This document shows positions 1 through 64,000 of a DNA stretch of 64,000 bases, piece after piece. The stretch is from a candidate division CPR2 bacterium GW2011_GWC2_39_35 (GTDB taxonomy: Bacteria > Patescibacteriota > CPR2), in the NCBI GenBank assembly GCA_000995065.1, contig LBWX01000002.1, forward strand, positions 159,708 to 223,707. The letters run 5' to 3'. Below the pieces are notes generated by a model, which was given only the letters and a program-made list of their open reading frames with translations, ran no database searches and was not told where the DNA came from. How positions within the stretch are numbered: position 1 is the first letter of the stretch; each line of letters opens with the position of its first letter. The position numbers and the translations under genes were made by a program.

Positions 1-1
1 A

Positions 2-400
2 TATATGACGAATACGGTGGCTTTAGCTAATGAGCTTGGACACGTGGACACTATTTTTGGCCGCAAACGCTTTTTGCCGGAGATCAATTCTTCTAATTTT
101 ATGGTTCGCTCTGGAGCAGAGCGTATGGCCATTAACTTTCCGGCACAAGGCACGGCGGCTGATATCATGAAAATTGCCATGACTCAGCTTTATGAGGCAG
201 TTAAAGACAATCCGGATTTCAAGATTTTGCTTCAGGTGCACGACGAATTAGTTTGCGAAGTGCCGGAAAATAAGGTCGCTCACGCCGGCGCGCTCTTAAA
301 AACAGTAATGGAAAGCGTGGTAAAAATTAGCGTCCCCCTAGAGGTCAATGTTTCTTTTGGGAAGAATTGGGGGGAAATGCAGCAAGTATCTGGTATCTAG
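2..400 (+). CDS. polA: DNA polymerase I, C-terminal fragment (5' end lies outside the window)
   Basis: Translation ends ...LLQVHDELVCEVP...VPLEVNVSFGKNWGEMQ, the conserved Pol I family-A C-terminus (QVHDEL motif C). The reading frame is open to the window edge. Confidence 0.85.
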   Translation, partial: YMTNTVALANELGHVDTIFGRKRFLPEINSSNFMVRSGAERMAINFPAQGTAADIMKIAMTQLYEAVKDNPDFKILLQVHDELVCEVPENKVAHAGALLKTVMESVVKISVPLEVNVSFGKNWGEMQQVSGI

Positions 401-506
401 TATCTCGTATCCGGCATTTTCATTACGATCAGATAATAGACCTATTGCTTAATGATTACCCTCTATGTTAAGATCGAATCACTTAAGAATTTAGAGGAGA
501 AGCCTT

Positions 507-1040
507 ATGAAAATATTTAGATGCCGGATTTGCGGCGACACATATCTGGGCCACAAGAAGCCCACAAATTGCCCTTTTTGCGGTGCGAATTTACGTTATC
601 TTGTGCCTGGTTCCCAGTGGGAAGATGAAAATGATGTGGTCTTGTCTACCATTTCTCAAAGGAATCTGGAGGAAGCATTAAAAATCGAGGTTTCCAACGC
701 CGAATTTTATAAATGTGCGGCTGCCCAGTCTAAAGATGTGGAGCTTGCCGGAATGTTTAAGGCGCTTTCCAAGATAGAAGCGGAGCACGCGTCTATACAC
801 GCCAAGCTTTTAAAGATGGATTCTCATGGGGATGTTTACCGTTCCGACGCCTGCAACGGTGACGACGAGAAAAATCTTGAAGAATCCCTCCTTAGGGAAA
901 CTAATGCGGTGGACCGATACACCTTATTTGCTTCTCAATCAGAAGAGCCAAGAGTGAAAGAAGTGTTTGAAGCCTTAGCGGAGATAGAAAAGGACCATAT
1001 TGCGTTGGACCGAATGATGAGTTCGCGGTTTGTCATATAG
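507..1040 (+). CDS. Rubrerythrin-family protein with N-terminal rubredoxin-like zinc ribbon (reverse-rubrerythrin architecture)
   Basis: N-terminal CRICG...CPFCG four-Cys ribbon. It is followed by ferritin-like E...ExxH pairs (EVSNAEFY, EAEHASIH, ETNAVDRY, EIEKDHIAL). Confidence 0.7.
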   Translation: MKIFRCRICGDTYLGHKKPTNCPFCGANLRYLVPGSQWEDENDVVLSTISQRNLEEALKIEVSNAEFYKCAAAQSKDVELAGMFKALSKIEAEHASIHAKLLKMDSHGDVYRSDACNGDDEKNLEESLLRETNAVDRYTLFASQSEEPRVKEVFEALAEIEKDHIALDRMMSSRFVI

Positions 1041-1042
1041 CT

Positions 1043-1291
1043 ATGGGTAAATTTTATATCATCTTCGGATCTTTCTTATTCGTTGTACTAACTGTAAGTC
1101 TATGGCCGATGGCCAAATATGCGATGAATGGCCTGGATTTTTATTTTTTCTTTGTCTTTATTCCCCTCATCCTTCTATCGGTTGCGCTTGTCATAATTGG
1201 TAATTTTTTAAACAGGGCCAGGAAGAAAAAAACTGTAATGTTATCTAACACGAATAACCAAACCGAATCTCCTAGTCCCAATAAAGCTTAG
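1043..1291 (+). CDS. Small two-TM membrane protein, unknown function
   Basis: 82 aa with two hydrophobic helices and a basic loop (RARKKK). Starts 3 nt after the rubrerythrin stop. Confidence 0.4.
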   Translation: MGKFYIIFGSFLFVVLTVSLWPMAKYAMNGLDFYFFFVFIPLILLSVALVIIGNFLNRARKKKTVMLSNTNNQTESPSPNKA

Positions 1292-1350
1292 AGCTTGTTC
1301 AAATCTCACTGTTATAATTAGGGAAAACAGGCTCTTGGTATTTTAATCCC

Positions 1351-1396
1351 TTGATTATAATTTCCGTCTGCCTATAATAGTGTATATAGTACACTA
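1351..1396 (+). promoter_or_regulatory. Sigma70-like promoter (TTGATT-16-TATAAT) with overlapping 19-bp palindrome TAGTGTAtatagTACACTA, candidate operator
   Basis: TTGATT at 1351-1356, TATAAT at 1373-1378. Perfect 7-bp inverted arms with a 5-bp spacer at 1378-1396. These lie directly upstream of the NrtR-like gene and its GGAGG ribosome-binding site. Confidence 0.35.
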
Positions 1397-1406
1397 AGGA
1401 GGGATT

Positions 1407-2072
1407 ATGGCTTTTATAGAGGAAGAAAGTTACGATCCGGAAATCAATCCGAAATCAGCAGTTGCCGTAGATGTGGTTATTTTTTCGATTTTAGATAATG
1501 ACCTGAGAGTTCTTCTTATCCAGCGAGATTTCTGGCCGTTTAATGGAAATTGGTGTTTGCCGGGAGGATTTGCTGGCCCCAAGGAAACCTTAGAAGAGAC
1601 AGCCAAAAGAGAACTTGCCGAGCAAACAGGGATCAGAAATATTTACCTAGAACAATGTAATGTGATTAGCGACCCCGGCCGTGATCCTCGCACAAGAGTT
1701 ATTTCGGTATCCTTTATGGCAGTGGTGGCAGCGAAGGATTATAATTTACCGGATGTGGGCGAGAAGACTCGATTGGAATGGTACCCTTTTAATAATCTAC
1801 CTCCACTTATTTTTGATCATGCGCAGATTATTCAGGGGGCATATATCCAATTGAGGCAGCGTCTTAAGTATTCAAATATCGCTTGGCGTCTTTTACCTCG
1901 CGAGTTTACTTTATCACAACTTCAAAATACATACGAAATCATCTCGGCCAGAGAACTTGATAAAAGAAACTTCAGGAAGAAAGTTCTGGGCTTCGAGCTA
2001 GTGGTGTCGGCAGATAGAATGGAATCGGGGGTTCAGCATCGTCCCGCCCAGCTATATCGGTTTAAAAAATAG
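1407..2072 (+). CDS. NUDIX hydrolase fused to a C-terminal winged-helix domain (NrtR-like Nudix-related transcriptional regulator)
   Basis: Nudix box GGFAGPKETLEETAKRELAEQTGI. The C-terminal ~90 aa (FTLSQLQNTYEII...LDKRNFRKKV) resembles the NrtR DNA-binding domain. Confidence 0.6.
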   Translation: MAFIEEESYDPEINPKSAVAVDVVIFSILDNDLRVLLIQRDFWPFNGNWCLPGGFAGPKETLEETAKRELAEQTGIRNIYLEQCNVISDPGRDPRTRVISVSFMAVVAAKDYNLPDVGEKTRLEWYPFNNLPPLIFDHAQIIQGAYIQLRQRLKYSNIAWRLLPREFTLSQLQNTYEIISARELDKRNFRKKVLGFELVVSADRMESGVQHRPAQLYRFKK

Positions 2073-2118
2073 ATTAAAAATGATAATATATTATTAAAGT
2101 AACAAGCGAGGGTAATAT

Positions 2119-2907
2119 ATGTCAGCTAACGTTTTAGCAATTGATATTGACGGTATGAACATTGTTTACGGTATCGTCTCGCCAGATGGCAAGGTTTTAG
2201 AAGAAGATGTATTGCGGCTAGAAAACGGAGAAGCGTCGGAAGTTGTAAGACAAGTCAAATTTCTAATCAAATCTTATAAACCAAAGGTGGAAGCAGTTGG
2301 TATCGGTTTCCCGGGGATTGTAAATCCGGATAGCGGGGAAATAATCTTTGACGAGCGTTCTCAAAAATACGAGGTCGATTGGGATGAAGACATCCCGATT
2401 GCTATTGATAATGACGCTAATTTAGCAGCCTTAGCTGAGGCTTGGGTGGGCGAGACCCAAGATGTGAGCAATTTTATTTTCATTGTCCTTGGTGAGAGCA
2501 TCGATTCGGGCATTTTTTTGGAGGGGCATTTGTATCGAGGCAGTCACTATTCTTCCGGAGAAATAAGCGAAGTGATTACTTCAAATAAGAGTCTGGATTG
2601 TATCTCGGGACATAATTTTCCCGGTGAATTTTCGGAGTCCGACAAGAGTACTTTAAGTTTTGTTTGTGAGCAGCTATCCCAAGGGATCCAGTCGATTGCG
2701 GCTGTTGTTGACCCAACAGTGATAATTATTGGTGGAAGCAGGGGAATTAAAATTTGGCCCCTAATGGAAGATGAATTAAAAGAAAAAATCAAACATCTCA
2801 ATATCTTAGTCCAACCTTCAGCTCTGGGCCCTAGAGCCAGCCTCATCGGCGCCGCTAAAATGGCACTTGACGAAGTAGGGAAAAAGTCCGCTAAATCAGC
2901 TCAATAA
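2119..2907 (+). CDS. ROK-family sugar kinase / transcriptional-regulator-like protein (zinc motif degenerate)
   Basis: ROK/ASKHA signature motifs LAIDIDG, GIGFPG, DNDANLAALAEAW and IIIGGS are present. The canonical CxCGxxGC zinc motif is not intact. Confidence 0.65.
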   Translation: MSANVLAIDIDGMNIVYGIVSPDGKVLEEDVLRLENGEASEVVRQVKFLIKSYKPKVEAVGIGFPGIVNPDSGEIIFDERSQKYEVDWDEDIPIAIDNDANLAALAEAWVGETQDVSNFIFIVLGESIDSGIFLEGHLYRGSHYSSGEISEVITSNKSLDCISGHNFPGEFSESDKSTLSFVCEQLSQGIQSIAAVVDPTVIIIGGSRGIKIWPLMEDELKEKIKHLNILVQPSALGPRASLIGAAKMALDEVGKKSAKSAQ

Positions 2908-3028
2908 AATCAGATGTCGGTTCCCCGATATTTAATAAGTAAGTGTAAGAATGTCTCAGACATCGAATATAAGTTGTAAGCTGTTCTTTTTTCTTGTAAG
3001 ATGTCTGTAAATAACGAGAGGACTACTT

Positions 3029-3604
3029 ATGTCCCATGATTCTAGAAAAATAGCCATGGTGGTGGCTCATAGTGGTTTCGGAGATGAAGAATTTCTTATA
3101 CCTAAGGGGATTTTTGAAAGTGTTGGCCTCAGGGTGATAGCGGCTTCCAATGATCATGGCGAAGCAGTGGGAAAATACGGTGCCGTCGTCCAAGTTGACA
3201 CTATTGCTTCACATCTTCATCCCCACGATTATTTGGCTATTGTATTGGTAGGAGGGCCGGGTGTAGCCGTGTTTTATAATGACGGCGGACTTTTTAGGAT
3301 TCTCCAAGATTTTATGCTGCAGCGCAAAGTAGTTGCCGCAATTTGCTCGGCTCCCGTTGTCCTTGCAAATGCCGGACTTGTTGCCGATCGAAAGGTTACA
3401 GTTTTTGCCGATGATAAAGATAGCGTGGAAGCGGGTGGCGCTTATTATACTGGACGAACTGTGGAGGTAGACGGTCAAATTGTAACAGCTAATGGTCCTG
3501 GAGCGGCCAAAGAATTTGCCGAAGAAATTCTAAAAGCAATAGATTGGCAAAGAAAAGGTCATGAAATAAGATCATCTTTAAGGCAGCAGAGGAAGAGGTT
3601 TTAG
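3029..3604 (+). CDS. DJ-1/PfpI family protein
   Basis: Nucleophile-elbow motif AAICSAPVVLANAGL. Length (~190 aa) and overall pattern fit the DJ-1/PfpI class I glutamine amidotransferase-like fold. Confidence 0.7.
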   Translation: MSHDSRKIAMVVAHSGFGDEEFLIPKGIFESVGLRVIAASNDHGEAVGKYGAVVQVDTIASHLHPHDYLAIVLVGGPGVAVFYNDGGLFRILQDFMLQRKVVAAICSAPVVLANAGLVADRKVTVFADDKDSVEAGGAYYTGRTVEVDGQIVTANGPGAAKEFAEEILKAIDWQRKGHEIRSSLRQQRKRF

Positions 3605-4477
3605 ATGCCGGAATTACCGGAAGTCGAAACGATTGTAAGAGGGCTTGACAAAGAGATAGTAGGTCATCAGATCTTAGGTGTAGAAACGGATACGCCTAAT
3701 CTTTTTAAGGGACCGAATTTAGAGATCTTTGAGGATAAGATTAAAGGCGAAACTATAGTTAAAGTTTCCAGAAGAGCAAAAAATATTCTAATTTCTTTAT
3801 CTGGCGGCAAAACGCTCCTTATCCATCTTAAGATGACAGGACATATCTTGGTAACCAGCGACGATATTCAGGTAAAAAATGGGAAATGGCTTGTAGACCC
3901 CAAGAGTCCCTTAGCTGACCCTCAAAATCAGTTTATTCATGTTGTCTGGCACTTATCCGGAAATAAAAAAATGGCTTTATCGGACCTTAGAAAATTTGCC
4001 AATGTGCTCTTAAAAAGCGAGGATGAGCTTACGGATTGCTTAGGGGACTACGGCCCGGAACCGTTAGGCTTAGATTTTACCTTCGAAAAGTTTTATGAGA
4101 ACATTGCTAAGAAAAAACAACCCATAAAAAAAGTACTTTTAGACCAAACTGTGGTTTCGGGAGTCGGCAACATTTATGCCGATGAAATTCTTTACGAGGC
4201 TAGGGTAAATCCCACCAGGCTCGTGTCGACCCTATCCAAAAAAGAAATAGAGGCAATTTATGAAAACATAAAATCAGTGCTTAAGAAGGCAGTAGACCTA
4301 AGAGGCACCAGCGTTTCGGATTATAGAGACATAAGGGGCGAAAAAGGCGGTTATGGCCCGGTGCGAAAAGTTTACAGAAGAACCGGGGAACCGTGCCCCT
4401 CAGAATGCGGAGGCAAAGTCGAAAGAATAACTCTGGGCGGAAGAGGAACTCATTTTTGTCCCAATTGTCAGAAGTAA
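3605..4477 (+). CDS. mutM: Formamidopyrimidine-DNA glycosylase (Fpg/MutM)
   Basis: N-terminus MPELPEVETIVRGL with catalytic Pro2/Glu3. C-terminal zinc finger CPSECGG...CPNCQK. Start codon overlaps the upstream stop. Confidence 0.85.
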   Translation: MPELPEVETIVRGLDKEIVGHQILGVETDTPNLFKGPNLEIFEDKIKGETIVKVSRRAKNILISLSGGKTLLIHLKMTGHILVTSDDIQVKNGKWLVDPKSPLADPQNQFIHVVWHLSGNKKMALSDLRKFANVLLKSEDELTDCLGDYGPEPLGLDFTFEKFYENIAKKKQPIKKVLLDQTVVSGVGNIYADEILYEARVNPTRLVSTLSKKEIEAIYENIKSVLKKAVDLRGTSVSDYRDIRGEKGGYGPVRKVYRRTGEPCPSECGGKVERITLGGRGTHFCPNCQK

Positions 4478-4481
4478 AATT

Positions 4482-5417
4482 ATGAAAAATGTGCTTATTT
4501 TTTATGGCGAAGAACGATACCTAAGCTTAAATAAGTTAAACCAGCTTTCAAGCGAGTATCAGAAAAAACTAGGGGAATACAACCTTGTTATTTATGATGG
4601 CGATGTTTCGCCTGCAACGGTGATTCAGGAAGCTAGGGCGCTGCCTTTTTTGGCGCCTAAGAGGTTAATTGTTGTAAAAAACTTCTTTGAGATGCAAAAA
4701 GCTAAAGAACAGGAAATCCTAGTTAATTTCTTAAAGGAATGTCCGGAAACAACTGTGGTTGCTCTCTGGGAGAAGAAAGTACCGACTGGTAAGAATTTTA
4801 ACGAATTAACTAAGTCTGCAAACTGTAAGGCTGAAGAATTTGGGGCGCTAGCCGGAGACAACCTTATTAAATGGATTCAAAATGAAGTAAAAGTGCGGGG
4901 GGGAAATATCGCGAATCAAGCAGCTCAGTTTTTGGTTGGGGAAGTGGGAGATCAACTTTTTCAGTTAGAAAATGAGATCTCTAAGCTTGTAAGTTTTGAT
5001 AAGGAAGTAACTGTCGACAATATAAAAAAGCTGGTTAAGGCCAATCTATTTTCGAATGTTTTTATGATGGTAGATGCTTTTGGCAGTAGGAATACCAACA
5101 AAGCTTTAAAGGAAATGCATAACCTAATCGATTCCGGCGAGAATGAACTTTATCTATTGAGTATGATTGTCAGGCAGTTTAGAAACCTCATTATGGTAAA
5201 GGACTTGGCAAGTAGGGGCCTAAAGGAAGCCGAGATTGCTAAAGAGTTAAAACTTCATCCTTTCGTTGTAAAAAAGACTCTAAGCCAGGCCTCATCTTTT
5301 TCTTTCTCCGATCTTAAAGAAATCTATGGCAAACTGCTGGATTCAGAAATGAAGATCAAAACAGGCAGCTCTCCTCAATTTGTTCTAGACATGTTGGCTG
5401 TAGAGGTGAGGCGATAA
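4482..5417 (+). CDS. holA: DNA polymerase III delta subunit
   Basis: N-terminal ...LIFYGEERYL... and overall ~310 aa helical clamp-loader delta pattern. Follows mutM with a 4-nt gap. Confidence 0.65.
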   Translation: MKNVLIFYGEERYLSLNKLNQLSSEYQKKLGEYNLVIYDGDVSPATVIQEARALPFLAPKRLIVVKNFFEMQKAKEQEILVNFLKECPETTVVALWEKKVPTGKNFNELTKSANCKAEEFGALAGDNLIKWIQNEVKVRGGNIANQAAQFLVGEVGDQLFQLENEISKLVSFDKEVTVDNIKKLVKANLFSNVFMMVDAFGSRNTNKALKEMHNLIDSGENELYLLSMIVRQFRNLIMVKDLASRGLKEAEIAKELKLHPFVVKKTLSQASSFSFSDLKEIYGKLLDSEMKIKTGSSPQFVLDMLAVEVRR

Positions 5418-5435
5418 GATAATATCAATATCAAA

Positions 5436-5461
5436 AAACGGCCGATTAGGCCGCTTTTTTA
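5436..5461. terminator. Bidirectional rho-independent terminator between holA (+) and rpsT (-)
   Basis: aaaaaaCGGCCgattaGGCCGctttttt: a GC stem flanked by A-run and T-run on opposite sides, between convergent genes. Confidence 0.5.
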
Positions 5462-5769
5462 GTAGTTTTAGCTTTTGGCTTCTTAGTAACTTTCTTTTCC
5501 TTAACCGGCGCTCCCAGAGCAATTAGTTGTGCGAGTCTGGATTTCTTTCTTGATGCTGCATTTTGATGAATAACACCTTTTTTAGCTGCTTTATCTAGAG
5601 CCGAATAGGCTGCTTGCATCTCGTTCTCGGCGCTTTTTAAATCTCCCGCCTGAACAGCCTCTCTTGCTGCTTTAATCTTAGACCGGAAAGAAACTTTAAT
5701 AGTTTTATTTCTTAGTCTTCGGACTTCGTCTTGTCTTGCTTTTTTGATTGCTGATTTCGTGATTGGCAT
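5446..5769 (-). CDS. rpsT: 30S ribosomal protein S20
   Basis: MPITKSAIKKARQDEVRRLRNKTIKVSFRSKIK... is the canonical S20 N-terminus. The gene has a Lys/Ala-rich C-terminal extension. Confidence 0.85.
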   Translation of the reverse strand: MPITKSAIKKARQDEVRRLRNKTIKVSFRSKIKAAREAVQAGDLKSAENEMQAAYSALDKAAKKGVIHQNAASRKKSRLAQLIALGAPVKEKKVTKKPKAKTTKKAA

Positions 5770-5949
5770 CTATAGCTTCCCTTTAAATAACAGTAGAATT
5801 ATAGCATGAGCCGATAGATTTGTAAATAAATTTGTTTATTTCTCGTCTATTTTCTTCTTGACTCAGTTCAAATTTTTAAATATAATAAGCTGTCATTAAT
5901 TAATCGCCCTGTTCTTTTAATTGGACGGGAAGGAAAGGAAAAGCCAAAG

Positions 5950-7353
5950 TTGGAACAATCACCGAAACAGCAAATCACAGAACTTCTTAAAAAAAGCCAG
6001 AATATTCTTGTCGTCGGTTGCTCCGGACCAACGGGTGATTCTATTGGATCCATTCTTGCCCTAGCAAGTGTCCTAAAAAAACTAGGAAAAGAGGCAACAG
6101 CAATCGTTTCCGATCCCTATCCCGAAAATCTAAATTTCTTGCCCTTTAAAGATATCATTTCTAACTCCGCAAACTTTTCGGGTGATTTTGTGATTTCGGT
6201 AAATGTTAAAGATAAAGGTATCGAGAAGCTTAGCTACAATAAGGAGGGTGATTTATTAAATATTATTCTTACTCCAAAGGGTGGCAAGCTTCAGCCCCAA
6301 AACGTCTCTTTTAAGGAAGCAGCCAATTTTGATCTCATCGTGATTTTGGATACTTCCGATATTGATAAAGTAGATCGAATTTATGACCGTAATACTGATC
6401 TATTTTTTAAGGTCCCTGTTATAAACATCGACCATCATGCCGGCAACGAAAACTTCGGCGTCGTGAATCTGGTTGACCTGACGGCTACTTCCACGGCAGA
6501 GATCCTAACTGCTCTAATTGATGGCTTAGGAAGCAACCTTTTAGACTCAGAAATTGCGACTTGCTTGCTCACCGGGATTATCGATGACACCGCCAGTTAT
6601 AAAAATGTAAATACGACTCCTAAATCTTTTACGGTATCGGCGCAGCTTTTGGCTGCAGGAGCAAGGCAGCAGGAGATCGTCGATAATCTTTTTAAGTCAA
6701 GATCTTTAAATACCTTAAAGCTTTGGGGTAAAGTCCTAGATGGTCTAAAGCTAAATGAAAATTGTATTTGGGCCACTTTAAATAACAAAGAGTTTATGCA
6801 AGTTTCGGCCAATATCGAAGACATTTATGGTGTTATAAACGAACTCTTAGCTACCGTTCCGGAAGCTAATACGGTTATTATTTTTGTAGAGGAGGTTGCC
6901 GGCGAGACTCGAATCATCATAAGGAGCAAGAAGGATGGCAATGCTTCTGAGATGTCCAAAGTGTTTGGGGTGATGGGTAGCAAAACGGAGGCCGTCTTAC
7001 AGCTCATGGGAAATCCCGAGGATATCGCGAGTAAGTTTTTTGATCGCATAAAGAACCGTAAGATTGCCGAAACTAATGCAGCTCCAAAAAACGAGATATT
7101 GGAAAATGATGAAGTAATAATTGAAGATCAAAAGACAGAAATGGTGGCGAAAGTTAAGAAAGAAGAAAAGGTGGATAAGGAGAAGACAGAAAAAGTAAAA
7201 GAAGTGGATGCAAGTAAAAAATCTAAAGTGAAATCAAAAAATATCTTTGCCGATGATGAGGAAGAAGATGAAGAGAATGAGAATAGCGGCCTCGTCGAAA
7301 TCCCCCCTCTAGCTAAAAGCGACTCTCCTGACATTGGAGTCTGGAGACCATAG
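5950..7353 (+). CDS. nrnA: DHH/DHHA1 phosphoesterase (NrnA-like oligoribonuclease/pAp phosphatase) with acidic low-complexity C-terminal tail
   Basis: DHH motif NIDHHAGNENFG and upstream Asp-rich motifs (ILDTSD). C-terminal 90 aa are K/E/D-rich low complexity. Confidence 0.7.
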   Translation: MEQSPKQQITELLKKSQNILVVGCSGPTGDSIGSILALASVLKKLGKEATAIVSDPYPENLNFLPFKDIISNSANFSGDFVISVNVKDKGIEKLSYNKEGDLLNIILTPKGGKLQPQNVSFKEAANFDLIVILDTSDIDKVDRIYDRNTDLFFKVPVINIDHHAGNENFGVVNLVDLTATSTAEILTALIDGLGSNLLDSEIATCLLTGIIDDTASYKNVNTTPKSFTVSAQLLAAGARQQEIVDNLFKSRSLNTLKLWGKVLDGLKLNENCIWATLNNKEFMQVSANIEDIYGVINELLATVPEANTVIIFVEEVAGETRIIIRSKKDGNASEMSKVFGVMGSKTEAVLQLMGNPEDIASKFFDRIKNRKIAETNAAPKNEILENDEVIIEDQKTEMVAKVKKEEKVDKEKTEKVKEVDASKKSKVKSKNIFADDEEEDEENENSGLVEIPPLAKSDSPDIGVWRP

Positions 7354-7453
7354 ATCAGCATTAAGTATTAGGAATAAAGTATATCGTATCTTCCAAAACA
7401 ATTTTCTAAAACAGCTTAATACTTAATACCTTATACCTTATACTAGTAATCAG

Positions 7454-8110
7454 ATGAACCCACTTAATAAACATAATAAAGGCATTCTGTTCATCGATAA
7501 ACCTTCCGGTCGATCATCTTTTAGTATTGTGGCTGAGGTTAGACGCAAGCTTGATATTAAAAAAGTCGGTCATGCTGGCACTTTGGATCCTTTTGCTACC
7601 GGACTTTTAATTATCTTAGTAGGAAAAGAAAATACCAAAAAAGCCGCCGCGTTTTTAGGTAAGAATAAAACATACGAAGCCACAATTGATTTATCAAGCA
7701 CAAGTACTACCGGGGATCCGGAAGGCGAGATCGTAAAAGTTAGTTGCCAACCTCCAAGCCAAGAGGAAATTGTAAACGTCCTAAAGCAGTTTGAGGGAGA
7801 ACAGCTTCAAAAGCCGCATATGTTTTCGGCGGTTAAGATAAAAGGAGAGCGAGCCTATAAACTGGCTCGGGAAGGAAAACAGCCGGAAATCGAACCAAAA
7901 AAGATTATAATTTACAAGCTAGACTTTATATCCTATAATTTCCCATTTTTAAGAATAAAGACAAAAGTATCTTCTGGCACTTATATCCGTGTTCTAGCCG
8001 AGGATATTGGTAAGGCGCTTTATTGTGGCGGCTACCTAACTGAGCTAAGACGGACTTCCATTGGGGAGTTCAAGATCGAAGAGGCAATAAGCCCAGATGA
8101 TATCAAGTAA
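7454..8110 (+). CDS. truB: tRNA pseudouridine(55) synthase
   Basis: GHAGTLDPFATGLLIILVG catalytic Asp motif, and a C-terminal PUA-like segment. Confidence 0.85.
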   Translation: MNPLNKHNKGILFIDKPSGRSSFSIVAEVRRKLDIKKVGHAGTLDPFATGLLIILVGKENTKKAAAFLGKNKTYEATIDLSSTSTTGDPEGEIVKVSCQPPSQEEIVNVLKQFEGEQLQKPHMFSAVKIKGERAYKLAREGKQPEIEPKKIIIYKLDFISYNFPFLRIKTKVSSGTYIRVLAEDIGKALYCGGYLTELRRTSIGEFKIEEAISPDDIK

Positions 8111-8373
8111 CTCGCTCTAATATTTCCCTTAAGTCTTGTAAATGAGAAGAGGGCAAACCATGATATCCAATGAGATATGTGGTCACCTAGTTAGTGTAAA
8201 ATTTACAATAACTAAAGGCATTTTTAAAGATTGAAAAAAATTATCTTGAATAAATAAGTTTATCAAATTCTTTTTGAGTTTTCTTACCTCAAGCCTAAAC
8301 TGATAAAAAAATTGTCCTGTAAGTTACTCCTCAGTGTGCTATAATTTAAGCAATTTATTTAAAGGAGAAAAAG

Positions 8374-9135
8374 ATGGAAGGAACATTCGTTTTATTAATT
8401 TTTATCGGATTCATCCTTGTTGCTGCTGCAATTAGGATTGTCCAGCAATACGAAAGAGGTGTTATATTTCGTCTGGGGAAAGTAAGAGAAGCTAAAGAGC
8501 CCGGTTTAAGATTTCTCATTCCGATTATTGATAGGATGGTAAAAGTGACCATGCAGATTGTAACTATGCCCGTTCCTTCTCAGAAAATTATTACAAAGGA
8601 TAATGTTTCGATTGATGTGGCAGCAGTAGCTTATTATCACGTGGTTGATCCAATAAAAGCTTTGGTTGCCATTCAAAACGTGGATTCTGCTGTAAATCAG
8701 ATTGCTCAAACGACGGTGAGAAATATTGTAGGCCAATTTGTGCTTGACGAAGTTCTTTCCGGCACAGTAATTATTAATCAAAAGATCAAGGAAATTATTG
8801 ATACTCACACAGAAGCTTGGGGGGTGATGGTGACGACCGTTGAAATTAAAGATATTCAACTCCCCGATTCTATGCAAAGAGCTATGGCCAAACAAGCGGA
8901 AGCCGAAAGAGAAAAGAGGGCTAAAATCATTGCATCCGAAGGCGAACTTCTATCAGCCGATAAGCTCGGTAAAGCCGCTGATATTATGGCCGCTCACCCG
9001 GTGGCACTTCAGCTAAGGAATTTGCAAGTTCTTTCCGAAATAGCAGTCGAGAAAAACTCGACCATTATTTTTCCAAACCAATTCATGTCGACTGTTAGCG
9101 ACATTAAGAAATTCTTCAGCGGAGAAAAGTTCTAA
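8374..9135 (+). CDS. SPFH/Band-7 (stomatin-like) membrane protein
   Basis: N-terminal TM helix then [17 protein letters not shown]... and [28 protein letters not shown], a typical stomatin/prohibitin core. C-terminal coiled-coil [12 protein letters not shown]. Confidence 0.8.
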
Positions 9136-9136
9136 G

Positions 9137-9757
9137 ATGGATAACCTGTTTAGAGTTTCGGTAAAAGGAGTTTTAAAAGTTAACCATAAATACCTTCTTC
9201 GAAAAAACGAGCGGGACGAATGGGAACTTATTGGCGGTAAATTAGAAACGGGAGATAAATCCATAAAAAGCCGTTTAAAGACGGAATTTAGGGAAGAGGC
9301 AGGACTAAGAGTAAAAGTTGACGGGCATTTAGAGCCTTGGGTTTATAAAATTGGTGATAGACGCATTCTTATTTTGCCTTATATTACAGAAATTATGTCC
9401 TCGAGAAAGAAGAAGTCGCTTCAAAATGAGGAGCTCGGCTGGTTTATAAATAAAGAGCTGGATAGTCTTAATCTGCCAGACGGATACATGCATTCCATTA
9501 GGCAAACAGTGCCTTTTGGAAGTTACTCTTATTTAAAAGGTGGTGAGGCCGGATTTCCCGATTCGATGTTTAAGGTTTATGTTGTTATAAAAGATATCAA
9601 TCGAAAAACGAGGGTATTGCTTGAGAACCATCAGAATCCGAGAGAAATTGCTGAGGGAGTGATCCGAGAAAAATCTCTTAGCGGCGTTAAACTTATCTCT
9701 GAGCCCTCAACTCGTTATAAAAATAATATCTTTATTAATTACCGAATTTTTAGGTAA
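9137..9757 (+). CDS. NUDIX-domain protein with ~90-aa C-terminal extension
   Basis: Nudix-box-like GGKLETGDKSIKSRLKTEFREEAGL. The stop of the SPFH gene overlaps this gene's start. Confidence 0.55.
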   Translation: MDNLFRVSVKGVLKVNHKYLLRKNERDEWELIGGKLETGDKSIKSRLKTEFREEAGLRVKVDGHLEPWVYKIGDRRILILPYITEIMSSRKKKSLQNEELGWFINKELDSLNLPDGYMHSIRQTVPFGSYSYLKGGEAGFPDSMFKVYVVIKDINRKTRVLLENHQNPREIAEGVIREKSLSGVKLISEPSTRYKNNIFINYRIFR

Positions 9758-9765
9758 GACTAGAC

Positions 9766-10179
9766 ATGGATGAAATTTTAAGAAAAATTGGCAGCATCGA
9801 TGAAGGTGTATTCGCTATTTTTGTAAACGACAATAAAGAGATTCTAAAAGGTTTTCGAAATTATCCGAGTGGCTCTGTCTGGACGGATCCAGGCGGCCGG
9901 TGTTCGGGAGACGAAACTCTTGAATCGACCTTAAGAAGAGAAGTGTTTGAGGAAATAGGAATAAGGGATTTTGAAATAAGAGACTATCTAGGAAAATTTG
10001 AGGGCGGCTTTACGGATGTTTGGGTTTATATGTTTTATTGCCGAACTCGTGAGGAGCCGAGAAACATGGAACCGGACAAATTTTCAAACTGGAAATGGAT
10101 GGGAATTCAAGAGTTTACAAAAACAAGCGTTGGTAAGGAATATATGGAATGCGTCAAAAAGCTGATACAAGACCTGTAA
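9766..10179 (+). CDS. NUDIX hydrolase
   Basis: Nudix box DPGGRCSGDETLESTLRREVFEEIGI. About 137 aa, a typical minimal Nudix fold. Confidence 0.6.
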   Translation: MDEILRKIGSIDEGVFAIFVNDNKEILKGFRNYPSGSVWTDPGGRCSGDETLESTLRREVFEEIGIRDFEIRDYLGKFEGGFTDVWVYMFYCRTREEPRNMEPDKFSNWKWMGIQEFTKTSVGKEYMECVKKLIQDL

Positions 10180-10334
10180 AACTATTGAGTCTTTAAGTAA
10201 ATTAATAGATTGTTTATTTATGCCTTTAGGTTACAAAAACAGCCACTCTTTTAAAAGCAAGATCGACAGTTTGAAGGCAAATATTTCATAAGATTGCCAG
10301 AAGCATTTTATGAGGGAATCGTTACAATCTCGAT

Positions 10335-11567
10335 ATGAGAACGGTTAATCCTCCTCCTAAATCTTTTAAAAGATATAGAAAAGTTATACTTCCGGAATTT
10401 TATGAAGAGATTTTAGAATTAGCGAGTTCACTGCAAGATACTCGCATAATTTATGTTAATTCTACGTCTTATGGCGGCGGCGTGGCCGAGATTTTAAGAA
10501 CCCAAATCCCTCTCCTTAGAGATTTGGGTATTGATGCGGTCTGGAAAGTGATGGCGGCTGATCCCGGTTTTTTTGATGTTACCAAGGCAATACATAACGC
10601 TCTTCAGGGAAATAAAGACATCAACCTTTTGGAGTCCTCGAAAGATATTTATGAAATTACAAATGCGATTAATGCAAGGATTCTAAGCGCCAGTGACTGG
10701 GACATTTTATACATTCATGATCCACAGCCTTTGGCAATCCCTCTTTATCTTAATGGCAAAGGGATAAATGCGCTTTGGCGGTGTCATATAGAGACCAGCT
10801 TAGAGAACGAACAGATCTGGGATTATCTAAATCCTCTGTTTAAAAAATATAGGGCTGCCGTTTTTTCAATGGATGATTATACAAAGGTTGACGTGAAGGT
10901 AAAGAAAAAATTTGTTATTCCTCCAGCAATTGACCCATTATCATTTAAAAACCGAACGATGCCGCAATTGAGGGCTAGAAGAATAATAAGAAAGCTTGGT
11001 ATTGATGTAAAGAGACCGCTCGTCACGCAGATTTCGCGCTTTGATCCGTGGAAAGACCCCTTGGGAGTTATTAAGGCTTACAGACAAGCGAAAAGAGAGA
11101 TTCCCGAACTTCAGCTTGTTCTTGTTGGCTCCCAGGCTAATGATGATCCTGAAAGTTTTATTATATTCGAAGAGTTGGTTCGGCTTTCTAAGCGTGATAA
11201 GGATATAAAAATCTTTGGCAATCTTACTGATTCCCAGGTTAATGCTTTTCAGAGAGCGTCAGACGTCATCATTCAAAAATCGATTAAAGAGGGCTTTGGA
11301 CTTACAGTTTCAGAAGCATTATATAAGGAAACACCTGTTATTGGCGGAAATGTAGGTGGCATTAGAAAGCAAATCATTGAAGGCGAGGATGGTTATCTGG
11401 TAGGAAGCATTAAAGAATGCGCCATAAAGATCGTTGAACTTGTTTCTAACCCAGATCTTAGGTTAGAAATGGGAAAAAGAGGCCGCAAAATCGCTCGTGA
11501 TCGTTTTTTGCTGCCGCGCCTGATTCGAGATGAGCTTCGGGTATTTAAATATTTACTAGCCAACTAA
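10335..11567 (+). CDS. GT4-family glycosyltransferase resembling trehalose glycosyltransferring synthase (TreT-like)
   Basis: N-terminal ...VNSTSYGGGVAEILRTQIPLLRDLGIDAVWKV... and C-terminal GT-B motif SIKEGFGLTVSEALYKETPVIGGNVGGIRKQIIEGEDGYL. Length ~410 aa matches TreT. Confidence 0.6.
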   Translation: MRTVNPPPKSFKRYRKVILPEFYEEILELASSLQDTRIIYVNSTSYGGGVAEILRTQIPLLRDLGIDAVWKVMAADPGFFDVTKAIHNALQGNKDINLLESSKDIYEITNAINARILSASDWDILYIHDPQPLAIPLYLNGKGINALWRCHIETSLENEQIWDYLNPLFKKYRAAVFSMDDYTKVDVKVKKKFVIPPAIDPLSFKNRTMPQLRARRIIRKLGIDVKRPLVTQISRFDPWKDPLGVIKAYRQAKREIPELQLVLVGSQANDDPESFIIFEELVRLSKRDKDIKIFGNLTDSQVNAFQRASDVIIQKSIKEGFGLTVSEALYKETPVIGGNVGGIRKQIIEGEDGYLVGSIKECAIKIVELVSNPDLRLEMGKRGRKIARDRFLLPRLIRDELRVFKYLLAN

Positions 11568-11861
11568 ACTTACGCACCCGGTGCGTTAGCGCAGGCTAGA
11601 CGATAATTATAAAAAGGATAACTAAAGTGAGAATTAGTAAACTAAATGTTGTGCTTCTCCTTTTTCTTTGATTTCGGTAGATGTACTGAGGCGGCTGAAA
11701 TTCGTAGATAAGAGACGTAAGATGTCTCACAATTCCCCCTTTTTTTTATTTTTATTTTTGCTTTAACCGTACATTAACAAGCCATAAATGGCTTTACCTC
11801 ATTTAGAGTTACAAAATCTGAATCTTTAGAGAAAGAAAAATTGTAATAATTATTAATTAAG

Positions 11862-11926
11862 CCTAAACTTCTGGGTAGTCCGGAGACATTTTTTCTCCGG
11901 ACTACCCAGAAGTTTAGGCTGAAGAG
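11862..11926. terminator. Long perfect hairpin (27-bp stem, 8-nt loop) between convergent GT4 gene and histidine-kinase gene
   Basis: AGCCTAAACTTCTGGGTAGTCCGGAGA cattttt(t) TCTCCGGACTACCCAGAAGTTTAGGCT, followed by an A/T-rich run on both sides. Confidence 0.5.
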
Positions 11927-11931
11927 CCTTT

Positions 11932-13341
11932 TTATTTTTGCTTATTTTGAGAAGTCAGCTTGCCTTCATTCTTCGGAAAAGTAATTGTAAATTGAGAACC
12001 AACGCCTTTTATGCTTTCTACCATAATCTTGCCTTGCATCATCTCTATCAGCTGTTTTGTGATCCAGAGCCCAAGGCCGGTGCCGGGGATATTTTCGGTG
12101 TTTTCGTTTCTAATGCGATAAAACTTGCTAAATAGCTGCTTTCTCTCATCTTCATCCATTCCAATCCCGGTGTCTCTTACCAAAATGCTATTCCCTTTTT
12201 CGTTACTTGTAATACCTACTTCTACTTCGCCTTCCTTGGTATATTTTACGGCGTTACCAATAATGTTTATTAAGATTTGCTCAAATTTTGCTTTGTCCAA
12301 ATTGGAAAATAGTGGTTTATCGGCAAAATTTTCCTTAATATGAAGCCCCTTTTCTTTAGCCTGGTTCTTAAATTCTCCCGTAATTTTTCGGCCAATCTCT
12401 AAAACATTTACCTCACTAAGCTCAAGCTTTATTCGATTTTGCTCAATTCGGGAAACATCAAGGAGATCGTTAACCAAATAATTTAAGCGGTTGGTGCTAT
12501 CCACAATTTGCTCGTGCATATTGGTAATCTCCTCTTTTTTAAGCCTCGAAAAATCTTCAACTAAGATCGAGGCATTGCCTCGGATAATGGTTAGGGGCGT
12601 TCTTAACTCGTGAGAAGCGGTGGAAATAAAGTCATCTTTCATTTGATCGACTTCTTTTAGTTTTTCAAACAAAACTGCATATTGAAAAAGACGCGAATTG
12701 CCGAGTATCAGTAAAATAACAGCGATTATTGTTAGGACCAGAACAATTCCGGCAACCGTAACCGTGTTGGCGATATTAATGTCCGCATTCTTGGTGGAGA
12801 CCCAGATATTGGCGAGATAAACCTCGTTGCCATCTTTGTTTACAATTGGGGTACGAACAGCCCAGAGCCTTTCGTCGAAACTAATCTCCTGACCGGCGAT
12901 CTCCATCCTTTTATCGGCTCTCATTTCGGTTGAGATCTCGTTTTTGTCGTACCAGGTGATGGCGAGCATAGTTTTGTCTTGGCCCTCCACTAGCCTCCCT
13001 TTGTCTTCGGGGTTTAAGCTTGCCACAATCTTAAAGTCATCATTTATCTTTTTTATGATCTGAATGTTTTTGACATCTTTAGTAAATTTAGCGTAATTGG
13101 TGATGACTTCTTCTACTTCATTGGGCTCGTCGACATAGTTTAAAAGAGCTACATTTAAACTATGAGCGGCAAGCTGAGCTTTGTATCGTAGCTCTTCATC
13201 AAGATTAACCTGCATTTTTGTAATGATAATGTAGGTGTTAAGAACAATAAGAACCGGAATTAGAATAACGACAAGTAGACTGTAAATCACCTGCTTGTTG
13301 TTTCTTAAAAAGGAAAGTTGTTTAGCTGGTTGTATTGGCAT
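11932..13341 (-). CDS. Sensor histidine kinase (two TM helices, extracytoplasmic sensor domain, HisKA + HATPase_c)
   Basis: H-box STASHELRTPL, N-box NIIGNAVKYT, and G-boxes DTGIGM / GTGLGLWITKQLIEMMQGKI. Confidence 0.8.
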   Translation of the reverse strand: MPIQPAKQLSFLRNNKQVIYSLLVVILIPVLIVLNTYIIITKMQVNLDEELRYKAQLAAHSLNVALLNYVDEPNEVEEVITNYAKFTKDVKNIQIIKKINDDFKIVASLNPEDKGRLVEGQDKTMLAITWYDKNEISTEMRADKRMEIAGQEISFDERLWAVRTPIVNKDGNEVYLANIWVSTKNADINIANTVTVAGIVLVLTIIAVILLILGNSRLFQYAVLFEKLKEVDQMKDDFISTASHELRTPLTIIRGNASILVEDFSRLKKEEITNMHEQIVDSTNRLNYLVNDLLDVSRIEQNRIKLELSEVNVLEIGRKITGEFKNQAKEKGLHIKENFADKPLFSNLDKAKFEQILINIIGNAVKYTKEGEVEVGITSNEKGNSILVRDTGIGMDEDERKQLFSKFYRIRNENTENIPGTGLGLWITKQLIEMMQGKIMVESIKGVGSQFTITFPKNEGKLTSQNKQK

Positions 13342-14596
13342 GTTTTTTTATGTGTTTTTTTGCAAGAATATAAAATAAGGCCGAAACAATAATGGACACA
13401 ATAGAGATTGCAAAAACAATGTAGTAAAGTAGCGGCTGATTCTTTTTGGTGTCCTGTTTTGGTGCTCCCTCGGTATCGGCAGCGTAAGCCTTTCCGCCAA
13501 GGATAAAAACGATCGGGTTACTCTTAGTTTTAATGTTTCCAGCATCGTCTTTAACGGCCACATAAACTTCATGTTTTCCGGAAGCGAGTTTCTTGTCAAG
13601 GTTATAGGTCCAGTTACCATTGGAATCTGTTTTGACGGACACTACCGTTGGTTCGGAAAAAATATAAAGATAGATGGTTGTATTCGGGTCGGCGACACCG
13701 GAGAGGGTTAAGGTGCCATTATCTTTGTTTATCTCCACATTTTTAGTTTCCATCTTATCGCTTACCGGAGCCATTTTTAGATCTTCCGGCAGATTAAGTT
13801 CTGTTGGAGAGTCGGAGGAAATAATTTGGACCGGATTTTCGGACTGACTTCCAGTGCTATTTGTAGCTTTGGTACCCGTGGCATATTCAACCGTATTTGA
13901 AATTGGTACCATATAATAATTGTCCTTAGTGGTTCCGGAAGCGGTCGGAGTGGTAGCGAAATTCGTAGATGAGCTTGTGGATGTACTAGAACTTGCTGTT
14001 GATCCAGAAGCGCCGTCGCCCGAACTGGAAGTTGGTGTTTGATTTGTCGTTGTTGTTGGAGTCTGGGTGGCAGTCCAGTGATTAACTTTTATAGGTACTA
14101 GTACATCGGTCGATGGCCAATCAAAATATGTGATCATAGAAGTAGTATTCAGGCAAAAATAACGGACGTGATATCTCAGGTTATAGATTCCGTTAGGCAA
14201 TTCGATAGTATTGATCCGAGCATTGATGCTGCCGATTCCGTCTAAGTTGTCATCGTAAACTTGAATATTTCCGTATAGTTTGCTGATACCTGCACTATCA
14301 TAGAGGCCATAAATGACATTTGATGGATACGGATTAGCTGACGCTTGATTATACGTATCGGTTGATTTATAAACGTTAATATTCGTTATATTAAGATCAA
14401 AATAATCAGAAGCTTCTTGATTTGAGATAGGGGAATTAACTTTTGGCATAATACAGGCATTTGAAGTACCAGTTGTTATGGTTCCCGTTGTTGATCCTAG
14501 AACTTGAGTATACGCAAACAAAGAACCAAGGGTCACAAATACCGAAATTGTAATTACTTCTAAAGTACGAAATTTGGCGCTTATTTTGTAAGACAT
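13322..14596 (-). CDS. Exported surface protein: signal peptide, Thr/Ser-rich linker, Ig-like domain, C-terminal TM anchor
   Basis: N-terminal hydrophobic signal, T/S-rich low-complexity run (TTTTNQTPTSSSGDG...), Big-like segment TLTLSGVADPNTTIYLYIF...GKHEVYVAVKDDAGN, and C-terminal TM plus KKHIKKH. Overlaps the kinase start by 20 nt. Confidence 0.6.
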   Translation of the reverse strand: MSYKISAKFRTLEVITISVFVTLGSLFAYTQVLGSTTGTITTGTSNACIMPKVNSPISNQEASDYFDLNITNINVYKSTDTYNQASANPYPSNVIYGLYDSAGISKLYGNIQVYDDNLDGIGSINARINTIELPNGIYNLRYHVRYFCLNTTSMITYFDWPSTDVLVPIKVNHWTATQTPTTTTNQTPTSSSGDGASGSTASSSTSTSSSTNFATTPTASGTTKDNYYMVPISNTVEYATGTKATNSTGSQSENPVQIISSDSPTELNLPEDLKMAPVSDKMETKNVEINKDNGTLTLSGVADPNTTIYLYIFSEPTVVSVKTDSNGNWTYNLDKKLASGKHEVYVAVKDDAGNIKTKSNPIVFILGGKAYAADTEGAPKQDTKKNQPLLYYIVFAISIVSIIVSALFYILAKKHIKKHANTTS

Positions 14597-14661
14597 ATTT
14601 TCCTCCTACTTACTATAATATAAGCACCTTTTTAATTTATCAACTCTTAGTGTTTGTATTT

Positions 14662-14862
14662 CTATAACTTTTTCCTGGCATTGTCGATTTCAGTTAAAGC
14701 TTCGTGTAGATGATGAATCGTGCTTTTTATGTTATCCTCTACTTCGCCGCCAAGGCTTCCCACCAAGTCCTGCATATCTTCTATCGAATCTCGGATGTTT
14801 TCGGATTCGTCATCAAGCATTTCTTTGACGTCGTTTATATCCATATTCATTTCTATGGCCAT
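14662..14862 (-). CDS. Small acidic protein (66 aa), unknown function
   Basis: An ORF with a plausible start. Highly acidic helical sequence (DDESENIRDSIEDMQDL...). Lies upstream of the surface-protein/kinase pair on the same strand. Confidence 0.35.
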   Translation of the reverse strand: MAIEMNMDINDVKEMLDDESENIRDSIEDMQDLVGSLGGEVEDNIKSTIHHLHEALTEIDNARKKL

Positions 14863-15362
14863 TTATTTTCACCCCCCTCCCTTTCTTATAAATACTTTAA
14901 GGAACTTAACGCAAAATCAATTAAGCAGATTAGATAAAATTGAAGAAATTGGATTTAAAAAATTTATAAATTGGACATCTGTTTTGAAGTTGAGGTTGCA
15001 CTATTATGAAAGTTCTTTCCCAACCGGTAGAAAAGAAAGACAATCGTTTAATGATTAAGATTGTGGCGGGTATAATCATCGTTTTGATTCTAACAACATC
15101 GTTTTTTACATAAAGATGAAAGATTCCGAGAGACGCTGCGATAGGCTAATGAAATCAAATGAGTTCCTAGGCAAACAAATCGCTGATTTGAGAGCCGACA
15201 ACTCGCTTCTTCGGGAAGACCAATTTATGGCGAAGTCGATCCGATAAGAAGAGCGATATTATTCAGGGCGTAGCTTATCGATATGAGGGAATATATCTTT
15301 AGCTTCATTTACTGCCCGAAAGTGAACTTAAGCAGAAAGCTGACTTTTTACTCTTAGAATTA

Positions 15363-15692
15363 ATGGTAGCAACTGCAAAGCCGGAATATGATCGTAGTAA
15401 GACAGAAGGCTTCAAAAAAACCTTTCGCAGTAAGATAAGCAAATACTGGAAACGCTCAAAAGATACAAGTTATGTAAAAGAAACAAATTTAAGAGAGGAT
15501 CTTATTGATCCACTTTACGGACTCATGATAAACGGTGCGAAAGAAACTGAAGTAGACGATTGTCTTAGTGAACTACAAAATTATCTTTGGCAAACAACAG
15601 CATCTGTTCAGATTGCAGGGACTCCGCATAACGAACGGTATGATGGTGAAGTTGATAAATTAATACGAATTAAACGTGCCATGCCTCGTTAG
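15363..15692 (+). CDS. Hypothetical protein (109 aa)
   Basis: An ORF in an accessory-looking gap. No recognisable motif. Confidence 0.35.
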   Translation: MVATAKPEYDRSKTEGFKKTFRSKISKYWKRSKDTSYVKETNLREDLIDPLYGLMINGAKETEVDDCLSELQNYLWQTTASVQIAGTPHNERYDGEVDKLIRIKRAMPR

Positions 15693-15821
15693 TTATTAAA
15701 AAATGAGGGGGGGCTTCAAATCTTGCCAATTTGGAGCCTCCGGAATTACCAAGCCTATTAATCAAGCACAAAACCAAGTATAATACCTATCTAGGTATTA
15801 TTTTATTTTCCAAGGTTTTTC

Positions 15822-17039
15822 ATGACTAATTTTTCAAGATTCATGATCGCCAAAACTTTTTCGGGGCTTTATTTTGCGATCCCTATTCAGACCATTTTTT
15901 TGTTTAAGTTGGGACTCAGTTTTAACGAGATTATGCTCTGTCAGGCGGCAATGCTTTTTGCGATGTTACTATTCGAGATCCCAACGGGAATTTTGGGTGA
16001 TAGGTTTGGGCGAAGAAATAGTCTGATTATTGGCGAAGCCGTGAATTTGATTTCTTGGATTCCCTGGTTTATGGGCTGGTACATGTATCAAGTCAATTTT
16101 TATCCTTTCGCTCTGGCCTCTTTTTTTATTTACGGCATTATGCTGGCATTTACATCGGGTTCTGATGACGCTTTAATTTATGATGATTTAAAGGCTAGGG
16201 GCAAAAAAGAACTGGCTCAAAAATACTATGGCTATTATCGAGGGGCGGGAGTTTTATCCTTGGGAGTAGCGGGACTTATCGGCGGTTTTATGTCCGTAAG
16301 TCATACACTAGAGTCCTTCTGGCTTTCTTATCTGGCAACTTTTATTGCCCAAATAGTTGGCTTCTTGCTTTTATTCACCGTTCGCGAACCAAAAAGATCT
16401 AACGAAGGCGAGAACATCAAACATAAGCCTGAAAGAGTCTTGAATTTATTTAAAGATGGCTTGAAACTTATTAGAAATAGTCCAAGCCTTAAAAGAATCA
16501 CGATATTTTCGATGTTAGTCGCGCCTTTTTCTTTTATTTTGGCTTCAATTATTCAGCCGTATTATGAGCTAGTTGGGGTGCCTAACTCATGGTGGGGAGT
16601 TGCGATATTTGCGGGATCCGTGCTAACTTTTTTCGCTAAAACTAATGCCTATCGGATTGAGAGCTGGTTTGGGGTAGATAAAGGAATGATCATAGTCACC
16701 ATTTTGCCAGCCATTACGTATGCTTTGATGTCGGTAGTATTTAATCCAATCCTGGCAGTAGTTCTATACGTCTTGACAGATGCTTTTGGCAACTTAAGGG
16801 ATCCCATAATTACAGATTACAAGAATCAACATATTAAGAGCTATAATCGGGCGACGGTATTATCTACAATCTACATTATCTCAGGGGTATATGCGGTCCT
16901 TATTAGGCCCGTTATAGGCAACCTTACAGATTATAGTGTTAGTTTGGCTTTTGGTGTTATAGCGGCTATCTTTATTTTTTCACTTATTTTCTTTCCAATT
17001 AAAAAAGAACACGTTAGGTTTGCAAACGATCTCAAGTAG
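15822..17039 (+). CDS. MFS transporter
   Basis: About 12 predicted TM helices. MFS motif-A-like GDRFGRR between TM2 and TM3. Confidence 0.7.
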   Translation: MTNFSRFMIAKTFSGLYFAIPIQTIFLFKLGLSFNEIMLCQAAMLFAMLLFEIPTGILGDRFGRRNSLIIGEAVNLISWIPWFMGWYMYQVNFYPFALASFFIYGIMLAFTSGSDDALIYDDLKARGKKELAQKYYGYYRGAGVLSLGVAGLIGGFMSVSHTLESFWLSYLATFIAQIVGFLLLFTVREPKRSNEGENIKHKPERVLNLFKDGLKLIRNSPSLKRITIFSMLVAPFSFILASIIQPYYELVGVPNSWWGVAIFAGSVLTFFAKTNAYRIESWFGVDKGMIIVTILPAITYALMSVVFNPILAVVLYVLTDAFGNLRDPIITDYKNQHIKSYNRATVLSTIYIISGVYAVLIRPVIGNLTDYSVSLAFGVIAAIFIFSLIFFPIKKEHVRFANDLK

Positions 17040-17082
17040 GCTATTATTAGATAGTAATACTAACTTTAAAAGTGAGGAATAA

Positions 17083-18003
17083 ATGGAAACAAACGAACAG
17101 CCAATAGCTTCGGAGCGGCCAAAAAGATCTTCAAGCCTGTATATTATTATCGGCATTATTGTTTTGGTAGTGGTTGGAGCCGGGGTTGGCGGATTTTTTA
17201 TTCTAAAAAAAGGTAAAGAAGTAGCCACGTCAGTTGGAACCGGCGCCATCGAAAAGGCTCTCAACGCAAACTGTAAATACGATGATAAAGACCTTTGTAA
17301 GCATCTAAATAATCTTAAAGTCTCTAAGGATATGTCCGGAACCTCTACCTCAACCGATAAAGACGGCAATAAATTTGAATCTACTTGGGAAATGCAGGGC
17401 GAGGATAGATCGCACTTTGTCGTAAGAGATAATGGCAAAGAGACAATGAACATGATTGCCATTGGCGATACCAATTATTCCAAAGATTACACTGACAATC
17501 AGTGGTGGAAGAAGACCGATAAGAAGGAAAAAGATCAGCTTTTAGGCACTATTAAGCCGGATTATGAAGAAAATTTTGAGGATTTAAAGCCCGAAGAAGA
17601 TAAAACTACCTATAAAAAAATTGGTAAAGAATCCTTTGGCAAACTCCAGTGTTTTAAATATCAAGTATTAGATCCTGCGAATACAGATACTACTGAATAT
17701 ATTTGGTTTGATGACAAAGAATACTTACTTCGAAAGTCCCGAAGCGAATCTAAAGACGGCAGTATAGCTGAGCAAACTTACTCTTACGACAAAATAAGCA
17801 TCAAAGAACCATCACCAACCAAAGAAGCCAAATCTGACATGGACATGTTTAATATCGGTACTGTCCCGCAAGTTGATACCCAACAGCTAGAGCAAGAGAT
17901 ACAAAATCAAATGAATAATGCCATAACGCCACCAGTAGATCAAGGAACCGTAGAACCTAATTACGATACGGGTTACGAAGTGCCAACTGAGTCTACTGAG
18001 TAG
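17083..18003 (+). CDS. Membrane-anchored extracytoplasmic protein, unknown function (possible LolA-like/DUF4367-like beta domain)
   Basis: Single N-terminal TM helix (LYIIIGIIVLVVVGAGVGGFFIL), followed by a hydrophilic K/D/T-rich domain with two Cys pairs. Confidence 0.5.
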   Translation: METNEQPIASERPKRSSSLYIIIGIIVLVVVGAGVGGFFILKKGKEVATSVGTGAIEKALNANCKYDDKDLCKHLNNLKVSKDMSGTSTSTDKDGNKFESTWEMQGEDRSHFVVRDNGKETMNMIAIGDTNYSKDYTDNQWWKKTDKKEKDQLLGTIKPDYEENFEDLKPEEDKTTYKKIGKESFGKLQCFKYQVLDPANTDTTEYIWFDDKEYLLRKSRSESKDGSIAEQTYSYDKISIKEPSPTKEAKSDMDMFNIGTVPQVDTQQLEQEIQNQMNNAITPPVDQGTVEPNYDTGYEVPTESTE

Positions 18004-18109
18004 AGCATCATCTATAAAAACCCTTTTCTACCACTTCTTCATAGTAACTTTCTTCAAAGAAAGACAAAAGACATTGTCAATGTTGATTTGGCTAACGACA
18101 GTGTAATTT

Positions 18110-18772
18110 TTAAACGATTATTTTAAGTTCGGTTTTGCCTGTTTCTAAGTCAACTATGGCGAAGGTAGATTGACGGCCAAAGTGGGAGGCAATTTCGCCG
18201 GGGTTTAAAAGTAGGCTGCATTGCCTATTATTATCATCATCCCCCGATCGGGTCGAGGGCGGGCTCTGAAATTGATTCAGGATTCTATCTTGAAAATGGG
18301 GAGATTCTAAATCTTGTTCTAAATGACGAATTGATTGGGATGATAGACGCATTTGCTCATGACATATCATCTTTATCCAGGGGGTATGGGTGTGCCCGTA
18401 AAATACAAAATCATAGGCGCCCGATTGAGCCATGTCTTTTGCTCTTTGGGGATAATGGGTGAATCCGATGGTCTTGCCGGCAAGCTTAATTTCGCCCAGA
18501 TCCCTAAAAACTGTTAAATTTTTGTATTCATTTTGAGCGTAAAATATCTCATCCGGCTCTCTTTCCGCATTTCCGAGGCAAGAAAAGACGTGCAAATTTG
18601 TTTGTGCCAGACGCATGACAGTTTTCTTAGTCGCAATGTCCCCGCAGCAGATGATAGTGTCAATTTTACACTTACTAATTTCTTCTAGAGTTTTATTTAG
18701 TTTGTCCATTCTGTCATGGATATCCGAGATCACGGCGATTTTCATGAGTATAAGTATAGCTAATTTCGGCAA
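18110..18772 (-). CDS. Metallophosphoesterase (YfcE/Vps29-like calcineurin-fold phosphodiesterase) carrying an in-frame ~47-aa repeat-derived insertion
   Basis: VISDIHD, CCGDI, GNAE and YGHTHTPW metal-binding motifs. The segment HEQMRLSSQ...DDDNNRQ interrupts the region between GHTH and the NPG motif. Confidence 0.7.
   Translation of the reverse strand: MPKLAILILMKIAVISDIHDRMDKLNKTLEEISKCKIDTIICCGDIATKKTVMRLAQTNLHVFSCLGNAEREPDEIFYAQNEYKNLTVFRDLGEIKLAGKTIGFTHYPQRAKDMAQSGAYDFVFYGHTHTPWIKMICHEQMRLSSQSIRHLEQDLESPHFQDRILNQFQSPPSTRSGDDDNNRQCSLLLNPGEIASHFGRQSTFAIVDLETGKTELKIIV
18221..18361. repeat. Palindromic dispersed-repeat copy (GTCATYC-type family) inserted in-frame within the metallophosphoesterase CDS
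   Basis: About 50 nt (atcccccgatcgggtcgagggcgggctctgaaattgattcaggattct) is ~88% identical to 26127-26176. The CTGAAnTTGATnCAGGAT module also occurs at 22586-22604. Confidence 0.55.
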
Positions 18773-19262
18773 TATTAAAAGCCCGTTTGAAGCTTTTATG
18801 CATGATCTTTAGTAGACATGTCTTTATTTAACAAAAGAAAAAAGGTTGCCTTTGCAGACCCGGATGGGGTAAAGCTACACGGCAACCTTTTCATTTGTTC
18901 TCAGCTTATCTGCCTCTTCTTACGGTGAGGTAAACAGCTGGATGTGAGCTGCGATCACGGAGTTCGGGTGGATAGTAATCCACCGTTTGCTTTGAGCGAA
19001 TGTGTGGTTTCTTTGCTTGTTGTTTTTTGATATTGCCGGTTGTCAATGATAGTGTCGTCATGTGATCATCTCCTGGTTCGATTTCTGTCTTTTGGGTGAT
19101 ACTTGTCTTGCTGTAAATTTATCCGGGTCTAACTGAATCGAAGACACTATATCATAAATACCCTTATTTGTCAATGGTTTTTTGGCTCTTTCCCTTTTTT
19201 GAATTTTTGGTAATAAAAAAATCCATTTGTATGGAACTTGAAATCATTTATAAAGTGAATCG

Positions 19263-19295
19263 ATCGCCGTAGGGGTACCGTTGCTACGGCGATCA
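19263..19295. terminator. Hairpin terminator downstream of the 19308..19979 (-) gene
   Basis: GATCGCCGTAG gggtaccgtt GCTACGGCGATC, an 11-bp perfect stem. Confidence 0.45.
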
Positions 19296-19307
19296 TTGTC
19301 TTTCGGC

Positions 19308-19979
19308 TTATTCTGGCTTGGGGAGAAAGACCTCATTAACGTATTTCTTCGCTACCTGTTGTAAATCAGATCTATTCCAGATGGAATCACCAGATAGCTC
19401 TGCACGAAGCGCTCCGCCAAAGAGACGAACTACAGTTTGGATGTCCTCTTCGGACCATTTTCGATCCTTTGGTAATGATGGTCGTGCTGTTTGTGCCGTC
19501 CTGGTCATGTTTTCAAAAATGTTTTTAACATACCAGGCTGTGGTTGGCCTTAAGGCGCCTAGACTTGTCTCAACACTAACCTCATCTTCAGTCCGATATG
19601 CTTTTTCGATGAGGATATCGATGACCTTGTCGTGAATCTGCCGGCGAATATCGTTGGTTAACTCGTCTTGCCCATAATCACCCTCCATATGAATGGTGAT
19701 AGAGCAATCACAGAAATCAATCTCGAATATAGACTCTATTTCGTATATGGCATTTAGGATCTCTGCATTAAGATCACCAACACCTAAAGTGCCGTCAGCA
19801 TCGATCTCTTCGCCAAGCCATTTTCGATAACTATAGAGGGCGTCAATTGGTTCCATGAGAGACCCTTGAAGATAGAACTCTGTCTCTTCGACAGGACCAA
19901 GGCCTAATCCCGAATAACCCTTCATTTTCCTCGTTTCCATTATGATGTTTGGGATATCCATACTGTTATTAGACTTCAC
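19308..19979 (-). CDS. Hypothetical protein (223 aa), no recognisable domain
   Basis: Long ORF with balanced composition, flanked by repeat elements and a large non-coding gap. No motif recognised. Confidence 0.45.
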   Translation of the reverse strand: MKSNNSMDIPNIIMETRKMKGYSGLGLGPVEETEFYLQGSLMEPIDALYSYRKWLGEEIDADGTLGVGDLNAEILNAIYEIESIFEIDFCDCSITIHMEGDYGQDELTNDIRRQIHDKVIDILIEKAYRTEDEVSVETSLGALRPTTAWYVKNIFENMTRTAQTARPSLPKDRKWSEEDIQTVVRLFGGALRAELSGDSIWNRSDLQQVAKKYVNEVFLPKPE

Positions 19980-20098
19980 CGTTTTTCACCTTCTTTCCTT
20001 AAGGTACCCAATATTGTTCTTAAGCCAAAAGAACAATTTATTATATAATAAAAACGATCATAAAGAAATACTTTTATTAGGGACCAAACTCACTTTTC

Positions 20099-20124
20099 CG
20101 TCATCCCCGTGCAGACGGGGAGGC
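20099..20124. repeat. Short GTCATYC-type hairpin element
   Basis: cGTCATCCCCGtgcagaCGGGGAGG has the same GTCAT + palindrome architecture as copies at 26203-26232 and 51193-51238. Confidence 0.4.
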
Positions 20125-20317
20125 ACGATGCTTCATTATCTCTCAAGACTTTCTGGAATTGTCACCCAAGAGTGACCTTATAAACAAAATATATAAAAAG
20201 CCCCGTCTTAAGGGGCTCTTTATACTTTATTCTTAATTCTAGTGAGAGGTAGTTCTCGATTTCACTTCGTTTCACTCGAACAATAAAACCTATTAGCTCA
20301 TTAGGCCATCCGACTAC

Positions 20318-22453
20318 TTACTTTTCATCCTTCTTAAGGGCGGCTTTTCGGGATAAGTTTAGTCGTCCCTGATGGTCGATTTCGGTGAGTTTTACCGGAA
20401 TAACATCGCCAACTTTTAGAACGTCGGAGACTTTTTCTACTCTTTCGGGGGAGATTTGAGAAACGTGAACCAAGCCTTCTTTCCCCGGTAGAATTTCTAC
20501 AAATGCGCCAAAGGCTTCTACTCTTTTTACGGTTCCTTGATAGACGGTACCGATCTCCGGCTCTTTTACAATGCCTTCGATAATCTTGATGGCTTCTTTA
20601 GCGGCTTCGGCTTCGACGGCGGAGATATTGATTTGGCCGGTATCCTGAATATCTATCTCTACACCGGTTTGAGCAATAATTTTATTGATGGTTTCGCCGC
20701 CTTTACCAATAACGTCCTTAATCTTCTCTGGCTTAATTTGGATAGTATAAACTCGCGGGGCATACTTGGAGATTTCTTCACGAGGCTTAAGTATAGCCTC
20801 GGTCATCTTACCAAGAATAAAGAGGCGGCCTTCTTTTGCTTGATTCAATGCTTCTTTTAGAATGTCTGCAGAGACTCCATTAATTTTCATATCCATCTGG
20901 AGTCCGGTAATACCGCTCTCGGTACCGGTAACTTTAAAGTCCATATCGCCTGCAAAGTCCTCTACGTCTCTAATATCCGATAAAACAACATATTTTTCAA
21001 TTTTACCATCTTTCTGCTTAGTCATTAGTCCCATGGCAATACCAGCAACCGGGGATTTAATCGGCACACCAGCGTCCATAAGAGCGAGAGTGGTGCCGCA
21101 GGTTCCGGCCATGGAGGTGGAGCCATTAGAAGATAAAATCTCCGAAACCACCCTAATGGTGTAGGGGAAATCTTCTTGGTCTGGCAAAACAGCCTCTAAA
21201 GATCTTTCGGCAATGTTTCCGTGGCCGATCTCTCGTCTTCCCACGCCTCTTAAGGGTTTGGATTCGCCGACAGAATATGGTGGGAAGTTGTAATGATGCA
21301 TAAATCGCTTTTCGCCCGATTCAAACATGGTGTCAATAATCTGAGCCATGCCCGGACCGGCTAGAGTACATATTGATAGAGCCTGGGTTAATCCTCTCGT
21401 AAATAAAGCCGAACCGTGAGTTCGAGGCAGCAAACCAACTTGCGAGGTAATTTTTCTGATTTCATTTGGCTTTCGGCCGTCCGGTCGTTCGCCTCTCTCA
21501 ATGATTGCTTGTCGAAGCTCCATGTCGATGGCCTTATTAAAGGCTTCGGAGATTTCCGCTTCTTCATAACTGTCTTTTAGGTCTTCAAAAACTTGAGACT
21601 CAAGATCGGCCAAAGCGCCTTCTCTTTGAATTTCGTCAGCATGAATAATATCTTTGCCTAGCTTGCCGTGTAAGAATTTTTCGACTGCCGAAACAGCATC
21701 TTTGCTTACTGTAAACAGCTCAAATTCCTTTGGTTTCTTACCAAGTTCCTTGGCCATTTTTTGTTGAAGTTCGATGGCCGGCTGCATGCCTTTAAGAGCC
21801 ATTGCCATAGCCTCAACCATTTGGTCTTCCGGAATCTCCTTAGCGGCAGATTCAACCATGATGATGCCGTCTTTGGTTCCGGCGACTACCAAATCAAGAG
21901 TTGAGTTTTCCATTTCGGAAATAGTAGGGTTAAGGGCTAACTTGCCGTCTATTATACCGATTCTGGAAGCAGCAATTGGACCTTCGAAAGGGGCGCCAGA
22001 AATAGATAAAGCGGCGGAGGCGGCAATAATACCTAAAAAGTCAGGATCATTCTCCTTATCAAAAGAAAGCGGGGTAACAATTACCTGAACATCATTTCGG
22101 TAGCCTTTGGGAAATAGCGGCCTAATTGGTCTGTCGATAAGGCGGGAAGTTAGAACGGCTTCTTCGGAAGGTCGCCCTTCTCTTTTAATAAAACGGCTTC
22201 CGGAGATTTTTCCGGCCGCGTAAGTTTTGTCTAGAAATTCCACCATTAGGGGGAAATAATCCATGCCTTCTCTGGTTAGGTCAGAGACTACGGCTGTGGC
22301 CATCAGTACGGTGTCGCCGTAGGTTAGCATGACGGCACCGGATGCTTGCATAGCAAAGTTTCCGGTTTCAATAATTAATTTTTTTCCGGCAAGTTCGGTT
22401 TCGAATACCTTATCGCCTTTTACAATAGAGTCCATAAAGTCCTCTCCTTTCAT
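20318..22453 (-). CDS. pnp: Polynucleotide phosphorylase (PNPase)
   Basis: Two RNase PH domains, KH (IKDVIGKGGETINKI) and S1 (GTVYQGTVKRVEAFGAFVEIL) domains. True start is probably the internal MDSIVKG (22435). Confidence 0.9.
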   Translation of the reverse strand: MKGEDFMDSIVKGDKVFETELAGKKLIIETGNFAMQASGAVMLTYGDTVLMATAVVSDLTREGMDYFPLMVEFLDKTYAAGKISGSRFIKREGRPSEEAVLTSRLIDRPIRPLFPKGYRNDVQVIVTPLSFDKENDPDFLGIIAASAALSISGAPFEGPIAASRIGIIDGKLALNPTISEMENSTLDLVVAGTKDGIIMVESAAKEIPEDQMVEAMAMALKGMQPAIELQQKMAKELGKKPKEFELFTVSKDAVSAVEKFLHGKLGKDIIHADEIQREGALADLESQVFEDLKDSYEEAEISEAFNKAIDMELRQAIIERGERPDGRKPNEIRKITSQVGLLPRTHGSALFTRGLTQALSICTLAGPGMAQIIDTMFESGEKRFMHHYNFPPYSVGESKPLRGVGRREIGHGNIAERSLEAVLPDQEDFPYTIRVVSEILSSNGSTSMAGTCGTTLALMDAGVPIKSPVAGIAMGLMTKQKDGKIEKYVVLSDIRDVEDFAGDMDFKVTGTESGITGLQMDMKINGVSADILKEALNQAKEGRLFILGKMTEAILKPREEISKYAPRVYTIQIKPEKIKDVIGKGGETINKIIAQTGVEIDIQDTGQINISAVEAEAAKEAIKIIEGIVKEPEIGTVYQGTVKRVEAFGAFVEILPGKEGLVHVSQISPERVEKVSDVLKVGDVIPVKLTEIDHQGRLNLSRKAALKKDEK

Positions 22454-22576
22454 GTAGGCTGATGGTCTAATAGCGTATGGCCTGGTTTTCTCTATATAGG
22501 CTATTTAGACTATTCGACCATATGGCCATTAGGGGCTAGGACTCAAAACAAGAAGTGAAACTGACAGAATATATGC

Positions 22577-22657
22577 TGTCATCCTGAACTTGATTCAGGA
22601 TCCCTCGCGTTATATGGAGAAGATTCCGGATCAAGTCCGGAATGACATTAATTCCGG
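22577..22657. repeat. MITE-like palindromic element in the rpsO-pnp intergenic region
   Basis: Left arm TGTCATCCTGAACTTGATTCAGGATCC, right arm ATTCCGGATCAAGTCCGGAATGACATT. These are imperfect inverted copies of each other separated by ~20 nt. Confidence 0.55.
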
Positions 22658-22831
22658 TTGATTCTAAAATCAGTTATTCTTCCAGGTTCTGACCCCTAGC
22701 CAAATTATTAATAAACAATAAGCAAAAAACAAAAAACAGTTTTAATTACATTTCTAACATAAACTAAGTCTATTTATGCATGACGAATCTATAATTTCCT
22801 GATTTTTGTTCATTGTTTATTGTTCTTTGTT

Positions 22832-23101
22832 TTATCTTCTTAAGCCAAGATCTTTAATTACGTTATCGTATTTGTCTCGGTTTTTCTTAGACAGATAATC
22901 TAAGAGTCTTCGTCTCTTACCAACCATCTTAAGTAAACCACGTCTTGAGTGTTCGTCCTTCTTGTGAGTTCTTAGGTGGTCAGTCAGCTTTTTTATTTGT
23001 TCTGAGAAAATCGCAATTTGAACTTCTGGGGATCCGGTATCATTGGTTGAAGTCCCAAACTTTTCGACGATCTTTTCTTTGTCTTGTTTTCTTAGTGCCA
23101 T
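22832..23101 (-). CDS. rpsO: 30S ribosomal protein S15
   Basis: [16 protein letters not shown]...[29 protein letters not shown] is canonical S15. The rpsO-pnp order is the classical one. Confidence 0.9.
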
Positions 23102-23331
23102 AACTTCCTCTTGTTATTACTTTGAACTCATTTTACCATGTTTTCCACAGGATTTCAAGTGGGAGTATACGAAAAATAATTCAAAATTCAAAAATCAAAA
23201 GTCAAAATGACAGATGAAAAATGTAAAAAGGTTAGCAATACAGAGGCTTTTCTTATCATAATTAAGAATATTTGGTATGATATCGATAATATGAAAATCA
23301 AATTATCCCTTTTTTGCATGGTAAAACGGGA

Positions 23332-23360
23332 TTGACGAAAACAAAATAATTTGATAAGAT
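23332..23360 (+). promoter_or_regulatory. Sigma70-like promoter for the UDG gene (TTGACG-17-TAAGAT)
   Basis: TTGACG at 23332-23337, 17-nt spacer, TAAGAT at 23355-23360. Lies ~45 nt upstream of the ATG. Confidence 0.4.
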
Positions 23361-23403
23361 ATAGTCAACTTTTAAACGGACTCCCAATTAACTTAATTTA
23401 TTT

Positions 23404-24048
23404 ATGATTCCAGAATCTCAAATTGAATCTTGTTCCTCATTGGAGGAACTAAATGAGCTTGTAGCAAAATGCACTCGGTGCGATCTCTTTAAGGATGCCA
23501 TAAATCCAGTGCCGGGCGATGGCAACCCAGAGGCAGAAATTGTTTTTATTGGTGAGGGGCCGGGTAAAAAGGAAGATGAGATCGGTAAGCCATTTGTGGG
23601 CGCTGCCGGTAAATTGCTTAAAGAAATGTTAGAGGAAAATGGATATAAAAGGGAAGATGTATTTATCGCAAATGTCGTAAAACACCGCCCGCCAAATAAT
23701 AGAGATCCGCTGCCAAATGAGGTGGAAGCCTGTTTCCCATATTTAAAAAGGCAGCTTCAGCTTATAAATCCAAAACTTATTGTGTTTTTAGGCCGCCACT
23801 CTCTAAACCGCTTTTTCCCAGACCTAAAGATTTCTGAAGTTCATGGTAAGGCTTTTAGAAAAGAGATCCCTTGGCTTGGGCGAAAACAAGTATTCATGGC
23901 CCTTTTTCATCCGGCTGCCGCTTTATATAGAGGCAGTATGAAAGAGACGCTTAAAGCAGATTTCGCGAAACTGCCAAAACTTATCGAAAAAATTAATAAT
24001 GATAATAATGACTCTAAATCAAAAAAAGACCAGCCCGAACTCTTTTAG
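23404..24048 (+). CDS. Uracil-DNA glycosylase, family 4 (Fe-S type)
   Basis: CTRCDL cysteine cluster, then GEGPGKKEDEIGKPFVGAAGKLL (family-4 UDG motif A/B) and HPAAALY near the C-terminus. Confidence 0.8.
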   Translation: MIPESQIESCSSLEELNELVAKCTRCDLFKDAINPVPGDGNPEAEIVFIGEGPGKKEDEIGKPFVGAAGKLLKEMLEENGYKREDVFIANVVKHRPPNNRDPLPNEVEACFPYLKRQLQLINPKLIVFLGRHSLNRFFPDLKISEVHGKAFRKEIPWLGRKQVFMALFHPAAALYRGSMKETLKADFAKLPKLIEKINNDNNDSKSKKDQPELF

Positions 24049-24078
24049 GCGGGTCAAAGAAAGGATTAAAAAGAAAAA

Positions 24079-25872
24079 ATGGAAGAGCAATTAAGTAAAG
24101 AACAAGGTAGAGAGCCACAATCTATACCGCAAAGATCGGCGGTGCCACAAAGACCAGGAAACCCTGGTAAAAGAACACAGCCAAGACAGCAAAGACCAAA
24201 TGATGGCCAAAATTTAAGAATCATTCCCCTTGGCGGAATGGGTGAAATTGGTAAAAACATGTATGTTCTGGAATATGGAAACGATATTTTGGTTATTGAT
24301 GCCGGGTTTATGTTTCCTGAGGCTGATATGCCAGGAGTGGACTATGTTATTCCTGACGTTAAATATTTAGAAGAAAACAAGCATAAAGTAAAAGGATACC
24401 TTATTACACACGCTCACGAAGACCATGTTGGCGCTTTACCATACGTTCTGCCAAAGGTTCCGGCTCCAATTTATGCCCCCAAGCTTACGGCAGCATTAAT
24501 TCAGAACAAATTAAAAGAATTTAAGATCATGGGTCAGCTTGGCATTAGAACCGTTGATCCGGACAAAGATGAAAAGCTTCAATTTGGAGCGCTTCAGGTT
24601 GAGTTTATTAGAATGGTTCATTCTATTCCGGACGCTGTAGCTATTGTAATTCACACCCCCGTTGGAACTGTTATTGCAACTGGCGATTTTAGGTTTGATT
24701 TTACTCCGGTAGACAAGAAGGTTCCAAATATTCACCGCTTAGTAGAGCTTTCCAAAGAAGGTGTTTTGGCACTGCTTTCTGACTCTACCGGCGCCGAATC
24801 GCCAGGTTTTTCGGTAACAGAAAGCGCACTACAAAAAAATTTCGACAACATTTGGACTTCTGCAAGCGGACGTATTGTAGTTGCTTCATTTGCTTCACAG
24901 ATAAACAGAATTCAACAATTTATTAATGCCACCGCGTATTCCGGCCGAAAACTGGCTTTTTCCGGAAGAAGTTTGCTTAATAACGTGGAAGTGGCTGTAA
25001 GGCTTGGTTACTTAAAAATACCTTCCGGTATGATCATTAAAGTTCAGGATATTAATCGTTACCCCGACAATCAAGTAACTATAGTTTCTACCGGATCACA
25101 AGGCGAATCTATGTCGGCTCTTGCAAGAATGGCATCCGGCGATCACAAACAAATCAAGATTAAAAGAGGAGATACCGTTGTTTTCTCTTCTTCCCCTGTC
25201 CCGGGTAACGAAGACAAGATACGAAAGGTTATCGATGACTTGTTTAGACAGGGTGCAGAAGTTGTATACGATGAAAAGGACGATATTAAAACCCACGTTT
25301 CCGGACACCCCAAACAGGAAGAGCTGAAACTAATGCTTTCACTTGTAAAGCCAAAATATTTTATTCCTTATCATGGTGAATATCATCATTTAATTCACCA
25401 CCGCGATATAGCGATAGAAATGAATATCCCCGAAAAAAATATATTCGTGGTTGATAACGGCCAGGTTATAGAGTTTGATGCAAACGGCGCCAGACTAAAC
25501 GGAAAAGTGCCGCATGGCGAGGTCTTAGTTGACGGGCTTGGCGTTGGCGACGTTCAAAACATTGTGCTAAGAGACCGAAATATTATGTCAACTGACGGCA
25601 TTTTTGTGGTTATCGCGACGGTAGATAAGGTTTCCGGACGGCTTCTTACTAGCCCCGATATTATCTCCAGAGGCTTTATCTACATGAGAGAATCTGAACA
25701 GTTGGTAAATAAAGCGCGTCAAGAAGTCCGAAGAATCTTATCCAAAAAAGAAGGTGAGCCGCCGGCAAACTGGATCAATATGAAAAACAAGGTCCGAGAC
25801 GAAATCGGCCAATTCCTCTACAACAACACCAAGAGACAGCCGATGGTGATTCCGGTTATTATAGAAGTGTAG
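24079..25872 (+). CDS. rnj: Ribonuclease J (metallo-beta-lactamase/beta-CASP) with ~45-aa Q/P-rich N-terminal extension
   Basis: IIPLGGMGEIGKNM start of the RNase J core, HAHEDHVGALP zinc motif, beta-CASP and C-terminal domain. Total 597 aa. Confidence 0.85.
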   Translation: MEEQLSKEQGREPQSIPQRSAVPQRPGNPGKRTQPRQQRPNDGQNLRIIPLGGMGEIGKNMYVLEYGNDILVIDAGFMFPEADMPGVDYVIPDVKYLEENKHKVKGYLITHAHEDHVGALPYVLPKVPAPIYAPKLTAALIQNKLKEFKIMGQLGIRTVDPDKDEKLQFGALQVEFIRMVHSIPDAVAIVIHTPVGTVIATGDFRFDFTPVDKKVPNIHRLVELSKEGVLALLSDSTGAESPGFSVTESALQKNFDNIWTSASGRIVVASFASQINRIQQFINATAYSGRKLAFSGRSLLNNVEVAVRLGYLKIPSGMIIKVQDINRYPDNQVTIVSTGSQGESMSALARMASGDHKQIKIKRGDTVVFSSSPVPGNEDKIRKVIDDLFRQGAEVVYDEKDDIKTHVSGHPKQEELKLMLSLVKPKYFIPYHGEYHHLIHHRDIAIEMNIPEKNIFVVDNGQVIEFDANGARLNGKVPHGEVLVDGLGVGDVQNIVLRDRNIMSTDGIFVVIATVDKVSGRLLTSPDIISRGFIYMRESEQLVNKARQEVRRILSKKEGEPPANWINMKNKVRDEIGQFLYNNTKRQPMVIPVIIEV

Positions 25873-26124
25873 GGTAGGTTAATTGGTTAATAGGCTAACG
25901 GGCGAATAGGTTTTTAGATTCCCTCTCCCTTGAGTCGAGAGGGTTAGGGTGAGGGGGCTAAACAATTCAAAGTTCAAAATGCAGCCCTAAATGCCAAGGG
26001 TGTATCAGATACAGATAATGTTTATAAGAACAGAGAGACAATCTTTTTAAGCAAAACCTTGCGAATGCGAGGCAAAATTCAAAAGTTAAGAGGCTCAACT
26101 CACTGGGCCTCTTTTGATTTACCG

Positions 26125-26232
26125 TTATCCCCCAATCGGCTCGAGGGCAGGCTCTGAACTTGATACAGGATCTTCTCCATTTATCACTTCTGCCATCTTG
26201 TCGTCATTCCCGACCCGATCGGGAATCCAGGA
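26125..26232. repeat. Composite palindromic dispersed-repeat copy (GTCATYC-type family)
   Basis: Module atcccccaatcggctcgagggcaggctctgaacttgatacaggatc is homologous to 18232-18280. The terminal hairpin is GTCATTCCCGAcccgaTCGGGAATCCAGG. Confidence 0.5.
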
Positions 26233-26286
26233 TTTTTTTCCCATTAAGTTTGTTTCCTATTTCCTATTTCCTGCTAAAATATATCC

Positions 26287-26934
26287 ATGTTCAAACTTAT
26301 CATTTTTGATTTAGACGGCACTTTAGTGGATAGTACACAGCTTTCGAAGATGACCTATTTTGAAGTTCTTCGTAAAATGGGTTATGACCCGGAACTATAT
26401 TGGGAAACACATCGGAAGTCATCGGGGCTTCCCTATGAGGAGCAATTAAGGCGTGCAAATCCCGAACTGGTAGTTAGAAAAGACGAATACTTGAGACTGT
26501 ATAAAGAGGCGCATAAGACGCTTATTGGAAAGGCGGTCGTAGAATACCCCGGTGTTGACGCCATGCTAAAGTCAATTACAATTCCAAAAGCCATCATGAC
26601 TGCAAAAATCGGTTCTTCGGCGAATGTTATGATAAAGGATATCTTAAAAGTAGACTTCGACTATATCTCGACTCACGAAATGAGACAACACCACAAACCG
26701 AGTCCCGAACCTTTGCTTGAAATCTGTGAGAGATTTAACGTAAAGCCGGAAGAAGCGATTTATGTCGGAGATGGTGTTCACGATGTCGAATGTGCTAAAA
26801 ATGCCGGCGTTGTTTCCGTAGCGGTAGCGTGGGGCAACTACTATACAGCCGAAGAACTCGAAAACTTAAAGCCGGATTTTCTCGTTTATAAGCCGGAGGA
26901 GATCCTAGAGATCCTAAACAGAATTTCTAATTGA
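26287..26934 (+). CDS. HAD-superfamily hydrolase (phosphoglycolate phosphatase/beta-PGM-like subfamily IA)
   Basis: Motif I IFDLDGTLVDS, and motif IV-like VGDGVHDVECAKNAG. Confidence 0.7.
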   Translation: MFKLIIFDLDGTLVDSTQLSKMTYFEVLRKMGYDPELYWETHRKSSGLPYEEQLRRANPELVVRKDEYLRLYKEAHKTLIGKAVVEYPGVDAMLKSITIPKAIMTAKIGSSANVMIKDILKVDFDYISTHEMRQHHKPSPEPLLEICERFNVKPEEAIYVGDGVHDVECAKNAGVVSVAVAWGNYYTAEELENLKPDFLVYKPEEILEILNRISN

Positions 26935-26973
26935 CCTAATTTCTAACCCCTATAAAAACCTATTTAAATAGCT

Positions 26974-29109
26974 TTGCATTTGCGCTATAATCTGTTCAGG
27001 ATAAACCAAATCATGGGACGCAAAAAAAAGCGGGGCCGGCCAAAGGGCTCGAAATCGAAGAAAAAAGAATCAAGAAGTTTTTTGCCGTCTTTAAATGAAG
27101 ATACGGTAAGAGAAATAGTGGCTATTGTCTTGGTAGCTGTTTCTTTGATTTTGCTTCTAGCTGTTTTCGGGGCGGCTGGGACTTTTGCTGAAAACGTTTA
27201 TACTTTTATGAGAAAGGCTGTTGGTTACTCCGCGATAGCCCTTATTTTAGTTGTCTTTGGTTCGGGGGCCGCCATGTTTTTTCCGGAAAAATTCCCGATC
27301 TCTAAAAGTATTATTCCGGGAATCGTTCTTTTTGTTCTCTCACTTTCCGGATTACTTCATCTTTTTATCGAAACTAGGCAAGGATACGCCATAGCAGATG
27401 CCGGTAACGGCGGCGGTTGGATGGGTTTTGTAATCCAGATGCTAATCTTGCATGTTTTTAATGTCTGGGCCTCTTTTGTTCTTCTTATGGCTTTAGCTTT
27501 AGTAGCTGTTCTCTTAATCGTAAATAAATCAATTTCAGCGACCATTAAGGCCTTTAAAGAGAATCGGGCGGAAGCTAAGCCAGCTGAACTAAAGGTAAAC
27601 GAGCCAACCAGCGCTCATCTAAAGGATGACGGCAAGAAAGATCTAGCTCCAAAGAGAGAGACAAGGGAAGAGATTAGAGTGGTGGCTTACGATGATAAGG
27701 ATTGGAAGTTTCCGCCGCTTAGCCTCTTAGAATCTATGTCCACCAAGGCTGATTCCGGAAACATCAAGCAAAATGCCTCATTGATCCAAAAAACCTTGGG
27801 CAGCTTTAACATAAACGTAGAGATGTCTGATGTTAACGTCGGCCCGACGGTAACTCAGTATACATTTAAACCTCAAGAGGGAATTAAGCTAAATAAAATT
27901 ACCACCTTAGATAAGGACTTAGCTTTGTCTCTAGCGGCGCATCCTATTAGGTTAGAAGCTCCAATTCCGGGGAAGTCTTTAGTCGGTGTCGAAGTGCCAA
28001 ACAAAAGGAGCGCAATAGTTCGGATGCGGAATATTGTGGACAGTGAATATTTTAAGGAAACAGGATCCCGACTTTCGGTAGTTTTGGGTTTGGATGTGGC
28101 CGGCGAACCGCAGATTGCCGATATAACTAAAATGCCTCATTTGCTAATAGCTGGCGCTACGGGTTCCGGTAAATCCGTTTGCATTAATACCTTGCTTTTA
28201 AGTCTTTTGTATCAAAATTCGCCGAAATCGCTTCGCATGATCTTGGTTGATCCCAAAAGGGTGGAGCTTTCGCCTTACAACAATATCCCGCATCTCTTAG
28301 CGCCGGTGATTGTGGAACCGGATAAGACAATTTCGGCCTTAAAATGGGCCGTGGGCGAGATGGAGAACCGTTATAAAATCTTACAACAGTATGGCAAGCG
28401 AAATATCGATGAGTATAACCAGGCCATGAAAGATCAGCCAATGCCCTATATTGTGATCGTGATTGATGAATTAGCCGATTTGATGGCTGTTTCGGCCGCG
28501 GAAGTAGAAGCCCTTATTGTTAGGCTTTCTCAGATGGCAAGAGCCGTGGGAATGCATCTGGTGATTGCCACTCAAAGGCCATCAGTCGACGTTATTACCG
28601 GTCTTATTAAGGCTAATGTGCCAACGAGAATAGCCTTTGCGGTAGCTTCTCAGGTGGATTCCAGAACTATCATAGATCAGGCTGGTGCCGAAAAACTTCT
28701 TGGCTCGGGCGATATGTTGTTTTATTCGCCTCAGCTTGCTAAGCCAAAACGAATTCAGGGTGTGTTTGTAAGCGAAAAGGAAGTAAAACTAGTCACTGAT
28801 TTCTTAAAACAAGAAGGCCAGCCGGAGTATAATGAAGCCGTTTTAACTCAAAGCACACGGTCTAGCGGGGGCGTGATGGATTTTGAAAGTGCCGATGACG
28901 ATCTATTTGAAGAAGCGGCGAAATGCGTTATTCAAAGCGGCAAAGCATCTGCCTCTTTACTTCAGAGGCGGCTTCGTATAGGATATGCAAGAGCTGCGAG
29001 GCTCATTGATATTTTGGAAGATCAAGGAATCGTTGGCCCGGCCGATGGCGCCAGACCAAGAGAAGTGCTGGTATCGGATGTATCGGAGATGATGGATACA
29101 GGAGAATAA
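26974..29109 (+). CDS. ftsK: DNA translocase FtsK
   Basis: N-terminal TM helices, Walker A GATGSGKSVCIN, Walker B VIVIDELADLM, and C-terminal winged-helix gamma domain. Likely true start MGRKKKRGRPKG at 27013. Confidence 0.85.
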   Translation: MHLRYNLFRINQIMGRKKKRGRPKGSKSKKKESRSFLPSLNEDTVREIVAIVLVAVSLILLLAVFGAAGTFAENVYTFMRKAVGYSAIALILVVFGSGAAMFFPEKFPISKSIIPGIVLFVLSLSGLLHLFIETRQGYAIADAGNGGGWMGFVIQMLILHVFNVWASFVLLMALALVAVLLIVNKSISATIKAFKENRAEAKPAELKVNEPTSAHLKDDGKKDLAPKRETREEIRVVAYDDKDWKFPPLSLLESMSTKADSGNIKQNASLIQKTLGSFNINVEMSDVNVGPTVTQYTFKPQEGIKLNKITTLDKDLALSLAAHPIRLEAPIPGKSLVGVEVPNKRSAIVRMRNIVDSEYFKETGSRLSVVLGLDVAGEPQIADITKMPHLLIAGATGSGKSVCINTLLLSLLYQNSPKSLRMILVDPKRVELSPYNNIPHLLAPVIVEPDKTISALKWAVGEMENRYKILQQYGKRNIDEYNQAMKDQPMPYIVIVIDELADLMAVSAAEVEALIVRLSQMARAVGMHLVIATQRPSVDVITGLIKANVPTRIAFAVASQVDSRTIIDQAGAEKLLGSGDMLFYSPQLAKPKRIQGVFVSEKEVKLVTDFLKQEGQPEYNEAVLTQSTRSSGGVMDFESADDDLFEEAAKCVIQSGKASASLLQRRLRIGYARAARLIDILEDQGIVGPADGARPREVLVSDVSEMMDTGE

Positions 29110-29116
29110 AATATAA

Positions 29117-29226
29117 AAATTTCTAATAACCAACGACAAATTATCAAAAATATTTTTAGACATTAGGATTTTAGAAATTGAGGTTTGATTAGAAATTAGT
29201 AATTAGAGCCATTAGAAATTAAATCC
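29117..29226. repeat. Family-Y AT-rich inverted-repeat element (attagaaattaggaattagag motif)
   Basis: gattagaaattagtaattagagccattagaaatt closely matches 62574-62608 and, in reverse complement, 56478-56520 and 62391-62430. Confidence 0.5.
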
Positions 29227-29297
29227 ATCCCTATTTAATGTAGGATGGATTAATACCTAAAATACTATCTGAATACTTATGAATATAAAGGAGTGTT

Positions 29298-30314
29298 GTG
29301 TCCCCCGAGTTTACCAAAACTCAAATTACCCAAAAAGGAGGGTTGGGCGAGCTTTTAAGATCAAAGCGAGAGTCTTTGGGTTATTCCGTTAAGGAAGTCG
29401 AGTTAAATACCAGAATTAGATCTAAATATATCTTGGCTTTCGAAGCGGATGATTTCGAAAAGCTGCCCGATGATGTCTATATTAAGGGTTTTCTAAAAAA
29501 TTACTCTGATTTTTTGGGTTTAGAATATCAGGATGTTCTCGCGCTTTATAATCGAGAAAAAAGCATCGATCTCAAAGTAAAAAAGATTAGCATTAAAGTA
29601 ATTAAGAAACAGAAAACTTATAAGCCGAGGATAGTTTTAACGCCAAGGACACTTTTGGTTGCCGGGATTATTACCGGTTTTTTTGCAGTGGCTAGTTTTA
29701 TCATGTGGCAATTTTCACTTTTTGCGGCTCCGCCGGAGCTAATAATCGAATCTCCGGCGAATAATTCCGAAGTTACAAGCGAGGCCTTAGTTCTTTCCGG
29801 AAAAACCACAAAAGGCGCTACCCTTTATGTGAATGATATTCAAATTCAAAATGCTGATGGCGATTTTAAGGAGAAAATCAGCCTCCAGGATGGCCCAAAT
29901 GTTATTCGGGTTATGGCGATCAATCAACTTAACAAAAAAAGCGAGAAACTAATTACGGTTGTAGCCAAGCTTCCCAAGTTGGAAATTACTCCAATCCCCA
30001 TTGCTTTTAATGGTTTGGAAGTTAAGGCAACGGCAGGCGAGTTTCCGATTACCCTAGATCTTGTGGTTGATGATAAGGAAAAGGTTCATCAATTTTTAAT
30101 GCCGGGCACCACTCAAACTTTTAAGGCCGTAGATAAAATGAGCTTTACCACTTCTAATGCTAAAAGCACAAAGATTGTAATTAGCAATGAGAAGATGATT
30201 AATAAAGACTTAGGATTTCTGATGACGCCGGATAAGAAGGTGGAGGGTAATGCGCCGGTCCCCAAACCCGAACCCAAGTCCATTGAGTTTAAGAAAGACT
30301 TGGAAGTACGGTAA
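29298..30314 (+). CDS. rodZ: RodZ-like cytoskeleton protein (HTH_25 + TM + DUF4115-like)
   Basis: LGELLRSKRESLGYSVKEVELNTRIRSKYILAFEADDFEKLP is a RodZ-type HTH. A single TM follows, then a C-terminal beta-rich domain. Confidence 0.65.
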   Translation: MSPEFTKTQITQKGGLGELLRSKRESLGYSVKEVELNTRIRSKYILAFEADDFEKLPDDVYIKGFLKNYSDFLGLEYQDVLALYNREKSIDLKVKKISIKVIKKQKTYKPRIVLTPRTLLVAGIITGFFAVASFIMWQFSLFAAPPELIIESPANNSEVTSEALVLSGKTTKGATLYVNDIQIQNADGDFKEKISLQDGPNVIRVMAINQLNKKSEKLITVVAKLPKLEITPIPIAFNGLEVKATAGEFPITLDLVVDDKEKVHQFLMPGTTQTFKAVDKMSFTTSNAKSTKIVISNEKMINKDLGFLMTPDKKVEGNAPVPKPEPKSIEFKKDLEVR

Positions 30315-30492
30315 GATAGAATTTTGAATAATGTTTTGAGAATAAAAGATTAAGTGTTTAAAGGAAGTTAAAAAAAGTATTCTATTCGCCATTCGCGATT
30401 CTTATACTAAATACTTTATACCTAGTTCTTTATTCTGGCGTAAAGAAAACTCAATAATGAAATCGTGTTATAGTTTAATAAAGGAGAAAAAC

Positions 30493-30990
30493 ATGGCTAA
30501 AGACTTTAGTTTCGATATTACTTCTGATTTTGATCATCAGGAGCTTGTAAATGCGATAGATCAGGCACAGCGGGAGATTGGTACCAGGTACGATTTTAAA
30601 GGTTCGGATGCTGATATTAAAGAAGAAGGTAAAGATACTCTCATCGTTAATGTCGAGGACGATTATAAATTAGGGGCTGTAATTGACATCCTGCAATCCA
30701 AGATGATTAAGAGGAATCTTTCTCTAAAGATCCTCGATCTGTCGAAACAAGCCGAGAATGCGGCCGGTGGCACCTTGAGGAAAAACATTCCTTTAAAGCG
30801 GGGTTTAAAGCAAGAGGATGCGAAGGCGATAACGAAGAAAATTCGCGAGAATTACCCCAAGGTTAAGGCTACGATCCAGGGAGAAGAAATCCGGGTTTCT
30901 TCGACTAAAAAAGATGAACTTCAGGGGGTGATGACGCTTCTAAAGGAAGCCGATTTCGATTTCCCATTGCAGTTTGGGAATTATCGGTAG
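30493..30990 (+). CDS. yajQ: YajQ-family nucleotide-binding protein (UPF0234)
   Basis: MAKDFSFDITSDFDHQELVNAIDQAQREIGTRYDFKGS is the hallmark YajQ N-terminus. AAGGAG ribosome-binding site lies 7 nt upstream. Confidence 0.8.
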   Translation: MAKDFSFDITSDFDHQELVNAIDQAQREIGTRYDFKGSDADIKEEGKDTLIVNVEDDYKLGAVIDILQSKMIKRNLSLKILDLSKQAENAAGGTLRKNIPLKRGLKQEDAKAITKKIRENYPKVKATIQGEEIRVSSTKKDELQGVMTLLKEADFDFPLQFGNYR

Positions 30991-31158
30991 GCGAATAGTA
31001 AACAGATAATAACTGTTCGATTCCCCGATGACTAGAGGGTCTGATTGGTAATGGACAAAAGTGATAATTCTTGGTACAATCATTCTCCTGGTATGTAAGC
31101 ATGCGTATGAGGTGCAATTTTACAATTTGGTAAACTTATGTTCGGGTGAGGAGGGAAG

Positions 31159-32052
31159 ATGCTTAAGGTTTTAGGGAAAGAAGAGATCTGGGACAAAAAT
31201 GTTTTATTCGATTCAAAGGCAGTTATCGGTGAAATTAGAGACATAGATACCAATTCGAGCGGCACCATAGGTATTACCGACTCCGACGGTTTTGTGAGAC
31301 TGTACGATCGCAGAGGTAATTCCCGCACTGTAATCGATGGCACAATGAATGAATCGTATGGTCTGTATAGACCATCCGGAATACATCTTTGTGTCCACGG
31401 CCTGGTCTGGGTTACGAGTATGGCGAACCAAGTCGTTAGCCGATTCAATCTAAAAGGCGATCACATTGATAGCTGGGGCGGTTATGGTAGCGAGGACGGA
31501 AAATTTAATGATCCTTTATTTATTACGGGCCATGCAGGCAATAGATACATTGCTGATAACGGCAACGCCAGAATACAAGCGTATGACAAGAGAAACAACA
31601 AGTGGCTGACTTTTGCCAAGTTGAGTCTTCCTACGGTTGGTATTGCCTGTGATCTTATCGGTAACATGTATGCGATTGAACTGGGCGACAAGCTGCTTAA
31701 GCTTAGCTCAACAGGAGCGTTGCTCGAGCAAAAAATAATTTTTGTCTCGGATGACGACCTTGGGCTTATCGAAAGCATGACCATTGCTCGAAGATACGGT
31801 ATTATGTTTTTGTATGGAACAGAAATAGGCCTAAAGGCTTACGATTTGAAATCCCATCAAATTATTGATGGCTGGGATGATGAGGCTGACATCATAAAAG
31901 AAATTCCATATATTTCGGGGATGAGTTTCGATAACGTTGAGTCGGCGCTCTACCTGGTGGATCCGGTTAATTGCAGGGTAGTAAAGCTTTTTACTGAAAG
32001 GCATAGTTTGGAGAGGACAAGAAAAAAGCAATACTGCTACGGAGGCAGCTGA
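31159..32052 (+). CDS. NHL-repeat (six-bladed beta-propeller) protein, cytoplasmic
   Basis: Repeats matching the NHL consensus, e.g. GSEDGKFNDPLFITGHAGNRYIADNGNARIQAY. No signal peptide. Confidence 0.55.
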   Translation: MLKVLGKEEIWDKNVLFDSKAVIGEIRDIDTNSSGTIGITDSDGFVRLYDRRGNSRTVIDGTMNESYGLYRPSGIHLCVHGLVWVTSMANQVVSRFNLKGDHIDSWGGYGSEDGKFNDPLFITGHAGNRYIADNGNARIQAYDKRNNKWLTFAKLSLPTVGIACDLIGNMYAIELGDKLLKLSSTGALLEQKIIFVSDDDLGLIESMTIARRYGIMFLYGTEIGLKAYDLKSHQIIDGWDDEADIIKEIPYISGMSFDNVESALYLVDPVNCRVVKLFTERHSLERTRKKQYCYGGS

Positions 32053-32080
32053 TATTTATCGGCTGCCTCTCCGTTTTTAT
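32039..32080 (+). terminator. Rho-independent terminator overlapping the NHL gene stop
   Basis: GGAGGCAGCtgatatttatcgGCTGCCTCTCCgttttt. Confidence 0.45.
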
Positions 32081-32181
32081 AATTCATATTTTTTATCTGG
32101 AGCCTGGAGTTTAAGTCGAAGTGGTAATATTTTTGACTTTTCGTATCTTAGAGTATAATAAGTTTGTTAAGGATTATATTT

Positions 32182-33396
32182 ATGAAAAAGTTATTTTTAA
32201 GTTTTTTTCTCTTTAGTCTTCTTGTGACCCCAGTTTTTGCTGTAACTTCGACCTCAACAATTGAGGTCTTAAATAACAAGTCGGAAGCCGATGCCGATGG
32301 TCAGGATTTTGTAACGGTGGCAGTGTCTCCTTGTCTCTCGAACGGTAAGGCAGACGAAGAGGCAACCGTTACCATCACGCCCGATACTATAACTAACACT
32401 GCAGCCGGAACTGTATTGAATGGAGATGAATGTGGCGAGTTTGAGAAGAAGTTTAAGCTAACCTCGACAAAAGCGGGAACTTACAATGTCGGCGCGTATA
32501 TCGTCTTTAAAAATGGCGAAATTTTTAATACCCAGACAGTGCAAGTGAAATTTACAAGTGACGAGCCGACTCCTACTCCAACACCGACTGTAACGCCTAC
32601 GCCAGCTCCGGAACCATCAGCAGTTCCTACCAAAAAGCCAACCATAACCCCGGAGGTTAAGGAAGTTGAGTCCTTGGAAAATCCCAAGTTTACGAAGGTC
32701 AAGGTAGATGATCAAAATTATGAAATTTCCGATTTCCAAGAACTGACTCTAAAACCAGAAGCAAAACTTACATTTTCCGGAACTGCTCTTAAAGATGCCA
32801 AACTCTCCATTTTTTTATATCCCGAACAGAAAATGGGCAAAGTTAAGGTAGACGGTGATGGCAACTGGGAATTTACTTTTGAGGAAAAAATGGATCCGGG
32901 CGACCACAAGGTGGAGGCCAAGATCTCTGATACTGACGGCAATGTAAGTAAAAGAACTAGTTTATCGTTTAAGGTTGAGGGGGAGACGGCTCAGCAAAAA
33001 TCAGCCGCTGAGCGAAAATACGGCACCAATATTGCTTTCTGGATTTTATTATTATCCTTTTTGGGAGTGGCTACTGGTACTGGCTTCTATCTTTACAAAA
33101 AACATTGGCTACCCAAGAAGAAAAAAACAATCAATAAACAAAAAACAGGGTATGAAAATGACGGAGAGCTTCAAGAAGAGGAGGATAAGGAGGGCAAGGA
33201 CATATCTGATGGTGAGAACGATTTAGAGCCTGATGGAACGGTAGAAAATGCGGAAACTGTGGAAAATGGAGAAGCAGAACCTGAAAAAGATAGTGAAAGC
33301 GCTAGTGATGGAGAAGAGGATGAAGGGCCGGAAGAAGATGAAGAAAATATAGATAACGATACCGAGACTGAAGAGAAGAAAAAGAATTCTGAATAA
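32182..33396 (+). CDS. Exported surface protein: signal peptide, beta domains, Pro/Thr linker, Ig-like domain, TM anchor, acidic cytoplasmic tail
   Basis: MKKLFLSFFLFSLLVTPVFA signal, PTPTPTPTVTPTPAPEP linker, GDHKVEAKISDTDGNVS Big-like segment. TM (IAFWILLLSFLGVATGTGFYLY) followed by a long D/E-rich tail. Confidence 0.55.
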   Translation: MKKLFLSFFLFSLLVTPVFAVTSTSTIEVLNNKSEADADGQDFVTVAVSPCLSNGKADEEATVTITPDTITNTAAGTVLNGDECGEFEKKFKLTSTKAGTYNVGAYIVFKNGEIFNTQTVQVKFTSDEPTPTPTPTVTPTPAPEPSAVPTKKPTITPEVKEVESLENPKFTKVKVDDQNYEISDFQELTLKPEAKLTFSGTALKDAKLSIFLYPEQKMGKVKVDGDGNWEFTFEEKMDPGDHKVEAKISDTDGNVSKRTSLSFKVEGETAQQKSAAERKYGTNIAFWILLLSFLGVATGTGFYLYKKHWLPKKKKTINKQKTGYENDGELQEEEDKEGKDISDGENDLEPDGTVENAETVENGEAEPEKDSESASDGEEDEGPEEDEENIDNDTETEEKKKNSE

Positions 33397-33550
33397 ATCT
33401 CAATTAGAAATTCTTAATAAACCATATATTCTAAATTCTTTATTCTTTATTCTTTATTCTTAATTCATAATTCTTATTTCATATTGTTGTTATTTAATAA
33501 CCGTTTTGCTATACTGTTACCAGATTTTATTAAAAGAAGGGGTATGAATA

Positions 33551-34531
33551 ATGGCTGAACAAACAGAGAAGATGAAAGCATTAGAATTGGCCGTTGCACA
33601 AATTGAAAAGCAGTTTGGCAAAGGTTCTATTATGAAAATGTCGGAAGCAACAAAAGTAGACGTTGATGTTATTCCGACAGGCTCAATTTCACTTGATATG
33701 GCGCTTGGTGTCGGTGGAGTGCCAAGGGGCCGAATTATTGAAGTTTACGGTCCGGAAAGCTCAGGTAAGACAACCTTAGCTTATCATATTGTGGCCGAAG
33801 CGCAGAAAAAAGGCGGTTTGGCAGCTTTCGTGGATGCTGAACACGCTCTCGATCCGGAATATGCAAGAAATATTGGAGTTGATCTAGAGAAACTGTTGAT
33901 TTCTCAGCCGGATACTGGTGAACAGGCCTTAGAAATAGTGGAGACCTTAGTAAGGTCTAGCGCCGTTGATGTCGTCGTTGTAGACTCTGTTGCGGCTTTA
34001 GTGCCACGAGCTGAAATCGAAGGCGAGATGGGGGACTCCCATATGGGTCTTCAGGCGAGACTAATGTCTCAGGCTTTAAGAAAGCTTACCGGTGTTGTCA
34101 GCAAATCCAAAACTACTGTCATCTTTATTAACCAGCTTCGAATGAAAATCGGGGTGATGTTTGGTAATCCGGAAACCACAACCGGTGGACAGGCGCTTAA
34201 ATACTACTCATCAGTAAGAATTGAAATCAGAAGATCAGAACAAATTAAAGACGGGGATAAGGTAATGGGTAACCGAACTAAAGTAAAGATTGTAAAGAAC
34301 AAGGTTGCCCCACCATTTAAAACTGCAGAATTTGACATTATGTATAACGAGGGTATATCAAAAGTGGGAGACCTATTGGACATAGCAGTAAAGCAGGATT
34401 TGGTAGGAAAAAGCGGAGCCTGGTACGAATACGATGGCCAGAAAATCGGCCAGGGTCGAGAGGCGGCAAAACAATATCTAAAAGACAATCCAAAGGTTGT
34501 TGCTGTTTTGGAGAAAAAAATTAAAGGATAA
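33551..34531 (+). CDS. recA: Recombinase RecA
   Basis: Walker [12 protein letters not shown] and fully canonical RecA sequence throughout. Confidence 0.95.
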
Positions 34532-34533
34532 AA

Positions 34534-35151
34534 TTGTTTGACGGAACCATTCAGTATGTAATAGATCTTTCGAGAGACATGGGTCTCTTGGGAATTGGAA
34601 TCGGTATGTTTCTTGAGAGTATGGGCATTCCATTTGGAAGCATACCCTTAATTTTTGGCTCCGGTTATCTCTTGAATGAGGGCAAGGCTAGCTATATCAC
34701 GCTTGTTTTTGTTTCGGCTGCCGGCTCGACCCTAGGGTCTATTGTTAGTTATTACGTTGGTTATCATATGGGTAATGTAATTAGGCGTTATAATAAAAAA
34801 GACCGGCTGGTCAGGCACGAAAAAAAGGTGCAAGACTTTATCAAGAAATACGGCCGGATCTCGATTGTATTCGCTCAGCTTTTTGGACCAACCAGGACTT
34901 TTATCTCTTTACCGGCCGGCGCCCTCAAAATGAATATAAGGGAATTTGTCGTCGGTACGCTTGTTGGAGCTATTATTTTCGCCGGCGCCATGGTTTCGGT
35001 CAGTTCTCTTCTTCAACAAGTCACTAGGCAGATTGCTGCATATTTGGGTATCCCTGTATGGCTAAGCTTTGCTCTCGCGGTTTTCTCGATCGTGCTACTT
35101 ATTAGGCTTTACGTTATCGCTAAGAATCTAAACGGTGATAGCGAAGGTTAG
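34534..35151 (+). CDS. DedA/SNARE-associated (TVP38) family membrane protein
   Basis: G(x)FLESMGIPFGS...GY motif typical of the DedA family. Multiple TM helices. Confidence 0.6.
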   Translation: MFDGTIQYVIDLSRDMGLLGIGIGMFLESMGIPFGSIPLIFGSGYLLNEGKASYITLVFVSAAGSTLGSIVSYYVGYHMGNVIRRYNKKDRLVRHEKKVQDFIKKYGRISIVFAQLFGPTRTFISLPAGALKMNIREFVVGTLVGAIIFAGAMVSVSSLLQQVTRQIAAYLGIPVWLSFALAVFSIVLLIRLYVIAKNLNGDSEG

Positions 35152-35177
35152 AGGTCAATTAAATAAGAGAGCATAAA

Positions 35178-35798
35178 ATGCAGATAACTAAGATTGAACA
35201 GGGCAAAAAAAGGCAAGATCGGGCTAATGTTTACATAGACGGTGAATTTGCCTTTGCTATCTATCTTGATATTTTGGTTCGGCATGGCTTAGTCAAAGGT
35301 CAAGACATCGGCGAGGATAGAATTAATCAAATAATTCGGGAAGACGAGCTGGGTAAAGCATACGATAGAGCACTTCGTTTTCTTGGTTATCGGATGCGGA
35401 GCGAAAAGGAAGTCAGAGATAAATTAAAGGAAAAGGAATATCAGGATTTCGTGATCGATGAGGTAATAGAGAGACTTAAGAAAAATAAATTTATAAATGA
35501 TTCTCAATTTGCCGATTCTTGGGTTAGGGATCGTACTAATCTAAAACCAACCGGGAAGAAAATGCTTGAGCTCGAACTAAAACAAAAGGGTATTTCTGAA
35601 AGCATAATTATAAATGTGCTCTCTCGTATCGATAAAGAGGATGAATTCGAACTTGCCCAAAAACTCGCCTCAAAAAGAAAGTTTGAAGATTTGGCTCCGG
35701 AAGTGCGTAAAAAGAAAATCACCGATTATCTGTTAAGACGAGGATTTGGGTGGGATGTTATAAAAGAGATTCTGAAAGAAGAATCTGTAAATGAATAA
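35178..35798 (+). CDS. recX: Regulatory protein RecX
   Basis: ~200-aa helical-repeat protein beginning ...RANVYIDGEFAFAIYLDILVRHGL. Position immediately downstream of recA. Confidence 0.7.
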   Translation: MQITKIEQGKKRQDRANVYIDGEFAFAIYLDILVRHGLVKGQDIGEDRINQIIREDELGKAYDRALRFLGYRMRSEKEVRDKLKEKEYQDFVIDEVIERLKKNKFINDSQFADSWVRDRTNLKPTGKKMLELELKQKGISESIIINVLSRIDKEDEFELAQKLASKRKFEDLAPEVRKKKITDYLLRRGFGWDVIKEILKEESVNE

Positions 35799-35830
35799 TT
35801 GTTCTAATACCAGATACTAGATACTTTTTC

Positions 35831-36385
35831 TTACGCTGTTTCAGTAGCCGAAACCTGTTTAGCAGCTTTTGTTTTAATATAGTCATCTTCTACAATAACG
35901 ACTTTAGGAGAAATGCTAATTATCTTATGAGCGGGGATTATGATCTTTTCTAATGAAAAAGTCTCTTTTATGATGCCTCCCGAAGTGTAGATTCTGGTAA
36001 GATTCATGGTTTTGGTGTCTAATGCCAAATCCTCAACTCGGCCTAATTTTCGTCCCAAGTCGGTTTCAACCTTAAGGCCAATCCATTTGATTTTTTCTTT
36101 AAGAATCTCCGCAATCTTTATGACCTCGTTTTCGGTAGCCAAGTTCTGCGAATCGTCAATTATCATCACATCCGGATTAATTTCTCTTATGTCTCCGACT
36201 GTAAGAATGTTTCTTTCTCTCACATGAGTTTTAATAAGCTTAAAGCCTAACACTCGGCCATTGTCCGGATTTATGATAATTTCTTCGATTTGACCAATGC
36301 TAACACCTTCTCTAATGGAGAAGATGGGCAAATTATGAATGTTTGAAAAAAGTATCATAAGTCTATTATAATTGACTTTTTCCAA
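35831..36385 (-). CDS. PRC-barrel domain protein (two PRC repeats)
   Basis: Two repeats with the G..V.D...D PRC pattern (ISIGQIEEIIINPDNGRVLGFKL; KLGRVEDLALDTKTMNL). Confidence 0.6.
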   Translation of the reverse strand: MEKVNYNRLMILFSNIHNLPIFSIREGVSIGQIEEIIINPDNGRVLGFKLIKTHVRERNILTVGDIREINPDVMIIDDSQNLATENEVIKIAEILKEKIKWIGLKVETDLGRKLGRVEDLALDTKTMNLTRIYTSGGIIKETFSLEKIIIPAHKIISISPKVVIVEDDYIKTKAAKQVSATETA

Positions 36386-36400
36386 AAGTTAAGCTATAAT
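36372..36400 (+). promoter_or_regulatory. Consensus sigma70 promoter for the rpsF-ssb-rpsR operon (TTGACT-17-TATAAT)
   Basis: TTGACT at 36372-36377, exact 17-nt spacer, TATAAT at 36395-36400. Confidence 0.5.
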
Positions 36401-36531
36401 TTTGAAATTAATAATAATTTCGTCAAAAGGGCAATTGCCCCTTAGCGAAGGTAACAACCTTTTTGCTCTCCGCTGTCGATCGGGGGGCCCTCGGCACGAA
36501 CGATGCCGGGTCCGTAGGAAGGAGTTTTTTA
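36401..36531 (+). promoter_or_regulatory. ~130-nt structured 5' leader of rpsF (candidate S6:S18 autoregulatory leader)
   Basis: GC-rich hairpins (gggcaattgccc; ccgctgtcgatcggggggccctcggcacgaacgatgccgggtccg) sit in an otherwise AT-rich genome. They lie between the promoter and the rpsF GGAGG-ATG. Confidence 0.3.
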
Positions 36532-37104
36532 ATGCAAAGATACGAACTTGCTTACATTATCCACCCTGATCTTGAGAACACCCTTGATAAGGTAACTGAT
36601 AGGGTAAATAAATTTGTAAATTCTCATGGTAAGGTTATAATGGAAGATATCTGGGGAAAGCGAAAATTAGCTTATTCTATAAGAAAACAAAATTATGGGT
36701 TGTATGTCATTTTAAACATGGATCTTGAGCCAAGCGCTGTTTCTGAGCTCGAGAAGTTGCTTAGAAGAACAGAAGAAATTTTAAGATTTATGATTCTCTC
36801 TTACGAAAAAGAGGGTGTTTCAGTTTCTGGTGTCGCATCTAAGGTGGCATCGGAAAAAGTGGCTAAGAAAACCAAGGAAGCTGAAGTAGCTAAAGAAGAA
36901 ACGGCAGCAGAAGAAGTGGAAGCAAAGAAGGTCAGTAAAGAAACTGTTAAAAAAGAAAAAAAGCCAGAAGAAGCATCCAAAGCGGAGGAAACTAAGAAAA
37001 AAGCCAAGGCCGTTAAGGCTGAAGAAGGTGAGCCTTCCGAAGAAGAGCGAATGTCGGAATTAGACAAGAAATTAAAACAAATTTTAGGGGACGAAGAAAA
37101 GTAA
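36532..37104 (+). CDS. rpsF: 30S ribosomal protein S6 with K/E/A-rich C-terminal extension
   Basis: MQRYELAYIIHPDLE...IWGKRKLAYSIRK is canonical S6. A ~90-aa low-complexity tail follows. Confidence 0.85.
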   Translation: MQRYELAYIIHPDLENTLDKVTDRVNKFVNSHGKVIMEDIWGKRKLAYSIRKQNYGLYVILNMDLEPSAVSELEKLLRRTEEILRFMILSYEKEGVSVSGVASKVASEKVAKKTKEAEVAKEETAAEEVEAKKVSKETVKKEKKPEEASKAEETKKKAKAVKAEEGEPSEEERMSELDKKLKQILGDEEK

Positions 37105-37118
37105 GAAAGGAGACAAAA

Positions 37119-37538
37119 ATGAGAGATTTTCAGCAAGCAATCGTACTTGGCAACTTAACTAGAGACCCAGAGCTAAGATATACACCTAGCGGTCAGCCTG
37201 TAGCATCGCTTTCTGTTGCTACCAACAGATCTTGGGTTGATGCAGCTGGTGAGAAGAAAGATGCCGTTGAATATCATGACATTGTAGTTTGGGGCAAGAT
37301 GGCAGAACTAACATCACAATACCTAACCAAAGGCCGAAAGGTTTTAGTTGTGGGAAGATTACAAACTAGGACATGGGAAGGTCAAGACGGCTCCAAAAGA
37401 CAAAAAACAGAAATTGTAGCTACTGATATTAACTTTGTCGATAGGCCGAAAGAAGGTTTTCAGGCTAAAGAAGCCGAAGGCAAGATGGCCGAGGCTCAAA
37501 CCGAAGGAGAAATCAATATCGACGACATCCCGTTTTAA
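37119..37538 (+). CDS. ssb: Single-stranded DNA-binding protein
   Basis: OB-fold N-terminus ...LGNLTRDPELRYTPSGQPVASLSVATNRSW. Acidic tail ends ...DDIPF. Confidence 0.9.
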   Translation: MRDFQQAIVLGNLTRDPELRYTPSGQPVASLSVATNRSWVDAAGEKKDAVEYHDIVVWGKMAELTSQYLTKGRKVLVVGRLQTRTWEGQDGSKRQKTEIVATDINFVDRPKEGFQAKEAEGKMAEAQTEGEINIDDIPF

Positions 37539-37632
37539 AACAGGAAACAGAAAGTAGGAAATAGGAGATAACTAAGAAAGAGCCTTTTGTTACTAGTTAC
37601 TATTTCCTAGTTCCTAACCAAAGGAGAAAATA

Positions 37633-37851
37633 ATGGCAAATTATGTACCAAAGAAAACATGCCGTTTTTGCGGCGAAAAAAATGATTATGTAGATTATAA
37701 GGATGTAAAACTTTTGCAAAAATATCTGTCAGGATACGGAAAGATCGATGCAAGGAAGGCATCCGGTAATTGTCTTAGACATCAAAGAGTAGTTTCTAAG
37801 GCTCTAAAAAGAGCTCGAATGATGGCACTACTCCCATTTACTACTAGGTAA
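37633..37851 (+). CDS. rpsR: 30S ribosomal protein S18
   Basis: CRFCGEKNDYVDYKDVKLLQKYLSGYGKI...KALKRARMMALLPF. Confidence 0.9.
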   Translation: MANYVPKKTCRFCGEKNDYVDYKDVKLLQKYLSGYGKIDARKASGNCLRHQRVVSKALKRARMMALLPFTTR

Positions 37852-37858
37852 GGTTATT

Positions 37859-38419
37859 ATGTACGGCATCACAGACTTAAAAACCGGAACTACAATAGAT
37901 ATTGATGGCGCCCCTCATATTGTACTCGAATATCAACACATAAAGATGGGTCGCGGCGGCGCCGTTCTAAAGGCAAAGTTAAGGAATCTAGTGACCGGTT
38001 CTTCATTTGAGACTAGTTTTAAGGGCGGCGAAAAAATTGTTCCGGCCACTTTAGAGAGAAGAAGCGCTCAGTTTATGTATGAGGACGAGGGCAGCTATTT
38101 TTTTATGGACAATACGTCTTATGAACAATTTAGCTTATCCACCAAAGACTTAGGTGCGAACGTGAATTATTTAAAAGAGGGTGAGGCGGTAGACGTTCAG
38201 TATTACAAAGATAAGCCTTTAAATATTCAACTTCCAATTAAGATGGATTTTATGGTTATTCGAGCCGAAAAAGGCTTAAAGGGAGACAGCGCTACAGGAG
38301 CCACGATGCCGGTAACCATTGAAACCGGACTTACTGTTACTGTGCCTTTATTTGTAAAACAAGGCGATAAAATCCGTATCGATACTAGGACCGGGAGTTA
38401 TGTGGAGAGGGTTAAGTAA
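37859..38419 (+). CDS. efp: Elongation factor P
   Basis: LEYQHIKMGRGGAVLKAKLRNLVTG contains the conserved KPGKG-loop region of EF-P. Three OB domains, 186 aa. Confidence 0.9.
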   Translation: MYGITDLKTGTTIDIDGAPHIVLEYQHIKMGRGGAVLKAKLRNLVTGSSFETSFKGGEKIVPATLERRSAQFMYEDEGSYFFMDNTSYEQFSLSTKDLGANVNYLKEGEAVDVQYYKDKPLNIQLPIKMDFMVIRAEKGLKGDSATGATMPVTIETGLTVTVPLFVKQGDKIRIDTRTGSYVERVK

Positions 38420-38430
38420 ATTTAAAAAGT

Positions 38431-38476
38431 AAAAAGGGTCGAACACTCATTAGAGCGTTCGACCCTTTTTACTTTT
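38431..38476 (+). terminator. Rho-independent terminator after efp
   Basis: AAAAAGGGTCGAACactcattagagcGTTCGACCCTTTTTacTTTT: a 13-bp stem followed by a T-run. Confidence 0.6.
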
Positions 38477-38523
38477 CCCTTTTGAGTTTTGACATTTGAG
38501 TCTGCATAACGTAAGTTATATTC

Positions 38524-39252
38524 ATGAAAAAGCGCATTGATGAATTTTTAGTGGAAAAAGGCTTGGCGGATTCTCGCGAAAAAGCCAAAAGGCTGGTAAT
38601 GGCGGGCCAAGTTTATATTGGAGAACAGAGAATAGATAAACCAGCGCAAATGGTAGAAGAAACTGCGGATGTCTATGTTAAAGAGCAATTTCCTTATGTT
38701 TCACGGGGAGCCTTAAAGCTAGAAAAAGCTTTCCGGGAATTTAAGATTGATTTTAAGGATAAAGTCATTGCCGATATTGGTGCTTCCACCGGCGGTTTTA
38801 CGGACTTTTCATTGCAGCACGGTGCTAAAAAGTCTTATGCTATTGACGTGGGTTACGGGCAGCTTGCCCATAAACTTCGTCAAGACACCCGGGTTATTAA
38901 CATGGAGCGGACGCATTTTCTAGATGTCGAAATATTGCCCGAAAAAATCGATATTTTTGTGGCGGATGTTTCCTTTATTTCTCTTAAAAAAATCATCCCT
39001 CACATTAAAAAAATTGTTCAAAACCAGGGTGAAACATCGGACGTTATTGCCTTAGTAAAGCCGCAATTCGAAGTCGGCAAGGAGGTGGCAGATCGTTATA
39101 AGGGGGTTATCGTTGATCAAAATATTAGATCAAAAGTACTAAAAGATATTGTAGATTTTACACTAAGCCAGGGTTTTAAAGTTTTAGGCACCACCGAGTC
39201 CCCAATTGAGGGGGCAAAGGGGAATAGGGAATATCTGATCTACTTTAAATAG
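38524..39252 (+). CDS. tlyA: TlyA-family rRNA 2'-O-methyltransferase (hemolysin A-like), S4 + FtsJ fold
   Basis: N-terminal S4 domain RIDEFLVEKGLADSREKAKRLVMAGQV. Motif DIGASTGGFT is the SAM-binding site. Confidence 0.8.
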   Translation: MKKRIDEFLVEKGLADSREKAKRLVMAGQVYIGEQRIDKPAQMVEETADVYVKEQFPYVSRGALKLEKAFREFKIDFKDKVIADIGASTGGFTDFSLQHGAKKSYAIDVGYGQLAHKLRQDTRVINMERTHFLDVEILPEKIDIFVADVSFISLKKIIPHIKKIVQNQGETSDVIALVKPQFEVGKEVADRYKGVIVDQNIRSKVLKDIVDFTLSQGFKVLGTTESPIEGAKGNREYLIYFK

Positions 39253-39292
39253 GAAACAGGAAATTAAAGCTTTCTCAAAAAGATTAGGAACC

Positions 39293-40369
39293 TCATTTTG
39301 TCAGTTCAATGATGGCATCCAGTATAATTTTTGTTCCGATTACGAACTTATCGATTTCTAAGTATTCTCTAGTGGTGTGATAATCGTTCCCCGATGCCCC
39401 CGTTGTGATACACTTAATGCCATGTCGGTTAAAGATATTAGCATCAGTTAAGCCCCCGGTTGAAGTAAAGTTATATTTAATGCCGTTTTGCCGCCCGCAT
39501 TCTACAAGTAGTTTAACCATTGGGTCTGTTTCTTGATGTTTGTAGGCTTTGCCGCGCAAGTTAGCTTGAATATCAATTGTTCCGCCATATTTTAAAGCCG
39601 TTTCTTTAAAAGTTTCGATTAACTTTTTTGTATAAAATTCAAATTTTTTATCATTTCTGCTTCTGACTTCCGCTTCAAGAGTCACTTTTTCTGGTATAAT
39701 GTTTCTGGCCATACCACCGTTTATAAGGCCCACGTTGGAAGTCGTTTCAAAATCAATGCGTCCGAGTTTGAGTTTAGATATAGCTTTGGCGGCAATTTGT
39801 ATGGCATTAATACCGTTTTCGGGGCGAGTCCCCGAATGTGCGGCTTTCCCCGTTATCTCGATATCAAAATGCATAAGAGATGGCTCGTTAGATACGATAT
39901 CGCCGGGTTTGCTATCTAAGTTTATGGACTGTTTGGCTTTAAGCTTAGTAAAATCAAGATTTGAGGAGCCGATAGGTCCAATCTCTTCTTTCACCGTGAA
40001 AACAACTTCCAATTCAACCTTAAGACCATTTTCTTTTATTGAGGTTAAAATTTCTAGAATGGCTGAAACACCGCTTTTATTATCTGCACCTAAAATTGTA
40101 GTGCCATCGGTTTTGATGATATTGCCTTCGATGATTGGTTTAATGCCTTTGCCGGGTTTTACGGTATCTGTGTGGGCAGCAAGCATGAGTTTGGGATTTG
40201 GGTCATTGGAACAAATTAGGTTTCCAATTTTATCAATATCGGTTTTAAATCCCAAATCATCCATTTCTTTCTTAAGATAAGCGATGATTTCTTGTTCCTC
40301 GCCGGATTCACTGTCGATTTGAACCAGGGTTAGAAAGGTTTGAATTAGTCTTTCACGATTAATGTCCAT
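39293..40369 (-). CDS. M20-family metallopeptidase, peptidase T (tripeptidase)-like
   Basis: Metal ligands AAHTDTV and GADNKSGVSAILE (PepT-like H-x-D-T-V and D-N/D-K-x-G motifs). Length 358 aa. Confidence 0.6.
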   Translation of the reverse strand: MDINRERLIQTFLTLVQIDSESGEEQEIIAYLKKEMDDLGFKTDIDKIGNLICSNDPNPKLMLAAHTDTVKPGKGIKPIIEGNIIKTDGTTILGADNKSGVSAILEILTSIKENGLKVELEVVFTVKEEIGPIGSSNLDFTKLKAKQSINLDSKPGDIVSNEPSLMHFDIEITGKAAHSGTRPENGINAIQIAAKAISKLKLGRIDFETTSNVGLINGGMARNIIPEKVTLEAEVRSRNDKKFEFYTKKLIETFKETALKYGGTIDIQANLRGKAYKHQETDPMVKLLVECGRQNGIKYNFTSTGGLTDANIFNRHGIKCITTGASGNDYHTTREYLEIDKFVIGTKIILDAIIELTK

Positions 40370-40371
40370 AT

Positions 40372-41469
40372 CTATTTACTCACATTAAACTTAAAGACCA
40401 TCACATCGCCGTCTTTTGTGATGTAATCTTTACCCTCGGCGCGGACTTTGCCTTTTTCCTTTGCGCCGGTCCAGCCAAGTTCGGCTAGATCTTTCCAATT
40501 TACGACGTCGGCGGAGATAAAGCCTTTTTCGAAATCGGTATGGATTTCGCCGGCGGCCTTGGGGGCCGTCCAGCCTTTCTTGATGGTCCAGGCGCGAACT
40601 TCCATCTCGCCGGCGGTAAAGTAAGTGATGAGGCCTAAAATTTCGTAAGCTTCCCTAATTAAACGATCAAGACCCGTATCTTTAAGTCCTAACTCCTCTA
40701 AGTATTCTTTTTGCTCGGCTTCATCTAAATCTTGTAGGTCTTGTTCTAGTTTGGCGGATATAACGACATAGTCTTCATTGGTTTTCGGGAGTTTAGGGTT
40801 TGCCGCTTCATTTTCATTGACGTTAAAGATATAGATATGAGGTTTGGCAGTAAGAAGATTTAGTTCCCCTAAAGGGTTCAACCCTTTTTCTTCATTTTCA
40901 AAAGGGTCGAACCCTTTTTGAGACAAGAGAGTCCGTGCCGGTTTCCCATCTTCTAACCATTGTTTAACTTTTTTTAAAACAACCAATTCTTTTTCCGCTT
41001 GTTTGGGATTGGTTTTGCTTAATTTTTCGGTGCGGCTAATTGCTTTGTCCACGGTCTGAAGATCGGCAAATATTAGCTCCATAGAAATTGTATCCATGTC
41101 CGAGGTTGGGTTAACGGCGCCCTCGACATGCAAAACGTCCGGGTTTTCAAAAATCCTAACCACCTCGGCAATAGCGTCGCACTCCCTGATGTTAGCTAAG
41201 AACTGATTGCCCAACCCCTCTCCCTTATGCGCGTCCTTTACGATTCCGGCAATATCGATAAATTCGACAACTGCCGGAATAATTTTTTCTGTCTTGACGG
41301 CTTTGGCCAAAGGTTCTAAGCGATTATCGGGCACGTTAACCACGCCCACGTTCGGATCTATGGTGCAGAACGGGTAGTTCCTGGCTTCTACCTGATTTTT
41401 AGTTAAGGAGTTAAACAATGTCGATTTGCCTACGTTTGGCAAACCTACTATGCCTATTGATAATTTCAT
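40372..41469 (-). CDS. ychF: Ribosome-binding ATPase YchF (Obg-family)
   Basis: GIVGLPNVGKSTLFN G1 motif, coiled-coil insert, and C-terminal TGS domain (...GEIHTDFEKGFISADVV...). Confidence 0.9.
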   Translation of the reverse strand: MKLSIGIVGLPNVGKSTLFNSLTKNQVEARNYPFCTIDPNVGVVNVPDNRLEPLAKAVKTEKIIPAVVEFIDIAGIVKDAHKGEGLGNQFLANIRECDAIAEVVRIFENPDVLHVEGAVNPTSDMDTISMELIFADLQTVDKAISRTEKLSKTNPKQAEKELVVLKKVKQWLEDGKPARTLLSQKGFDPFENEEKGLNPLGELNLLTAKPHIYIFNVNENEAANPKLPKTNEDYVVISAKLEQDLQDLDEAEQKEYLEELGLKDTGLDRLIREAYEILGLITYFTAGEMEVRAWTIKKGWTAPKAAGEIHTDFEKGFISADVVNWKDLAELGWTGAKEKGKVRAEGKDYITKDGDVMVFKFNVSK

Positions 41470-41678
41470 AACCCGTTTATTATCTCATTTTTGAACGTAA
41501 AAAACAAGAAAAATGAGCTGAGAAACACCCTCACTTTTCTTTGCCAGGCAAGAATTACTCTTTATAATAGGTTTTAAAAGGGTGGTTCAGATAAAAACGG
41601 TTGACACTTGACCTGTAAAAAAGCAAAATAATAGCTAGGAGGGTTATTCCTCTTTTAGTTAAGTTAAGTAGAGGAGAT

Positions 41679-44375
41679 ATGATGTTTAGATCTTCAAGAT
41701 TCAAAAAGGTTAGTGTAATTTCGTTTTTCTCGCTTTTTGCTTTGGCGGGAATTTTTTATTTAGGCTGGAATAATTACAAAGACAAGCAGCCCTTGGCTAC
41801 CGTCGGCGACATGAAAATCACATCCCCGGATTTAAAAGCAAAAATTTGGGAAACGGACCTGAAGGGGACGCCTGCCGAACCTTCCAAGGTTGATAAAGTA
41901 GCACAAGGCTACTTGCTCGATTCCTTAATCGAAGAAGAGATTATAAAGAAAGAAGCTGATAAATTAAAAATTACAGCTACAGACAAAGAAATCGAAGATA
42001 GAGCAAAGGCTGATGTAAGCCAGTATGCATTTATGCCAAGCTACCTGCAGGCCAAAATAAAAGAAAATACAAGGGCAGTCGTCTTAAAAAAGAAAATTGA
42101 GGAGAAGGCGGTCAGCTGGAAAGAAGGCAAGACTCTTATTGCCAGATACGATAGATACACTTTTTTAAAAGACGCCAATAAAGACAGCGATAAGCAACAC
42201 GCAGAGACAGTTTTAAAGGATTTAAGAGGTAAGGTGGCATCGGGAGCAGTGACTGTTGATGACGCCATAAAGAGCTTGGAGGCTGATTCGGTAGTAGGCC
42301 TAGAGGCCTACAAGCCAAATTCGCCGGTTATGAGCCATAGTTTTAATAAGGATAAATGGCAGACGGGAGATTTATATTCAAACGAGGCTTTTAGAGAAGG
42401 TACCAAAGGCATCGAAAAGGATAAAATTAGCGAGGTTTTTGAGGTTAAGCTTACCGGTGCCAACGACAAAGAAGATGGCGGGATGTTAGTGGCGGTTTTT
42501 GTAACCTGCAGCAACAGTTACGAAAAAGATAAATATTATTCATATGCAGATTGGCTAAAGGATAAACAGAGAGAATATGGCGTCAAAAAATATTCCTTGC
42601 TTGACGACCAAAGCATTACAAAAGCAATCTACTCAAAACTAGCCTTAGGTGCTAAAAAGTTATTTGCTTCGATTCCCGCTTTTGCCGGTTGTAGCGGCGG
42701 CCTTACGCCTTCGGGAAGTAGCTACCCAACAGCTCTTAAAGTTACTTTTAAATACATTCCAAGCTTAGGTGGAGATCCTGTTGCCTTGACTACGGCCGAT
42801 GTTTCGGTAAATTTTAATCCTAACAGCAGTCAATCTAATCCTTGGAACGAACCATGTGAAACAAGCGGTGTTTATGTTCTTCCCAATGACACTACTGTGC
42901 CAAATGCTAATGAAATGCATACAATGTCCGGAACTACCGGATCCGTAAGCGCCGGAAGTGATGCCACGGTTAAGTTTGGATATAAAGGTTGCGGCGGTGA
43001 TGATAATCATGCCTTTAGCTGTTATTGCGGCGCGAGTGCTAACGACGAACAGTACTATATCATTAACATGAACTATACCGGCAGCACGGGCGGAAAATGG
43101 ATTACGTCTAGGATGTACGGCACTGATTATGGATTAATAAGTGATAACGGGAAGTCAACTTTCAAATTCGACACCGCCGGACATAACGGCGAAACAATAA
43201 TGGTAGATCTAATTTGGGCAAATGAGGCCCCAAACCAATATCCGATTCAGGTAATGGCCGTGGTTCCTGATTTTCAAGATGGATATGGTGTCCAGAGGGT
43301 TGTATCGTCAAATAGTAGTAACGATTGTACCGGAGGGGTCATTGTAGCAGCGCCTCAGATTACGCCCAGCTATAGAATTAGCGCCAATGCTATTGTTATA
43401 AAGGCCAACGAAACTGCAAATCCTTACACTATGGCGTACAGTGCCGGATGCACTGCTACTTACGTAACGGATTCCAATACAAGGACGATCTTAAGTAGCG
43501 GATATGAATTTGTAAAAATTGGGTATAAATATGCCGGCAAGCAGGAAATCTTTGTTGCTAGCGAAACAGCAATTGTTAATTTAGATAGTCTTACTACAAA
43601 CGGTGGCCAAGAACCCGTAAAAGTAACTTTTTATTGGAAGAAGAAAGGTACAAGCGGTTCTGGTGATAATCCAAATGCTCCGGATGATTTGGCCGATCCC
43701 GTCTCTGATGCTAAGTGGGGCAGCTTGAATCCGGAATGCGATGACATGCAAGCTTTACCAATTACCACTAATACCGGCACTGCTGTTACTCTGCAATGTA
43801 AGCCGAGAGTAGAGTATGAGGCGCCAACAGGCATTGACGATAGCCCGTCTATAGGAACGGGTAGAGTATATACCGGCAATACCGGTACGTGTAATGAGAG
43901 TTGTTGTGCTGACTATGATTCAGAAGGGGAACCTACAGGCACTTGTCATGGTTGTAATCCTTGCACCTGGAGAGATTGGTGGAAATACGATAAAAACAAC
44001 GGGCGTTTTGAGCCTATGATATCGAACGCTACTTTTACTATCGATTGGGGAGATGGCGAAGCCAAAAAGACAAAGTTGACCTTCTCAAACGTCAATGTTT
44101 ACCAGTTAAACGAAATGCTTGCCGCTAATACAAAGTACCAGCATTTATACACCGAGAGCGGCAGGTTTACCATTAAGACAACCCTCGATATAACGGCTTC
44201 ATGGCATCGAAAGAAAGTCGAAGAAGATTCAAGCTGTGGATGTGAACCGGATCCAACCGAAGACGAGCCACACACTTACAGCCAAACCGAAACCTGTGAA
44301 TACGGAGTTGAAGTTGTTGTGATGGGATCTAATGAGTCATCGACCGTAGAAGTGGCTCCTCAATCAACACCATAG
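41679..44375 (+). CDS. Large exported protein: N-terminal TM anchor, SurA-N/PpiD-like chaperone-like region, ~550-aa Cys/Thr/Gly-rich beta domain of unknown function
   Basis: Hydrophobic N-terminus. A SurA_N-like helical region (...AQGYLLDSLIEEEIIKKEADKLKITATDKEIEDRAKADV...). The C-terminal half contains >25 Cys including CHGCNPC and SCGCEP clusters. Confidence 0.5.
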   Translation: MMFRSSRFKKVSVISFFSLFALAGIFYLGWNNYKDKQPLATVGDMKITSPDLKAKIWETDLKGTPAEPSKVDKVAQGYLLDSLIEEEIIKKEADKLKITATDKEIEDRAKADVSQYAFMPSYLQAKIKENTRAVVLKKKIEEKAVSWKEGKTLIARYDRYTFLKDANKDSDKQHAETVLKDLRGKVASGAVTVDDAIKSLEADSVVGLEAYKPNSPVMSHSFNKDKWQTGDLYSNEAFREGTKGIEKDKISEVFEVKLTGANDKEDGGMLVAVFVTCSNSYEKDKYYSYADWLKDKQREYGVKKYSLLDDQSITKAIYSKLALGAKKLFASIPAFAGCSGGLTPSGSSYPTALKVTFKYIPSLGGDPVALTTADVSVNFNPNSSQSNPWNEPCETSGVYVLPNDTTVPNANEMHTMSGTTGSVSAGSDATVKFGYKGCGGDDNHAFSCYCGASANDEQYYIINMNYTGSTGGKWITSRMYGTDYGLISDNGKSTFKFDTAGHNGETIMVDLIWANEAPNQYPIQVMAVVPDFQDGYGVQRVVSSNSSNDCTGGVIVAAPQITPSYRISANAIVIKANETANPYTMAYSAGCTATYVTDSNTRTILSSGYEFVKIGYKYAGKQEIFVASETAIVNLDSLTTNGGQEPVKVTFYWKKKGTSGSGDNPNAPDDLADPVSDAKWGSLNPECDDMQALPITTNTGTAVTLQCKPRVEYEAPTGIDDSPSIGTGRVYTGNTGTCNESCCADYDSEGEPTGTCHGCNPCTWRDWWKYDKNNGRFEPMISNATFTIDWGDGEAKKTKLTFSNVNVYQLNEMLAANTKYQHLYTESGRFTIKTTLDITASWHRKKVEEDSSCGCEPDPTEDEPHTYSQTETCEYGVEVVVMGSNESSTVEVAPQSTP

Positions 44376-44454
44376 AAAAGGGCACCTTTAAATATTGCTT
44401 GAAAGATAAACTTGTTATTGATATCCTATAAATGACAAAAGGAGGGTAGTTTAA

Positions 44455-45492
44455 TTGGGCCTATTTAGCAAAAGTGAAGATTTTTTCGGACTAGATATCG
44501 GGTCTATGGCCATTAAGCTGGTTCAGCTTAGAAATACTTCGGATAAGCCCTCCCTTGTTACCTATGGGACGGCGAATATTCCTCTCGGGCTTTCGCAAAG
44601 CGACAGCGAGATTGATATTCGGAGGCTTGCCGAAGTTGTAAAGCAGCTTGCTAAAGGCACTCGGGTAACCACCAAAAATGTGGTTACATCATTGCCGGAG
44701 AACCAGGTTTTTACTCTGGTAACAAAGATACCCCAAATGCCTCCTTTGGAGCTTGCAAAAGCGGTTAAGTGGCAGGCCGATCAAAATCTGCCAATAAAAA
44801 TTGATGATGTAAAGCTGGATTGGCAGGTTATTAATGCGCCTAAGGATGGCAACATTCCTTTTACAGTCATGATTATTGCGGCGCCGATAGAACGAGTAAA
44901 AAGGATTGCCAAGTTAATTGACGAGGCCGGTCTTAACTTATTAGCGCTGGAGACGGCTAATATTGCGATAGCGAGAGCGCTTGCCAATTTGCCTGGCTCT
45001 AAGATAATGATTCTAGATATTGGCGCCATGACGACCGAAATCGCTATCGTAGAGAATCATATAATGCTTCATTCCAGAAGCGTAACTGTCGGCGGTGAAG
45101 CTTTTACCAGGGCAATTTCGCATACTCTGGGTCTTGACCTTACTCAGGCAGAGCAGTTTAAAAAGAAATTTGGTTTAACATTAGACAAATTAGAAGGACG
45201 AGTCTTTAAAGCCGTCAAACCGATCCTTAGCAATATAGTAGACGAGGTTGCAAGGTCAATGCAGTATTTCGAGGAACAATTTGGTTCCAGAGTAGACTTA
45301 GTCCTTATAAGCGGCGGTTCGGCTAAAATGCCGGAGATGGCCACCTTTTTTGCAAAAACATTGAACATTGATGTTCAGATAGCTAATCCCTGGAAAAGAA
45401 TTTCTTTTCCGGTTAGCGTTCAAGAAGATATCTTAAACAATGCGCCGGATTACGCCACGGTAATCGGTCTTGCCATGAGGGAGGCAAAATGA
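44455..45492 (+). CDS. pilM: Type IV pilus assembly protein PilM (actin-like ATPase)
   Basis: FGLDIGSMAIKLVQL N-terminus. ASKHA fold motifs (DIGAMTTEIAIV, ISGGSAKMPEM). Confidence 0.85.
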   Translation: MGLFSKSEDFFGLDIGSMAIKLVQLRNTSDKPSLVTYGTANIPLGLSQSDSEIDIRRLAEVVKQLAKGTRVTTKNVVTSLPENQVFTLVTKIPQMPPLELAKAVKWQADQNLPIKIDDVKLDWQVINAPKDGNIPFTVMIIAAPIERVKRIAKLIDEAGLNLLALETANIAIARALANLPGSKIMILDIGAMTTEIAIVENHIMLHSRSVTVGGEAFTRAISHTLGLDLTQAEQFKKKFGLTLDKLEGRVFKAVKPILSNIVDEVARSMQYFEEQFGSRVDLVLISGGSAKMPEMATFFAKTLNIDVQIANPWKRISFPVSVQEDILNNAPDYATVIGLAMREAK

Positions 45493-46067
45493 AAATAAAC
45501 TTAATACCGGAAGAGAAATCGACCGAAATTAAAGAACAAAGATCCAACTTTACGGCTACGGCAATTGCGATTGTGATTGCAGCTACCGTAATTGGCTTGA
45601 CGGTTCTTCTTCTTAGTGTCAACAAGCTTAAATCTAAGCAGATAGATGATGATAAGAGAAGTATCGATCGAATAAAAAAGGAACTAAAAGATTACGCCGA
45701 AGTCGAAAAAACTCTAATTACAGTCGAAAGCGGAATTGAGGATATAAAGAAGCTGAATGATTCTTCGTTTAAATGGAATCGGGTTTTGATGGAAATCGAA
45801 AAAACGCTTCCTGATGATGTAGTGATAAAAAGCTACGAAAATAACGAAGGAAAGATAAGTATGCGAGCAACTGCCATATCGGTTGAGACCATGAACAAAC
45901 TATTAGAGTCCTTAATGAATCATAAAGTTGCTAAAGCGGGTGATGATAGCATAAGCCCACAAGCTTTATTTAAAGACGTTAAATGTACCGGCTATACAAA
46001 AATAAGCGATAATCAAATTGATTTTGACGTTTCGTTTCAGGTAGAGGGAGGTATCTTATGGAATTAG
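45489..46067 (+). CDS. pilN: Type IV pilus assembly protein PilN
   Basis: Short cytoplasmic N-terminus, single TM (IAIVIAATVIGLTVLLL), then periplasmic coiled-coil. Start overlaps pilM by 4 nt. Confidence 0.6.
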   Translation: MKINLIPEEKSTEIKEQRSNFTATAIAIVIAATVIGLTVLLLSVNKLKSKQIDDDKRSIDRIKKELKDYAEVEKTLITVESGIEDIKKLNDSSFKWNRVLMEIEKTLPDDVVIKSYENNEGKISMRATAISVETMNKLLESLMNHKVAKAGDDSISPQALFKDVKCTGYTKISDNQIDFDVSFQVEGGILWN

Positions 46068-46618
46068 AAAATCAAGGAAGAAGCGGCTACAGTGCTTTAG
46101 TAATCGTAATTGCCATCATTTTTGCCATACTCGTTTCTGTTTTAGGAATTCGGCCGCTTTTAGCTTCTAACGCTAAACTAACCAAAGAGAGAGATCAGAA
46201 GCTTGCGGAGCTTAAACGGTATACCCAAAAAAGAGATATTCTGGTAGATGCTGCCAAAAAAGAAACCGAGCTAAATGCCTTGAAAATAAAAATCCTCGAG
46301 GCTTTACCCCAAAGCAGTGATCCAACCGCTATCTTTGCGCAGATCGAAGGTATTTCCAAAGGTCTTAATGTCGATACTAGGTCCGTCAAACAATCAAGCG
46401 CCAGTAAGGCCAAAAACGCCTCTGTCCACGAGATTGTCTTAAATGTCGCTTCCGGAGGAACCTATGATGATCTTCACAAAACTTTGGAAAAATTGGAGAC
46501 TTCTCTAAGAATATTTAACGTCAAGAAAATTAGCTTATCTCCCAAAAAGGGCGACCGAATTGATTATAGTTTTAATATTAGTACTTATTATAAGGACGAG
46601 GTGAAGCTTGAAGACTAA
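46058..46618 (+). CDS. pilO: Type IV pilus assembly protein PilO
   Basis: Single TM then coiled-coil and a small alpha/beta domain. Position after pilN, overlapping by 10 nt. Confidence 0.55.
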   Translation: MELENQGRSGYSALVIVIAIIFAILVSVLGIRPLLASNAKLTKERDQKLAELKRYTQKRDILVDAAKKETELNALKIKILEALPQSSDPTAIFAQIEGISKGLNVDTRSVKQSSASKAKNASVHEIVLNVASGGTYDDLHKTLEKLETSLRIFNVKKISLSPKKGDRIDYSFNISTYYKDEVKLED

Positions 46619-46940
46619 AGGCGATAGCAAACAAACTATTTTAGCGGCGATCCTTATTATTGTAATTGGTGGCAGCGCCTTCTTTTTTTACAGCTTAAAC
46701 AAAGGTAAAAAGACAAGCGGAGTTAAGGCCAAACCCTTGCCGTTTACCGGTAAGTATGACGTGGAAGGATTTAATAAGTTTCTAATGATTAAGGAAAACG
46801 AAGAAAGGCCATTTTACGCAGTTGTGCCGCCAGATCCGGCTCAAAGCATCTGTCGCAACATTTTTACGGGCAAAAAAAGGGACTTTAGTGCCGAAGAGAA
46901 AGCAATCTGTGAGGGTGTAGGAGAAGAAAAAAAGAACTAA
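46608..46940 (+). CDS. Small single-TM protein in the PilP position of the pilus operon
   Basis: 110 aa with TM ILAAILIIVIGGSAFFFY and a short periplasmic domain with two Cys. Overlaps pilO and abuts pilB. Confidence 0.4.
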   Translation: MKTKGDSKQTILAAILIIVIGGSAFFFYSLNKGKKTSGVKAKPLPFTGKYDVEGFNKFLMIKENEERPFYAVVPPDPAQSICRNIFTGKKRDFSAEEKAICEGVGEEKKN

Positions 46941-48724
46941 TGCTTATAAAAGATCAAAAAAAGTTTGAACAAGTAATCGTAGAGTTAAAAGTCGTAAGTC
47001 CTGATCAATTAGACACTGCTAAAATCGAAAGCGTAAAGCTGGGTAAGTCTTTAGATGAGGTTCTTTTAGAATCCGGCGCTATGAGTGCCGAAGATATTGT
47101 TAAGGCAAAAGCCATTGTCTCAGAGACGCCTTATGTTAACTTGACCAACCAGAAAATTGATGAAAAAATTTTAAAAATTCTAGAAAAAGACTATTGTGAG
47201 CGCTATCAGGTAGTAGTATTTGGCATGGCTAACGGTAAGTTAAATCTAGCTATGCTCGACCCGTACAACGTTCAGGTAATTGATTTTATCGAGAAGAAGT
47301 CGGGTCAGGGGGTAGTGTCTTATGTTGCATCCGCGGCTAGCATTAAACATGTCATTTCTCAGTTCTCAGATTATTCCTCCGAAGTTTCGGAAGCCCTAAA
47401 AGGAATGAGTACCGGACCGGAAGATATTGGGGCGGCTAAAGAAAAAGAATCAGCCAATACGGAGCCATCCGTTATTTCTCAAGACGCTCCGGTAACAAGA
47501 GCGGTTAATACTATCTTGGAATATGCTATAAAGGCTAAGGCTTCCGATATTCATATTGAACCGCGAGAAAAAACGGTCAAGGTAAGATACCGAATCGATG
47601 GTATTCTAAACGACACCATGACCCTACCCAAACATATTCATGCCGCGATTGTTTCGCGTATCAAAATATTATCAAATTTAAAAATAGACGAACATCGCCT
47701 TCCTCAGGACGGTCGTTTCGCCATCAAATTAGAAGATAAGGATGTTGATCTTCGGGTTTCCATTTCTCCGATTTCTTTTGGAGAGAAGGTGGTAATTAGA
47801 ATCTTAGATAAATCGTCCGGAGTTATTACCCTAGAAAAACTAGGGCTCAAAGGGCGGGCTTTCAGGTTGATTAAAGAAGCTTCCGGAAAACCTCATGGTA
47901 TGATTTTATCGACCGGGCCAACCGGTTCTGGTAAATCAACTACTCTCTATGCAATTTTGCAGCGTATAAATTCCGTCGAAGTAAACATCGTAACGCTAGA
48001 GGATCCTGTTGAATATAACGTTGAGGGTATAAATCAGATTCAAGTTAATTCCCAAATCGGGCTTACTTTTGCTTCCGGTCTCCGCTCTATTTTAAGGCAA
48101 GATCCCGATGTCATTATGGTCGGTGAGATTAGAGATACGGAAACCGCTGATCTGGCCGTCCAATCGGCCCTTACGGGGCACATAGTGCTTTCGACTTTGC
48201 ATACCAATTCCGCTTCTGGTGTTTTGCCTCGTCTTAAAGATATGCAGGTGGAGCCGTTTCTTATAGCTTCTACCGTTAATACGGTTATCGGTCAACGTTT
48301 AGTACGAAAGATTTGCGATAAATGTAAAGAGCAATACAAGCCGAGCGAGACAGAACTTGCTTCGATTAAAGAATGTTTAAAAAACGTCTTGCCTAAAAAA
48401 GACGACCCAAGGGCGAGCGAAAAATTAGAGGACGTGGGATATGATAATCTTCCATTTATTGATTCCGGAGATTATAATCTTTATAAGGGAAAAGGTTGTG
48501 ATAATTGCCATGGAACGGGTTATCAGGGCAGGGTTGGCGTATACGAGGTTTTTTCAATTACTCAAGACCTCGAAAAACTATTGCTTCAGGAGGTAACCAG
48601 CAGCGAAATCCAGAATGAGGCAGTAAAGGAAGGGATGGTAACCATGAAACAAGACGGTTATCTAAAAGCCCTAAGCGGTATCACATCTTTAAAAGAAGTG
48701 GCAAGAGTAGCACAAGATTATTAG
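46940..48724 (+). CDS. pilB: Type IV pilus assembly ATPase PilB (GspE family)
   Basis: N-terminal T2SSE_N domain, Walker A GPTGSGKSTTLYA, Asp box, and a tetracysteine CDKCK...CDNCHGTGYQGR zinc motif. Confidence 0.9.
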   Translation: MLIKDQKKFEQVIVELKVVSPDQLDTAKIESVKLGKSLDEVLLESGAMSAEDIVKAKAIVSETPYVNLTNQKIDEKILKILEKDYCERYQVVVFGMANGKLNLAMLDPYNVQVIDFIEKKSGQGVVSYVASAASIKHVISQFSDYSSEVSEALKGMSTGPEDIGAAKEKESANTEPSVISQDAPVTRAVNTILEYAIKAKASDIHIEPREKTVKVRYRIDGILNDTMTLPKHIHAAIVSRIKILSNLKIDEHRLPQDGRFAIKLEDKDVDLRVSISPISFGEKVVIRILDKSSGVITLEKLGLKGRAFRLIKEASGKPHGMILSTGPTGSGKSTTLYAILQRINSVEVNIVTLEDPVEYNVEGINQIQVNSQIGLTFASGLRSILRQDPDVIMVGEIRDTETADLAVQSALTGHIVLSTLHTNSASGVLPRLKDMQVEPFLIASTVNTVIGQRLVRKICDKCKEQYKPSETELASIKECLKNVLPKKDDPRASEKLEDVGYDNLPFIDSGDYNLYKGKGCDNCHGTGYQGRVGVYEVFSITQDLEKLLLQEVTSSEIQNEAVKEGMVTMKQDGYLKALSGITSLKEVARVAQDY

Positions 48725-48732
48725 AGGAGAAA

Positions 48733-48846
48733 ATGTCAAATTACAAAGCTCAAATGCCAAATCAAATCCTAAGTTCAAATGTCAAATTATTTGATATTAA
48801 GTCATTTAAAATTCATTTGGTATTTTGATTTTGACATTTGATATTT
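48733..48846. repeat. Family-X ~115-bp inverted-repeat element (aaatgtcaaat...tttgacattt) between pilB and pilT
   Basis: Homologous along its length to 51261-51373 and 57698-57815. Terminal arms TGTCAAAT / ATTTGACA. Confidence 0.55.
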
Positions 48847-48864
48847 TTAACTTCGGGAGGGAAT

Positions 48865-49932
48865 ATGGTTCAAACAGTTAAAATAGAGACATTACTAGAA
48901 GAAGTCTTAAGGCAGGATGCCTCCGACCTTCATTTATCAGTCGGAGTTCCGCCAACTTTAAGAGTAGATGGAAGGCTTACGCCTTTGTCGGAATATCCTC
49001 CGCTAACGCCGGAACTTGCCGAAAGTCTTGTTTTTCAGATAGTTGATGATAATCAAAAAGAAATTTTGATTCGAGATAAGGAAGTGGACTTTTCTTTTGC
49101 CTTTGGCGATGTAGCAAGGTTTAGGGCAAATGCATATCATCAAAGAGGGAACGTTGGAATTGCTTTAAGGCTTATTCCGGTAAAAATAAGAGGCCTGGAA
49201 GAACTAAACTTACCAAAAACCTGTACTGCTTTTACGCAGTACCCCAGAGGCTTAGTTCTAGTTACCGGACCTACCGGCTCCGGTAAATCCACTACTCTTG
49301 CTGCAATGATTGACACCATAAACAAAGACCGTGCGTGCCACATTATCACTATTGAAGATCCGATTGAATATAATCACGTTAATAAGAAAGCCATTGTTGA
49401 GCAAAGAGAAGTTCATTATGATACTCGATCCTTTGCAGCTGCTTTAAGGTCGGCCCTTCGTGAAGATCCGGATGTTGTTTTAATCGGTGAGATGCGGGAC
49501 TTAGAGACGATTTCTTCGGCTATTACTATTGCTGAGACCGGACACTTGGTGCTTGCAACTTTGCATACCAATAATGCGGCCCAATCTGTAGATAGAATTG
49601 TCGACGTTTTTCCACCGCATCAGCAGCAGCAGATTAGAGTCCAGCTGGCCGGCATCTTGCAGGGAATTGTTTCTCAGAGGTTAATTCCGGCTATTGGAGG
49701 CGGCAGGGTTGCGGTGGCCGAAATTCTTGTTGCGACGCCGGCGGTTCGAAATATTATTAGGGAAGGAAAAACTCATCAGCTAGAAGGCGTCATCCAAACA
49801 GGAACTGAGTTTGGTATGATTACCATGGATGCGGCTCTTGCCAGCTACGTAAAGGCCGGGAAAATTACACTGGATGAAGCAAAAAGTTATGCTATCGATA
49901 TTCCTCAATTGGAAAGGTACATAAGAGGCTAA
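48865..49932 (+). CDS. pilT: Twitching-motility ATPase PilT
   Basis: Walker A GPTGSGKSTTLAAMID, ITIEDPIEY, and AHLVLATLHTN motifs. Ribosome-binding site GGGAGGG lies 4 nt upstream of ATG 48865. Confidence 0.9.
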   Translation: MVQTVKIETLLEEVLRQDASDLHLSVGVPPTLRVDGRLTPLSEYPPLTPELAESLVFQIVDDNQKEILIRDKEVDFSFAFGDVARFRANAYHQRGNVGIALRLIPVKIRGLEELNLPKTCTAFTQYPRGLVLVTGPTGSGKSTTLAAMIDTINKDRACHIITIEDPIEYNHVNKKAIVEQREVHYDTRSFAAALRSALREDPDVVLIGEMRDLETISSAITIAETGHLVLATLHTNNAAQSVDRIVDVFPPHQQQQIRVQLAGILQGIVSQRLIPAIGGGRVAVAEILVATPAVRNIIREGKTHQLEGVIQTGTEFGMITMDAALASYVKAGKITLDEAKSYAIDIPQLERYIRG

Positions 49933-49933
49933 A

Positions 49934-51145
49934 ATGATTTCATTTGTTTACACTGCTAAGACTATAGAGGGGCAGCTTGTTACCGGCGAGATCAATGCGC
50001 CGGATGCAAATACTGTTGCTCGGATGCTAAATGAGCGTCAGCTCTATCCGATGAGGATAGAAGCTAAAAAGAGCTCCAATATCTTAAATTTGAGTTTTTT
50101 TGAAGGAGTTTCCACCAAAGACAAGGCGCTGATTATAAGGCAATTTTCTACCTTAATAATTGCTGGTTTGCCCGTTGCCCAAGCCCTCCAGGTGTTAATA
50201 AAGCAAATTGACAAACCTCATCTTCAAAAGATCTTCATAAAGATTTTAAAAGACATCGAAAATGGCAGTAGTTTATCCGAGGCTTTTTCCCGCTTTCCAA
50301 AAGTTTTTTTAACGACAGATATTAGTCTTATTAAATCGGGAGAGGCTTCCGGTACCTTGGATGTCGTTCTAAAAAGAATGGCAAAGCAGCTGGAAAAAGA
50401 GCAGGCTTTGCATTCAAAAATAAAAAGCGCCATGATTTATCCTTCTTTCGTGGTAGTGGTTGTTATTGGGGTAATTGCCATTATGCTGATGTACGTAATG
50501 CCGAAATTATCCAGCCTGTATGCCGGCTACAAAGGGAAGCTCCCGGCTATTACTCAGCTGATGCTTGATTTAAGTAATTTCCTAATTCATAGCTGGTGGA
50601 TGATTATTATTGGACTTGTACTTCTTGCAGTATCCGGCAGAGCTTTTATTAATACCCCAAACGGTCGCTATATGTGGGATCAAACCAAGCTTGCTATTCC
50701 GGGTATCGGCGCCCTGGTAGAAAAGATAATTTTAGCAAGATTTACAAGAACGCTTGGCACCTTAATGGGAGCAGGAGTACCGGTTTTGGACTCTCTAATG
50801 ATTGCCTCCAAGTCTTGCGGCAATGTAATCTATGAGATAGAAGTTAGAAAGGCGGCGGAAGCGGTAAAAGGCGGTGCGGCGTTGTCCGATCCGTTAAAGA
50901 AAAACCCTCATTTTCCGGCTGTTGTGGGACAAATGATAAACGTTGGGGAACAAACGGGGGAAATGGACGAGATGCTAGAGGGTCTTGCCAACTATTACGA
51001 GGAAGAAGTTGATAATATAATTAAGGGCTTGTCATCGCTTCTAGAGCCGATTATAATTGTGGTATTAGGAGTAGTAGTTGGTGGCATATTAGTAGCCATT
51101 ATGCTGCCGATATACAGTTTGTCACAAGTGATGTTTAAAAAGTAG
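49934..51145 (+). CDS. pilC: Type IV pilus platform protein PilC (GspF family)
   Basis: Duplicated GspF domain with three TM segments. The conserved Gly-rich motif GEQTGEMDEML is present. Confidence 0.85.
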   Translation: MISFVYTAKTIEGQLVTGEINAPDANTVARMLNERQLYPMRIEAKKSSNILNLSFFEGVSTKDKALIIRQFSTLIIAGLPVAQALQVLIKQIDKPHLQKIFIKILKDIENGSSLSEAFSRFPKVFLTTDISLIKSGEASGTLDVVLKRMAKQLEKEQALHSKIKSAMIYPSFVVVVVIGVIAIMLMYVMPKLSSLYAGYKGKLPAITQLMLDLSNFLIHSWWMIIIGLVLLAVSGRAFINTPNGRYMWDQTKLAIPGIGALVEKIILARFTRTLGTLMGAGVPVLDSLMIASKSCGNVIYEIEVRKAAEAVKGGAALSDPLKKNPHFPAVVGQMINVGEQTGEMDEMLEGLANYYEEEVDNIIKGLSSLLEPIIIVVLGVVVGGILVAIMLPIYSLSQVMFKK

Positions 51146-51192
51146 GCTAATGAGTTGATAGGCGAATAAGATACGTCATTTCTGCTGGCACT

Positions 51193-51238
51193 AGTCATTC
51201 TCGCGAAGGCGGGTCCTACGACTCGTACGAGAATCCAG
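51193..51238. repeat. GTCATYC-type hairpin element
   Basis: GTCATTCTCGcgaaggcgggtcctacgactcgtaCGAGAATCCAG. Same terminal motif as 26203-26232. Confidence 0.45.
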
Positions 51239-51260
51239 TGCAGGTGAAAAAAGGAGTTTA

Positions 51261-51373
51261 ATGTCAAATGTCAAAGCTCAAATTTCAAATCAAGTTCTAA
51301 TGTTAAATGCTTTAAATTGGTCATTAAGTCATTTGTCATTCATTTGATATTTGTAATTTGGCATTTGGATTTA
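51261..51373. repeat. Family-X inverted-repeat element directly upstream of the major pilin gene
   Basis: atgtcaaatgtcaaagctcaaat...gtcatt...catttgatatttg...ttggcatttggattt aligns with 48733-48846 and 57698-57815. Confidence 0.55.
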
Positions 51374-51393
51374 ATAATATCTAGGAGGGAATA

Positions 51394-51897
51394 ATGAAGA
51401 AATTTAAGAAAATTAGAGGGGGTGGTGCTAGAGGTTTTACCTTAATCGAGCTATTGGTGGTTATGGCCATTATCGCTATCTTAGTAACGCTTATGATCTG
51501 GGCGATTAATAACGCCAGGATGCAGCAGCGAAATACCCAAAGAAGAAATGTTGTCCAAACTATTAAGACTTCCTTGGAGTCTTATTATAGCTCCAAGAAG
51601 GCTTATCCGGATACTGCTGATGACTCTGTTACTGGCTTTAGTTTAATTGATCCTGACGGAGGAGCTGCTGCGTATTTAAAGGGTTATGTTAAAGATGCCC
51701 CAATTGCCCAGCTTCAGGATCCATCAGGAGAAGAGACAAGGATCTGTTATGAATCGAATATAGGTGCTAAATATTCTCTTGTGATGTTGCCTGAACCTAT
51801 GGATGCTACAGAAAATTGTCCCGAATTATGGGGAACGGATAGACCACTTACTGCAGCAAATGACCTTCCTGATTACGAAGACTTCTCTCAATATTAA
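51394..51897 (+). CDS. pilA: Type IV pilin (major pilin candidate)
   Basis: Prepilin leader MKKFKKIRGGGARG|FTLIELLVVMAIIAIL with Glu+5. Ribosome-binding site GGAGGGAATA-ATG. Confidence 0.8.
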   Translation: MKKFKKIRGGGARGFTLIELLVVMAIIAILVTLMIWAINNARMQQRNTQRRNVVQTIKTSLESYYSSKKAYPDTADDSVTGFSLIDPDGGAAAYLKGYVKDAPIAQLQDPSGEETRICYESNIGAKYSLVMLPEPMDATENCPELWGTDRPLTAANDLPDYEDFSQY

Positions 51898-51930
51898 AAC
51901 TCACTAAAGCGCTACCTGGATAATTAAGAA

Positions 51931-52767
51931 ATGATAATATTTGCAATAACCTTTGGCTTAATAACCGGTTCTTTCCTTAATGCCTACGAATATCGTAAAC
52001 GCACCAAGACTAAAAACGTCTGGCACGGGAGGTCCTTTTGCCCCAAATGTAAGCATAAACTTGGAGCAATGGATTTATTTCCCGTTTTAAGTTATCTTTT
52101 GCTTCAGGGAAGATGCCGGTATTGTAAAAAGCCGATTTCCACCCAGTATCCGATTGTGGAGATGGTGGCCGCCGCTTTGTTCGGTCTAATCTACTGGCAT
52201 TTTTTCCCATCAAACCTTCTAAACCCGATCGATTTTTCTAGCCAAGACATACTTTTAAAATCACTAGGGACTTTAGCCTGGTTTTACTTTGCTTCTGTTC
52301 TAATTCTGGTGGTGATCTCGGACTTAAAAGAGATGATTATTCCGGATGAGGTCGTCTTACCGGCGATAGTAGTGGCTTTTATTTACGGTTTAATAGCATC
52401 AACCTTAGGAGGTTTAGAGTCAGGATATCTTGTGTCTCGGCTTGGGATGCAGCTAATCGCCGGAATAGTTGGCAGCGGCTTCTTTTACTCTATGATTGTT
52501 GTTTCTAAGGGTAAGTGGATGGGGGGCGGAGACGTAAAATTAGCGGCTTTTATGGGATTTGCTCTCGGCTGGCCGCTTATTTTCATTGCTCTTCTTCTGG
52601 CTTTTATCTTAGGATCAATATTCGGAATCGCAATCATTGTTTTAAGGCAAAAAAAATTTGCCGATGCTATTCCTTTCGGGCCGTTTTTAGCTGCCGGAAC
52701 GGTGCTTGCTATTCTTTGGGGCAATGTGGTTCTTACTTGGTACCTGGATAAGCTTATTTTGCTATGA
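51931..52767 (+). CDS. pilD: Prepilin peptidase PilD (A24 family)
   Basis: N-terminal CPKC...CRYC zinc knuckle, multiple TM helices, and conserved Asp-containing GGGDVKL motif. Confidence 0.8.
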   Translation: MIIFAITFGLITGSFLNAYEYRKRTKTKNVWHGRSFCPKCKHKLGAMDLFPVLSYLLLQGRCRYCKKPISTQYPIVEMVAAALFGLIYWHFFPSNLLNPIDFSSQDILLKSLGTLAWFYFASVLILVVISDLKEMIIPDEVVLPAIVVAFIYGLIASTLGGLESGYLVSRLGMQLIAGIVGSGFFYSMIVVSKGKWMGGGDVKLAAFMGFALGWPLIFIALLLAFILGSIFGIAIIVLRQKKFADAIPFGPFLAAGTVLAILWGNVVLTWYLDKLILL

Positions 52768-53390
52768 AACAGGTTTTAAATAAAAGAGGCTATACGTTAA
52801 TAGAAATTGTGGTAGTGATGGCTTTAATTGCAGTAACAACGCTTTTTGCGTTGCTGCCGGCACTTACCAATCGCCGAAGTCAATTAGAATTCGAGACTCG
52901 GGCGCACGAGGTCTTAGGGGAAATTAAGTATGCCCAAAGCTTGGCCAGAGGTGTCATTTGGGAAAATACCGGCGGCTCTAATTTTTCCCCTAAAGCAGTT
53001 TACGCTAAGCTTTATAATGAAGACGATGTTTTGAAATTAGAAATAGTTGGCTATGACAGGGATGCCGATCCATCATCTCCCGTTCATAAAGCCCTGACCT
53101 TTAAGGATCTTAAGATCGATAACTTGAGGGCAGGCGCTATAGATAAGGGTTCTGGCGACACTCTATTCGCCTGCTTCTCCGTGCCGACGGGATTTGCCTC
53201 CGACTATATTGGCAGCGAAGGCAGCTTGGCTTCCAAGTGGGTTTATACGCCGGCTCCGTTTAATTATGCCGACCTGGCGGAACACGAAGACGTTACTTTG
53301 ACGCTAGGAGACGATGAGTTTAAAATCGACTTAAGCTTAAATTTTTCTTCCGGAGATATCTATATAGATAAAGGAGCGGACTTAAAATGA
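52764..53390 (+). CDS. Minor pilin / pseudopilin (GspH/FimT-like)
   Basis: Prepilin leader MKQVLNKRG|YTLIEIVVVMALIAV. Confidence 0.6.
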   Translation: MKQVLNKRGYTLIEIVVVMALIAVTTLFALLPALTNRRSQLEFETRAHEVLGEIKYAQSLARGVIWENTGGSNFSPKAVYAKLYNEDDVLKLEIVGYDRDADPSSPVHKALTFKDLKIDNLRAGAIDKGSGDTLFACFSVPTGFASDYIGSEGSLASKWVYTPAPFNYADLAEHEDVTLTLGDDEFKIDLSLNFSSGDIYIDKGADLK

Positions 53391-53848
53391 GGATCGGCAA
53401 AAGAGGCGAAACAATCCTAGAGGTTGTTGTGGCAATGGGAATCTTGGGTCTTATTATGGCCGGTACGATTTCTATTATTATTCAAATGGGGAATTTGGGA
53501 TACGTAGCCAAATCCAGAGAAGAGGCAACGAAGCTGGCCCAACAGACCATGGAAAACATTTATACTTACAAAGAGAAGAATAAGTGTGATTTTTATAACA
53601 TTGCGGGAAGCAAGGATATCAATAGCGACGGGGAATTGGTTAATTATTCTATTGATGACGGTTACAAGAGGCTGGATGCTACTGATTTTCGAGGTATCGA
53701 AGAAGTTTGGCGCAAAATCGTTATCGAGAGATTAGATTATGATCCTCAAAAATTATTAGTTACGGTAAAGGTAAGATGGCAGAGTAAAGGCATGCCGGAA
53801 CAGTTTTATTCGGTTCAAGCCATTATGGCGGATTGGCAAAGCTTATGA
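53387..53848 (+). CDS. Minor pilin (PilV-like), atypical leader
   Basis: MRIGKRG|ETILEVVVAMGILGLIMAG has an N-terminal hydrophobic helix and Glu+5. It is translationally coupled to its neighbours. Confidence 0.5.
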   Translation: MRIGKRGETILEVVVAMGILGLIMAGTISIIIQMGNLGYVAKSREEATKLAQQTMENIYTYKEKNKCDFYNIAGSKDINSDGELVNYSIDDGYKRLDATDFRGIEEVWRKIVIERLDYDPQKLLVTVKVRWQSKGMPEQFYSVQAIMADWQSL

Positions 53849-54423
53849 GAAACAATAAAGGTTTTACTTTGATTGAATATATTGTGGCGACTGTTCTACT
53901 GGCACTTCTAATATTATTTGCGGTTAATATTTACGTTACGGTTAGCCGAAATCTAATCTTAGCTAACGAGACCAGAACAATGCAAAGCGAAATCAGGAAT
54001 ATTTCGGATGCTATTTCGAGAGTGGCTAGCAACTCGGTTTATGCGGAAATCGACTCTCCCACCCCCTATAGCGACGGGGTGAATCCGGTAGAAGTGGGCA
54101 AGATCAGTTTTTGGACAAAATACGATCCGCAATCTAGGGATGATATACTTCCGGACTATATCTTAGAGCATGTTGTAACAGGGGGTGAAAATACCCTAAA
54201 GCTAACCAGACTAATAAATAATGTTCCGGTTACACAACCGATGGTTAACACCAGCTACCAGATCAGCGAATTTAAAGCGATGCTCAAAAAAAGCGTGCCG
54301 CCGGTTCTGGATTTTGAAATTCATCTTAAAGGCACCGGTGAAGCCGAGGACCGCTATGCTTTTGAATCTAACGAAACTTATATCAGGTCGAGTGTGGCGA
54401 TAGGAGGTCAGCGTGGAGAATAG
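53833..54423 (+). CDS. Minor pilin (PilW-like)
   Basis: MAKLMRNNKG|FTLIEYIVATVLLALLI. Confidence 0.6.
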   Translation: MAKLMRNNKGFTLIEYIVATVLLALLILFAVNIYVTVSRNLILANETRTMQSEIRNISDAISRVASNSVYAEIDSPTPYSDGVNPVEVGKISFWTKYDPQSRDDILPDYILEHVVTGGENTLKLTRLINNVPVTQPMVNTSYQISEFKAMLKKSVPPVLDFEIHLKGTGEAEDRYAFESNETYIRSSVAIGGQRGE

Positions 54424-54427
54424 AGTG

Positions 54428-55471
54428 ATGAGCCAAAAAAATAAAGGTGCTGCCTTGCTCTGGGCCATTATATTTATCGGCGCCTTATCTATTGTTATCG
54501 CTAACTTAGCCGTTATGACTTATAACGAATCCCGCCTAACAAGCAATTCCGATCTTTCGTATAAGGCTTATGCGGCAGCCCAATCCGGGATTGATTACGG
54601 CTTGTTTAAAATAAGGGAGGAGATCGCAGAAAGCGGTATTCAGAATTTTGACAGTTCGGTAGCTCCACTTGTCTACACTTTCTGGAATGGTACTCCTATT
54701 ATCGATGAAGATGAGCAGGAAACCAAGGTGGAAGTAACCTGGACAAAAGAATTAGATCTAAGTAATCCGTGTCCTGATTGTAAGCCAAAAATCACGGTTG
54801 ATAGCGTGGCGACGGTTACTGCCGGCGAAAAAACCGCCAAAAGAAGACTCCAGGTGATCCACGATTATAAAAGGACAATTCAGGCGGTAACGTTTGAAAA
54901 TGGTAATGCCGACATTAACACGCTTAACACCGAGTTAAAGGATCGTTTGAATGCTATTGTAACTGTTGATATCTATAATCCGCCCTCAGTAAATCCGCCT
55001 GCAATACCGTTGGAAGATAGAGGCGATAAGCCGGAATTTAAGCTGACTTTTAATAAAAAAGGCGGCATTCCGATCGAGATGGTAATTAATGCTGATAAGT
55101 ATAACGGGGCGGTGCTTCAGTCTGATAAGAACTACCGTTGGCGCTTTAATTATGTCGGTGGCGCCGGAGTGCTGGCCACTTTAGAAGAAGCAAGTGATAT
55201 TGATATTGATCTTAATCCTGGCACAGTATGTGACGTTAACCTTAACCCTGGTACAAAATGCGAGAGGCGCTGGAAATGTGGGGCCGAAGAATCATTTTTC
55301 GAAGAGGATAAGAATACTGATTTCTGGACGAAAAATCAAAATGAACTCGCCTCGATTAGCATTAACCCTAATGGTACTGTTGCCGGCGATCAGAATAACC
55401 ACTATCTCTTAGTAATTAATGGTCAGATAGACAATATTGTTGGAATCGGCAGAGAATCGATCCAGAATTAG
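54428..55471 (+). CDS. PilX-like minor pilin / pilus tip-associated protein
   Basis: PilX_N-type N-terminus KNKGAALLWAIIFIGALSIVIANLAV followed by a large beta domain. Confidence 0.55.
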   Translation: MSQKNKGAALLWAIIFIGALSIVIANLAVMTYNESRLTSNSDLSYKAYAAAQSGIDYGLFKIREEIAESGIQNFDSSVAPLVYTFWNGTPIIDEDEQETKVEVTWTKELDLSNPCPDCKPKITVDSVATVTAGEKTAKRRLQVIHDYKRTIQAVTFENGNADINTLNTELKDRLNAIVTVDIYNPPSVNPPAIPLEDRGDKPEFKLTFNKKGGIPIEMVINADKYNGAVLQSDKNYRWRFNYVGGAGVLATLEEASDIDIDLNPGTVCDVNLNPGTKCERRWKCGAEESFFEEDKNTDFWTKNQNELASISINPNGTVAGDQNNHYLLVINGQIDNIVGIGRESIQN

Positions 55472-56433
55472 CTGCGGCGTCGGCCGTGGAAAGCTTGGTG
55501 GACTTCTTTTAGCTGCTTATTGGTAAGATGAGTGTAAATTTGCGTTGTCGTAATAGAGCTATGCCCCAGCATCGATTGGACCGATCTAATGTCGGCGCCA
55601 TTTATAAGCAAATCGGTTGCAAAACTATGGCGTAGCGTATGAGGCGTCACTTTTTTTACGATTCCGGCGGCTCTGGCATAGGCATTGACGATTCGCTGCA
55701 CGCTTCTTGACGTTAGGCGCAAATATTCGCCGTCTTCGATCTCATCCTTGGAGCCGCTATATCTAATAAATAGCGGCTTAAAATTATCCGCTCTTAGCTT
55801 TAGATACTCATTTATCCAGTGCTTGGCTCCGTCAGACATAAAAACGACCCGGTCTTTAGAGCCTTTTCCTCTTACCATAAATTCGCCTCGATCTAGGTTT
55901 ACTTGGGTTCTATTTAGACCAACAAGCTCCGAAACCCTGAGGCCGGTGGAGAACAATAGCTCTAATATTGCTTTATCTCTTACGGAAATAATCTTATTTG
56001 TCTCTGTTTGTTTCTGCTTTAAAGGAGCGTCCATAAGCCTTACCACTTCCTCAAATTCTAAAAACTCAACTTGCTTTCTTTTGGCGTCTCCAAGCTCGAT
56101 CTTTTCGGCGGATAAACTCCTCACATCTCTTTTGGCCAAATATTTAAGGAAAGCTCTAAGGGCGATGACATGATAGTTTTGAGTAATTTTTTTTAAAGTA
56201 TTGCCTTTTTGGTCTGTCATCCGGTTTAAATGCAATCTATAAGAACGCACTAAGTCCATATCGATTTTTTGAGGACCAAAATCGTCGCCCTCTTTACTTT
56301 CGGCAAATTCTAAGAAGCGTCTCAGATAGTGCTCGTAGTTTAAAATAGTAAGCTCCGAGTGATTTTTTTCTAATTCACAGTATTCTAAAAAATCGGAAAT
56401 TAAGTCGGCGGTGGTCATATGCCCATGATACAA
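55468..56433 (-). CDS. Tyrosine site-specific recombinase, XerC/XerD family
   Basis: C-terminal catalytic region LRHSFATDLLINGADIRSVQSMLGHSSITTTQIYTHL with catalytic Tyr. N-terminal SAM-like core-binding domain. Confidence 0.8.
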   Translation of the reverse strand: MYHGHMTTADLISDFLEYCELEKNHSELTILNYEHYLRRFLEFAESKEGDDFGPQKIDMDLVRSYRLHLNRMTDQKGNTLKKITQNYHVIALRAFLKYLAKRDVRSLSAEKIELGDAKRKQVEFLEFEEVVRLMDAPLKQKQTETNKIISVRDKAILELLFSTGLRVSELVGLNRTQVNLDRGEFMVRGKGSKDRVVFMSDGAKHWINEYLKLRADNFKPLFIRYSGSKDEIEDGEYLRLTSRSVQRIVNAYARAAGIVKKVTPHTLRHSFATDLLINGADIRSVQSMLGHSSITTTQIYTHLTNKQLKEVHQAFHGRRRS

Positions 56434-56477
56434 GATTTCTTTGGTCAGATCAAAGTTTAAAATATGAACAGTAAATA

Positions 56478-56598
56478 AATATCTAATTCCTAATTACTCT
56501 AATTGACCTAATAAAATCCCAATGACAAAATGTCTAAAGTTCTTGTTTGGAAATTGGGATTTATTTAGAATAATTAGAAATTAGGTAAATTAGACATT
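56478..56598. repeat. Family-Y inverted-repeat element in the divergent xer/rsmH promoter region
   Basis: Arms atctaattcctaattactctaattgacctaataaaatccc and gggatttatttagaataattagaaattaggtaaattagacat flank a ~45-bp core. Confidence 0.5.
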
Positions 56599-56657
56599 TC
56601 TCAGTGTCTAATGCTTGGTTATATGTTAAAATCAGCAAAAGGATTAATAAAGAGAAA

Positions 56658-57605
56658 ATGTCCAACAACTTCTATCACATCCCCGTCCTCCTCACCGAAA
56701 CCATCGAAGCCTTAAACCTAAAGTCCGGTTTAACAATTGTCGACGGGACGCTTGGCGGCGGCGGGCACGCCAAACTTATTTTAGAGAAGATTTTGCCTAA
56801 CGGCCGGCTTATCGGTATTGATCAGGACGCCGAAGCTCTAAAGGCTGCAAAAGAAAATCTGGAGGATTTTAAGGAAAACACGGTTTTTGTGCATGATAAT
56901 TTTCGCAACTTAAATCAAATTTTAGACAGCTTAGGGATAGAAAAGGTTAATGGGATTCTTTTAGATCTTGGGGTGTCGATGCATCAGATTATGTCGTCTC
57001 TAAGAGGCTTTAGTTTTGCAGGATTTGAGGAGAACTTGAACGCACCGCTCGACATGCGGATGAATCGGGATAATCCCATTACCGCAGAAAATATTCTAAA
57101 TGAGTATGGCGAGGCTGAACTTGAGGAATTATTGAGGAAGCTAGGCGAAGAACGTTTCGCAAGGTCAATTGCCAAGATGATTGTCTTAAAGCGTCCCCTA
57201 AAGTCTGTAAACGCCCTCTTAGAGGCTATTAAGGCCGGTACGCCGCCTAAATACCGATTCGGTAAGCCTACGGCAGCTTGGGCGGGCAACGTATTTAGGG
57301 CCGTAAGAATGGAAGTAAATGAAGAGCTAGAAGTAGTTAGGGAAGTTTTAGATGTAGCGCTTAATCGGTTAAATACTGGCGGTCGGCTTGCCATCATCAC
57401 TTTCCATTCCTTGGAAGATCGAATTGTTAAGCAGACCTTTAAGAATTGGGCAGAAGAGATAAAACCGCAGCCGGGGTTTGGCGTTACGCAAAAGAAGGCG
57501 ATAGCAAAAATTGTCACCAGAAAACCAATTTTACCAACAGCCGATGAAGTAAAATCCAATCCTGCTTCTTCCAGCGCCAAGCTTCGCGTTGTTGAAAAAA
57601 TTTAG
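56658..57605 (+). CDS. rsmH: 16S rRNA (cytosine1402-N4)-methyltransferase RsmH (MraW)
   Basis: FYHIPVLLTETIEAL...VDGTLGGGGH N-terminus and ITFHSLEDRIVK motif. Confidence 0.9.
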   Translation: MSNNFYHIPVLLTETIEALNLKSGLTIVDGTLGGGGHAKLILEKILPNGRLIGIDQDAEALKAAKENLEDFKENTVFVHDNFRNLNQILDSLGIEKVNGILLDLGVSMHQIMSSLRGFSFAGFEENLNAPLDMRMNRDNPITAENILNEYGEAELEELLRKLGEERFARSIAKMIVLKRPLKSVNALLEAIKAGTPPKYRFGKPTAAWAGNVFRAVRMEVNEELEVVREVLDVALNRLNTGGRLAIITFHSLEDRIVKQTFKNWAEEIKPQPGFGVTQKKAIAKIVTRKPILPTADEVKSNPASSSAKLRVVEKI

Positions 57606-57697
57606 ACAGCAGTTGGTTGAAAATATTTAAGCTTAGTTAATAAATTTACTATAATTAAACGCATCGTGAACAACTTAAGTGTTCAAGAATGACTAGG

Positions 57698-57815
57698 AAA
57701 TGTCAAATGACAAAGCTCAAATGTCAAATCAATTTTAAAAAATCTAAATGTTAAAAATTTAGGCATTTAGTCATTAATTATTCATTTGAGATTTAGATTT
57801 TGACATTTGGATTTA
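57698..57815. repeat. Family-X inverted-repeat element between convergent rsmH and BON-domain genes
   Basis: aaatgtcaaatgacaaagctcaaatgtcaaatcaa...catttgagatttagattttgacatttggattt. Third copy of the family. Confidence 0.55.
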
Positions 57816-57820
57816 ACAAA

Positions 57821-58108
57821 TCATATCCCCTCTATCTCTATCTCATTCATGACATCTCTGACTCCCGGAGTGTCCCAGGCATCGTCGCCGGCCGCTCTTT
57901 TTTCCAGTTGATTTTGGACCGTGCCTTTTAAAGTTACAATGCCTTCTTTTACAATAATATCAACCTTGCCAGAATCAACCCACGAATCCCAGAACAAGAT
58001 ATCTCTTACTAAAGTATCAACCTCCTCGTCATCTAAAATATCCGGCTGGGTAAGGCGAGAAAAATAAGGGCCATAAAAGTATAAATAATACCTTTGATCG
58101 TTGTTCAT
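57821..58108 (-). CDS. BON-domain protein (OsmY-like)
   Basis: VDIIVKEGIVTLKGTVQNQLEKRAAGDDAWDTPGVRDVMNEIEIE matches the BON pattern (V.V.V..G.V.L.G.V......A...A....GV..V.N.I). Confidence 0.55.
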   Translation of the reverse strand: MNNDQRYYLYFYGPYFSRLTQPDILDDEEVDTLVRDILFWDSWVDSGKVDIIVKEGIVTLKGTVQNQLEKRAAGDDAWDTPGVRDVMNEIEIEGI

Positions 58109-58195
58109 CTTCCTCCTTTAGGTGTTTTTACGTAATGCTAGTATAAATACCACTTAAAAGTTATACTTTAATCAAAATAACAAACTTCTTGGGGT

Positions 58196-59365
58196 GTGAT
58201 GAAAAAAATTTTTGGTTACGTTTTGGGGCATCAGCCAAAACTTTCGATAGAAGAGATAAAAAGCGTTTATATAAGTCAAAGATTAGAGTTTGAGCCAAAG
58301 GATGATTCAAGGGAAGTTTTTGTATTAGAAAGCGAAAGCGACGTCTTTCATCGTTTGGCAGGGAGCATTAAACTATTTGAAGTAAAAAAAGTCCTGAGTC
58401 TAAATGATTGGCGACCTAAGGTTTTAGGTTTAGAGGAAGAGGTTGCGGACTGGATCGAAAAAGAAGGTAAGATTGTGTTTGGAATAAGCGCCTATAGCGC
58501 TAAAAATGAAAAGAAGCTAGTAATAAATTTAGGTAAAAAGGTAAAAGAGAGTTTGAGGGCGCGGGGTAAAAATTCTCGGCTTATTATCCCGAAAGAAGAC
58601 GACCTATCTTCGGTTTCGGTTGATAAAAATAAGATGCTTTCTAAGGGCGGCGAGGTAATTATTTTTGCGTCCAGACAAAAAGTTTATCTGGGGCTTACCT
58701 TAAAGGTACAAGATTTCGAGATGTTTGCAAAGCTCGATTACGGAAGGCCTAAAATAGATGCGGTTTCCGGGATGCTGCCGCCTAAGTTAGCTCAGATTAT
58801 GGTGAACCTAACCGGTATCCATCCTAAGGGTAAAAATCTTCTCGATCCTTTTGTGGGTAGCGGCACAGTTTTGCAGCAAGCGGCTTTTTTGGGTTTTAAT
58901 GATCTTACAGGTTCGGATATTTCCGAAAAGGCCATTGAAGACTCAAAAACTAATCTTTCCTGGTTTAAAAATAAGTTACCGGACATTCATTTTAAATCTG
59001 AGCTGTACAAAAAAGATGTTCTAAAAATTGCCGAACTTGGGAAAAGTTTTGATGTTATTGTTTCGGAAGGTTATCTGGGACCACCATTAAAAACCGGGGT
59101 TGGTGTGGATGAAATCCAGAGAAATGTTAGGGAGCTTCAGCTCTTTTACGAAAAGGCTTTTATACAGATCGCCAAGGTTTTAAAAATGGATGGGGTTATG
59201 GTGATGGCTATTCCTTTCTTCTGGCTTCAAAATAGAGAGATTTTCTTGGAAGTTAAGATTCCTGATACCCTTAGACTCATAAAAAAGGATTTAAAATACA
59301 AGAGGCCGGATCAGATTGTGGGAAGACAAATTTTCATCTTAAAGAAGGGATACTTACATGCCTAG
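58196..59365 (+). CDS. Putative RNA N2-guanine/N6-adenine methyltransferase (UPF0020 / Trm11-RlmL-like)
   Basis: SAM motif I LDPFVGSGTVLQQAAFLG. Motif IV-like region (VSEGYLGPPL). Confidence 0.6.
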   Translation: MMKKIFGYVLGHQPKLSIEEIKSVYISQRLEFEPKDDSREVFVLESESDVFHRLAGSIKLFEVKKVLSLNDWRPKVLGLEEEVADWIEKEGKIVFGISAYSAKNEKKLVINLGKKVKESLRARGKNSRLIIPKEDDLSSVSVDKNKMLSKGGEVIIFASRQKVYLGLTLKVQDFEMFAKLDYGRPKIDAVSGMLPPKLAQIMVNLTGIHPKGKNLLDPFVGSGTVLQQAAFLGFNDLTGSDISEKAIEDSKTNLSWFKNKLPDIHFKSELYKKDVLKIAELGKSFDVIVSEGYLGPPLKTGVGVDEIQRNVRELQLFYEKAFIQIAKVLKMDGVMVMAIPFFWLQNREIFLEVKIPDTLRLIKKDLKYKRPDQIVGRQIFILKKGYLHA

Positions 59366-60152
59366 AAGAAAAATCAAAATTTCACCTAAAGCTAAGAATG
59401 CTTATATTATTTTTGCGAGCGTTCTAATCATTGCGTACCTAGTTAACGGCTATATTTTGGGGCTTGGAAATTTAAAATTTGCAAGCGAAGCAGAATCTAT
59501 TTTTATGGAGAGTGAAAAATATTGGAAGGCGACTGATTTGGTAAATGGGGGAAGCATCGATCTTGCAAAAGACGACGAGTTTTTTAAAAAAATGAATTCC
59601 GTCTCTAAGGACTCTCTAAAAACAATGGAATCATTTAAACCGCCAAAGAGAGGACTTGCTTTACAAAAAGAGCTTAAGGAATATTTCGAGATTTCCGATG
59701 AAATTTCGGCCAATTCTTTGGCAATTTCCGATTATGTGCAAAAGGTTCAAAAGGTAAATAAAGATATGGAAACAGCTGGCGCTTCCGGGACAGACCCCTT
59801 AGGAGACTTAGAAAAATGGAGAGTGATGATAGGAGAGGATCTTCAGGTTGTTAATAAAGCAGATCCTAAGCCATCCTTTAAAAAGACAAATGAGGCGCTT
59901 TTAAAAGACTTAGAAAACATTTCTGTAAAGCTTGATGATCTTATAAGGGCGATTAAAGAAAAAAATCAGGACAACGTAAAGAAAGCCACTGAGGACATTG
60001 GTATTCTTAAATTCGAATCAGTGTCGCCAACTTCCACGGAAATTTTAGAAGACATCATCTCTCCCCAAAAATTAAATGGCTTTAGGGATTTGGATGTAAG
60101 GATTAAATCATCAATCAAATCCCTAAAGAGAAGCCGGCTGGTTTTGTTCTAA
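59358..60152 (+). CDS. Membrane-anchored helical protein, unknown function
   Basis: N-terminal TM (AYIIFASVLIIAYLVNGYILGL), then a K/E-rich helical domain. Overlaps the methyltransferase stop by 8 nt. Confidence 0.4.
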   Translation: MPRRKIKISPKAKNAYIIFASVLIIAYLVNGYILGLGNLKFASEAESIFMESEKYWKATDLVNGGSIDLAKDDEFFKKMNSVSKDSLKTMESFKPPKRGLALQKELKEYFEISDEISANSLAISDYVQKVQKVNKDMETAGASGTDPLGDLEKWRVMIGEDLQVVNKADPKPSFKKTNEALLKDLENISVKLDDLIRAIKEKNQDNVKKATEDIGILKFESVSPTSTEILEDIISPQKLNGFRDLDVRIKSSIKSLKRSRLVLF

Positions 60153-60231
60153 AACTTCATGGCTAATATAGGTAAGGTTAATCTCTCTTAACAGATAATA
60201 CACGACCGCGGATTATTTGCCCGGGTTTATT

Positions 60232-60357
60232 CTACTCCCTTCCCACTAAGACACGATATAATATTCTTCGACCTTGTGGAGAAGTACATTAATGTAATTC
60301 TCCACTCCGTTTCACTTCGCTCGAATAATATATCACGGAATGGCGGGAAGGGAGTAG
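60232..60357. repeat. ~125-bp nested palindromic element
   Basis: Outer 13-bp perfect inverted repeats CTACTCCCTTCCC / GGGAAGGGAGTAG enclose inner inverted repeats (gtggagaa / ttctccac; ttcgac / cgctcgaa). The inner motif gtttcacttcg...ctcgaa recurs at 20262-20284. Confidence 0.45.
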
Positions 60358-60536
60358 CGATAAAATCAGCTGTACAATTTTGGGAACTAAATTTTAAAAA
60401 ACCTTGTAATTTAAGCATAAGAGGTGTATAATTTTTGATTGTGAAACAGTAGTTTAACATTGTGAGAAAGAAAACCCGCCCGGATTTTTGTTAGTTAAGT
60501 GTTGGTTTAAGAGATGGAAGGGGAGGAAAAGAAAGT

Positions 60537-61400
60537 ATGGCAGTAGCAGTAATTAATGAACTAGGAGTAAACAGTAACAAGAGCAACAAACTAGAGGGCG
60601 CAAGATCGGTATTGATCACATCGGCTTTTATGGCCGATAGGGTAGCTCCAGGGATTGCCCAGGAAGATGGAACATGGCCTTATGTGTTTGCGGCTATCGA
60701 TCCTGACTTCGCGGATTTTTTTGGCGAGTTGGTAGACAATCATAGCTCTTTTCTGGGTAAATCGGGGGGCGAACAAGGGTTTCTGCTAGATATGATCACT
60801 CATGTTGTTGCAAGCAAAGAAAAGGTTGAGCGCATTGTTATTGCAACCACGGCTGATAGCGAAGTCGAGGCAAGATCATTAAGAGATCTTATTGTGAGGC
60901 GTCTCCGAATCTCGCCTCGAATAGTTGCAGTGGAAGTGAGAGTTTTTGAAATCAGCGAGGCGAACCATCGCATGATGCTCGTATGCTGCATCGATGATAG
61001 ATTCATCGAAGAAGCAATGAATCATGTCAAATGCATAGAGCGACAGAAGAACAAAGGATCTGATAATAAAGATTCTGAAATCTGCATCGTTGCCAAACCT
61101 GGCAGCACGCTTGTTTTTGCTGGGCGTATAGGGCAGGAAATACAGTTTGGTTTGATTGACCACTTGGTAGAGTTTGTTGCCAAGTCCTCTATTGACACTC
61201 TTTGCGCCATTGCTCACCGACGGACATGTGCCGCTTACGATTTCATCGATTGCACTGATGAAAATGGGATTGCTGATCTCTTCTCTTTTAAGCGGTATAT
61301 CGAGTCACAGTGCGCGGCCTCTGGCAAGGAAGTGAAAGTGATTATCCTGGTTCAGGATGAAGACGGCTTCTCGGATCCGGTGGAAAAGAATCTGCTTTAG
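60537..61400 (+). CDS. Hypothetical protein with CxDxR and H-x3-C motifs (paralog A of a tandem pair)
   Basis: 287 aa. Contains ...MLVCCIDDRFIEE... and ...IAHRRTCAAY.... The N-terminus (MAV.V...DG..PYV) is alignable with the downstream gene. Confidence 0.5.
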   Translation: MAVAVINELGVNSNKSNKLEGARSVLITSAFMADRVAPGIAQEDGTWPYVFAAIDPDFADFFGELVDNHSSFLGKSGGEQGFLLDMITHVVASKEKVERIVIATTADSEVEARSLRDLIVRRLRISPRIVAVEVRVFEISEANHRMMLVCCIDDRFIEEAMNHVKCIERQKNKGSDNKDSEICIVAKPGSTLVFAGRIGQEIQFGLIDHLVEFVAKSSIDTLCAIAHRRTCAAYDFIDCTDENGIADLFSFKRYIESQCAASGKEVKVIILVQDEDGFSDPVEKNLL

Positions 61401-61557
61401 CTCTGTCGATAGATTAAATTCGCCTTAGAAGCGGGAATATAAGGGTTTGCCAATACGGCTCATATGCTAACGGCAAACCTTTTCGTTTTTGTAGGCAAAA
61501 TAAAACTTTTATGCTATTATTTTAAACTGTAATTAAATTAAAATAAAAGGAGTAAGT

Positions 61558-62388
61558 ATGGCCGTTAAGGTAAAGATAAGCCCATTAGAGCTTAGAGAAG
61601 AAATCAAAAAAAACCGGGAGATAAGTCCGGTAAGAATAATCCTTACAACTCCCGAGCTAAGTGCAAAACTTGCCTTAGAGGCATTCGAGAAAGATGGCCG
61701 TCATCCTTATGTAGTTTCTAATTTTACAATAAGCGAAGGTTTTTTAAGGGAAAAAGAAGATGGCGTTAAAAGCTATGGTCCAACCCAGCTTAAAATTGCG
61801 CTTCATGCCGAAACCATCAAATATATTGATATTGTTTTGCCAAAACACGGCTATGGTTATAAGAAAAGAGAAGCTTCCGAAGACGCTTTAGCTCTAAAAG
61901 AAATGATAGAAAAAGCGATCGGGAAAAGGGCAATTAAAGTGTCGGCCAAAGTGGAAAATATGGAGATAGATTATTCAAAGTTTGATATTGTTATTTATCA
62001 GTGTGTAGATTATCGATTCTTTCTAGAAAATGTGTCTAATTTGATTCTCGAAAAAGGCATGATACCGCTTGTTATTAGTAGTGCCGGTGCTGTTGCTATC
62101 TTAAAGGATAGGGTGAATCCTGATATGAAAAAAAGCATTAAAGATCAAATAATTAGAGCTTTTAAATTATCTGGAGCGAAGCTGTTTCTGATTCTAAATC
62201 ATGGCAATCAGTGTGGCGGTTATAAAAATTGCGGTTGTAGCGGGGCCGAGGCTCTCTCGGATGTGGCGATCGTAAAAGAAATGGCCACAAAAATCCTAAA
62301 GGACGGCGGTTTTTACGGCGTCCAGGTTGTCTCCAGATACCAAACTCTGGATGCATATTATAGTGTGGAGTTTAGAGATATTACATAA
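61558..62388 (+). CDS. Hypothetical protein with beta-carbonic-anhydrase-like motifs (paralog B of tandem pair)
   Basis: 276 aa. Contains VIYQCVDYRFF (C-x-D-x-R) and, 66 residues later, LILNHGNQCGGY (H-x-x-C-G-G), as in the beta-CA zinc site. Confidence 0.5.
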   Translation: MAVKVKISPLELREEIKKNREISPVRIILTTPELSAKLALEAFEKDGRHPYVVSNFTISEGFLREKEDGVKSYGPTQLKIALHAETIKYIDIVLPKHGYGYKKREASEDALALKEMIEKAIGKRAIKVSAKVENMEIDYSKFDIVIYQCVDYRFFLENVSNLILEKGMIPLVISSAGAVAILKDRVNPDMKKSIKDQIIRAFKLSGAKLFLILNHGNQCGGYKNCGCSGAEALSDVAIVKEMATKILKDGGFYGVQVVSRYQTLDAYYSVEFRDIT

Positions 62389-62390
62389 GT

Positions 62391-62610
62391 AAATTTCTAA
62401 TTCCTAATTATTCTAATTAATCTAATAAAGTTCCAATTACGAAATAAATTTTCAATTGTACCATTTTTTAATCTTTATTGAATTTACAATGACGCAATTT
62501 TCAAACATATAACAACGAAAAAATAGTTTGAAGATTGACTACTTAAAAATTGAAAATTAAAATAATTGGGATTTGATTAGAAATTAGGAATTAGAGTAAT
62601 TAGAAATTTT
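62391..62610. repeat. Family-Y element: ~40-bp terminal inverted repeats flanking a 130-bp AT-rich core
   Basis: Left aaatttctaattcctaattattctaattaatctaataaag, right gggatttgattagaaattaggaattagagtaattagaaattt. These are reverse complements of each other. Confidence 0.5.
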
Positions 62611-62686
62611 TAATTTCTTCAAAGAATTGCATCTCTTTTTAAGCTATGTCATACTGGAAAGTAAGCAATTAAAAGGAGGTTTTATA

Positions 62687-63055
62687 ATGCCAAAAATATT
62701 AATTGTTGAGAGCGATGAAGGAACTAGATATTTATATAAAGTGGCGGTTTCTTTTCAGAAGATCGAAGTAGAAGAAGCAGAAAGCCTGGAAGAGGCAATC
62801 GCAATCCTTAAAAATCATAAGTTCGATCTTGTGCTTCTTGATATTATGACCTCAGACTTTGATGACCTCAATATTTTTGAGGAGCTAAAGAAGGCAAAAG
62901 ACGGTATCCCGGTAGTTATTGTTTCCGATTTAAAGAATTCTTCGGCTATGAAACATGCTTCGATTTTAGGAGCTTGTGATTATCTCGTAAAAAGTGAAAA
63001 TTCTGTTGGTGAGATAATTAAAAAAGTTAGATCAATTGTCAATGAAGGAAAGTAA
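62687..63055 (+). CDS. Stand-alone response-regulator receiver (CheY-like REC) protein
   Basis: ILIVESDE...DLVLLDIMTSD...PVVIVSD...K pattern with the phospho-acceptor Asp in LLDIM. AAAAGGAGG ribosome-binding site upstream of ATG 62687. Confidence 0.75.
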   Translation: MPKILIVESDEGTRYLYKVAVSFQKIEVEEAESLEEAIAILKNHKFDLVLLDIMTSDFDDLNIFEELKKAKDGIPVVIVSDLKNSSAMKHASILGACDYLVKSENSVGEIIKKVRSIVNEGK

Positions 63056-64000
63056 CACAAAAGACATCTTTTTAGAATTTGATAGGGCGCAAAAGTTATC
63101 AGGATTAGTTACTGGGGCTTCGCTTCTTATCACAATTATTGGAGTCTACTTAATTCCAGCTGAGGAGGTTTTAAGAACTCAAATTTTAATTGTGATTGCT
63201 CTTGTAGCAATGTTTTCCGGTATCTATTACAATAGCCCGAAGCTTTACTTAAACCCGAAGTTCCGTTTTCTGCCGGATATCGCTTTTCTTACAGCGGGCG
63301 CTTTTTCGGTCTTATCTTCTGGCCATTATGGGCCGTTCTTTTTAATTTTTCTTTTCTTAATTATTACGATAGATGCTTATATTTTTTCTTTAAAGGAATA
63401 CGTAGTCGTTGTTATTGCCAGTCTTATTCTTATTAATGTTGGCAGTATTTTTATTTGGAAAACAAATCCGGGCCTTGCCTTTATAATTCTGATTCAGAGC
63501 TTTAGCCTTATTGGTCTTGCTATCGTGAGCAGGCTCTTTGCCGGTTATTCCCTTAAAGTAAGGGAACAAAAGGAAGCCTTGGAAAAATTAAATAAACAAA
63601 TCTTAAGAGACAAAAGAGAATCGCTTGACCTATTGGATTCTATTGGTGACGGCATTTTATCTATTAACGGTGATGGAAAAATTTATCTTCATAATAAAAG
63701 TTCAGTTGATCTCCTGGGAATAAAAAATTTGGAAGGAAAAAACCTGAATGAAGTTTTTAATCTGTACAGCAGGGATAAGCTTCCGGTAGACATTCTTAAG
63801 GGCATTACCGATAGTTCGCCGCTAATCAGGACAGATCTTTATTATAAAAAAGGTCGACAATGGCTTAGGTTTTATGTTCATTTAAACCCGCTTTTTGCTG
63901 ATGGTGCGCTGATCGGTCTTATTATCCTTTTTAGGGACATTACTAAAGAAAAACAGATGGATGAGCAAAACACGGAGTTTGTGGCCGTAGCATCGCACGA
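63042..64000 (+). CDS. Sensor histidine kinase (multi-TM + PAS + HisKA), 3'-truncated by the window edge
   Basis: ORF open to the window end, with ≥5 TM helices and a PAS-like segment (LDSIGDGILSINGDGKIYLHNKSSVDLLG). It ends in the H-box EFVAVASH. Overlaps the receiver gene stop by 14 nt. Confidence 0.7.
   Translation, partial: MKESNTKDIFLEFDRAQKLSGLVTGASLLITIIGVYLIPAEEVLRTQILIVIALVAMFSGIYYNSPKLYLNPKFRFLPDIAFLTAGAFSVLSSGHYGPFFLIFLFLIITIDAYIFSLKEYVVVVIASLILINVGSIFIWKTNPGLAFIILIQSFSLIGLAIVSRLFAGYSLKVREQKEALEKLNKQILRDKRESLDLLDSIGDGILSINGDGKIYLHNKSSVDLLGIKNLEGKNLNEVFNLYSRDKLPVDILKGITDSSPLIRTDLYYKKGRQWLRFYVHLNPLFADGALIGLIILFRDITKEKQMDEQNTEFVAVASH

What the first reader, a model, noticed from the sequence alone, without database searches (positions are those of the whole stretch)
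48733..48846. Family-X 115-bp inverted-repeat element sits immediately upstream of both pilT and the major pilin gene with an identical GGAGGGAATA-ATG translation-initiation region
Three copies (48733-48846, 51261-51373, 57698-57815) are alignable over their whole length. They share terminal inverted arms TGTCAAAT...ATTTGACA and internal TTGACA-like hexamers. Two of the three lie directly 5' of type IV pilus genes, and both are followed by the same ribosome-binding-site/start context. This suggests co-regulation of pilT and pilA by a shared cis element, acting as promoter/operator or mRNA leader. Alternatively a MITE has hitch-hiked into these spacers. The third copy lies between convergent genes, so a purely promoter role is not sufficient.
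Basis: seen in the sequence. Interest (0 to 1): 0.6.

Follow-up and report, generated by a model that had tools for sequence, protein, structure and literature searches.

The report
Widespread heptad-word hairpin repeat, not pilus-specific
The three 115-base hairpin repeats are real, but they look like copies of a small, probably mobile, intergenic repeat that occurs next to all kinds of genes in more than a dozen bacterial phyla, not a switch dedicated to pilus genes.

Summary
Three alignable 113-116 nt elements lie at 48732-48845, 51260-51372 and 57699-57814. All are on the + strand, are 78-79% identical to each other, and each folds into a long imperfect hairpin. Two sit 19-21 nt upstream of the pilT and major-pilin start codons.

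The interpretation as a shared pilus cis-regulator is not supported.
- Flanking genes there fall into 181 Pfam families with no enrichment.
- All four flanking-gene arrangements occur, in both element orientations.
- Only 4 of 120 loci contain pilus genes.
- Relatives with the same pilB-pilT-pilC order have a pilB-pilT spacer of about 28 nt, against 140 nt here. That difference matches a 114-nt insertion.
- The shared GGAGGGAAT is the genome's usual strong Shine-Dalgarno sequence and lies outside the repeat.

Each arm is built of CAAAT/ATTTG words spaced 7 nt apart, separated by variable dinucleotides that do not covary. Borders are sharp and there is no target-site duplication. No Rfam, phage or plasmid match and no literature match was found.

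Best reading: a MITE/REPIN-like palindromic repeat that the pil operon carries passively. Its spread across phyla remains unexplained.

The parts
48732..48845 (+). Copy c1 of the heptad-word hairpin repeat (114 nt, 23% GC). It lies in the pilB-pilT spacer, 7 nt after the pilB stop codon and 19 nt before the pilT ATG.
   Evidence: Alignment, pattern statistics, fold -31 kcal/mol with z -5.6, in-register arms, HMM E=8e-22, GC content.
51260..51372 (+). Copy c2 (113 nt, 26% GC). It lies in the pilC-pilin spacer, 114 nt after the pilC stop codon and 21 nt before the pilin ATG.
   Evidence: -27.9 kcal/mol, z -4.5; E=5e-21.
57699..57814 (+). Copy c3 (116 nt, 22% GC). It lies between the convergent genes rsmH/MraW (+) and a BON-domain gene (-), ending 6 nt from the BON stop codon.
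   Evidence: -24.9 kcal/mol, z -3.1; E=3e-20.
48856..48867 (+). pilT Shine-Dalgarno sequence GGAGGGAAT plus ATG. This is flanking host sequence, not part of the repeat.
   Evidence: The family's right flanks are not conserved. The Shine-Dalgarno sequence stays unpaired in the in-context fold.
51384..51396 (+). Pilin Shine-Dalgarno sequence GGAGGGAATA plus ATG. This is flanking host sequence, not part of the repeat.
46940..51897 (+). Host context: pilB (46940-48724), pilT (48865-49932), pilC (49934-51145) and the major pilin (51394-51897). They are co-directional and form part of a pilM..pilD plus minor-pilin cluster.
   Evidence: Pfam hits T2SSE/MshEN, T2SSE, T2SSF and N_methyl. Gene calls agree.

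Best explanation
The three elements are copies of a small, non-coding, palindromic dispersed repeat. It resembles a MITE/REPIN-type mobile element.

Anatomy: each arm is a run of 5-nt words (CAAAT on one arm, ATTTG on the other) spaced every 7 nt and separated by variable dinucleotides. The consensus is AATGTCAAAT-NN-CAAAGCTCAAAT-NN-CAAAT ... ATTTG-NN-ATTTGGATTTTG-NN-ATTTG-NN-ATT.

Mechanism, with shown and inferred steps marked:
- Shown: the element occupies short intergenic spacers next to any kind of gene, in either orientation.
- Shown: in this CPR (Candidate Phyla Radiation, Patescibacteria) genome from Rifle groundwater, the pilB-pilT and pilC-pilin spacers and a convergent-gene spacer each contain one copy, and relatives lack it at the pil sites.
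- Inferred: the copies arrived by insertion.
- Inferred: because the pil copies lie inside a co-directional gene cluster, they are probably transcribed with it and fold into an AT-rich hairpin just 5' of an unpaired Shine-Dalgarno sequence. Any effect on mRNA stability or processing would be a by-product, not a pilus-specific control.
- Not identified: the enzyme that mobilises the element.
For:
- Right arm: it was not part of the search pattern, yet it matches 20-25 of 25 word positions in 72 copies.
- Borders: conservation stops exactly at AAT...ATT.
- Amplification within genomes: DS_bin_10 yielded 10 pattern-matched loci; its five in-register copies are 84-94% identical. Several loci hold extra copies.
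- No gene-class bias: 181 Pfam families among 94 neighbouring ORFs.
- All gene arrangements and both orientations occur, and there is no bias relative to GC skew.
- Empty sites: 0 of 80 related pilT loci carry the element. The pilB-pilT spacer is about 28 nt (typically 6-85) in relatives and 140 nt here, and 140-114=26.
- The same spacer holds unrelated repeats in other lineages, so it tolerates insertions.
- No Rfam family matches even at E<=10.
- No excess of promoter-like or terminator-like sites.
- The Shine-Dalgarno sequences are unpaired in in-context folds.
Against: - No target-site duplication of 3 nt or more was found, and no autonomous partner or transposase was seen in the held loci. 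Mobility is therefore inferred, not shown.
- Word positions are 84-100% conserved while the spacer dinucleotides are near-random. Arms are much better conserved than centres and flanks in a composite subfamily. This could mean selection on each copy in place, that is, a host function.
- The three window copies are only 78-79% identical, so they are not a recent burst.
- All three copies cluster within 9 kb of about 84 kb examined, and two lie in the pil operon.
- In two other genomes a copy sits just 5' of pilM (L027) or pilT (L116).
- MITE families are normally genus-specific (PMC11602168). This family spans phyla.
Confidence: 0.62

Rival explanations
1. General-purpose intercistronic RNA hairpin. 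The transcribed element acts, like E. coli REP/BIME elements in operons, as a barrier to 3'-5' decay or as an RNase processing site. It would then set different transcript levels for pilB, pilT-pilC and the pilin, and serve as a weak bidirectional terminator between convergent genes (c3).
For: - All three window copies are co-oriented with the upstream gene.
- Two copies lie inside a co-directional operon where the pilin should need far higher expression. This is established knowledge of type IV pili, not a result obtained here.
- The hairpins are stable, with z-scores of -3 to -5.6.
- On the + strand the conserved mid-arm non-Watson-Crick positions are two G-U wobbles and one mismatch. On the opposite strand they are two mismatches and one wobble.
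- The + strand folds better for c1 and c2.
- The Shine-Dalgarno sequence is left free.
- Other lineages carry different hairpins at the same pil spacers.
Against: - Across genomes the element is not oriented with transcription. Full hairpins gave ++ 18 against -- 13, and all copies gave 34 against 22.
- 11 of 52 full hairpins lie between divergent genes.
- The variable positions show no covariation, so base pairing itself is not maintained.
- For c3 the minus strand folds better.
- There is no GC-rich stem or U-tract.
Confidence: 0.2
2. Array of protein-binding words. The CAAAT/ATTTG words spaced 7 nt apart would be recognition sites for a widely conserved nucleic-acid-binding protein, such as an OB-fold or cold-shock-type single-strand binder or a nucleoid protein. 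The family would then persist across phyla because of a host function, not because of mobility.
For: - Word positions are 84-100% conserved, while the 2-nt spacers are near-random and do not covary.
- The arms are nearly invariant while centres and flanks diverge.
- The AT-rich element persists in host loci of 31-62% GC.
- Other hairpin families have the same architecture with different words: CTAAT in this window and CGAAAT in L161.
- There is a published precedent for unexplained sharing of heptamer repeats across phyla (PMC4679880).
Against: - No candidate protein has been identified.
- Copies occur next to unrelated genes in every arrangement.
- Copies not selected by the search pattern have degenerate words.
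- Genome-specific subfamilies and amplification fit a selfish element.
- Selection for competence to transpose would give the same conservation pattern.
Confidence: 0.12
3. Pilus-specific cis-regulatory element. A shared promoter, operator or leader would co-regulate pilT and the major pilin.
For: - Two of the three copies lie 19-21 nt upstream of pilT and the pilin, each followed by GGAGGGAAT, which occurs only at these two sites in the window.
- In L027 a left-arm copy is immediately 5' of pilM, and in L116 a copy is 119 nt 5' of pilT.
Against: - The third copy lies between convergent non-pilus genes.
- 116 of 120 family loci have no pilus gene within 8 kb.
- 80 related pil operons lack the element.
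- No promoter with correct spacing was found.
- The Shine-Dalgarno motif is typical of this genome and lies outside the repeat.
Confidence: 0.05

Closest known systems
[quoted passage not shown] Correia/NEMIS, RUP, ERIC)
   Same: Small (about 115 nt), non-coding and AT-rich. The two halves are inverted repeats that fold as a hairpin. There are multiple copies per genome, located in intergenic spacers and often co-transcribed with neighbouring genes. Related genomes show empty sites.
   Different: No target-site duplication was detected, and no cognate IS was found. The arms are built of heptad-spaced words with free dinucleotide spacers. The family occurs in 13 or more phylum-level groups, whereas 97.4% of MITE clusters are genus-specific (PMC11602168).
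REP/BIME and REPIN elements mobilised by RAYT (TnpA-REP) transposases
   Same: Imperfect palindromes, or doublets, forming a long hairpin with conserved non-paired positions. There is no target-site duplication. They occur in intergenic regions, including inside operons, where they can stabilise upstream mRNA segments.
   Different: REPs carry a conserved GTAG or CGTC tag (PMC3733652 title and abstract), are usually GC-rich, number in the hundreds per genome and are lineage-specific. This element starts with AATGTC, has 22-26% GC, has 3 copies in about 84 kb, and no RAYT gene was identified.
Heptamer repeat families shared across phyla (TAACTGA repeats of Beggiatoaceae, Cyanobacteria and Bacteroidetes)
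   Same: 7-nt periodic words in intergenic DNA, often just upstream of start codons. They are shared by distantly related phyla with no known transfer mechanism (PMC4679880).
   Different: Those are direct tandem repeats of one exact heptamer. Here the words are 5 nt plus 2 variable nt, arranged as two inverted arms around a loop, giving a discrete 82-250 nt element with sharp ends.

Membership tests
MITE | Small non-coding element with terminal inverted repeats | tested here: met
   113-116 nt. The 31-nt arms pair at 84-100% of word positions. The internal ATG-initiated frame has no conserved length, and the variable sites fall on codon positions 1 and 2 (direct reading).
MITE | Target-site duplication flanking the element | tested here: not met
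   No direct repeat of 3-8 nt was found at any offset in 70 copies. Only the internal AT of AAT/ATT recurs.
MITE | Multiple dispersed copies, with empty sites in relatives | tested here: met
   3 copies in the window. DS_bin_10 yielded 10 pattern-matched loci, and its five in-register copies are 84-94% identical. 0 of 80 related pil loci carry the element, and their spacers are shorter by the element's length.
MITE | A cognate autonomous IS with matching ends | tested here: inconclusive
   No pair of arms flanks a large ORF in the 120 held loci, and no transposase family stood out among the neighbours. Whole genomes could not be scanned.
REP/REPIN (RAYT-associated) | Conserved GTAG or CGTC tag at the palindrome end | tested here: not met
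   The element's ends are AATGTCAAAT and ATTTGNNATT.
REP/REPIN (RAYT-associated) | A RAYT (Y1 transposase) gene in the genome, flanked by REPs | not tested
   Only about 84 kb of the source genome was available, and no systematic scan for Y1 transposases was run.
Intrinsic (Rho-independent) terminator | GC-rich stem followed by a U-tract | tested here: not met
   The terminator scan did not flag the three copies. The elements have 22-26% GC.
Sigma-70 promoter/operator | -35 and -10 hexamers with 16-18 nt spacing, placed upstream of the gene | tested here: not met
   34 promoter-like sites against 32 +/- 6 in shuffles. The TTGACA hexamers in the arms have no -10 partner. The only hit near the pilin gene (TTGTAA-16-AATAAT, 9 of 12 matches) would start transcription inside the Shine-Dalgarno sequence.
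Any curated RNA family (Rfam 15) | Covariance-model match | tested here: not met
   0 matches at gathering thresholds over the whole window, and 0 at E<=10 for 48600-51500.
Structured cis-regulatory RNA (generic) | Compensatory changes that maintain base pairs | tested here: not met
   At the four variable arm positions the Watson-Crick frequency equals that of shuffled partners (p=0.17, 0.36, 0.95, 0.85).
Integron attC site | R''/R' core sites (RYYYAAC...GTTRRRY) in an array next to intI | tested here: not met
   No such core sites are present in the element sequence (direct reading). The copies are dispersed singly. The nearby tyrosine recombinase (55468-56433) shows the Phage_integrase plus SAM-like domain layout, which I read as Xer-like.

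The most novel reading that the evidence does not exclude
The element represents a previously uncatalogued superfamily of 'heptad-word hairpins'. These have arms of C-N-AAT-type 5-mers every 7 nt with free spacers. Variants use CAAAT, CTAAT or CGAAAT words. On this reading the superfamily is maintained in many bacterial phyla in one of two ways. One is an unusually promiscuous mobilisation system that leaves no target-site duplication. The other is a conserved host protein that reads the words on single-stranded DNA or RNA. Either would make it a pan-bacterial non-coding element, not a lineage-specific MITE.
Probability: 0.18. Interest if true: 0.75.

Novelty: new variant of a known kind. Interest (0 to 1): 0.4.

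Why it matters
For the pilus operon the result is deflationary. The repeat is most likely a passenger, so nobody should infer pilT/pilA co-regulation from it.

The family itself is worth a note. A 115-nt AT-rich non-coding element keeps nearly identical arms in Patescibacteria, Desulfobacterota, Ignavibacteriota, Nitrospirota, Chloroflexota, Omnitrophota and others. Pairs of copies from different phyla reach about 85% identity. Bacterial MITEs and REPs are normally confined to a genus.

If a mobilising enzyme or a binding protein could be found, it would point to one of two things. One is a route of non-coding DNA exchange among uncultivated anaerobes, including CPR bacteria that take up DNA with these very pili. 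The other is a new, widely used cis-element.

Tried and rejected
- Rfam, at gathering thresholds and at E<=10: no family.
- tRNA/tmRNA scan: none.
- Small peptide gene: the element begins with A-ATG and has Shine-Dalgarno-like purines upstream in all three copies. However, the frame ends after 12, 28 or 31 codons, and family variation falls on codon positions 1 and 2 with position 3 fixed. Rejected as a coding sequence (direct reading).
- Promoter and terminator scans: no excess and no well-placed site.
- attC site and DNA-uptake sequence: the motifs and the copy pattern do not fit (direct reading).
- Target-site duplication search at all offsets for k=2-8: none.
- Covariation test at the variable arm positions: none.
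- Orientation relative to flanking genes and to local GC skew: no bias.
- Search for arms flanking a transposase within the loci: none.
- Phage and plasmid carriers: 0 hits in IMG/VR by pattern. No blastn hit in INPHARED or PLSDB, although the low-complexity filter may hide weak hits.
- Literature search for arm sequences: only chance matches to unrelated sequences and none at all for the right-arm and longer strings. One unrelated paper matched MITE plus CPR.
Only about 19 kb of extra flank was obtained.

Full report

Yes. Reading the three stretches and aligning them shows three copies alignable along their full length.

- A 33-nt left-arm pattern with up to 3 mismatches hits exactly these three places, against 0 in 100 shuffles.
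- Pairwise identity is 78-79%.
- Each copy folds on its own into one long imperfect hairpin, with MFE -31, -27.9 and -24.9 kcal/mol and z-scores of -5.6, -4.5 and -3.1.
- A profile HMM built from family members finds no other copy in the 64-kb window. It finds none in about 19 kb of additional flanking sequence recovered from public assemblies of the same organism.

**2. Gene context**

Pfam scans give the following order:

- pilM 44455, pilN 45489, pilO 46058, and an unassigned ORF at 46608
- pilB 46940-48724
- [c1]
- pilT 48865-49932
- pilC 49934-51145
- [c2]
- major pilin 51394-51897
- prepilin peptidase 51931, then minor pilins
- a tyrosine recombinase 55468-56433 (-)
- rsmH/MraW 56604-57605 (+)
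- [c3]
- a BON-domain gene 57821-58108 (-)

The sequence comes from a Rifle groundwater MAG (GCA_001771115.1, contig MESU01000053.1, and several other assemblies).

**3. The 'identical translation-initiation region'**

GGAGGGAAT occurs exactly twice in the window, at these two genes. The spacing to ATG differs by one base.

Strong GGAGG or GAGGGAGG Shine-Dalgarno (SD) sequences are the rule in this genome. Examples are pilM aGGAGGGtag, pilN GAGGGAGGc, pilO GAGGGAGGt and BON aaaGGAGGaag.

The 10-11 nt between the repeat end and the SD differ between c1 and c2. In the wider family, conservation stops abruptly at the terminal ...ATT. The SD is therefore host sequence, not part of the element.

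**4. What the element is: a member of a very widespread family**

From composition I estimate roughly 1-4 chance matches in that collection; this is my inference, not a tool result.

The records are MAGs labelled as follows:

- many Patescibacteria/CPR (Candidate Phyla Radiation) lineages
- many Desulfobacterota (Desulfobacteraceae, Syntrophaceae, Desulfatiglandales)
- Ignavibacteria and Chlorobiota
- Nitrospirota/Thermodesulfovibrionia
- Dehalococcoidia/Chloroflexi
- Brocadiales, Marinimicrobia, Latescibacterota, Aminicenantia, Schekmanbacteria and Omnitrophota
- a Gammaproteobacterium

Several hits lie in contigs of 0.1-5 Mb. Host loci range from 31 to 62% GC, while the element is 22-26% GC. 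Mis-binning of a single lineage therefore cannot explain the spread.

The only similarity between the window and these loci is the element itself. For example, c1 is 80.5% identical over 118 nt to a Thermodesulfovibrionia copy.

**5. Anatomy**

In 72 copies the right arm was not part of the search pattern. It nevertheless matches ATTTG-NN-ATTTGGATTTTG-NN-ATTTG-NN-ATT at 20-25 of 25 specified positions, in register with the left arm AATGTCAAAT-NN-CAAAGCTCAAAT-NN-CAAAT.

- Length: element length is 82-250 nt with a mode of 110-120, because the centre varies.
- Words: each arm is a run of 5-nt words (CAAAT/CAAAG, or ATTTG/TTTTG) starting every 7 nt.
- Word conservation: word positions are 84-100% Watson-Crick between the arms.
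- Spacers: the 2-nt spacers are highly variable and do not covary. Observed pairing equals that of shuffled partners (p=0.17, 0.36, 0.95, 0.85).
- Mid-arm spacer: the fixed mid-arm spacer (CT against GA) is a conserved non-pair.
- Borders: the borders are sharp, and no target-site duplication of 3-8 nt exists at any offset.
- Degeneracy: copies found secondarily, not selected by the pattern, have more degenerate words such as CAAAGTCCAAAT and CAAAACTCAAAT. The family therefore grades into a continuum.

The window also contains a second family with the same architecture but CTAAT/ATTAG words (56472-56598, 62386-62619, 29176-29220). A relative's pilB-pilT spacer holds a CGAAAT/ATTTCG-word hairpin.

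**6. Is it tied to pilus genes or to any function class?**

No.

- The ORFs flanking the element's right arm in the 120 loci hit 181 different Pfam families. The most frequent families (response regulators and a methyltransferase family) each appear in only 4 of 94 ORFs, and no transposase family stands out.
- Flanking-gene arrangements for full hairpins are ++ 18, -- 13, divergent 11 and convergent 10. Every intergenic type is used, in both orientations.
- Orientation is also unrelated to local GC skew (51 against 55).
- Homologues of the window's pilus proteins occur in only 4 of 120 loci. In two of these (L027, 5' of pilM; L116, 119 nt 5' of pilT) the element is adjacent to a pil gene. From genome fractions I would expect about 2 loci by chance, so this is not significant.

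**7. Empty sites**

Eighty metagenomic loci encode PilT relatives (52-77% identity), most with the same pilB-pilT-pilC order. None carries the element.

Their pilB-pilT spacers are typically 6-85 nt, with a median of about 28. One example is a 6-nt spacer in L128. The spacer here is 140 nt, and 140-114=26. This is what an insertion into an ordinary short spacer would look like.

Other lineages carry unrelated repeats in the same spacer: GC-rich repeats in L153 and L168, and a different hairpin in L161. The site simply tolerates insertions.

**8. Amplification and transfer**

Copies from the same MAG are on average more alike (82%; the five in-register DS_bin_10 copies are 84-94%) than copies from different MAGs. 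The latter have a mean of 71% and a 95th percentile of 80.5%.

Some pairs from differently labelled phyla reach 84-86%. Examples are L013 (delta proteobacterium) against L035 (CPR-labelled), and L046 (Patescibacteria) against L097 (Omnitrophota).

The window's copies at 78-79% are moderately related and are not a recent burst. In a 370-nt composite subfamily of Desulfobacterota the arms are almost invariant while the centre and outer parts are 70-80% identical.

No copy was found in IMG/VR, INPHARED phages or PLSDB plasmids.

**9. How it most likely works**

Shown:
- It is a discrete, multi-copy palindromic repeat with sharp ends.
- It occupies short spacers regardless of gene function and orientation.
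- It is absent from orthologous sites in relatives.

Inferred:
- It is, or was, mobile, as a MITE/REPIN-like non-autonomous element.
- It has been exchanged among phyla.
- In this operon it is co-transcribed and forms an AT-rich hairpin directly 5' of an unpaired SD. Any effect on mRNA decay or processing would be a side effect.

Not shown: the mobilising enzyme, any transcript end, or any binding protein.

The strong word-versus-spacer contrast in conservation has two possible sources. It could reflect what a transposase needs, or it could reflect a host protein reading the words. The present data cannot separate these two.

**10. Comparison with known systems**

It works like a MITE or a REPIN, but it fails defining features of each.

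- There is no target-site duplication (MITE).
- There is no GTAG/CGTC tag, and no RAYT gene was identified (REP).
- It is not in Rfam.
- It does not resemble an intrinsic terminator or a sigma-70 promoter.
- It shows no covariation that would support a structured RNA.

Its heptad periodicity and cross-phylum spread recall the unexplained TAACTGA heptamer repeats of Beggiatoaceae, Cyanobacteria and Bacteroidetes (PMC4679880). Those, however, are direct tandem repeats.

A survey of 183,232 genomes found prokaryotic MITE clusters to be genus-specific in 97.4% of cases (PMC11602168). The breadth seen here is therefore unusual. I found no paper containing the arm sequences in a relevant context.

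**11. Verdict**

I rate it a new variant of a known kind. It is ordinary with respect to pilus biology and moderately interesting as a family, because of its heptad-word design, its lack of target-site duplication and its cross-phylum distribution.

Noticed in passing
window 56472-56598; 62386-62619; 29176-29220: A second hairpin/repeat family with the same heptad architecture but different words (CTAAT / ATTAG, e.g. TCTAATT CCTAATT ... AATTAGA AATTAGG). One copy fills the divergent spacer between the recombinase and rsmH. In another, the two arms are 163 nt apart.
   Followed up: partly
window 33427-33480; 20217-20239; 30403-30436: T-rich direct heptamer runs (TCTTTAT TCTTTAT TCTTAAT ...) in intergenic DNA. 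One lies about 70 nt upstream of a start codon at about 33553.
   Followed up: no
window 51196-51237: A GC-rich inverted repeat (ATTCTCG...CGAGAAT enclosing GGGTCCTACGACTC) in the pilC-pilin spacer, just upstream of copy c2. Its fold is not better than shuffles (z -0.7). It might be a separate small repeat or a terminator remnant.
   Followed up: partly
L161 2536-2709; L150 2642-2764; L153 1096-1237; L168 206-407: Other CPR-like lineages carry unrelated repeats in their pil-operon spacers: a CGAAAT/ATTTCG-word hairpin, another AT-rich hairpin, and GC-rich GCGAAGC-type repeats. These spacers seem to be recurrent landing sites.
   Followed up: partly
L021, L034, L044, L086, L102, L116 (about 370 nt around the element): In several Desulfobacterota MAGs the hairpin is embedded in a larger composite repeat of about 370 nt. 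That repeat is bounded by a direct repeat resembling AGGACGTGGYTTTGAT. L086 (CP070751.1) is labelled 'Thermoplasmata archaeon' yet is 95% identical here to a Deltaproteobacteria chromosome (CP070673.1), so the label looks doubtful.
   Followed up: partly
L121/L122 (window 49934-51145 equivalent); L207 5595-6164: Strain or assembly variants of the same organism. pilC is split into two ORFs in two assemblies but is intact in the window and in L123. rsmH is truncated (189 aa against 315 aa) in another sample's scaffold.
   Followed up: no
window 11857-11923; 38425-38476; 60232-60357: Three strong inverted repeats unrelated to family X: 30-nt arms at 97% complementarity with a 7-nt loop, 24-nt arms at 96% with a 4-nt loop, and 35-nt arms at 77% placed 56 nt apart.
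   Followed up: no
window 48725-48736, 51248-51263, 57691-57702: All three copies are preceded by Shine-Dalgarno-like purine runs (GAGGAG, AGGAG, AGGA) 1-4 nt before the element's own ATG. This gives short, non-conserved ORFs of 31, 28 and 12 codons. It is probably fortuitous, but it could cause spurious translation.
   Followed up: partly

What the first reader, a model, noticed from the sequence alone, without database searches (positions are those of the whole stretch)
60537..62388. Tandem paralogous proteins with beta-carbonic-anhydrase-like zinc-site motifs next to a two-component pair
Both proteins share an alignable N-terminal ~130-aa region (MAV.V...DG..PYV...). Each also has a C-terminal domain containing C-x-D-x-R followed 66-76 residues later by H-x-x-C. 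Paralog B has the full beta-CA signature pair QCVDYRF ... NHGNQCGG, as in CxDxR / HxxCGG. Paralog A is degenerate (CIDDRF ... HRRTCA). Overall the proteins do not look like ordinary beta-CAs. The N-terminal extension is not standard, and I do not see the typical dimer-interface helices. They may represent a divergent zinc-binding family. They are followed by a stand-alone receiver and a PAS histidine kinase.
Basis: inference. Interest (0 to 1): 0.55.

Follow-up and report, generated by a model that had tools for sequence, protein, structure and literature searches.

The report
Rare two-domain beta-carbonic-anhydrase-like proteins
Two neighbouring unannotated genes of a CPR2 (Patescibacteria) bacterium encode very divergent, internally duplicated relatives of beta-carbonic anhydrase that keep the zinc-site residues, belong to an extremely rare family, and sit next to hydrogenase-type genes in every available genomic context.

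Summary
Both ORFs are real: A at 60537-61400 (287 aa) and B at 61558-62388 (276 aa). They are homologous over almost their whole length (18% identity, E=3e-5).

No Pfam, NCBIfam or PDB sequence match reaches significance. An exhaustive HMMER scan of 1.84 billion representatives finds only seven relatives, in A-like and B-like subfamilies.

All members that cover the region keep C-[VI]-D-x-R-[FW] and H-x3-C-[GACV]-[GA]-[YF]. The His-Cys spacing is H-x3-C, not the H-x2-C of beta-CAs.

An AlphaFold model of the C-terminal domain (pLDDT 87) hits beta-carbonic anhydrases in all of its top 19 PDB matches by Foldseek (probability 0.97-1.00, query TM 0.49-0.59). Profile comparisons align the Cys/Asp/Arg, Gly and His/Cys motifs in register.

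The N-terminal domain looks like a degenerate copy of the C-terminal one (hhalign E=1e-5). That suggests a single-chain pseudo-dimer as in CsoSCA.

The best reading is a new, very divergent beta-CA-superfamily metalloprotein that probably hydrates CO2 or a related small molecule. Activity is untested.

The receiver/kinase adjacency holds only in CPR2. The shared neighbour across all contexts is a [NiFe]-hydrogenase or FHL-like gene.

The parts
60537..61400 (+). Paralog A (287 aa), A-type subfamily of the two-domain beta-CA-like family. N-domain is about residues 1-137 and C-domain about residues 138-287.
   Evidence: ORF. Called as a gene in public contigs. Named 'hypothetical protein' HBG82063.1/KKR18480.1. 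Homologous to B and to P0006 and P0007.
60987..61004 (+). A: C151-I-D153-D-R155-F motif (putative metal-ligand Cys plus the Asp-Arg dyad)
   Evidence: Read from the sequence. Conserved in all 5 members that cover this region.
61215..61238 (+). A: H227-R-R-T-C231-A-A-Y motif (putative His and Cys ligands, H-x3-C)
   Evidence: H and C are invariant in 7 of 7 members.
61558..62388 (+). Paralog B (276 aa), B-type subfamily. N-domain is about residues 1-135 (nt 61558-61962) and C-domain residues 136-276 (nt 61963-62385).
   Evidence: ORF. Identical to P0001, found on at least 10 contigs (the look-up read 20). AF2 full-length model has pLDDT 82.2 and pTM 0.84 with two alpha/beta domains. Orthologue is 38.6% identical in CPR2 GW2011_GWC2_39_10.
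61558..61962 (+). B N-terminal domain: probable degenerate duplicate of the C-domain. It lacks C/D/R/H/C and has a conserved P50-Y51.
   Evidence: hhalign of C-domain profile against N-domain profile: probability 82.5%, E=9.8e-6, 95 columns. Score 38.2, against 199 column shuffles with mean 10.5, sd 2.1 and max 19.1. Same order of secondary-structure elements.
61963..62385 (+). B C-terminal domain with a beta-carbonic-anhydrase-like fold
   Evidence: Domain-only AF2 model: pLDDT 87.4, pTM 0.83. Foldseek against PDB: ranks 1-19 are all beta-CAs, for example 1g5c at E=1e-3 and probability 1.0, with query TM 0.49-0.59 in those ranks (0.61 at rank 48). Best PDB sequence hit of the domain HMM is beta-CA 6y04_A, E=0.88, with all motifs aligned. 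hhalign against the beta-CA core profile gives P=1.3e-3.
62002..62019 (+). B: C149-V-D151-Y-R153-F motif at the C-terminal end of strand beta1 of the C-domain
   Evidence: Aligned to the CxDxR of beta-CAs by HMMER and hhalign.
62200..62223 (+). B: H215-G-N-Q-C219-G-G-Y motif at the end of strand beta3 and the following loop (H-x3-C)
   Evidence: hhalign aligns H with H and C with C of beta-CAs, with a one-residue insertion.
60404..60432 (+). Promoter-like site upstream of A (TTGTAA-17-TATAAT)
   Evidence: Consensus scan only.
61441..61490 (+). Intrinsic-terminator-like hairpin plus U-tract downstream of A. It suggests A is transcribed separately from B.
   Evidence: RNA fold dG -17.7 kcal/mol, z -3.05, 0 of 200 shuffles as stable. 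Followed by UUUUCGUUUUU.
61492..61520 (+). Promoter-like site upstream of B (TAGGCA-17-TATTAT with a TG extension)
   Evidence: Consensus scan only.
62687..63055 (+). Stand-alone receiver (REC) gene, 298 bp downstream of B, with its own promoter-like site at 62535-62563
   Evidence: Pfam Response_reg E=1.3e-17. Promoter-like site. 80% identical to the L011 orthologue.
63042..64000 (+). PAS histidine kinase, which runs off the window end. In full contigs it is followed by a second REC and a 4-gene group-3b [NiFe] hydrogenase.
   Evidence: Gene table of identical contigs L001, L003 and L004. Pfam on L011 orthologues. Large subunit's best PDB match is sulfhydrogenase I.

Best explanation
A and B are two anciently diverged members of a very rare, previously unannotated protein family of the beta-carbonic-anhydrase superfamily.

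Each protein is an internal tandem of two alpha/beta domains.

- The C-terminal domain has the beta-CA fold. It carries the full metal-site set at the topologically equivalent places: Cys at the end of strand 1, within C-x-D-x-R, and His at the end of strand 3 followed by Cys in the next loop.
- The N-terminal domain is a degenerate copy that has lost these residues.

The inferred mechanism is as follows.

1. Cys149, His215 and Cys219 (B numbering; Cys151, His227 and Cys231 in A) bind one Zn2+.
2. The Asp151-Arg153 dyad positions and activates the zinc-bound water, or gates the site as in type II beta-CAs.
3. The zinc hydroxide attacks CO2 (or a look-alike such as COS or CS2).
4. The dead N-domain plays the role of the second protomer that completes the active-site cleft in ordinary beta-CA dimers. 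This would make a single-chain pseudo-dimer, as in CsoSCA but with the domain order reversed.

Shown here: gene reality, family rarity, motif conservation, the beta-CA-like predicted fold of the C-domain, sequence evidence for internal duplication, and the hydrogenase-type gene neighbourhood.

Inferred only: zinc binding, catalytic activity, substrate, pseudo-dimer geometry, and any functional coupling to the neighbouring hydrogenase or two-component genes.
For: - ORFs and start sites.
- A/B homology over about 240 aa.
- Family of 7 among 1.84e9 representatives, split into A-like and B-like types.
- C, D and R are invariant in 5 of 5 members; H and C in 7 of 7. This holds although B's orthologue is only 38.6% identical between two CPR2 genomes whose REC is 80% identical.
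- Full-length model pLDDT 82, pTM 0.84, two like-folded domains.
- C-domain model pLDDT 87.
- Foldseek of the C-domain against 350,542 PDB chains: ranks 1-19, and about 36 of the top 50, are beta-CAs, with probability up to 1.00 and query TM up to 0.61.
- The family HMM's best hit among 177,635 PDB sequences is a beta-CA, with CxDxR, the Gly after strand 2 and the H..C motif all in register.
- hhalign against the beta-CA core profile: P=1.3e-3, above all 200 column shuffles.
- N-domain against C-domain hhalign: E=9.8e-6, score 38 against a shuffle maximum of 19.
- Precedents: the CsoSCA pseudo-dimer with one dead half (PMC12918739), and DabA as another barely recognisable beta-CA-like protein with Cys/Asp/His/Cys at non-canonical spacing (bioRxiv 10.1101/476713).
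Against: - No significant sequence match to Pfam Pro_CA or Pro_CA_2. The best is E=0.2, for one member.
- The PDB HMM hit has E=0.88. hhalign probability is only 18.6%, and the observed score of 23.75 only just exceeds the best shuffle at 23.60.
- hhalign against a single E. coli Can sequence gives nothing.
- Foldseek E-values for the C-domain are only 1e-3 to 1e-2. The full-length model does not retrieve beta-CAs, or the tandem beta-CAs 1ddz and 2fgy, in its top 50.
- His-Cys spacing is H-x3-C rather than the H-x2-C found in the beta-CA core sequences compared here and, from general knowledge, in canonical beta-CAs.
- Model coordinates could not be inspected, so clustering of the five residues in space is inferred from topology only.
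- The structure rests on an alignment of 7 sequences. Only 1 of the 5 C-domain models was confident (87 against 67-73).
- There is no biochemical evidence.
Confidence: 0.6

Rival explanations
1. The family is a non-catalytic metal- or ligand-binding protein built on a beta-CA scaffold. It could sense CO2/bicarbonate, redox state or a metal, and signal to the adjacent REC/PAS-kinase/REC system that would control the downstream hydrogenase.
For: - Conserved adjacency B - REC - PAS-HK - REC - group-3b hydrogenase in two CPR2 genomes that are only 39-54% identical in most proteins.
- Fast sequence evolution of B.
- Non-canonical H-x3-C spacing.
- Purified DabAB2 likewise shows no obvious free CA activity (bioRxiv 10.1101/476713).
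Against: - The Asp-Arg dyad, whose known role in beta-CAs is catalytic or gating, is invariant.
- The two-component genes are absent next to the family members in L009, L010 and L014.
- B and REC are separated by 298 bp of 22% GC DNA carrying a separate promoter-like site.
Confidence: 0.17
2. The family is a hydrolase for a CO2 look-alike (COS, CS2, cyanate-derived species) rather than a carbonic anhydrase. COS hydrolase and CS2 hydrolase are precedents within the beta-CA family.
For: - COSase (3vqj) and CS2 hydrolase (3ten) are sequence relatives of the Cab-type beta-CAs that the C-domain resembles most.
- The altered His-Cys loop could reshape the substrate pocket.
- The neighbouring group-3b hydrogenase is of the sulfhydrogenase type.
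Against: - No COSase or CS2 hydrolase appears among the top 50 structural matches.
- Nothing in the neighbourhood points to sulfur-compound metabolism apart from the name of the hydrogenase class.
Confidence: 0.1
3. The family is a metal-handling accessory (Ni/Zn/Fe chaperone or assembly factor) for [NiFe]-hydrogenase-type modules. The Cys/His/Cys/Asp site would bind and deliver metal.
For: - Every independent genomic context carries a hydrogenase-family gene within 0.1-3 kb.
  - CPR2: group-3b hydrogenase plus a HypC-like gene.
  - L009: HycG/NuoB-like gene.
  - L010 and L014: HycE-like gene.
Against: - The HycE-like and HycG-like neighbours in L009, L010 and L014 have lost most metal-ligand cysteines (canonical motifs recalled from memory). 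They would not need Ni or FeS insertion.
- To my knowledge no hydrogenase maturation factor has a beta-CA fold.
- The invariant Asp-Arg dyad is unexplained by this reading.
Confidence: 0.06
4. The resemblance to beta-CA is coincidental. These would be generic Rossmann-like two-domain proteins whose conserved Cys/His serve another purpose, for example another cofactor or a CARF-like ligand-binding role.
For: - All sequence statistics against beta-CA are sub-threshold.
- The full-length model hits only generic alpha/beta proteins at TM of about 0.25.
- There is a weak CARF1 hit for A's N-domain (E=0.021) and a Csm6 CARF protein at rank 36.
Against: - The domain-only structural search ranks beta-CAs 1-19 out of 350,542 chains.
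- Independent sequence methods align three motifs in the same order and register.
- The motif residues occupy the same strand ends as in beta-CAs.
- The CARF hit is not significant.
Confidence: 0.07

Closest known systems
Cab-type (clade D-like) beta-carbonic anhydrases, e.g. M. thermoautotrophicum Cab (PDB 1g5c), 6y04, Rv1284 (1ylk); Pfam PF00484
   Same: - Predicted alpha/beta fold of the C-domain (top Foldseek hits).
- Cys in C-x-D-x-R at the end of strand 1, a small-residue/Gly motif after strand 2, and His at the end of strand 3 followed by Cys-Gly.
- Invariant Asp-Arg dyad.
   Different: - No significant sequence similarity.
- H-x3-C instead of H-x2-C.
- About 10-20 extra residues between the Cys and His motifs (65-76 residues here against 53-59 in the beta-CA core sequences read).
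- An added N-terminal paralogous domain.
- Not shown to form homodimers, bind zinc or catalyse anything.
CsoSCA (carboxysomal beta-CA subclass, PDB 2FGY)
   Same: - A single chain holds two diverged beta-CA-like domains from an internal duplication, and only one keeps the zinc site (PMC12918739; here).
- Too divergent to be recognised as a beta-CA from sequence.
   Different: - Here the dead domain comes first and the site-bearing domain second.
- There is no extra encapsulation domain and no carboxysome genes.
- No detectable sequence similarity.
- 2FGY is not among the top structural matches.
DabA of DAB inorganic-carbon pumps (PF10070/DUF2309)
   Same: - A barely recognisable beta-CA-like site with Cys, Asp, His and Cys at non-canonical spacing (C351, D353, H524, C539).
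- Genetic linkage to complex-I-family genes. In L010 a HycE-like gene, preceded by the C-terminus of a hydrophobic membrane protein, lies next to the A-like gene.
   Different: - DabA is about 830 aa and pairs with a PF00361 antiporter-like DabB.
- No Pfam PF10070 hit here.
- No DabB-type gene is seen next to A or B in the CPR2 genomes.

Membership tests
Beta-carbonic anhydrase (Pfam PF00484 Pro_CA / PF20393 Pro_CA_2) | Significant match to the family's sequence profile | tested here: not met
   No Pro_CA hit at E<=1 for A or B. Among 7 C-domains, only one hits Pro_CA_2, at E=0.2. NCBIfam gives nothing.
Beta-carbonic anhydrase superfamily (fold level) | Beta-CA alpha/beta fold (parallel sheet core with the ligand-bearing strands adjacent) | tested here: met
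   The C-domain AF2 model (pLDDT 87.4) retrieves beta-CAs at Foldseek ranks 1-19, with probability up to 1.00 and query TM 0.49-0.59 in those ranks (0.61 at rank 48). This is a predicted structure, not an experimental one.
Beta-carbonic anhydrase superfamily | Cys / His / Cys metal ligands at the equivalent sequence and topology positions | tested here: met
   Cys is invariant in 5 of 5 members; His and Cys in 7 of 7. They are aligned to the beta-CA ligands by HMMER and hhalign. They lie at the ends of strands 1 and 3.
Beta-carbonic anhydrase superfamily | Asp-Arg dyad in C-x-D-x-R | tested here: met
   CVDYRF, CIDDRF, CVDFRF, CIDYRW and CIDHRF: 5 of 5 members.
Canonical beta-carbonic anhydrase | H-x-x-C-G spacing of the second ligand pair | tested here: not met
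   All 7 members have H-x-x-x-C. hhalign needs a one-residue gap. The six beta-CA core sequences compared all have H-x-x-C.
Canonical beta-carbonic anhydrase | Dimer as the basic unit, with the active site at the interface | tested here: inconclusive
Carbonic anhydrase (function) | Zinc binding and CO2 hydration activity | not testable with these tools
   Needs metal analysis and enzyme assays.
CsoSCA-type pseudo-dimeric beta-CA | One active and one degenerate beta-CA domain on one chain; carboxysome (cso) operon context | tested here: not met
   The two-domain active/dead arrangement is supported, though in reversed order. There is no cso or Rubisco context within the roughly 10 kb read on either side, and 2FGY is not a top match.
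DabA (DAB pump, PF10070) | PF10070 domain and an adjacent PF00361 DabB partner | tested here: not met
   No PF10070 hit. No antiporter-like gene lies next to A or B in the CPR2 loci. Only a fragment of a membrane protein is seen in L010.

The most novel reading that the evidence does not exclude
The family may be the soluble CO2/bicarbonate-converting partner of hydrogenase- or complex-I-type modules.

In L009, L010 and L014 it flanks an FHL-like module. The HycE-like and HycG-like subunits of that module have lost their NiFe and FeS cysteines, and a membrane subunit precedes them.

That arrangement would suggest a third, independent invention of an energy-coupled (vectorial) carbonic anhydrase. 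The two known cases are DabA-DabB and CupA/B-NDH-1. This one would be in non-autotrophic, ultra-small bacteria.

In CPR2 the same protein would be tied to a cytosolic H2-evolving hydrogenase under two-component control.
Probability: 0.1. Interest if true: 0.8.

Novelty: new variant of a known kind. Interest (0 to 1): 0.5.

Why it matters
Beta-CA-like active sites have repeatedly turned up in proteins that sequence searches could not recognise, such as CsoSCA and DabA. Each time this revealed new biology of inorganic-carbon handling.

Here a further, extremely rare lineage keeps the catalytic residues on a rebuilt scaffold: an internal duplication, one dead half, and H-x3-C spacing. Only seven representatives were found among 1.84 billion. 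It occurs in Patescibacteria/CPR2 and a few unidentified organisms, always beside hydrogenase-family genes.

If active, it would:
- extend the known sequence space of carbonic anhydrases;
- give a function to two 'hypothetical proteins' of a reduced CPR genome;
- offer a testable link between CO2/bicarbonate chemistry and hydrogen metabolism, or redox-dead FHL-like complexes.

If inactive, it would be an example of a CA scaffold recruited for sensing.

Tried and rejected
**Searches that found little or nothing**
- The word-indexed protein search found only B itself. It found nothing for A, although A is in the collection.
- phmmer of A and B against PDB gave only noise.
- hhalign of the C-domain profile against a single E. 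coli Can sequence gave no signal. A 6-sequence beta-CA core profile was needed.
- Foldseek of the full-length model returned only generic alpha/beta proteins at TM of about 0.25. The domain-only model was decisive.
- The search for related loci with the whole-family alignment failed because no conserved stretch was available. With the B-type alignment it found only the sister CPR2 genome.
- Rfam on 59.5-64 kb returned only a long hairpin that mimics miRNA precursors.
- PADLOC and PHROGs gave nothing, apart from a non-significant CARF1 hit for A's N-domain. A defence or phage reading was rejected.
- Literature searches found no earlier description of this family.

**Libraries and look-ups not available**

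**Ideas tested and left unresolved**
- I tested whether A is a recent horizontal insertion. Its GC of 0.458 is only in the top 4% of windows and equals that of rsmH. The intergenic regions are too diverged from L011 to align. A is absent at the syntenic site of L011, but the direction (gain or loss) is unresolved.
Full report
**Observation**

Both have purine-rich ribosome-binding sites and start MAV.V.

BLASTP of A against B gives E=3e-5 at 18% identity, over A 15-248 and B 17-236. The two proteins are therefore homologous over nearly their full length, not only in the N-terminal 130 residues.

- CIDDRF is at A residues 151-156, and CVDYRF at B residues 149-154.
- The conserved His follows 76 residues later in A and 66 later in B.

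A stand-alone receiver follows B (Pfam Response_reg, E=1.3e-17). A PAS histidine kinase follows the receiver.

**Family and rarity**

Neither protein matches any Pfam or NCBIfam model or any PDB sequence. The word-indexed search of 5.8 billion clusters returned only B itself.

An exhaustive HMMER profile search of 1.84 billion 50%-identity representatives found seven proteins:

| Protein | Description |
|---|---|
| P0001 | B itself |
| P0002 | Fragment of A |
| P0003 | B-type; full length is 279 aa in candidate division CPR2 GW2011_GWC2_39_10, locus L011 |
| P0004 | B-type, 302 aa |
| P0005 | B-type remnant with an internal deletion |
| P0006 | A-type, 271 aa |
| P0007 | A-type fragment |

All public names are 'hypothetical' or 'uncharacterized protein'.

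The window belongs to a candidate division CPR2 bacterium from groundwater metagenomes.

In the family alignment, the only columns invariant in all seven sequences are the His and the Cys of H-x3-C. The Cys, Asp and Arg of C-[VI]-D-x-R-[FW] are invariant in all five sequences that cover them.

This conservation holds although the protein evolves fast. Identities between the two CPR2 genomes are:

| Protein | Identity |
|---|---|
| B | 38.6% |
| REC | 80% |
| rsmH | 54% |
| Kinase | 52% |

A is not degenerate. It keeps all five residues, and its C-A-A in place of C-G-G is the signature of the A-type subfamily (HGEGCAAF in P0006, HLEGCVAY in P0007).

**Structure**

AlphaFold2 on the 7-sequence alignment gives a confident full-length model of B (pLDDT 82.2, pTM 0.84). 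It has two alpha/beta domains, at residues 26-133 and 144-269, with the same order of strands and helices.

Foldseek of the full-length model against PDB gave only generic alpha/beta proteins at TM of about 0.25.

A model of the C-terminal domain alone (residues 136-276) has pLDDT 87.4 and pTM 0.83. The other four models scored 67-73.

Its PDB search is dominated by beta-carbonic anhydrases:

- Ranks 1-19, and about 36 of the top 50, are beta-CAs.
- Examples are Cab 1g5c (E=1e-3, probability 1.00), CaNce103 6gwu, psCA3 4rxy, CafA 7coi and HICA 3mf3.
- Query-normalised TM is 0.49-0.59 in ranks 1-19 and reaches 0.61 at rank 48.

The motif residues sit where beta-CA ligands sit:

- Cys149 lies just after strand 1 of the domain.
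- His215 is the last residue of strand 3.
- Cys219 lies in the loop before the next helix.

I could not read coordinates. The spatial clustering of these residues is therefore inferred from topology, not measured.

**Sequence-level link to beta-CA**

*PDB HMM search.* An HMM of the C-domain, searched against 177,635 distinct PDB sequences, has a beta-CA (6y04_A) as its best hit. The E-value of 0.88 is not significant. The alignment nevertheless puts C-x-D-x-R on C-M-D-T-R, the P-G after strand 2 on A-G-N, and H..C on G-H-E-C-C-G.

*Profile-profile comparison.* I read the core sequences of five Cab-type relatives from PDB alignments. I added E. coli Can, which I verified as identical to 1i6o, and aligned all six.

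- hhalign of the family C-domain profile against this beta-CA core profile gives score 23.75, P=1.3e-3 and probability 18.6% over 65 columns.
- C, D, R, G, H and C are all aligned, with a one-residue gap between H and C.
- Two hundred column-shuffled controls gave mean 11.25, sd 2.49 and max 23.60. The observed score only just exceeds the best shuffle.

*Weaker tests.* A comparison with the single Can sequence shows nothing. Pfam on the isolated C-domains gives only one Pro_CA_2 hit, at E=0.2.

Taken alone, the sequence evidence is weak. Together with the structural ranking and the conserved residues, it makes homology to the beta-CA superfamily the best reading.

**Internal duplication**

hhalign of the C-domain profile against the N-domain profile gives probability 82.5% and E=9.8e-6 over 95 columns. 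The score of 38.2 compares with shuffles of mean 10.5, sd 2.1 and max 19.1.

The N-domain lacks all five site residues. Its only invariant residues are a Pro-Tyr and one Ile.

Canonical beta-CAs work as dimers with the site at the interface. CsoSCA is a single-chain pseudo-dimer with one dead half (PMC12918739). The likely meaning is that the N-domain replaces the second protomer.

**Surroundings**

*Upstream of the pair:*
- a type IV pilus cluster at 46.9-54.4 kb and a Xer-type recombinase;
- rsmH, a BON-domain gene and a methyltransferase;
- a conserved 264-aa protein with no Pfam match and a hydrophobic N-terminal stretch (sequence; Pfam).

*Transcription signals around A and B:*
- A has its own promoter-like site.
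- A is followed by an intrinsic-terminator-like hairpin (61441-61482, dG -17.7, z -3.05) and a U tract.
- B has its own promoter-like site.
- B is separated from REC by 298 bp of 22% GC DNA that carries another promoter-like site.

A, B and the REC-kinase genes are therefore probably separate transcription units.

*Downstream,* identical contigs and the sister genome show REC, PAS-kinase, REC and then four hydrogenase genes. The large subunit is closest to group-3b sulfhydrogenase I (5yxy/9e1j, E about 1e-66). It keeps its NiFe cysteines and is followed by a HypC-like gene.

The sister genome L011 has the same order but only the B-type gene. A is either a gain here or a loss there. A's GC of 0.458 is only mildly unusual.

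**Contexts of the other family members**

- *P0004 (B-type, L009)* lies 200 bp upstream of, and on the same strand as, an Oxidored_q6 (HycG/NuoB-like) gene.
- *P0006 and P0007 (A-type, L010 and L014)* are each convergent with orthologous 30kDa+49kDa fusion genes.
  - Their best solved relative is E. coli formate hydrogenlyase subunit 5, HycE (7z0s_E, E=2.4e-74).
  - In L010 that gene is preceded by the C-terminus of a hydrophobic membrane protein.

By comparison with the canonical motifs, which I recall from memory:
- The HycE-like proteins have Ser or Asp where the NiFe cysteines should be (ERVSGDSSFSH; C-terminus SYSGNDL).
- The HycG-like protein keeps only one of four FeS cysteines (GSTNACE, GDDA, GDPP).

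These modules therefore look redox-dead.

All three independent kinds of context place the family next to hydrogenase-family genes, whereas the two-component system is seen only in CPR2. The contigs are short, so the link is suggestive rather than proven.

**Mechanism and rivals**

I commit to the following reading: a Zn(Cys)2(His) site with an Asp-Arg dyad, in a single-chain pseudo-dimer, that hydrates CO2 or a close analogue.

| Claim | Confidence |
|---|---|
| Beta-CA-superfamily assignment | about 0.8 |
| Catalytic CA-type function | about 0.4 |
| Statement as worded in Best explanation | 0.6 |

Rivals:
- a non-catalytic sensor feeding the two-component system (0.17);
- a COS or CS2-type hydrolase (0.10);
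- a metal chaperone for hydrogenases (0.06);
- a coincidental resemblance on a generic Rossmann-like fold (0.07).

**Comparison with known families and novelty**

The family works most like a Cab-type beta-CA and is built most like CsoSCA. Like DabA, it shows that the Cys/Asp/His/Cys site tolerates altered spacing.

It is not a member of Pfam PF00484, PF20393 or PF10070 by their thresholds. It also fails the canonical H-x2-C feature.

I therefore file it as a new variant of a known kind: a new, very rare branch of the beta-CA superfamily with a new architecture.

Interest is moderate (0.5). It would be high only if the hydrogenase or FHL-like linkage reflects a new coupled CO2-hydration system.

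Noticed in passing
window 60232-60357: A long imperfect hairpin lies in the 384-bp gap upstream of A (35-nt outer arms, inner stem-loop). RNA fold dG is -50.1 kcal/mol with z -6.7. Its only Rfam matches are plant miRNA-precursor models on both strands, which just reflects a long hairpin. Function unknown. No copy was found elsewhere in the window.
   Followed up: partly
window 62386-62445, 62564-62609, 56472-56531, 56561-56598, 29176-29220, 26922-26946: A dispersed AT-rich intergenic repeat is built on TAATTAG(A/G)AAT-like units (85-89% identity between copies). An inverted pair (62391-62418 and 62582-62609) brackets the promoter-like site upstream of the receiver gene. It could be a regulator-binding or promoter-associated element.
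   Followed up: no
window 48732-48850, 51260-51377, 57699-57819: A second intergenic repeat family has three copies of about 50 plus 64 nt, rich in AATGTCAAATG / CATTTG units. The copies lie after pilB-like, pilC-like and rsmH genes. Meaning unknown.
   Followed up: no
L009:1322-1801; L010:1091-2650 (-); L014:425-1588 (-): The hydrogenase-like genes beside the other family members look redox-dead. The HycE-like large subunits (closest to E. coli FHL subunit 5) have Ser/Asp in place of the NiFe cysteines. The HycG/NuoB-like small subunit keeps only 1 of 4 FeS cysteines, with Asp substitutions in GDDA and GDPP. The canonical motifs were recalled from memory.
   Followed up: partly
L002:4978-5843 (equivalent to window 60896-60903); also window 59973-60069 and 60438-60458: In one public assembly of the same organism, gene A is split into 129-aa and 142-aa ORFs by a small indel (10 bases in place of 8). 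The upstream 264-aa gene carries a 97-bp deletion, and 21 bp are missing upstream of A. This is either a strain variant or an assembly error. Three other assemblies are identical to the window.
   Followed up: partly
L013:223-681 (P0005): A B-type relative on a 944-bp contig has an internal deletion. It removes the end of the N-domain and the whole C-x-D-x-R half of the C-domain but keeps the HGNGC motif. It is probably a decaying copy or a chimeric assembly.
   Followed up: no
window 11857-11923 and 38425-38476: Two near-perfect short palindromes: 30-nt arms at 97% with a 7-nt loop, and 24-nt arms at 96% with a 4-nt loop. They are probably strong terminators. Not examined.
   Followed up: no
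window 62687-63055 vs L011:10961-11338: The stand-alone receiver is 80% identical between the two CPR2 genomes. Its neighbours are 35-54% identical (B 38.6%). This is unusually strong constraint on this small regulator.
   Followed up: partly
window 46940-55468: A type IV pilus gene cluster: PilB-like and PilT-like ATPases, a PilC-like platform protein, a prepilin peptidase and several N-methyl pilins. A Xer-type recombinase follows at 55468-56433 (-). This is typical CPR content and unrelated to the finding.
   Followed up: partly
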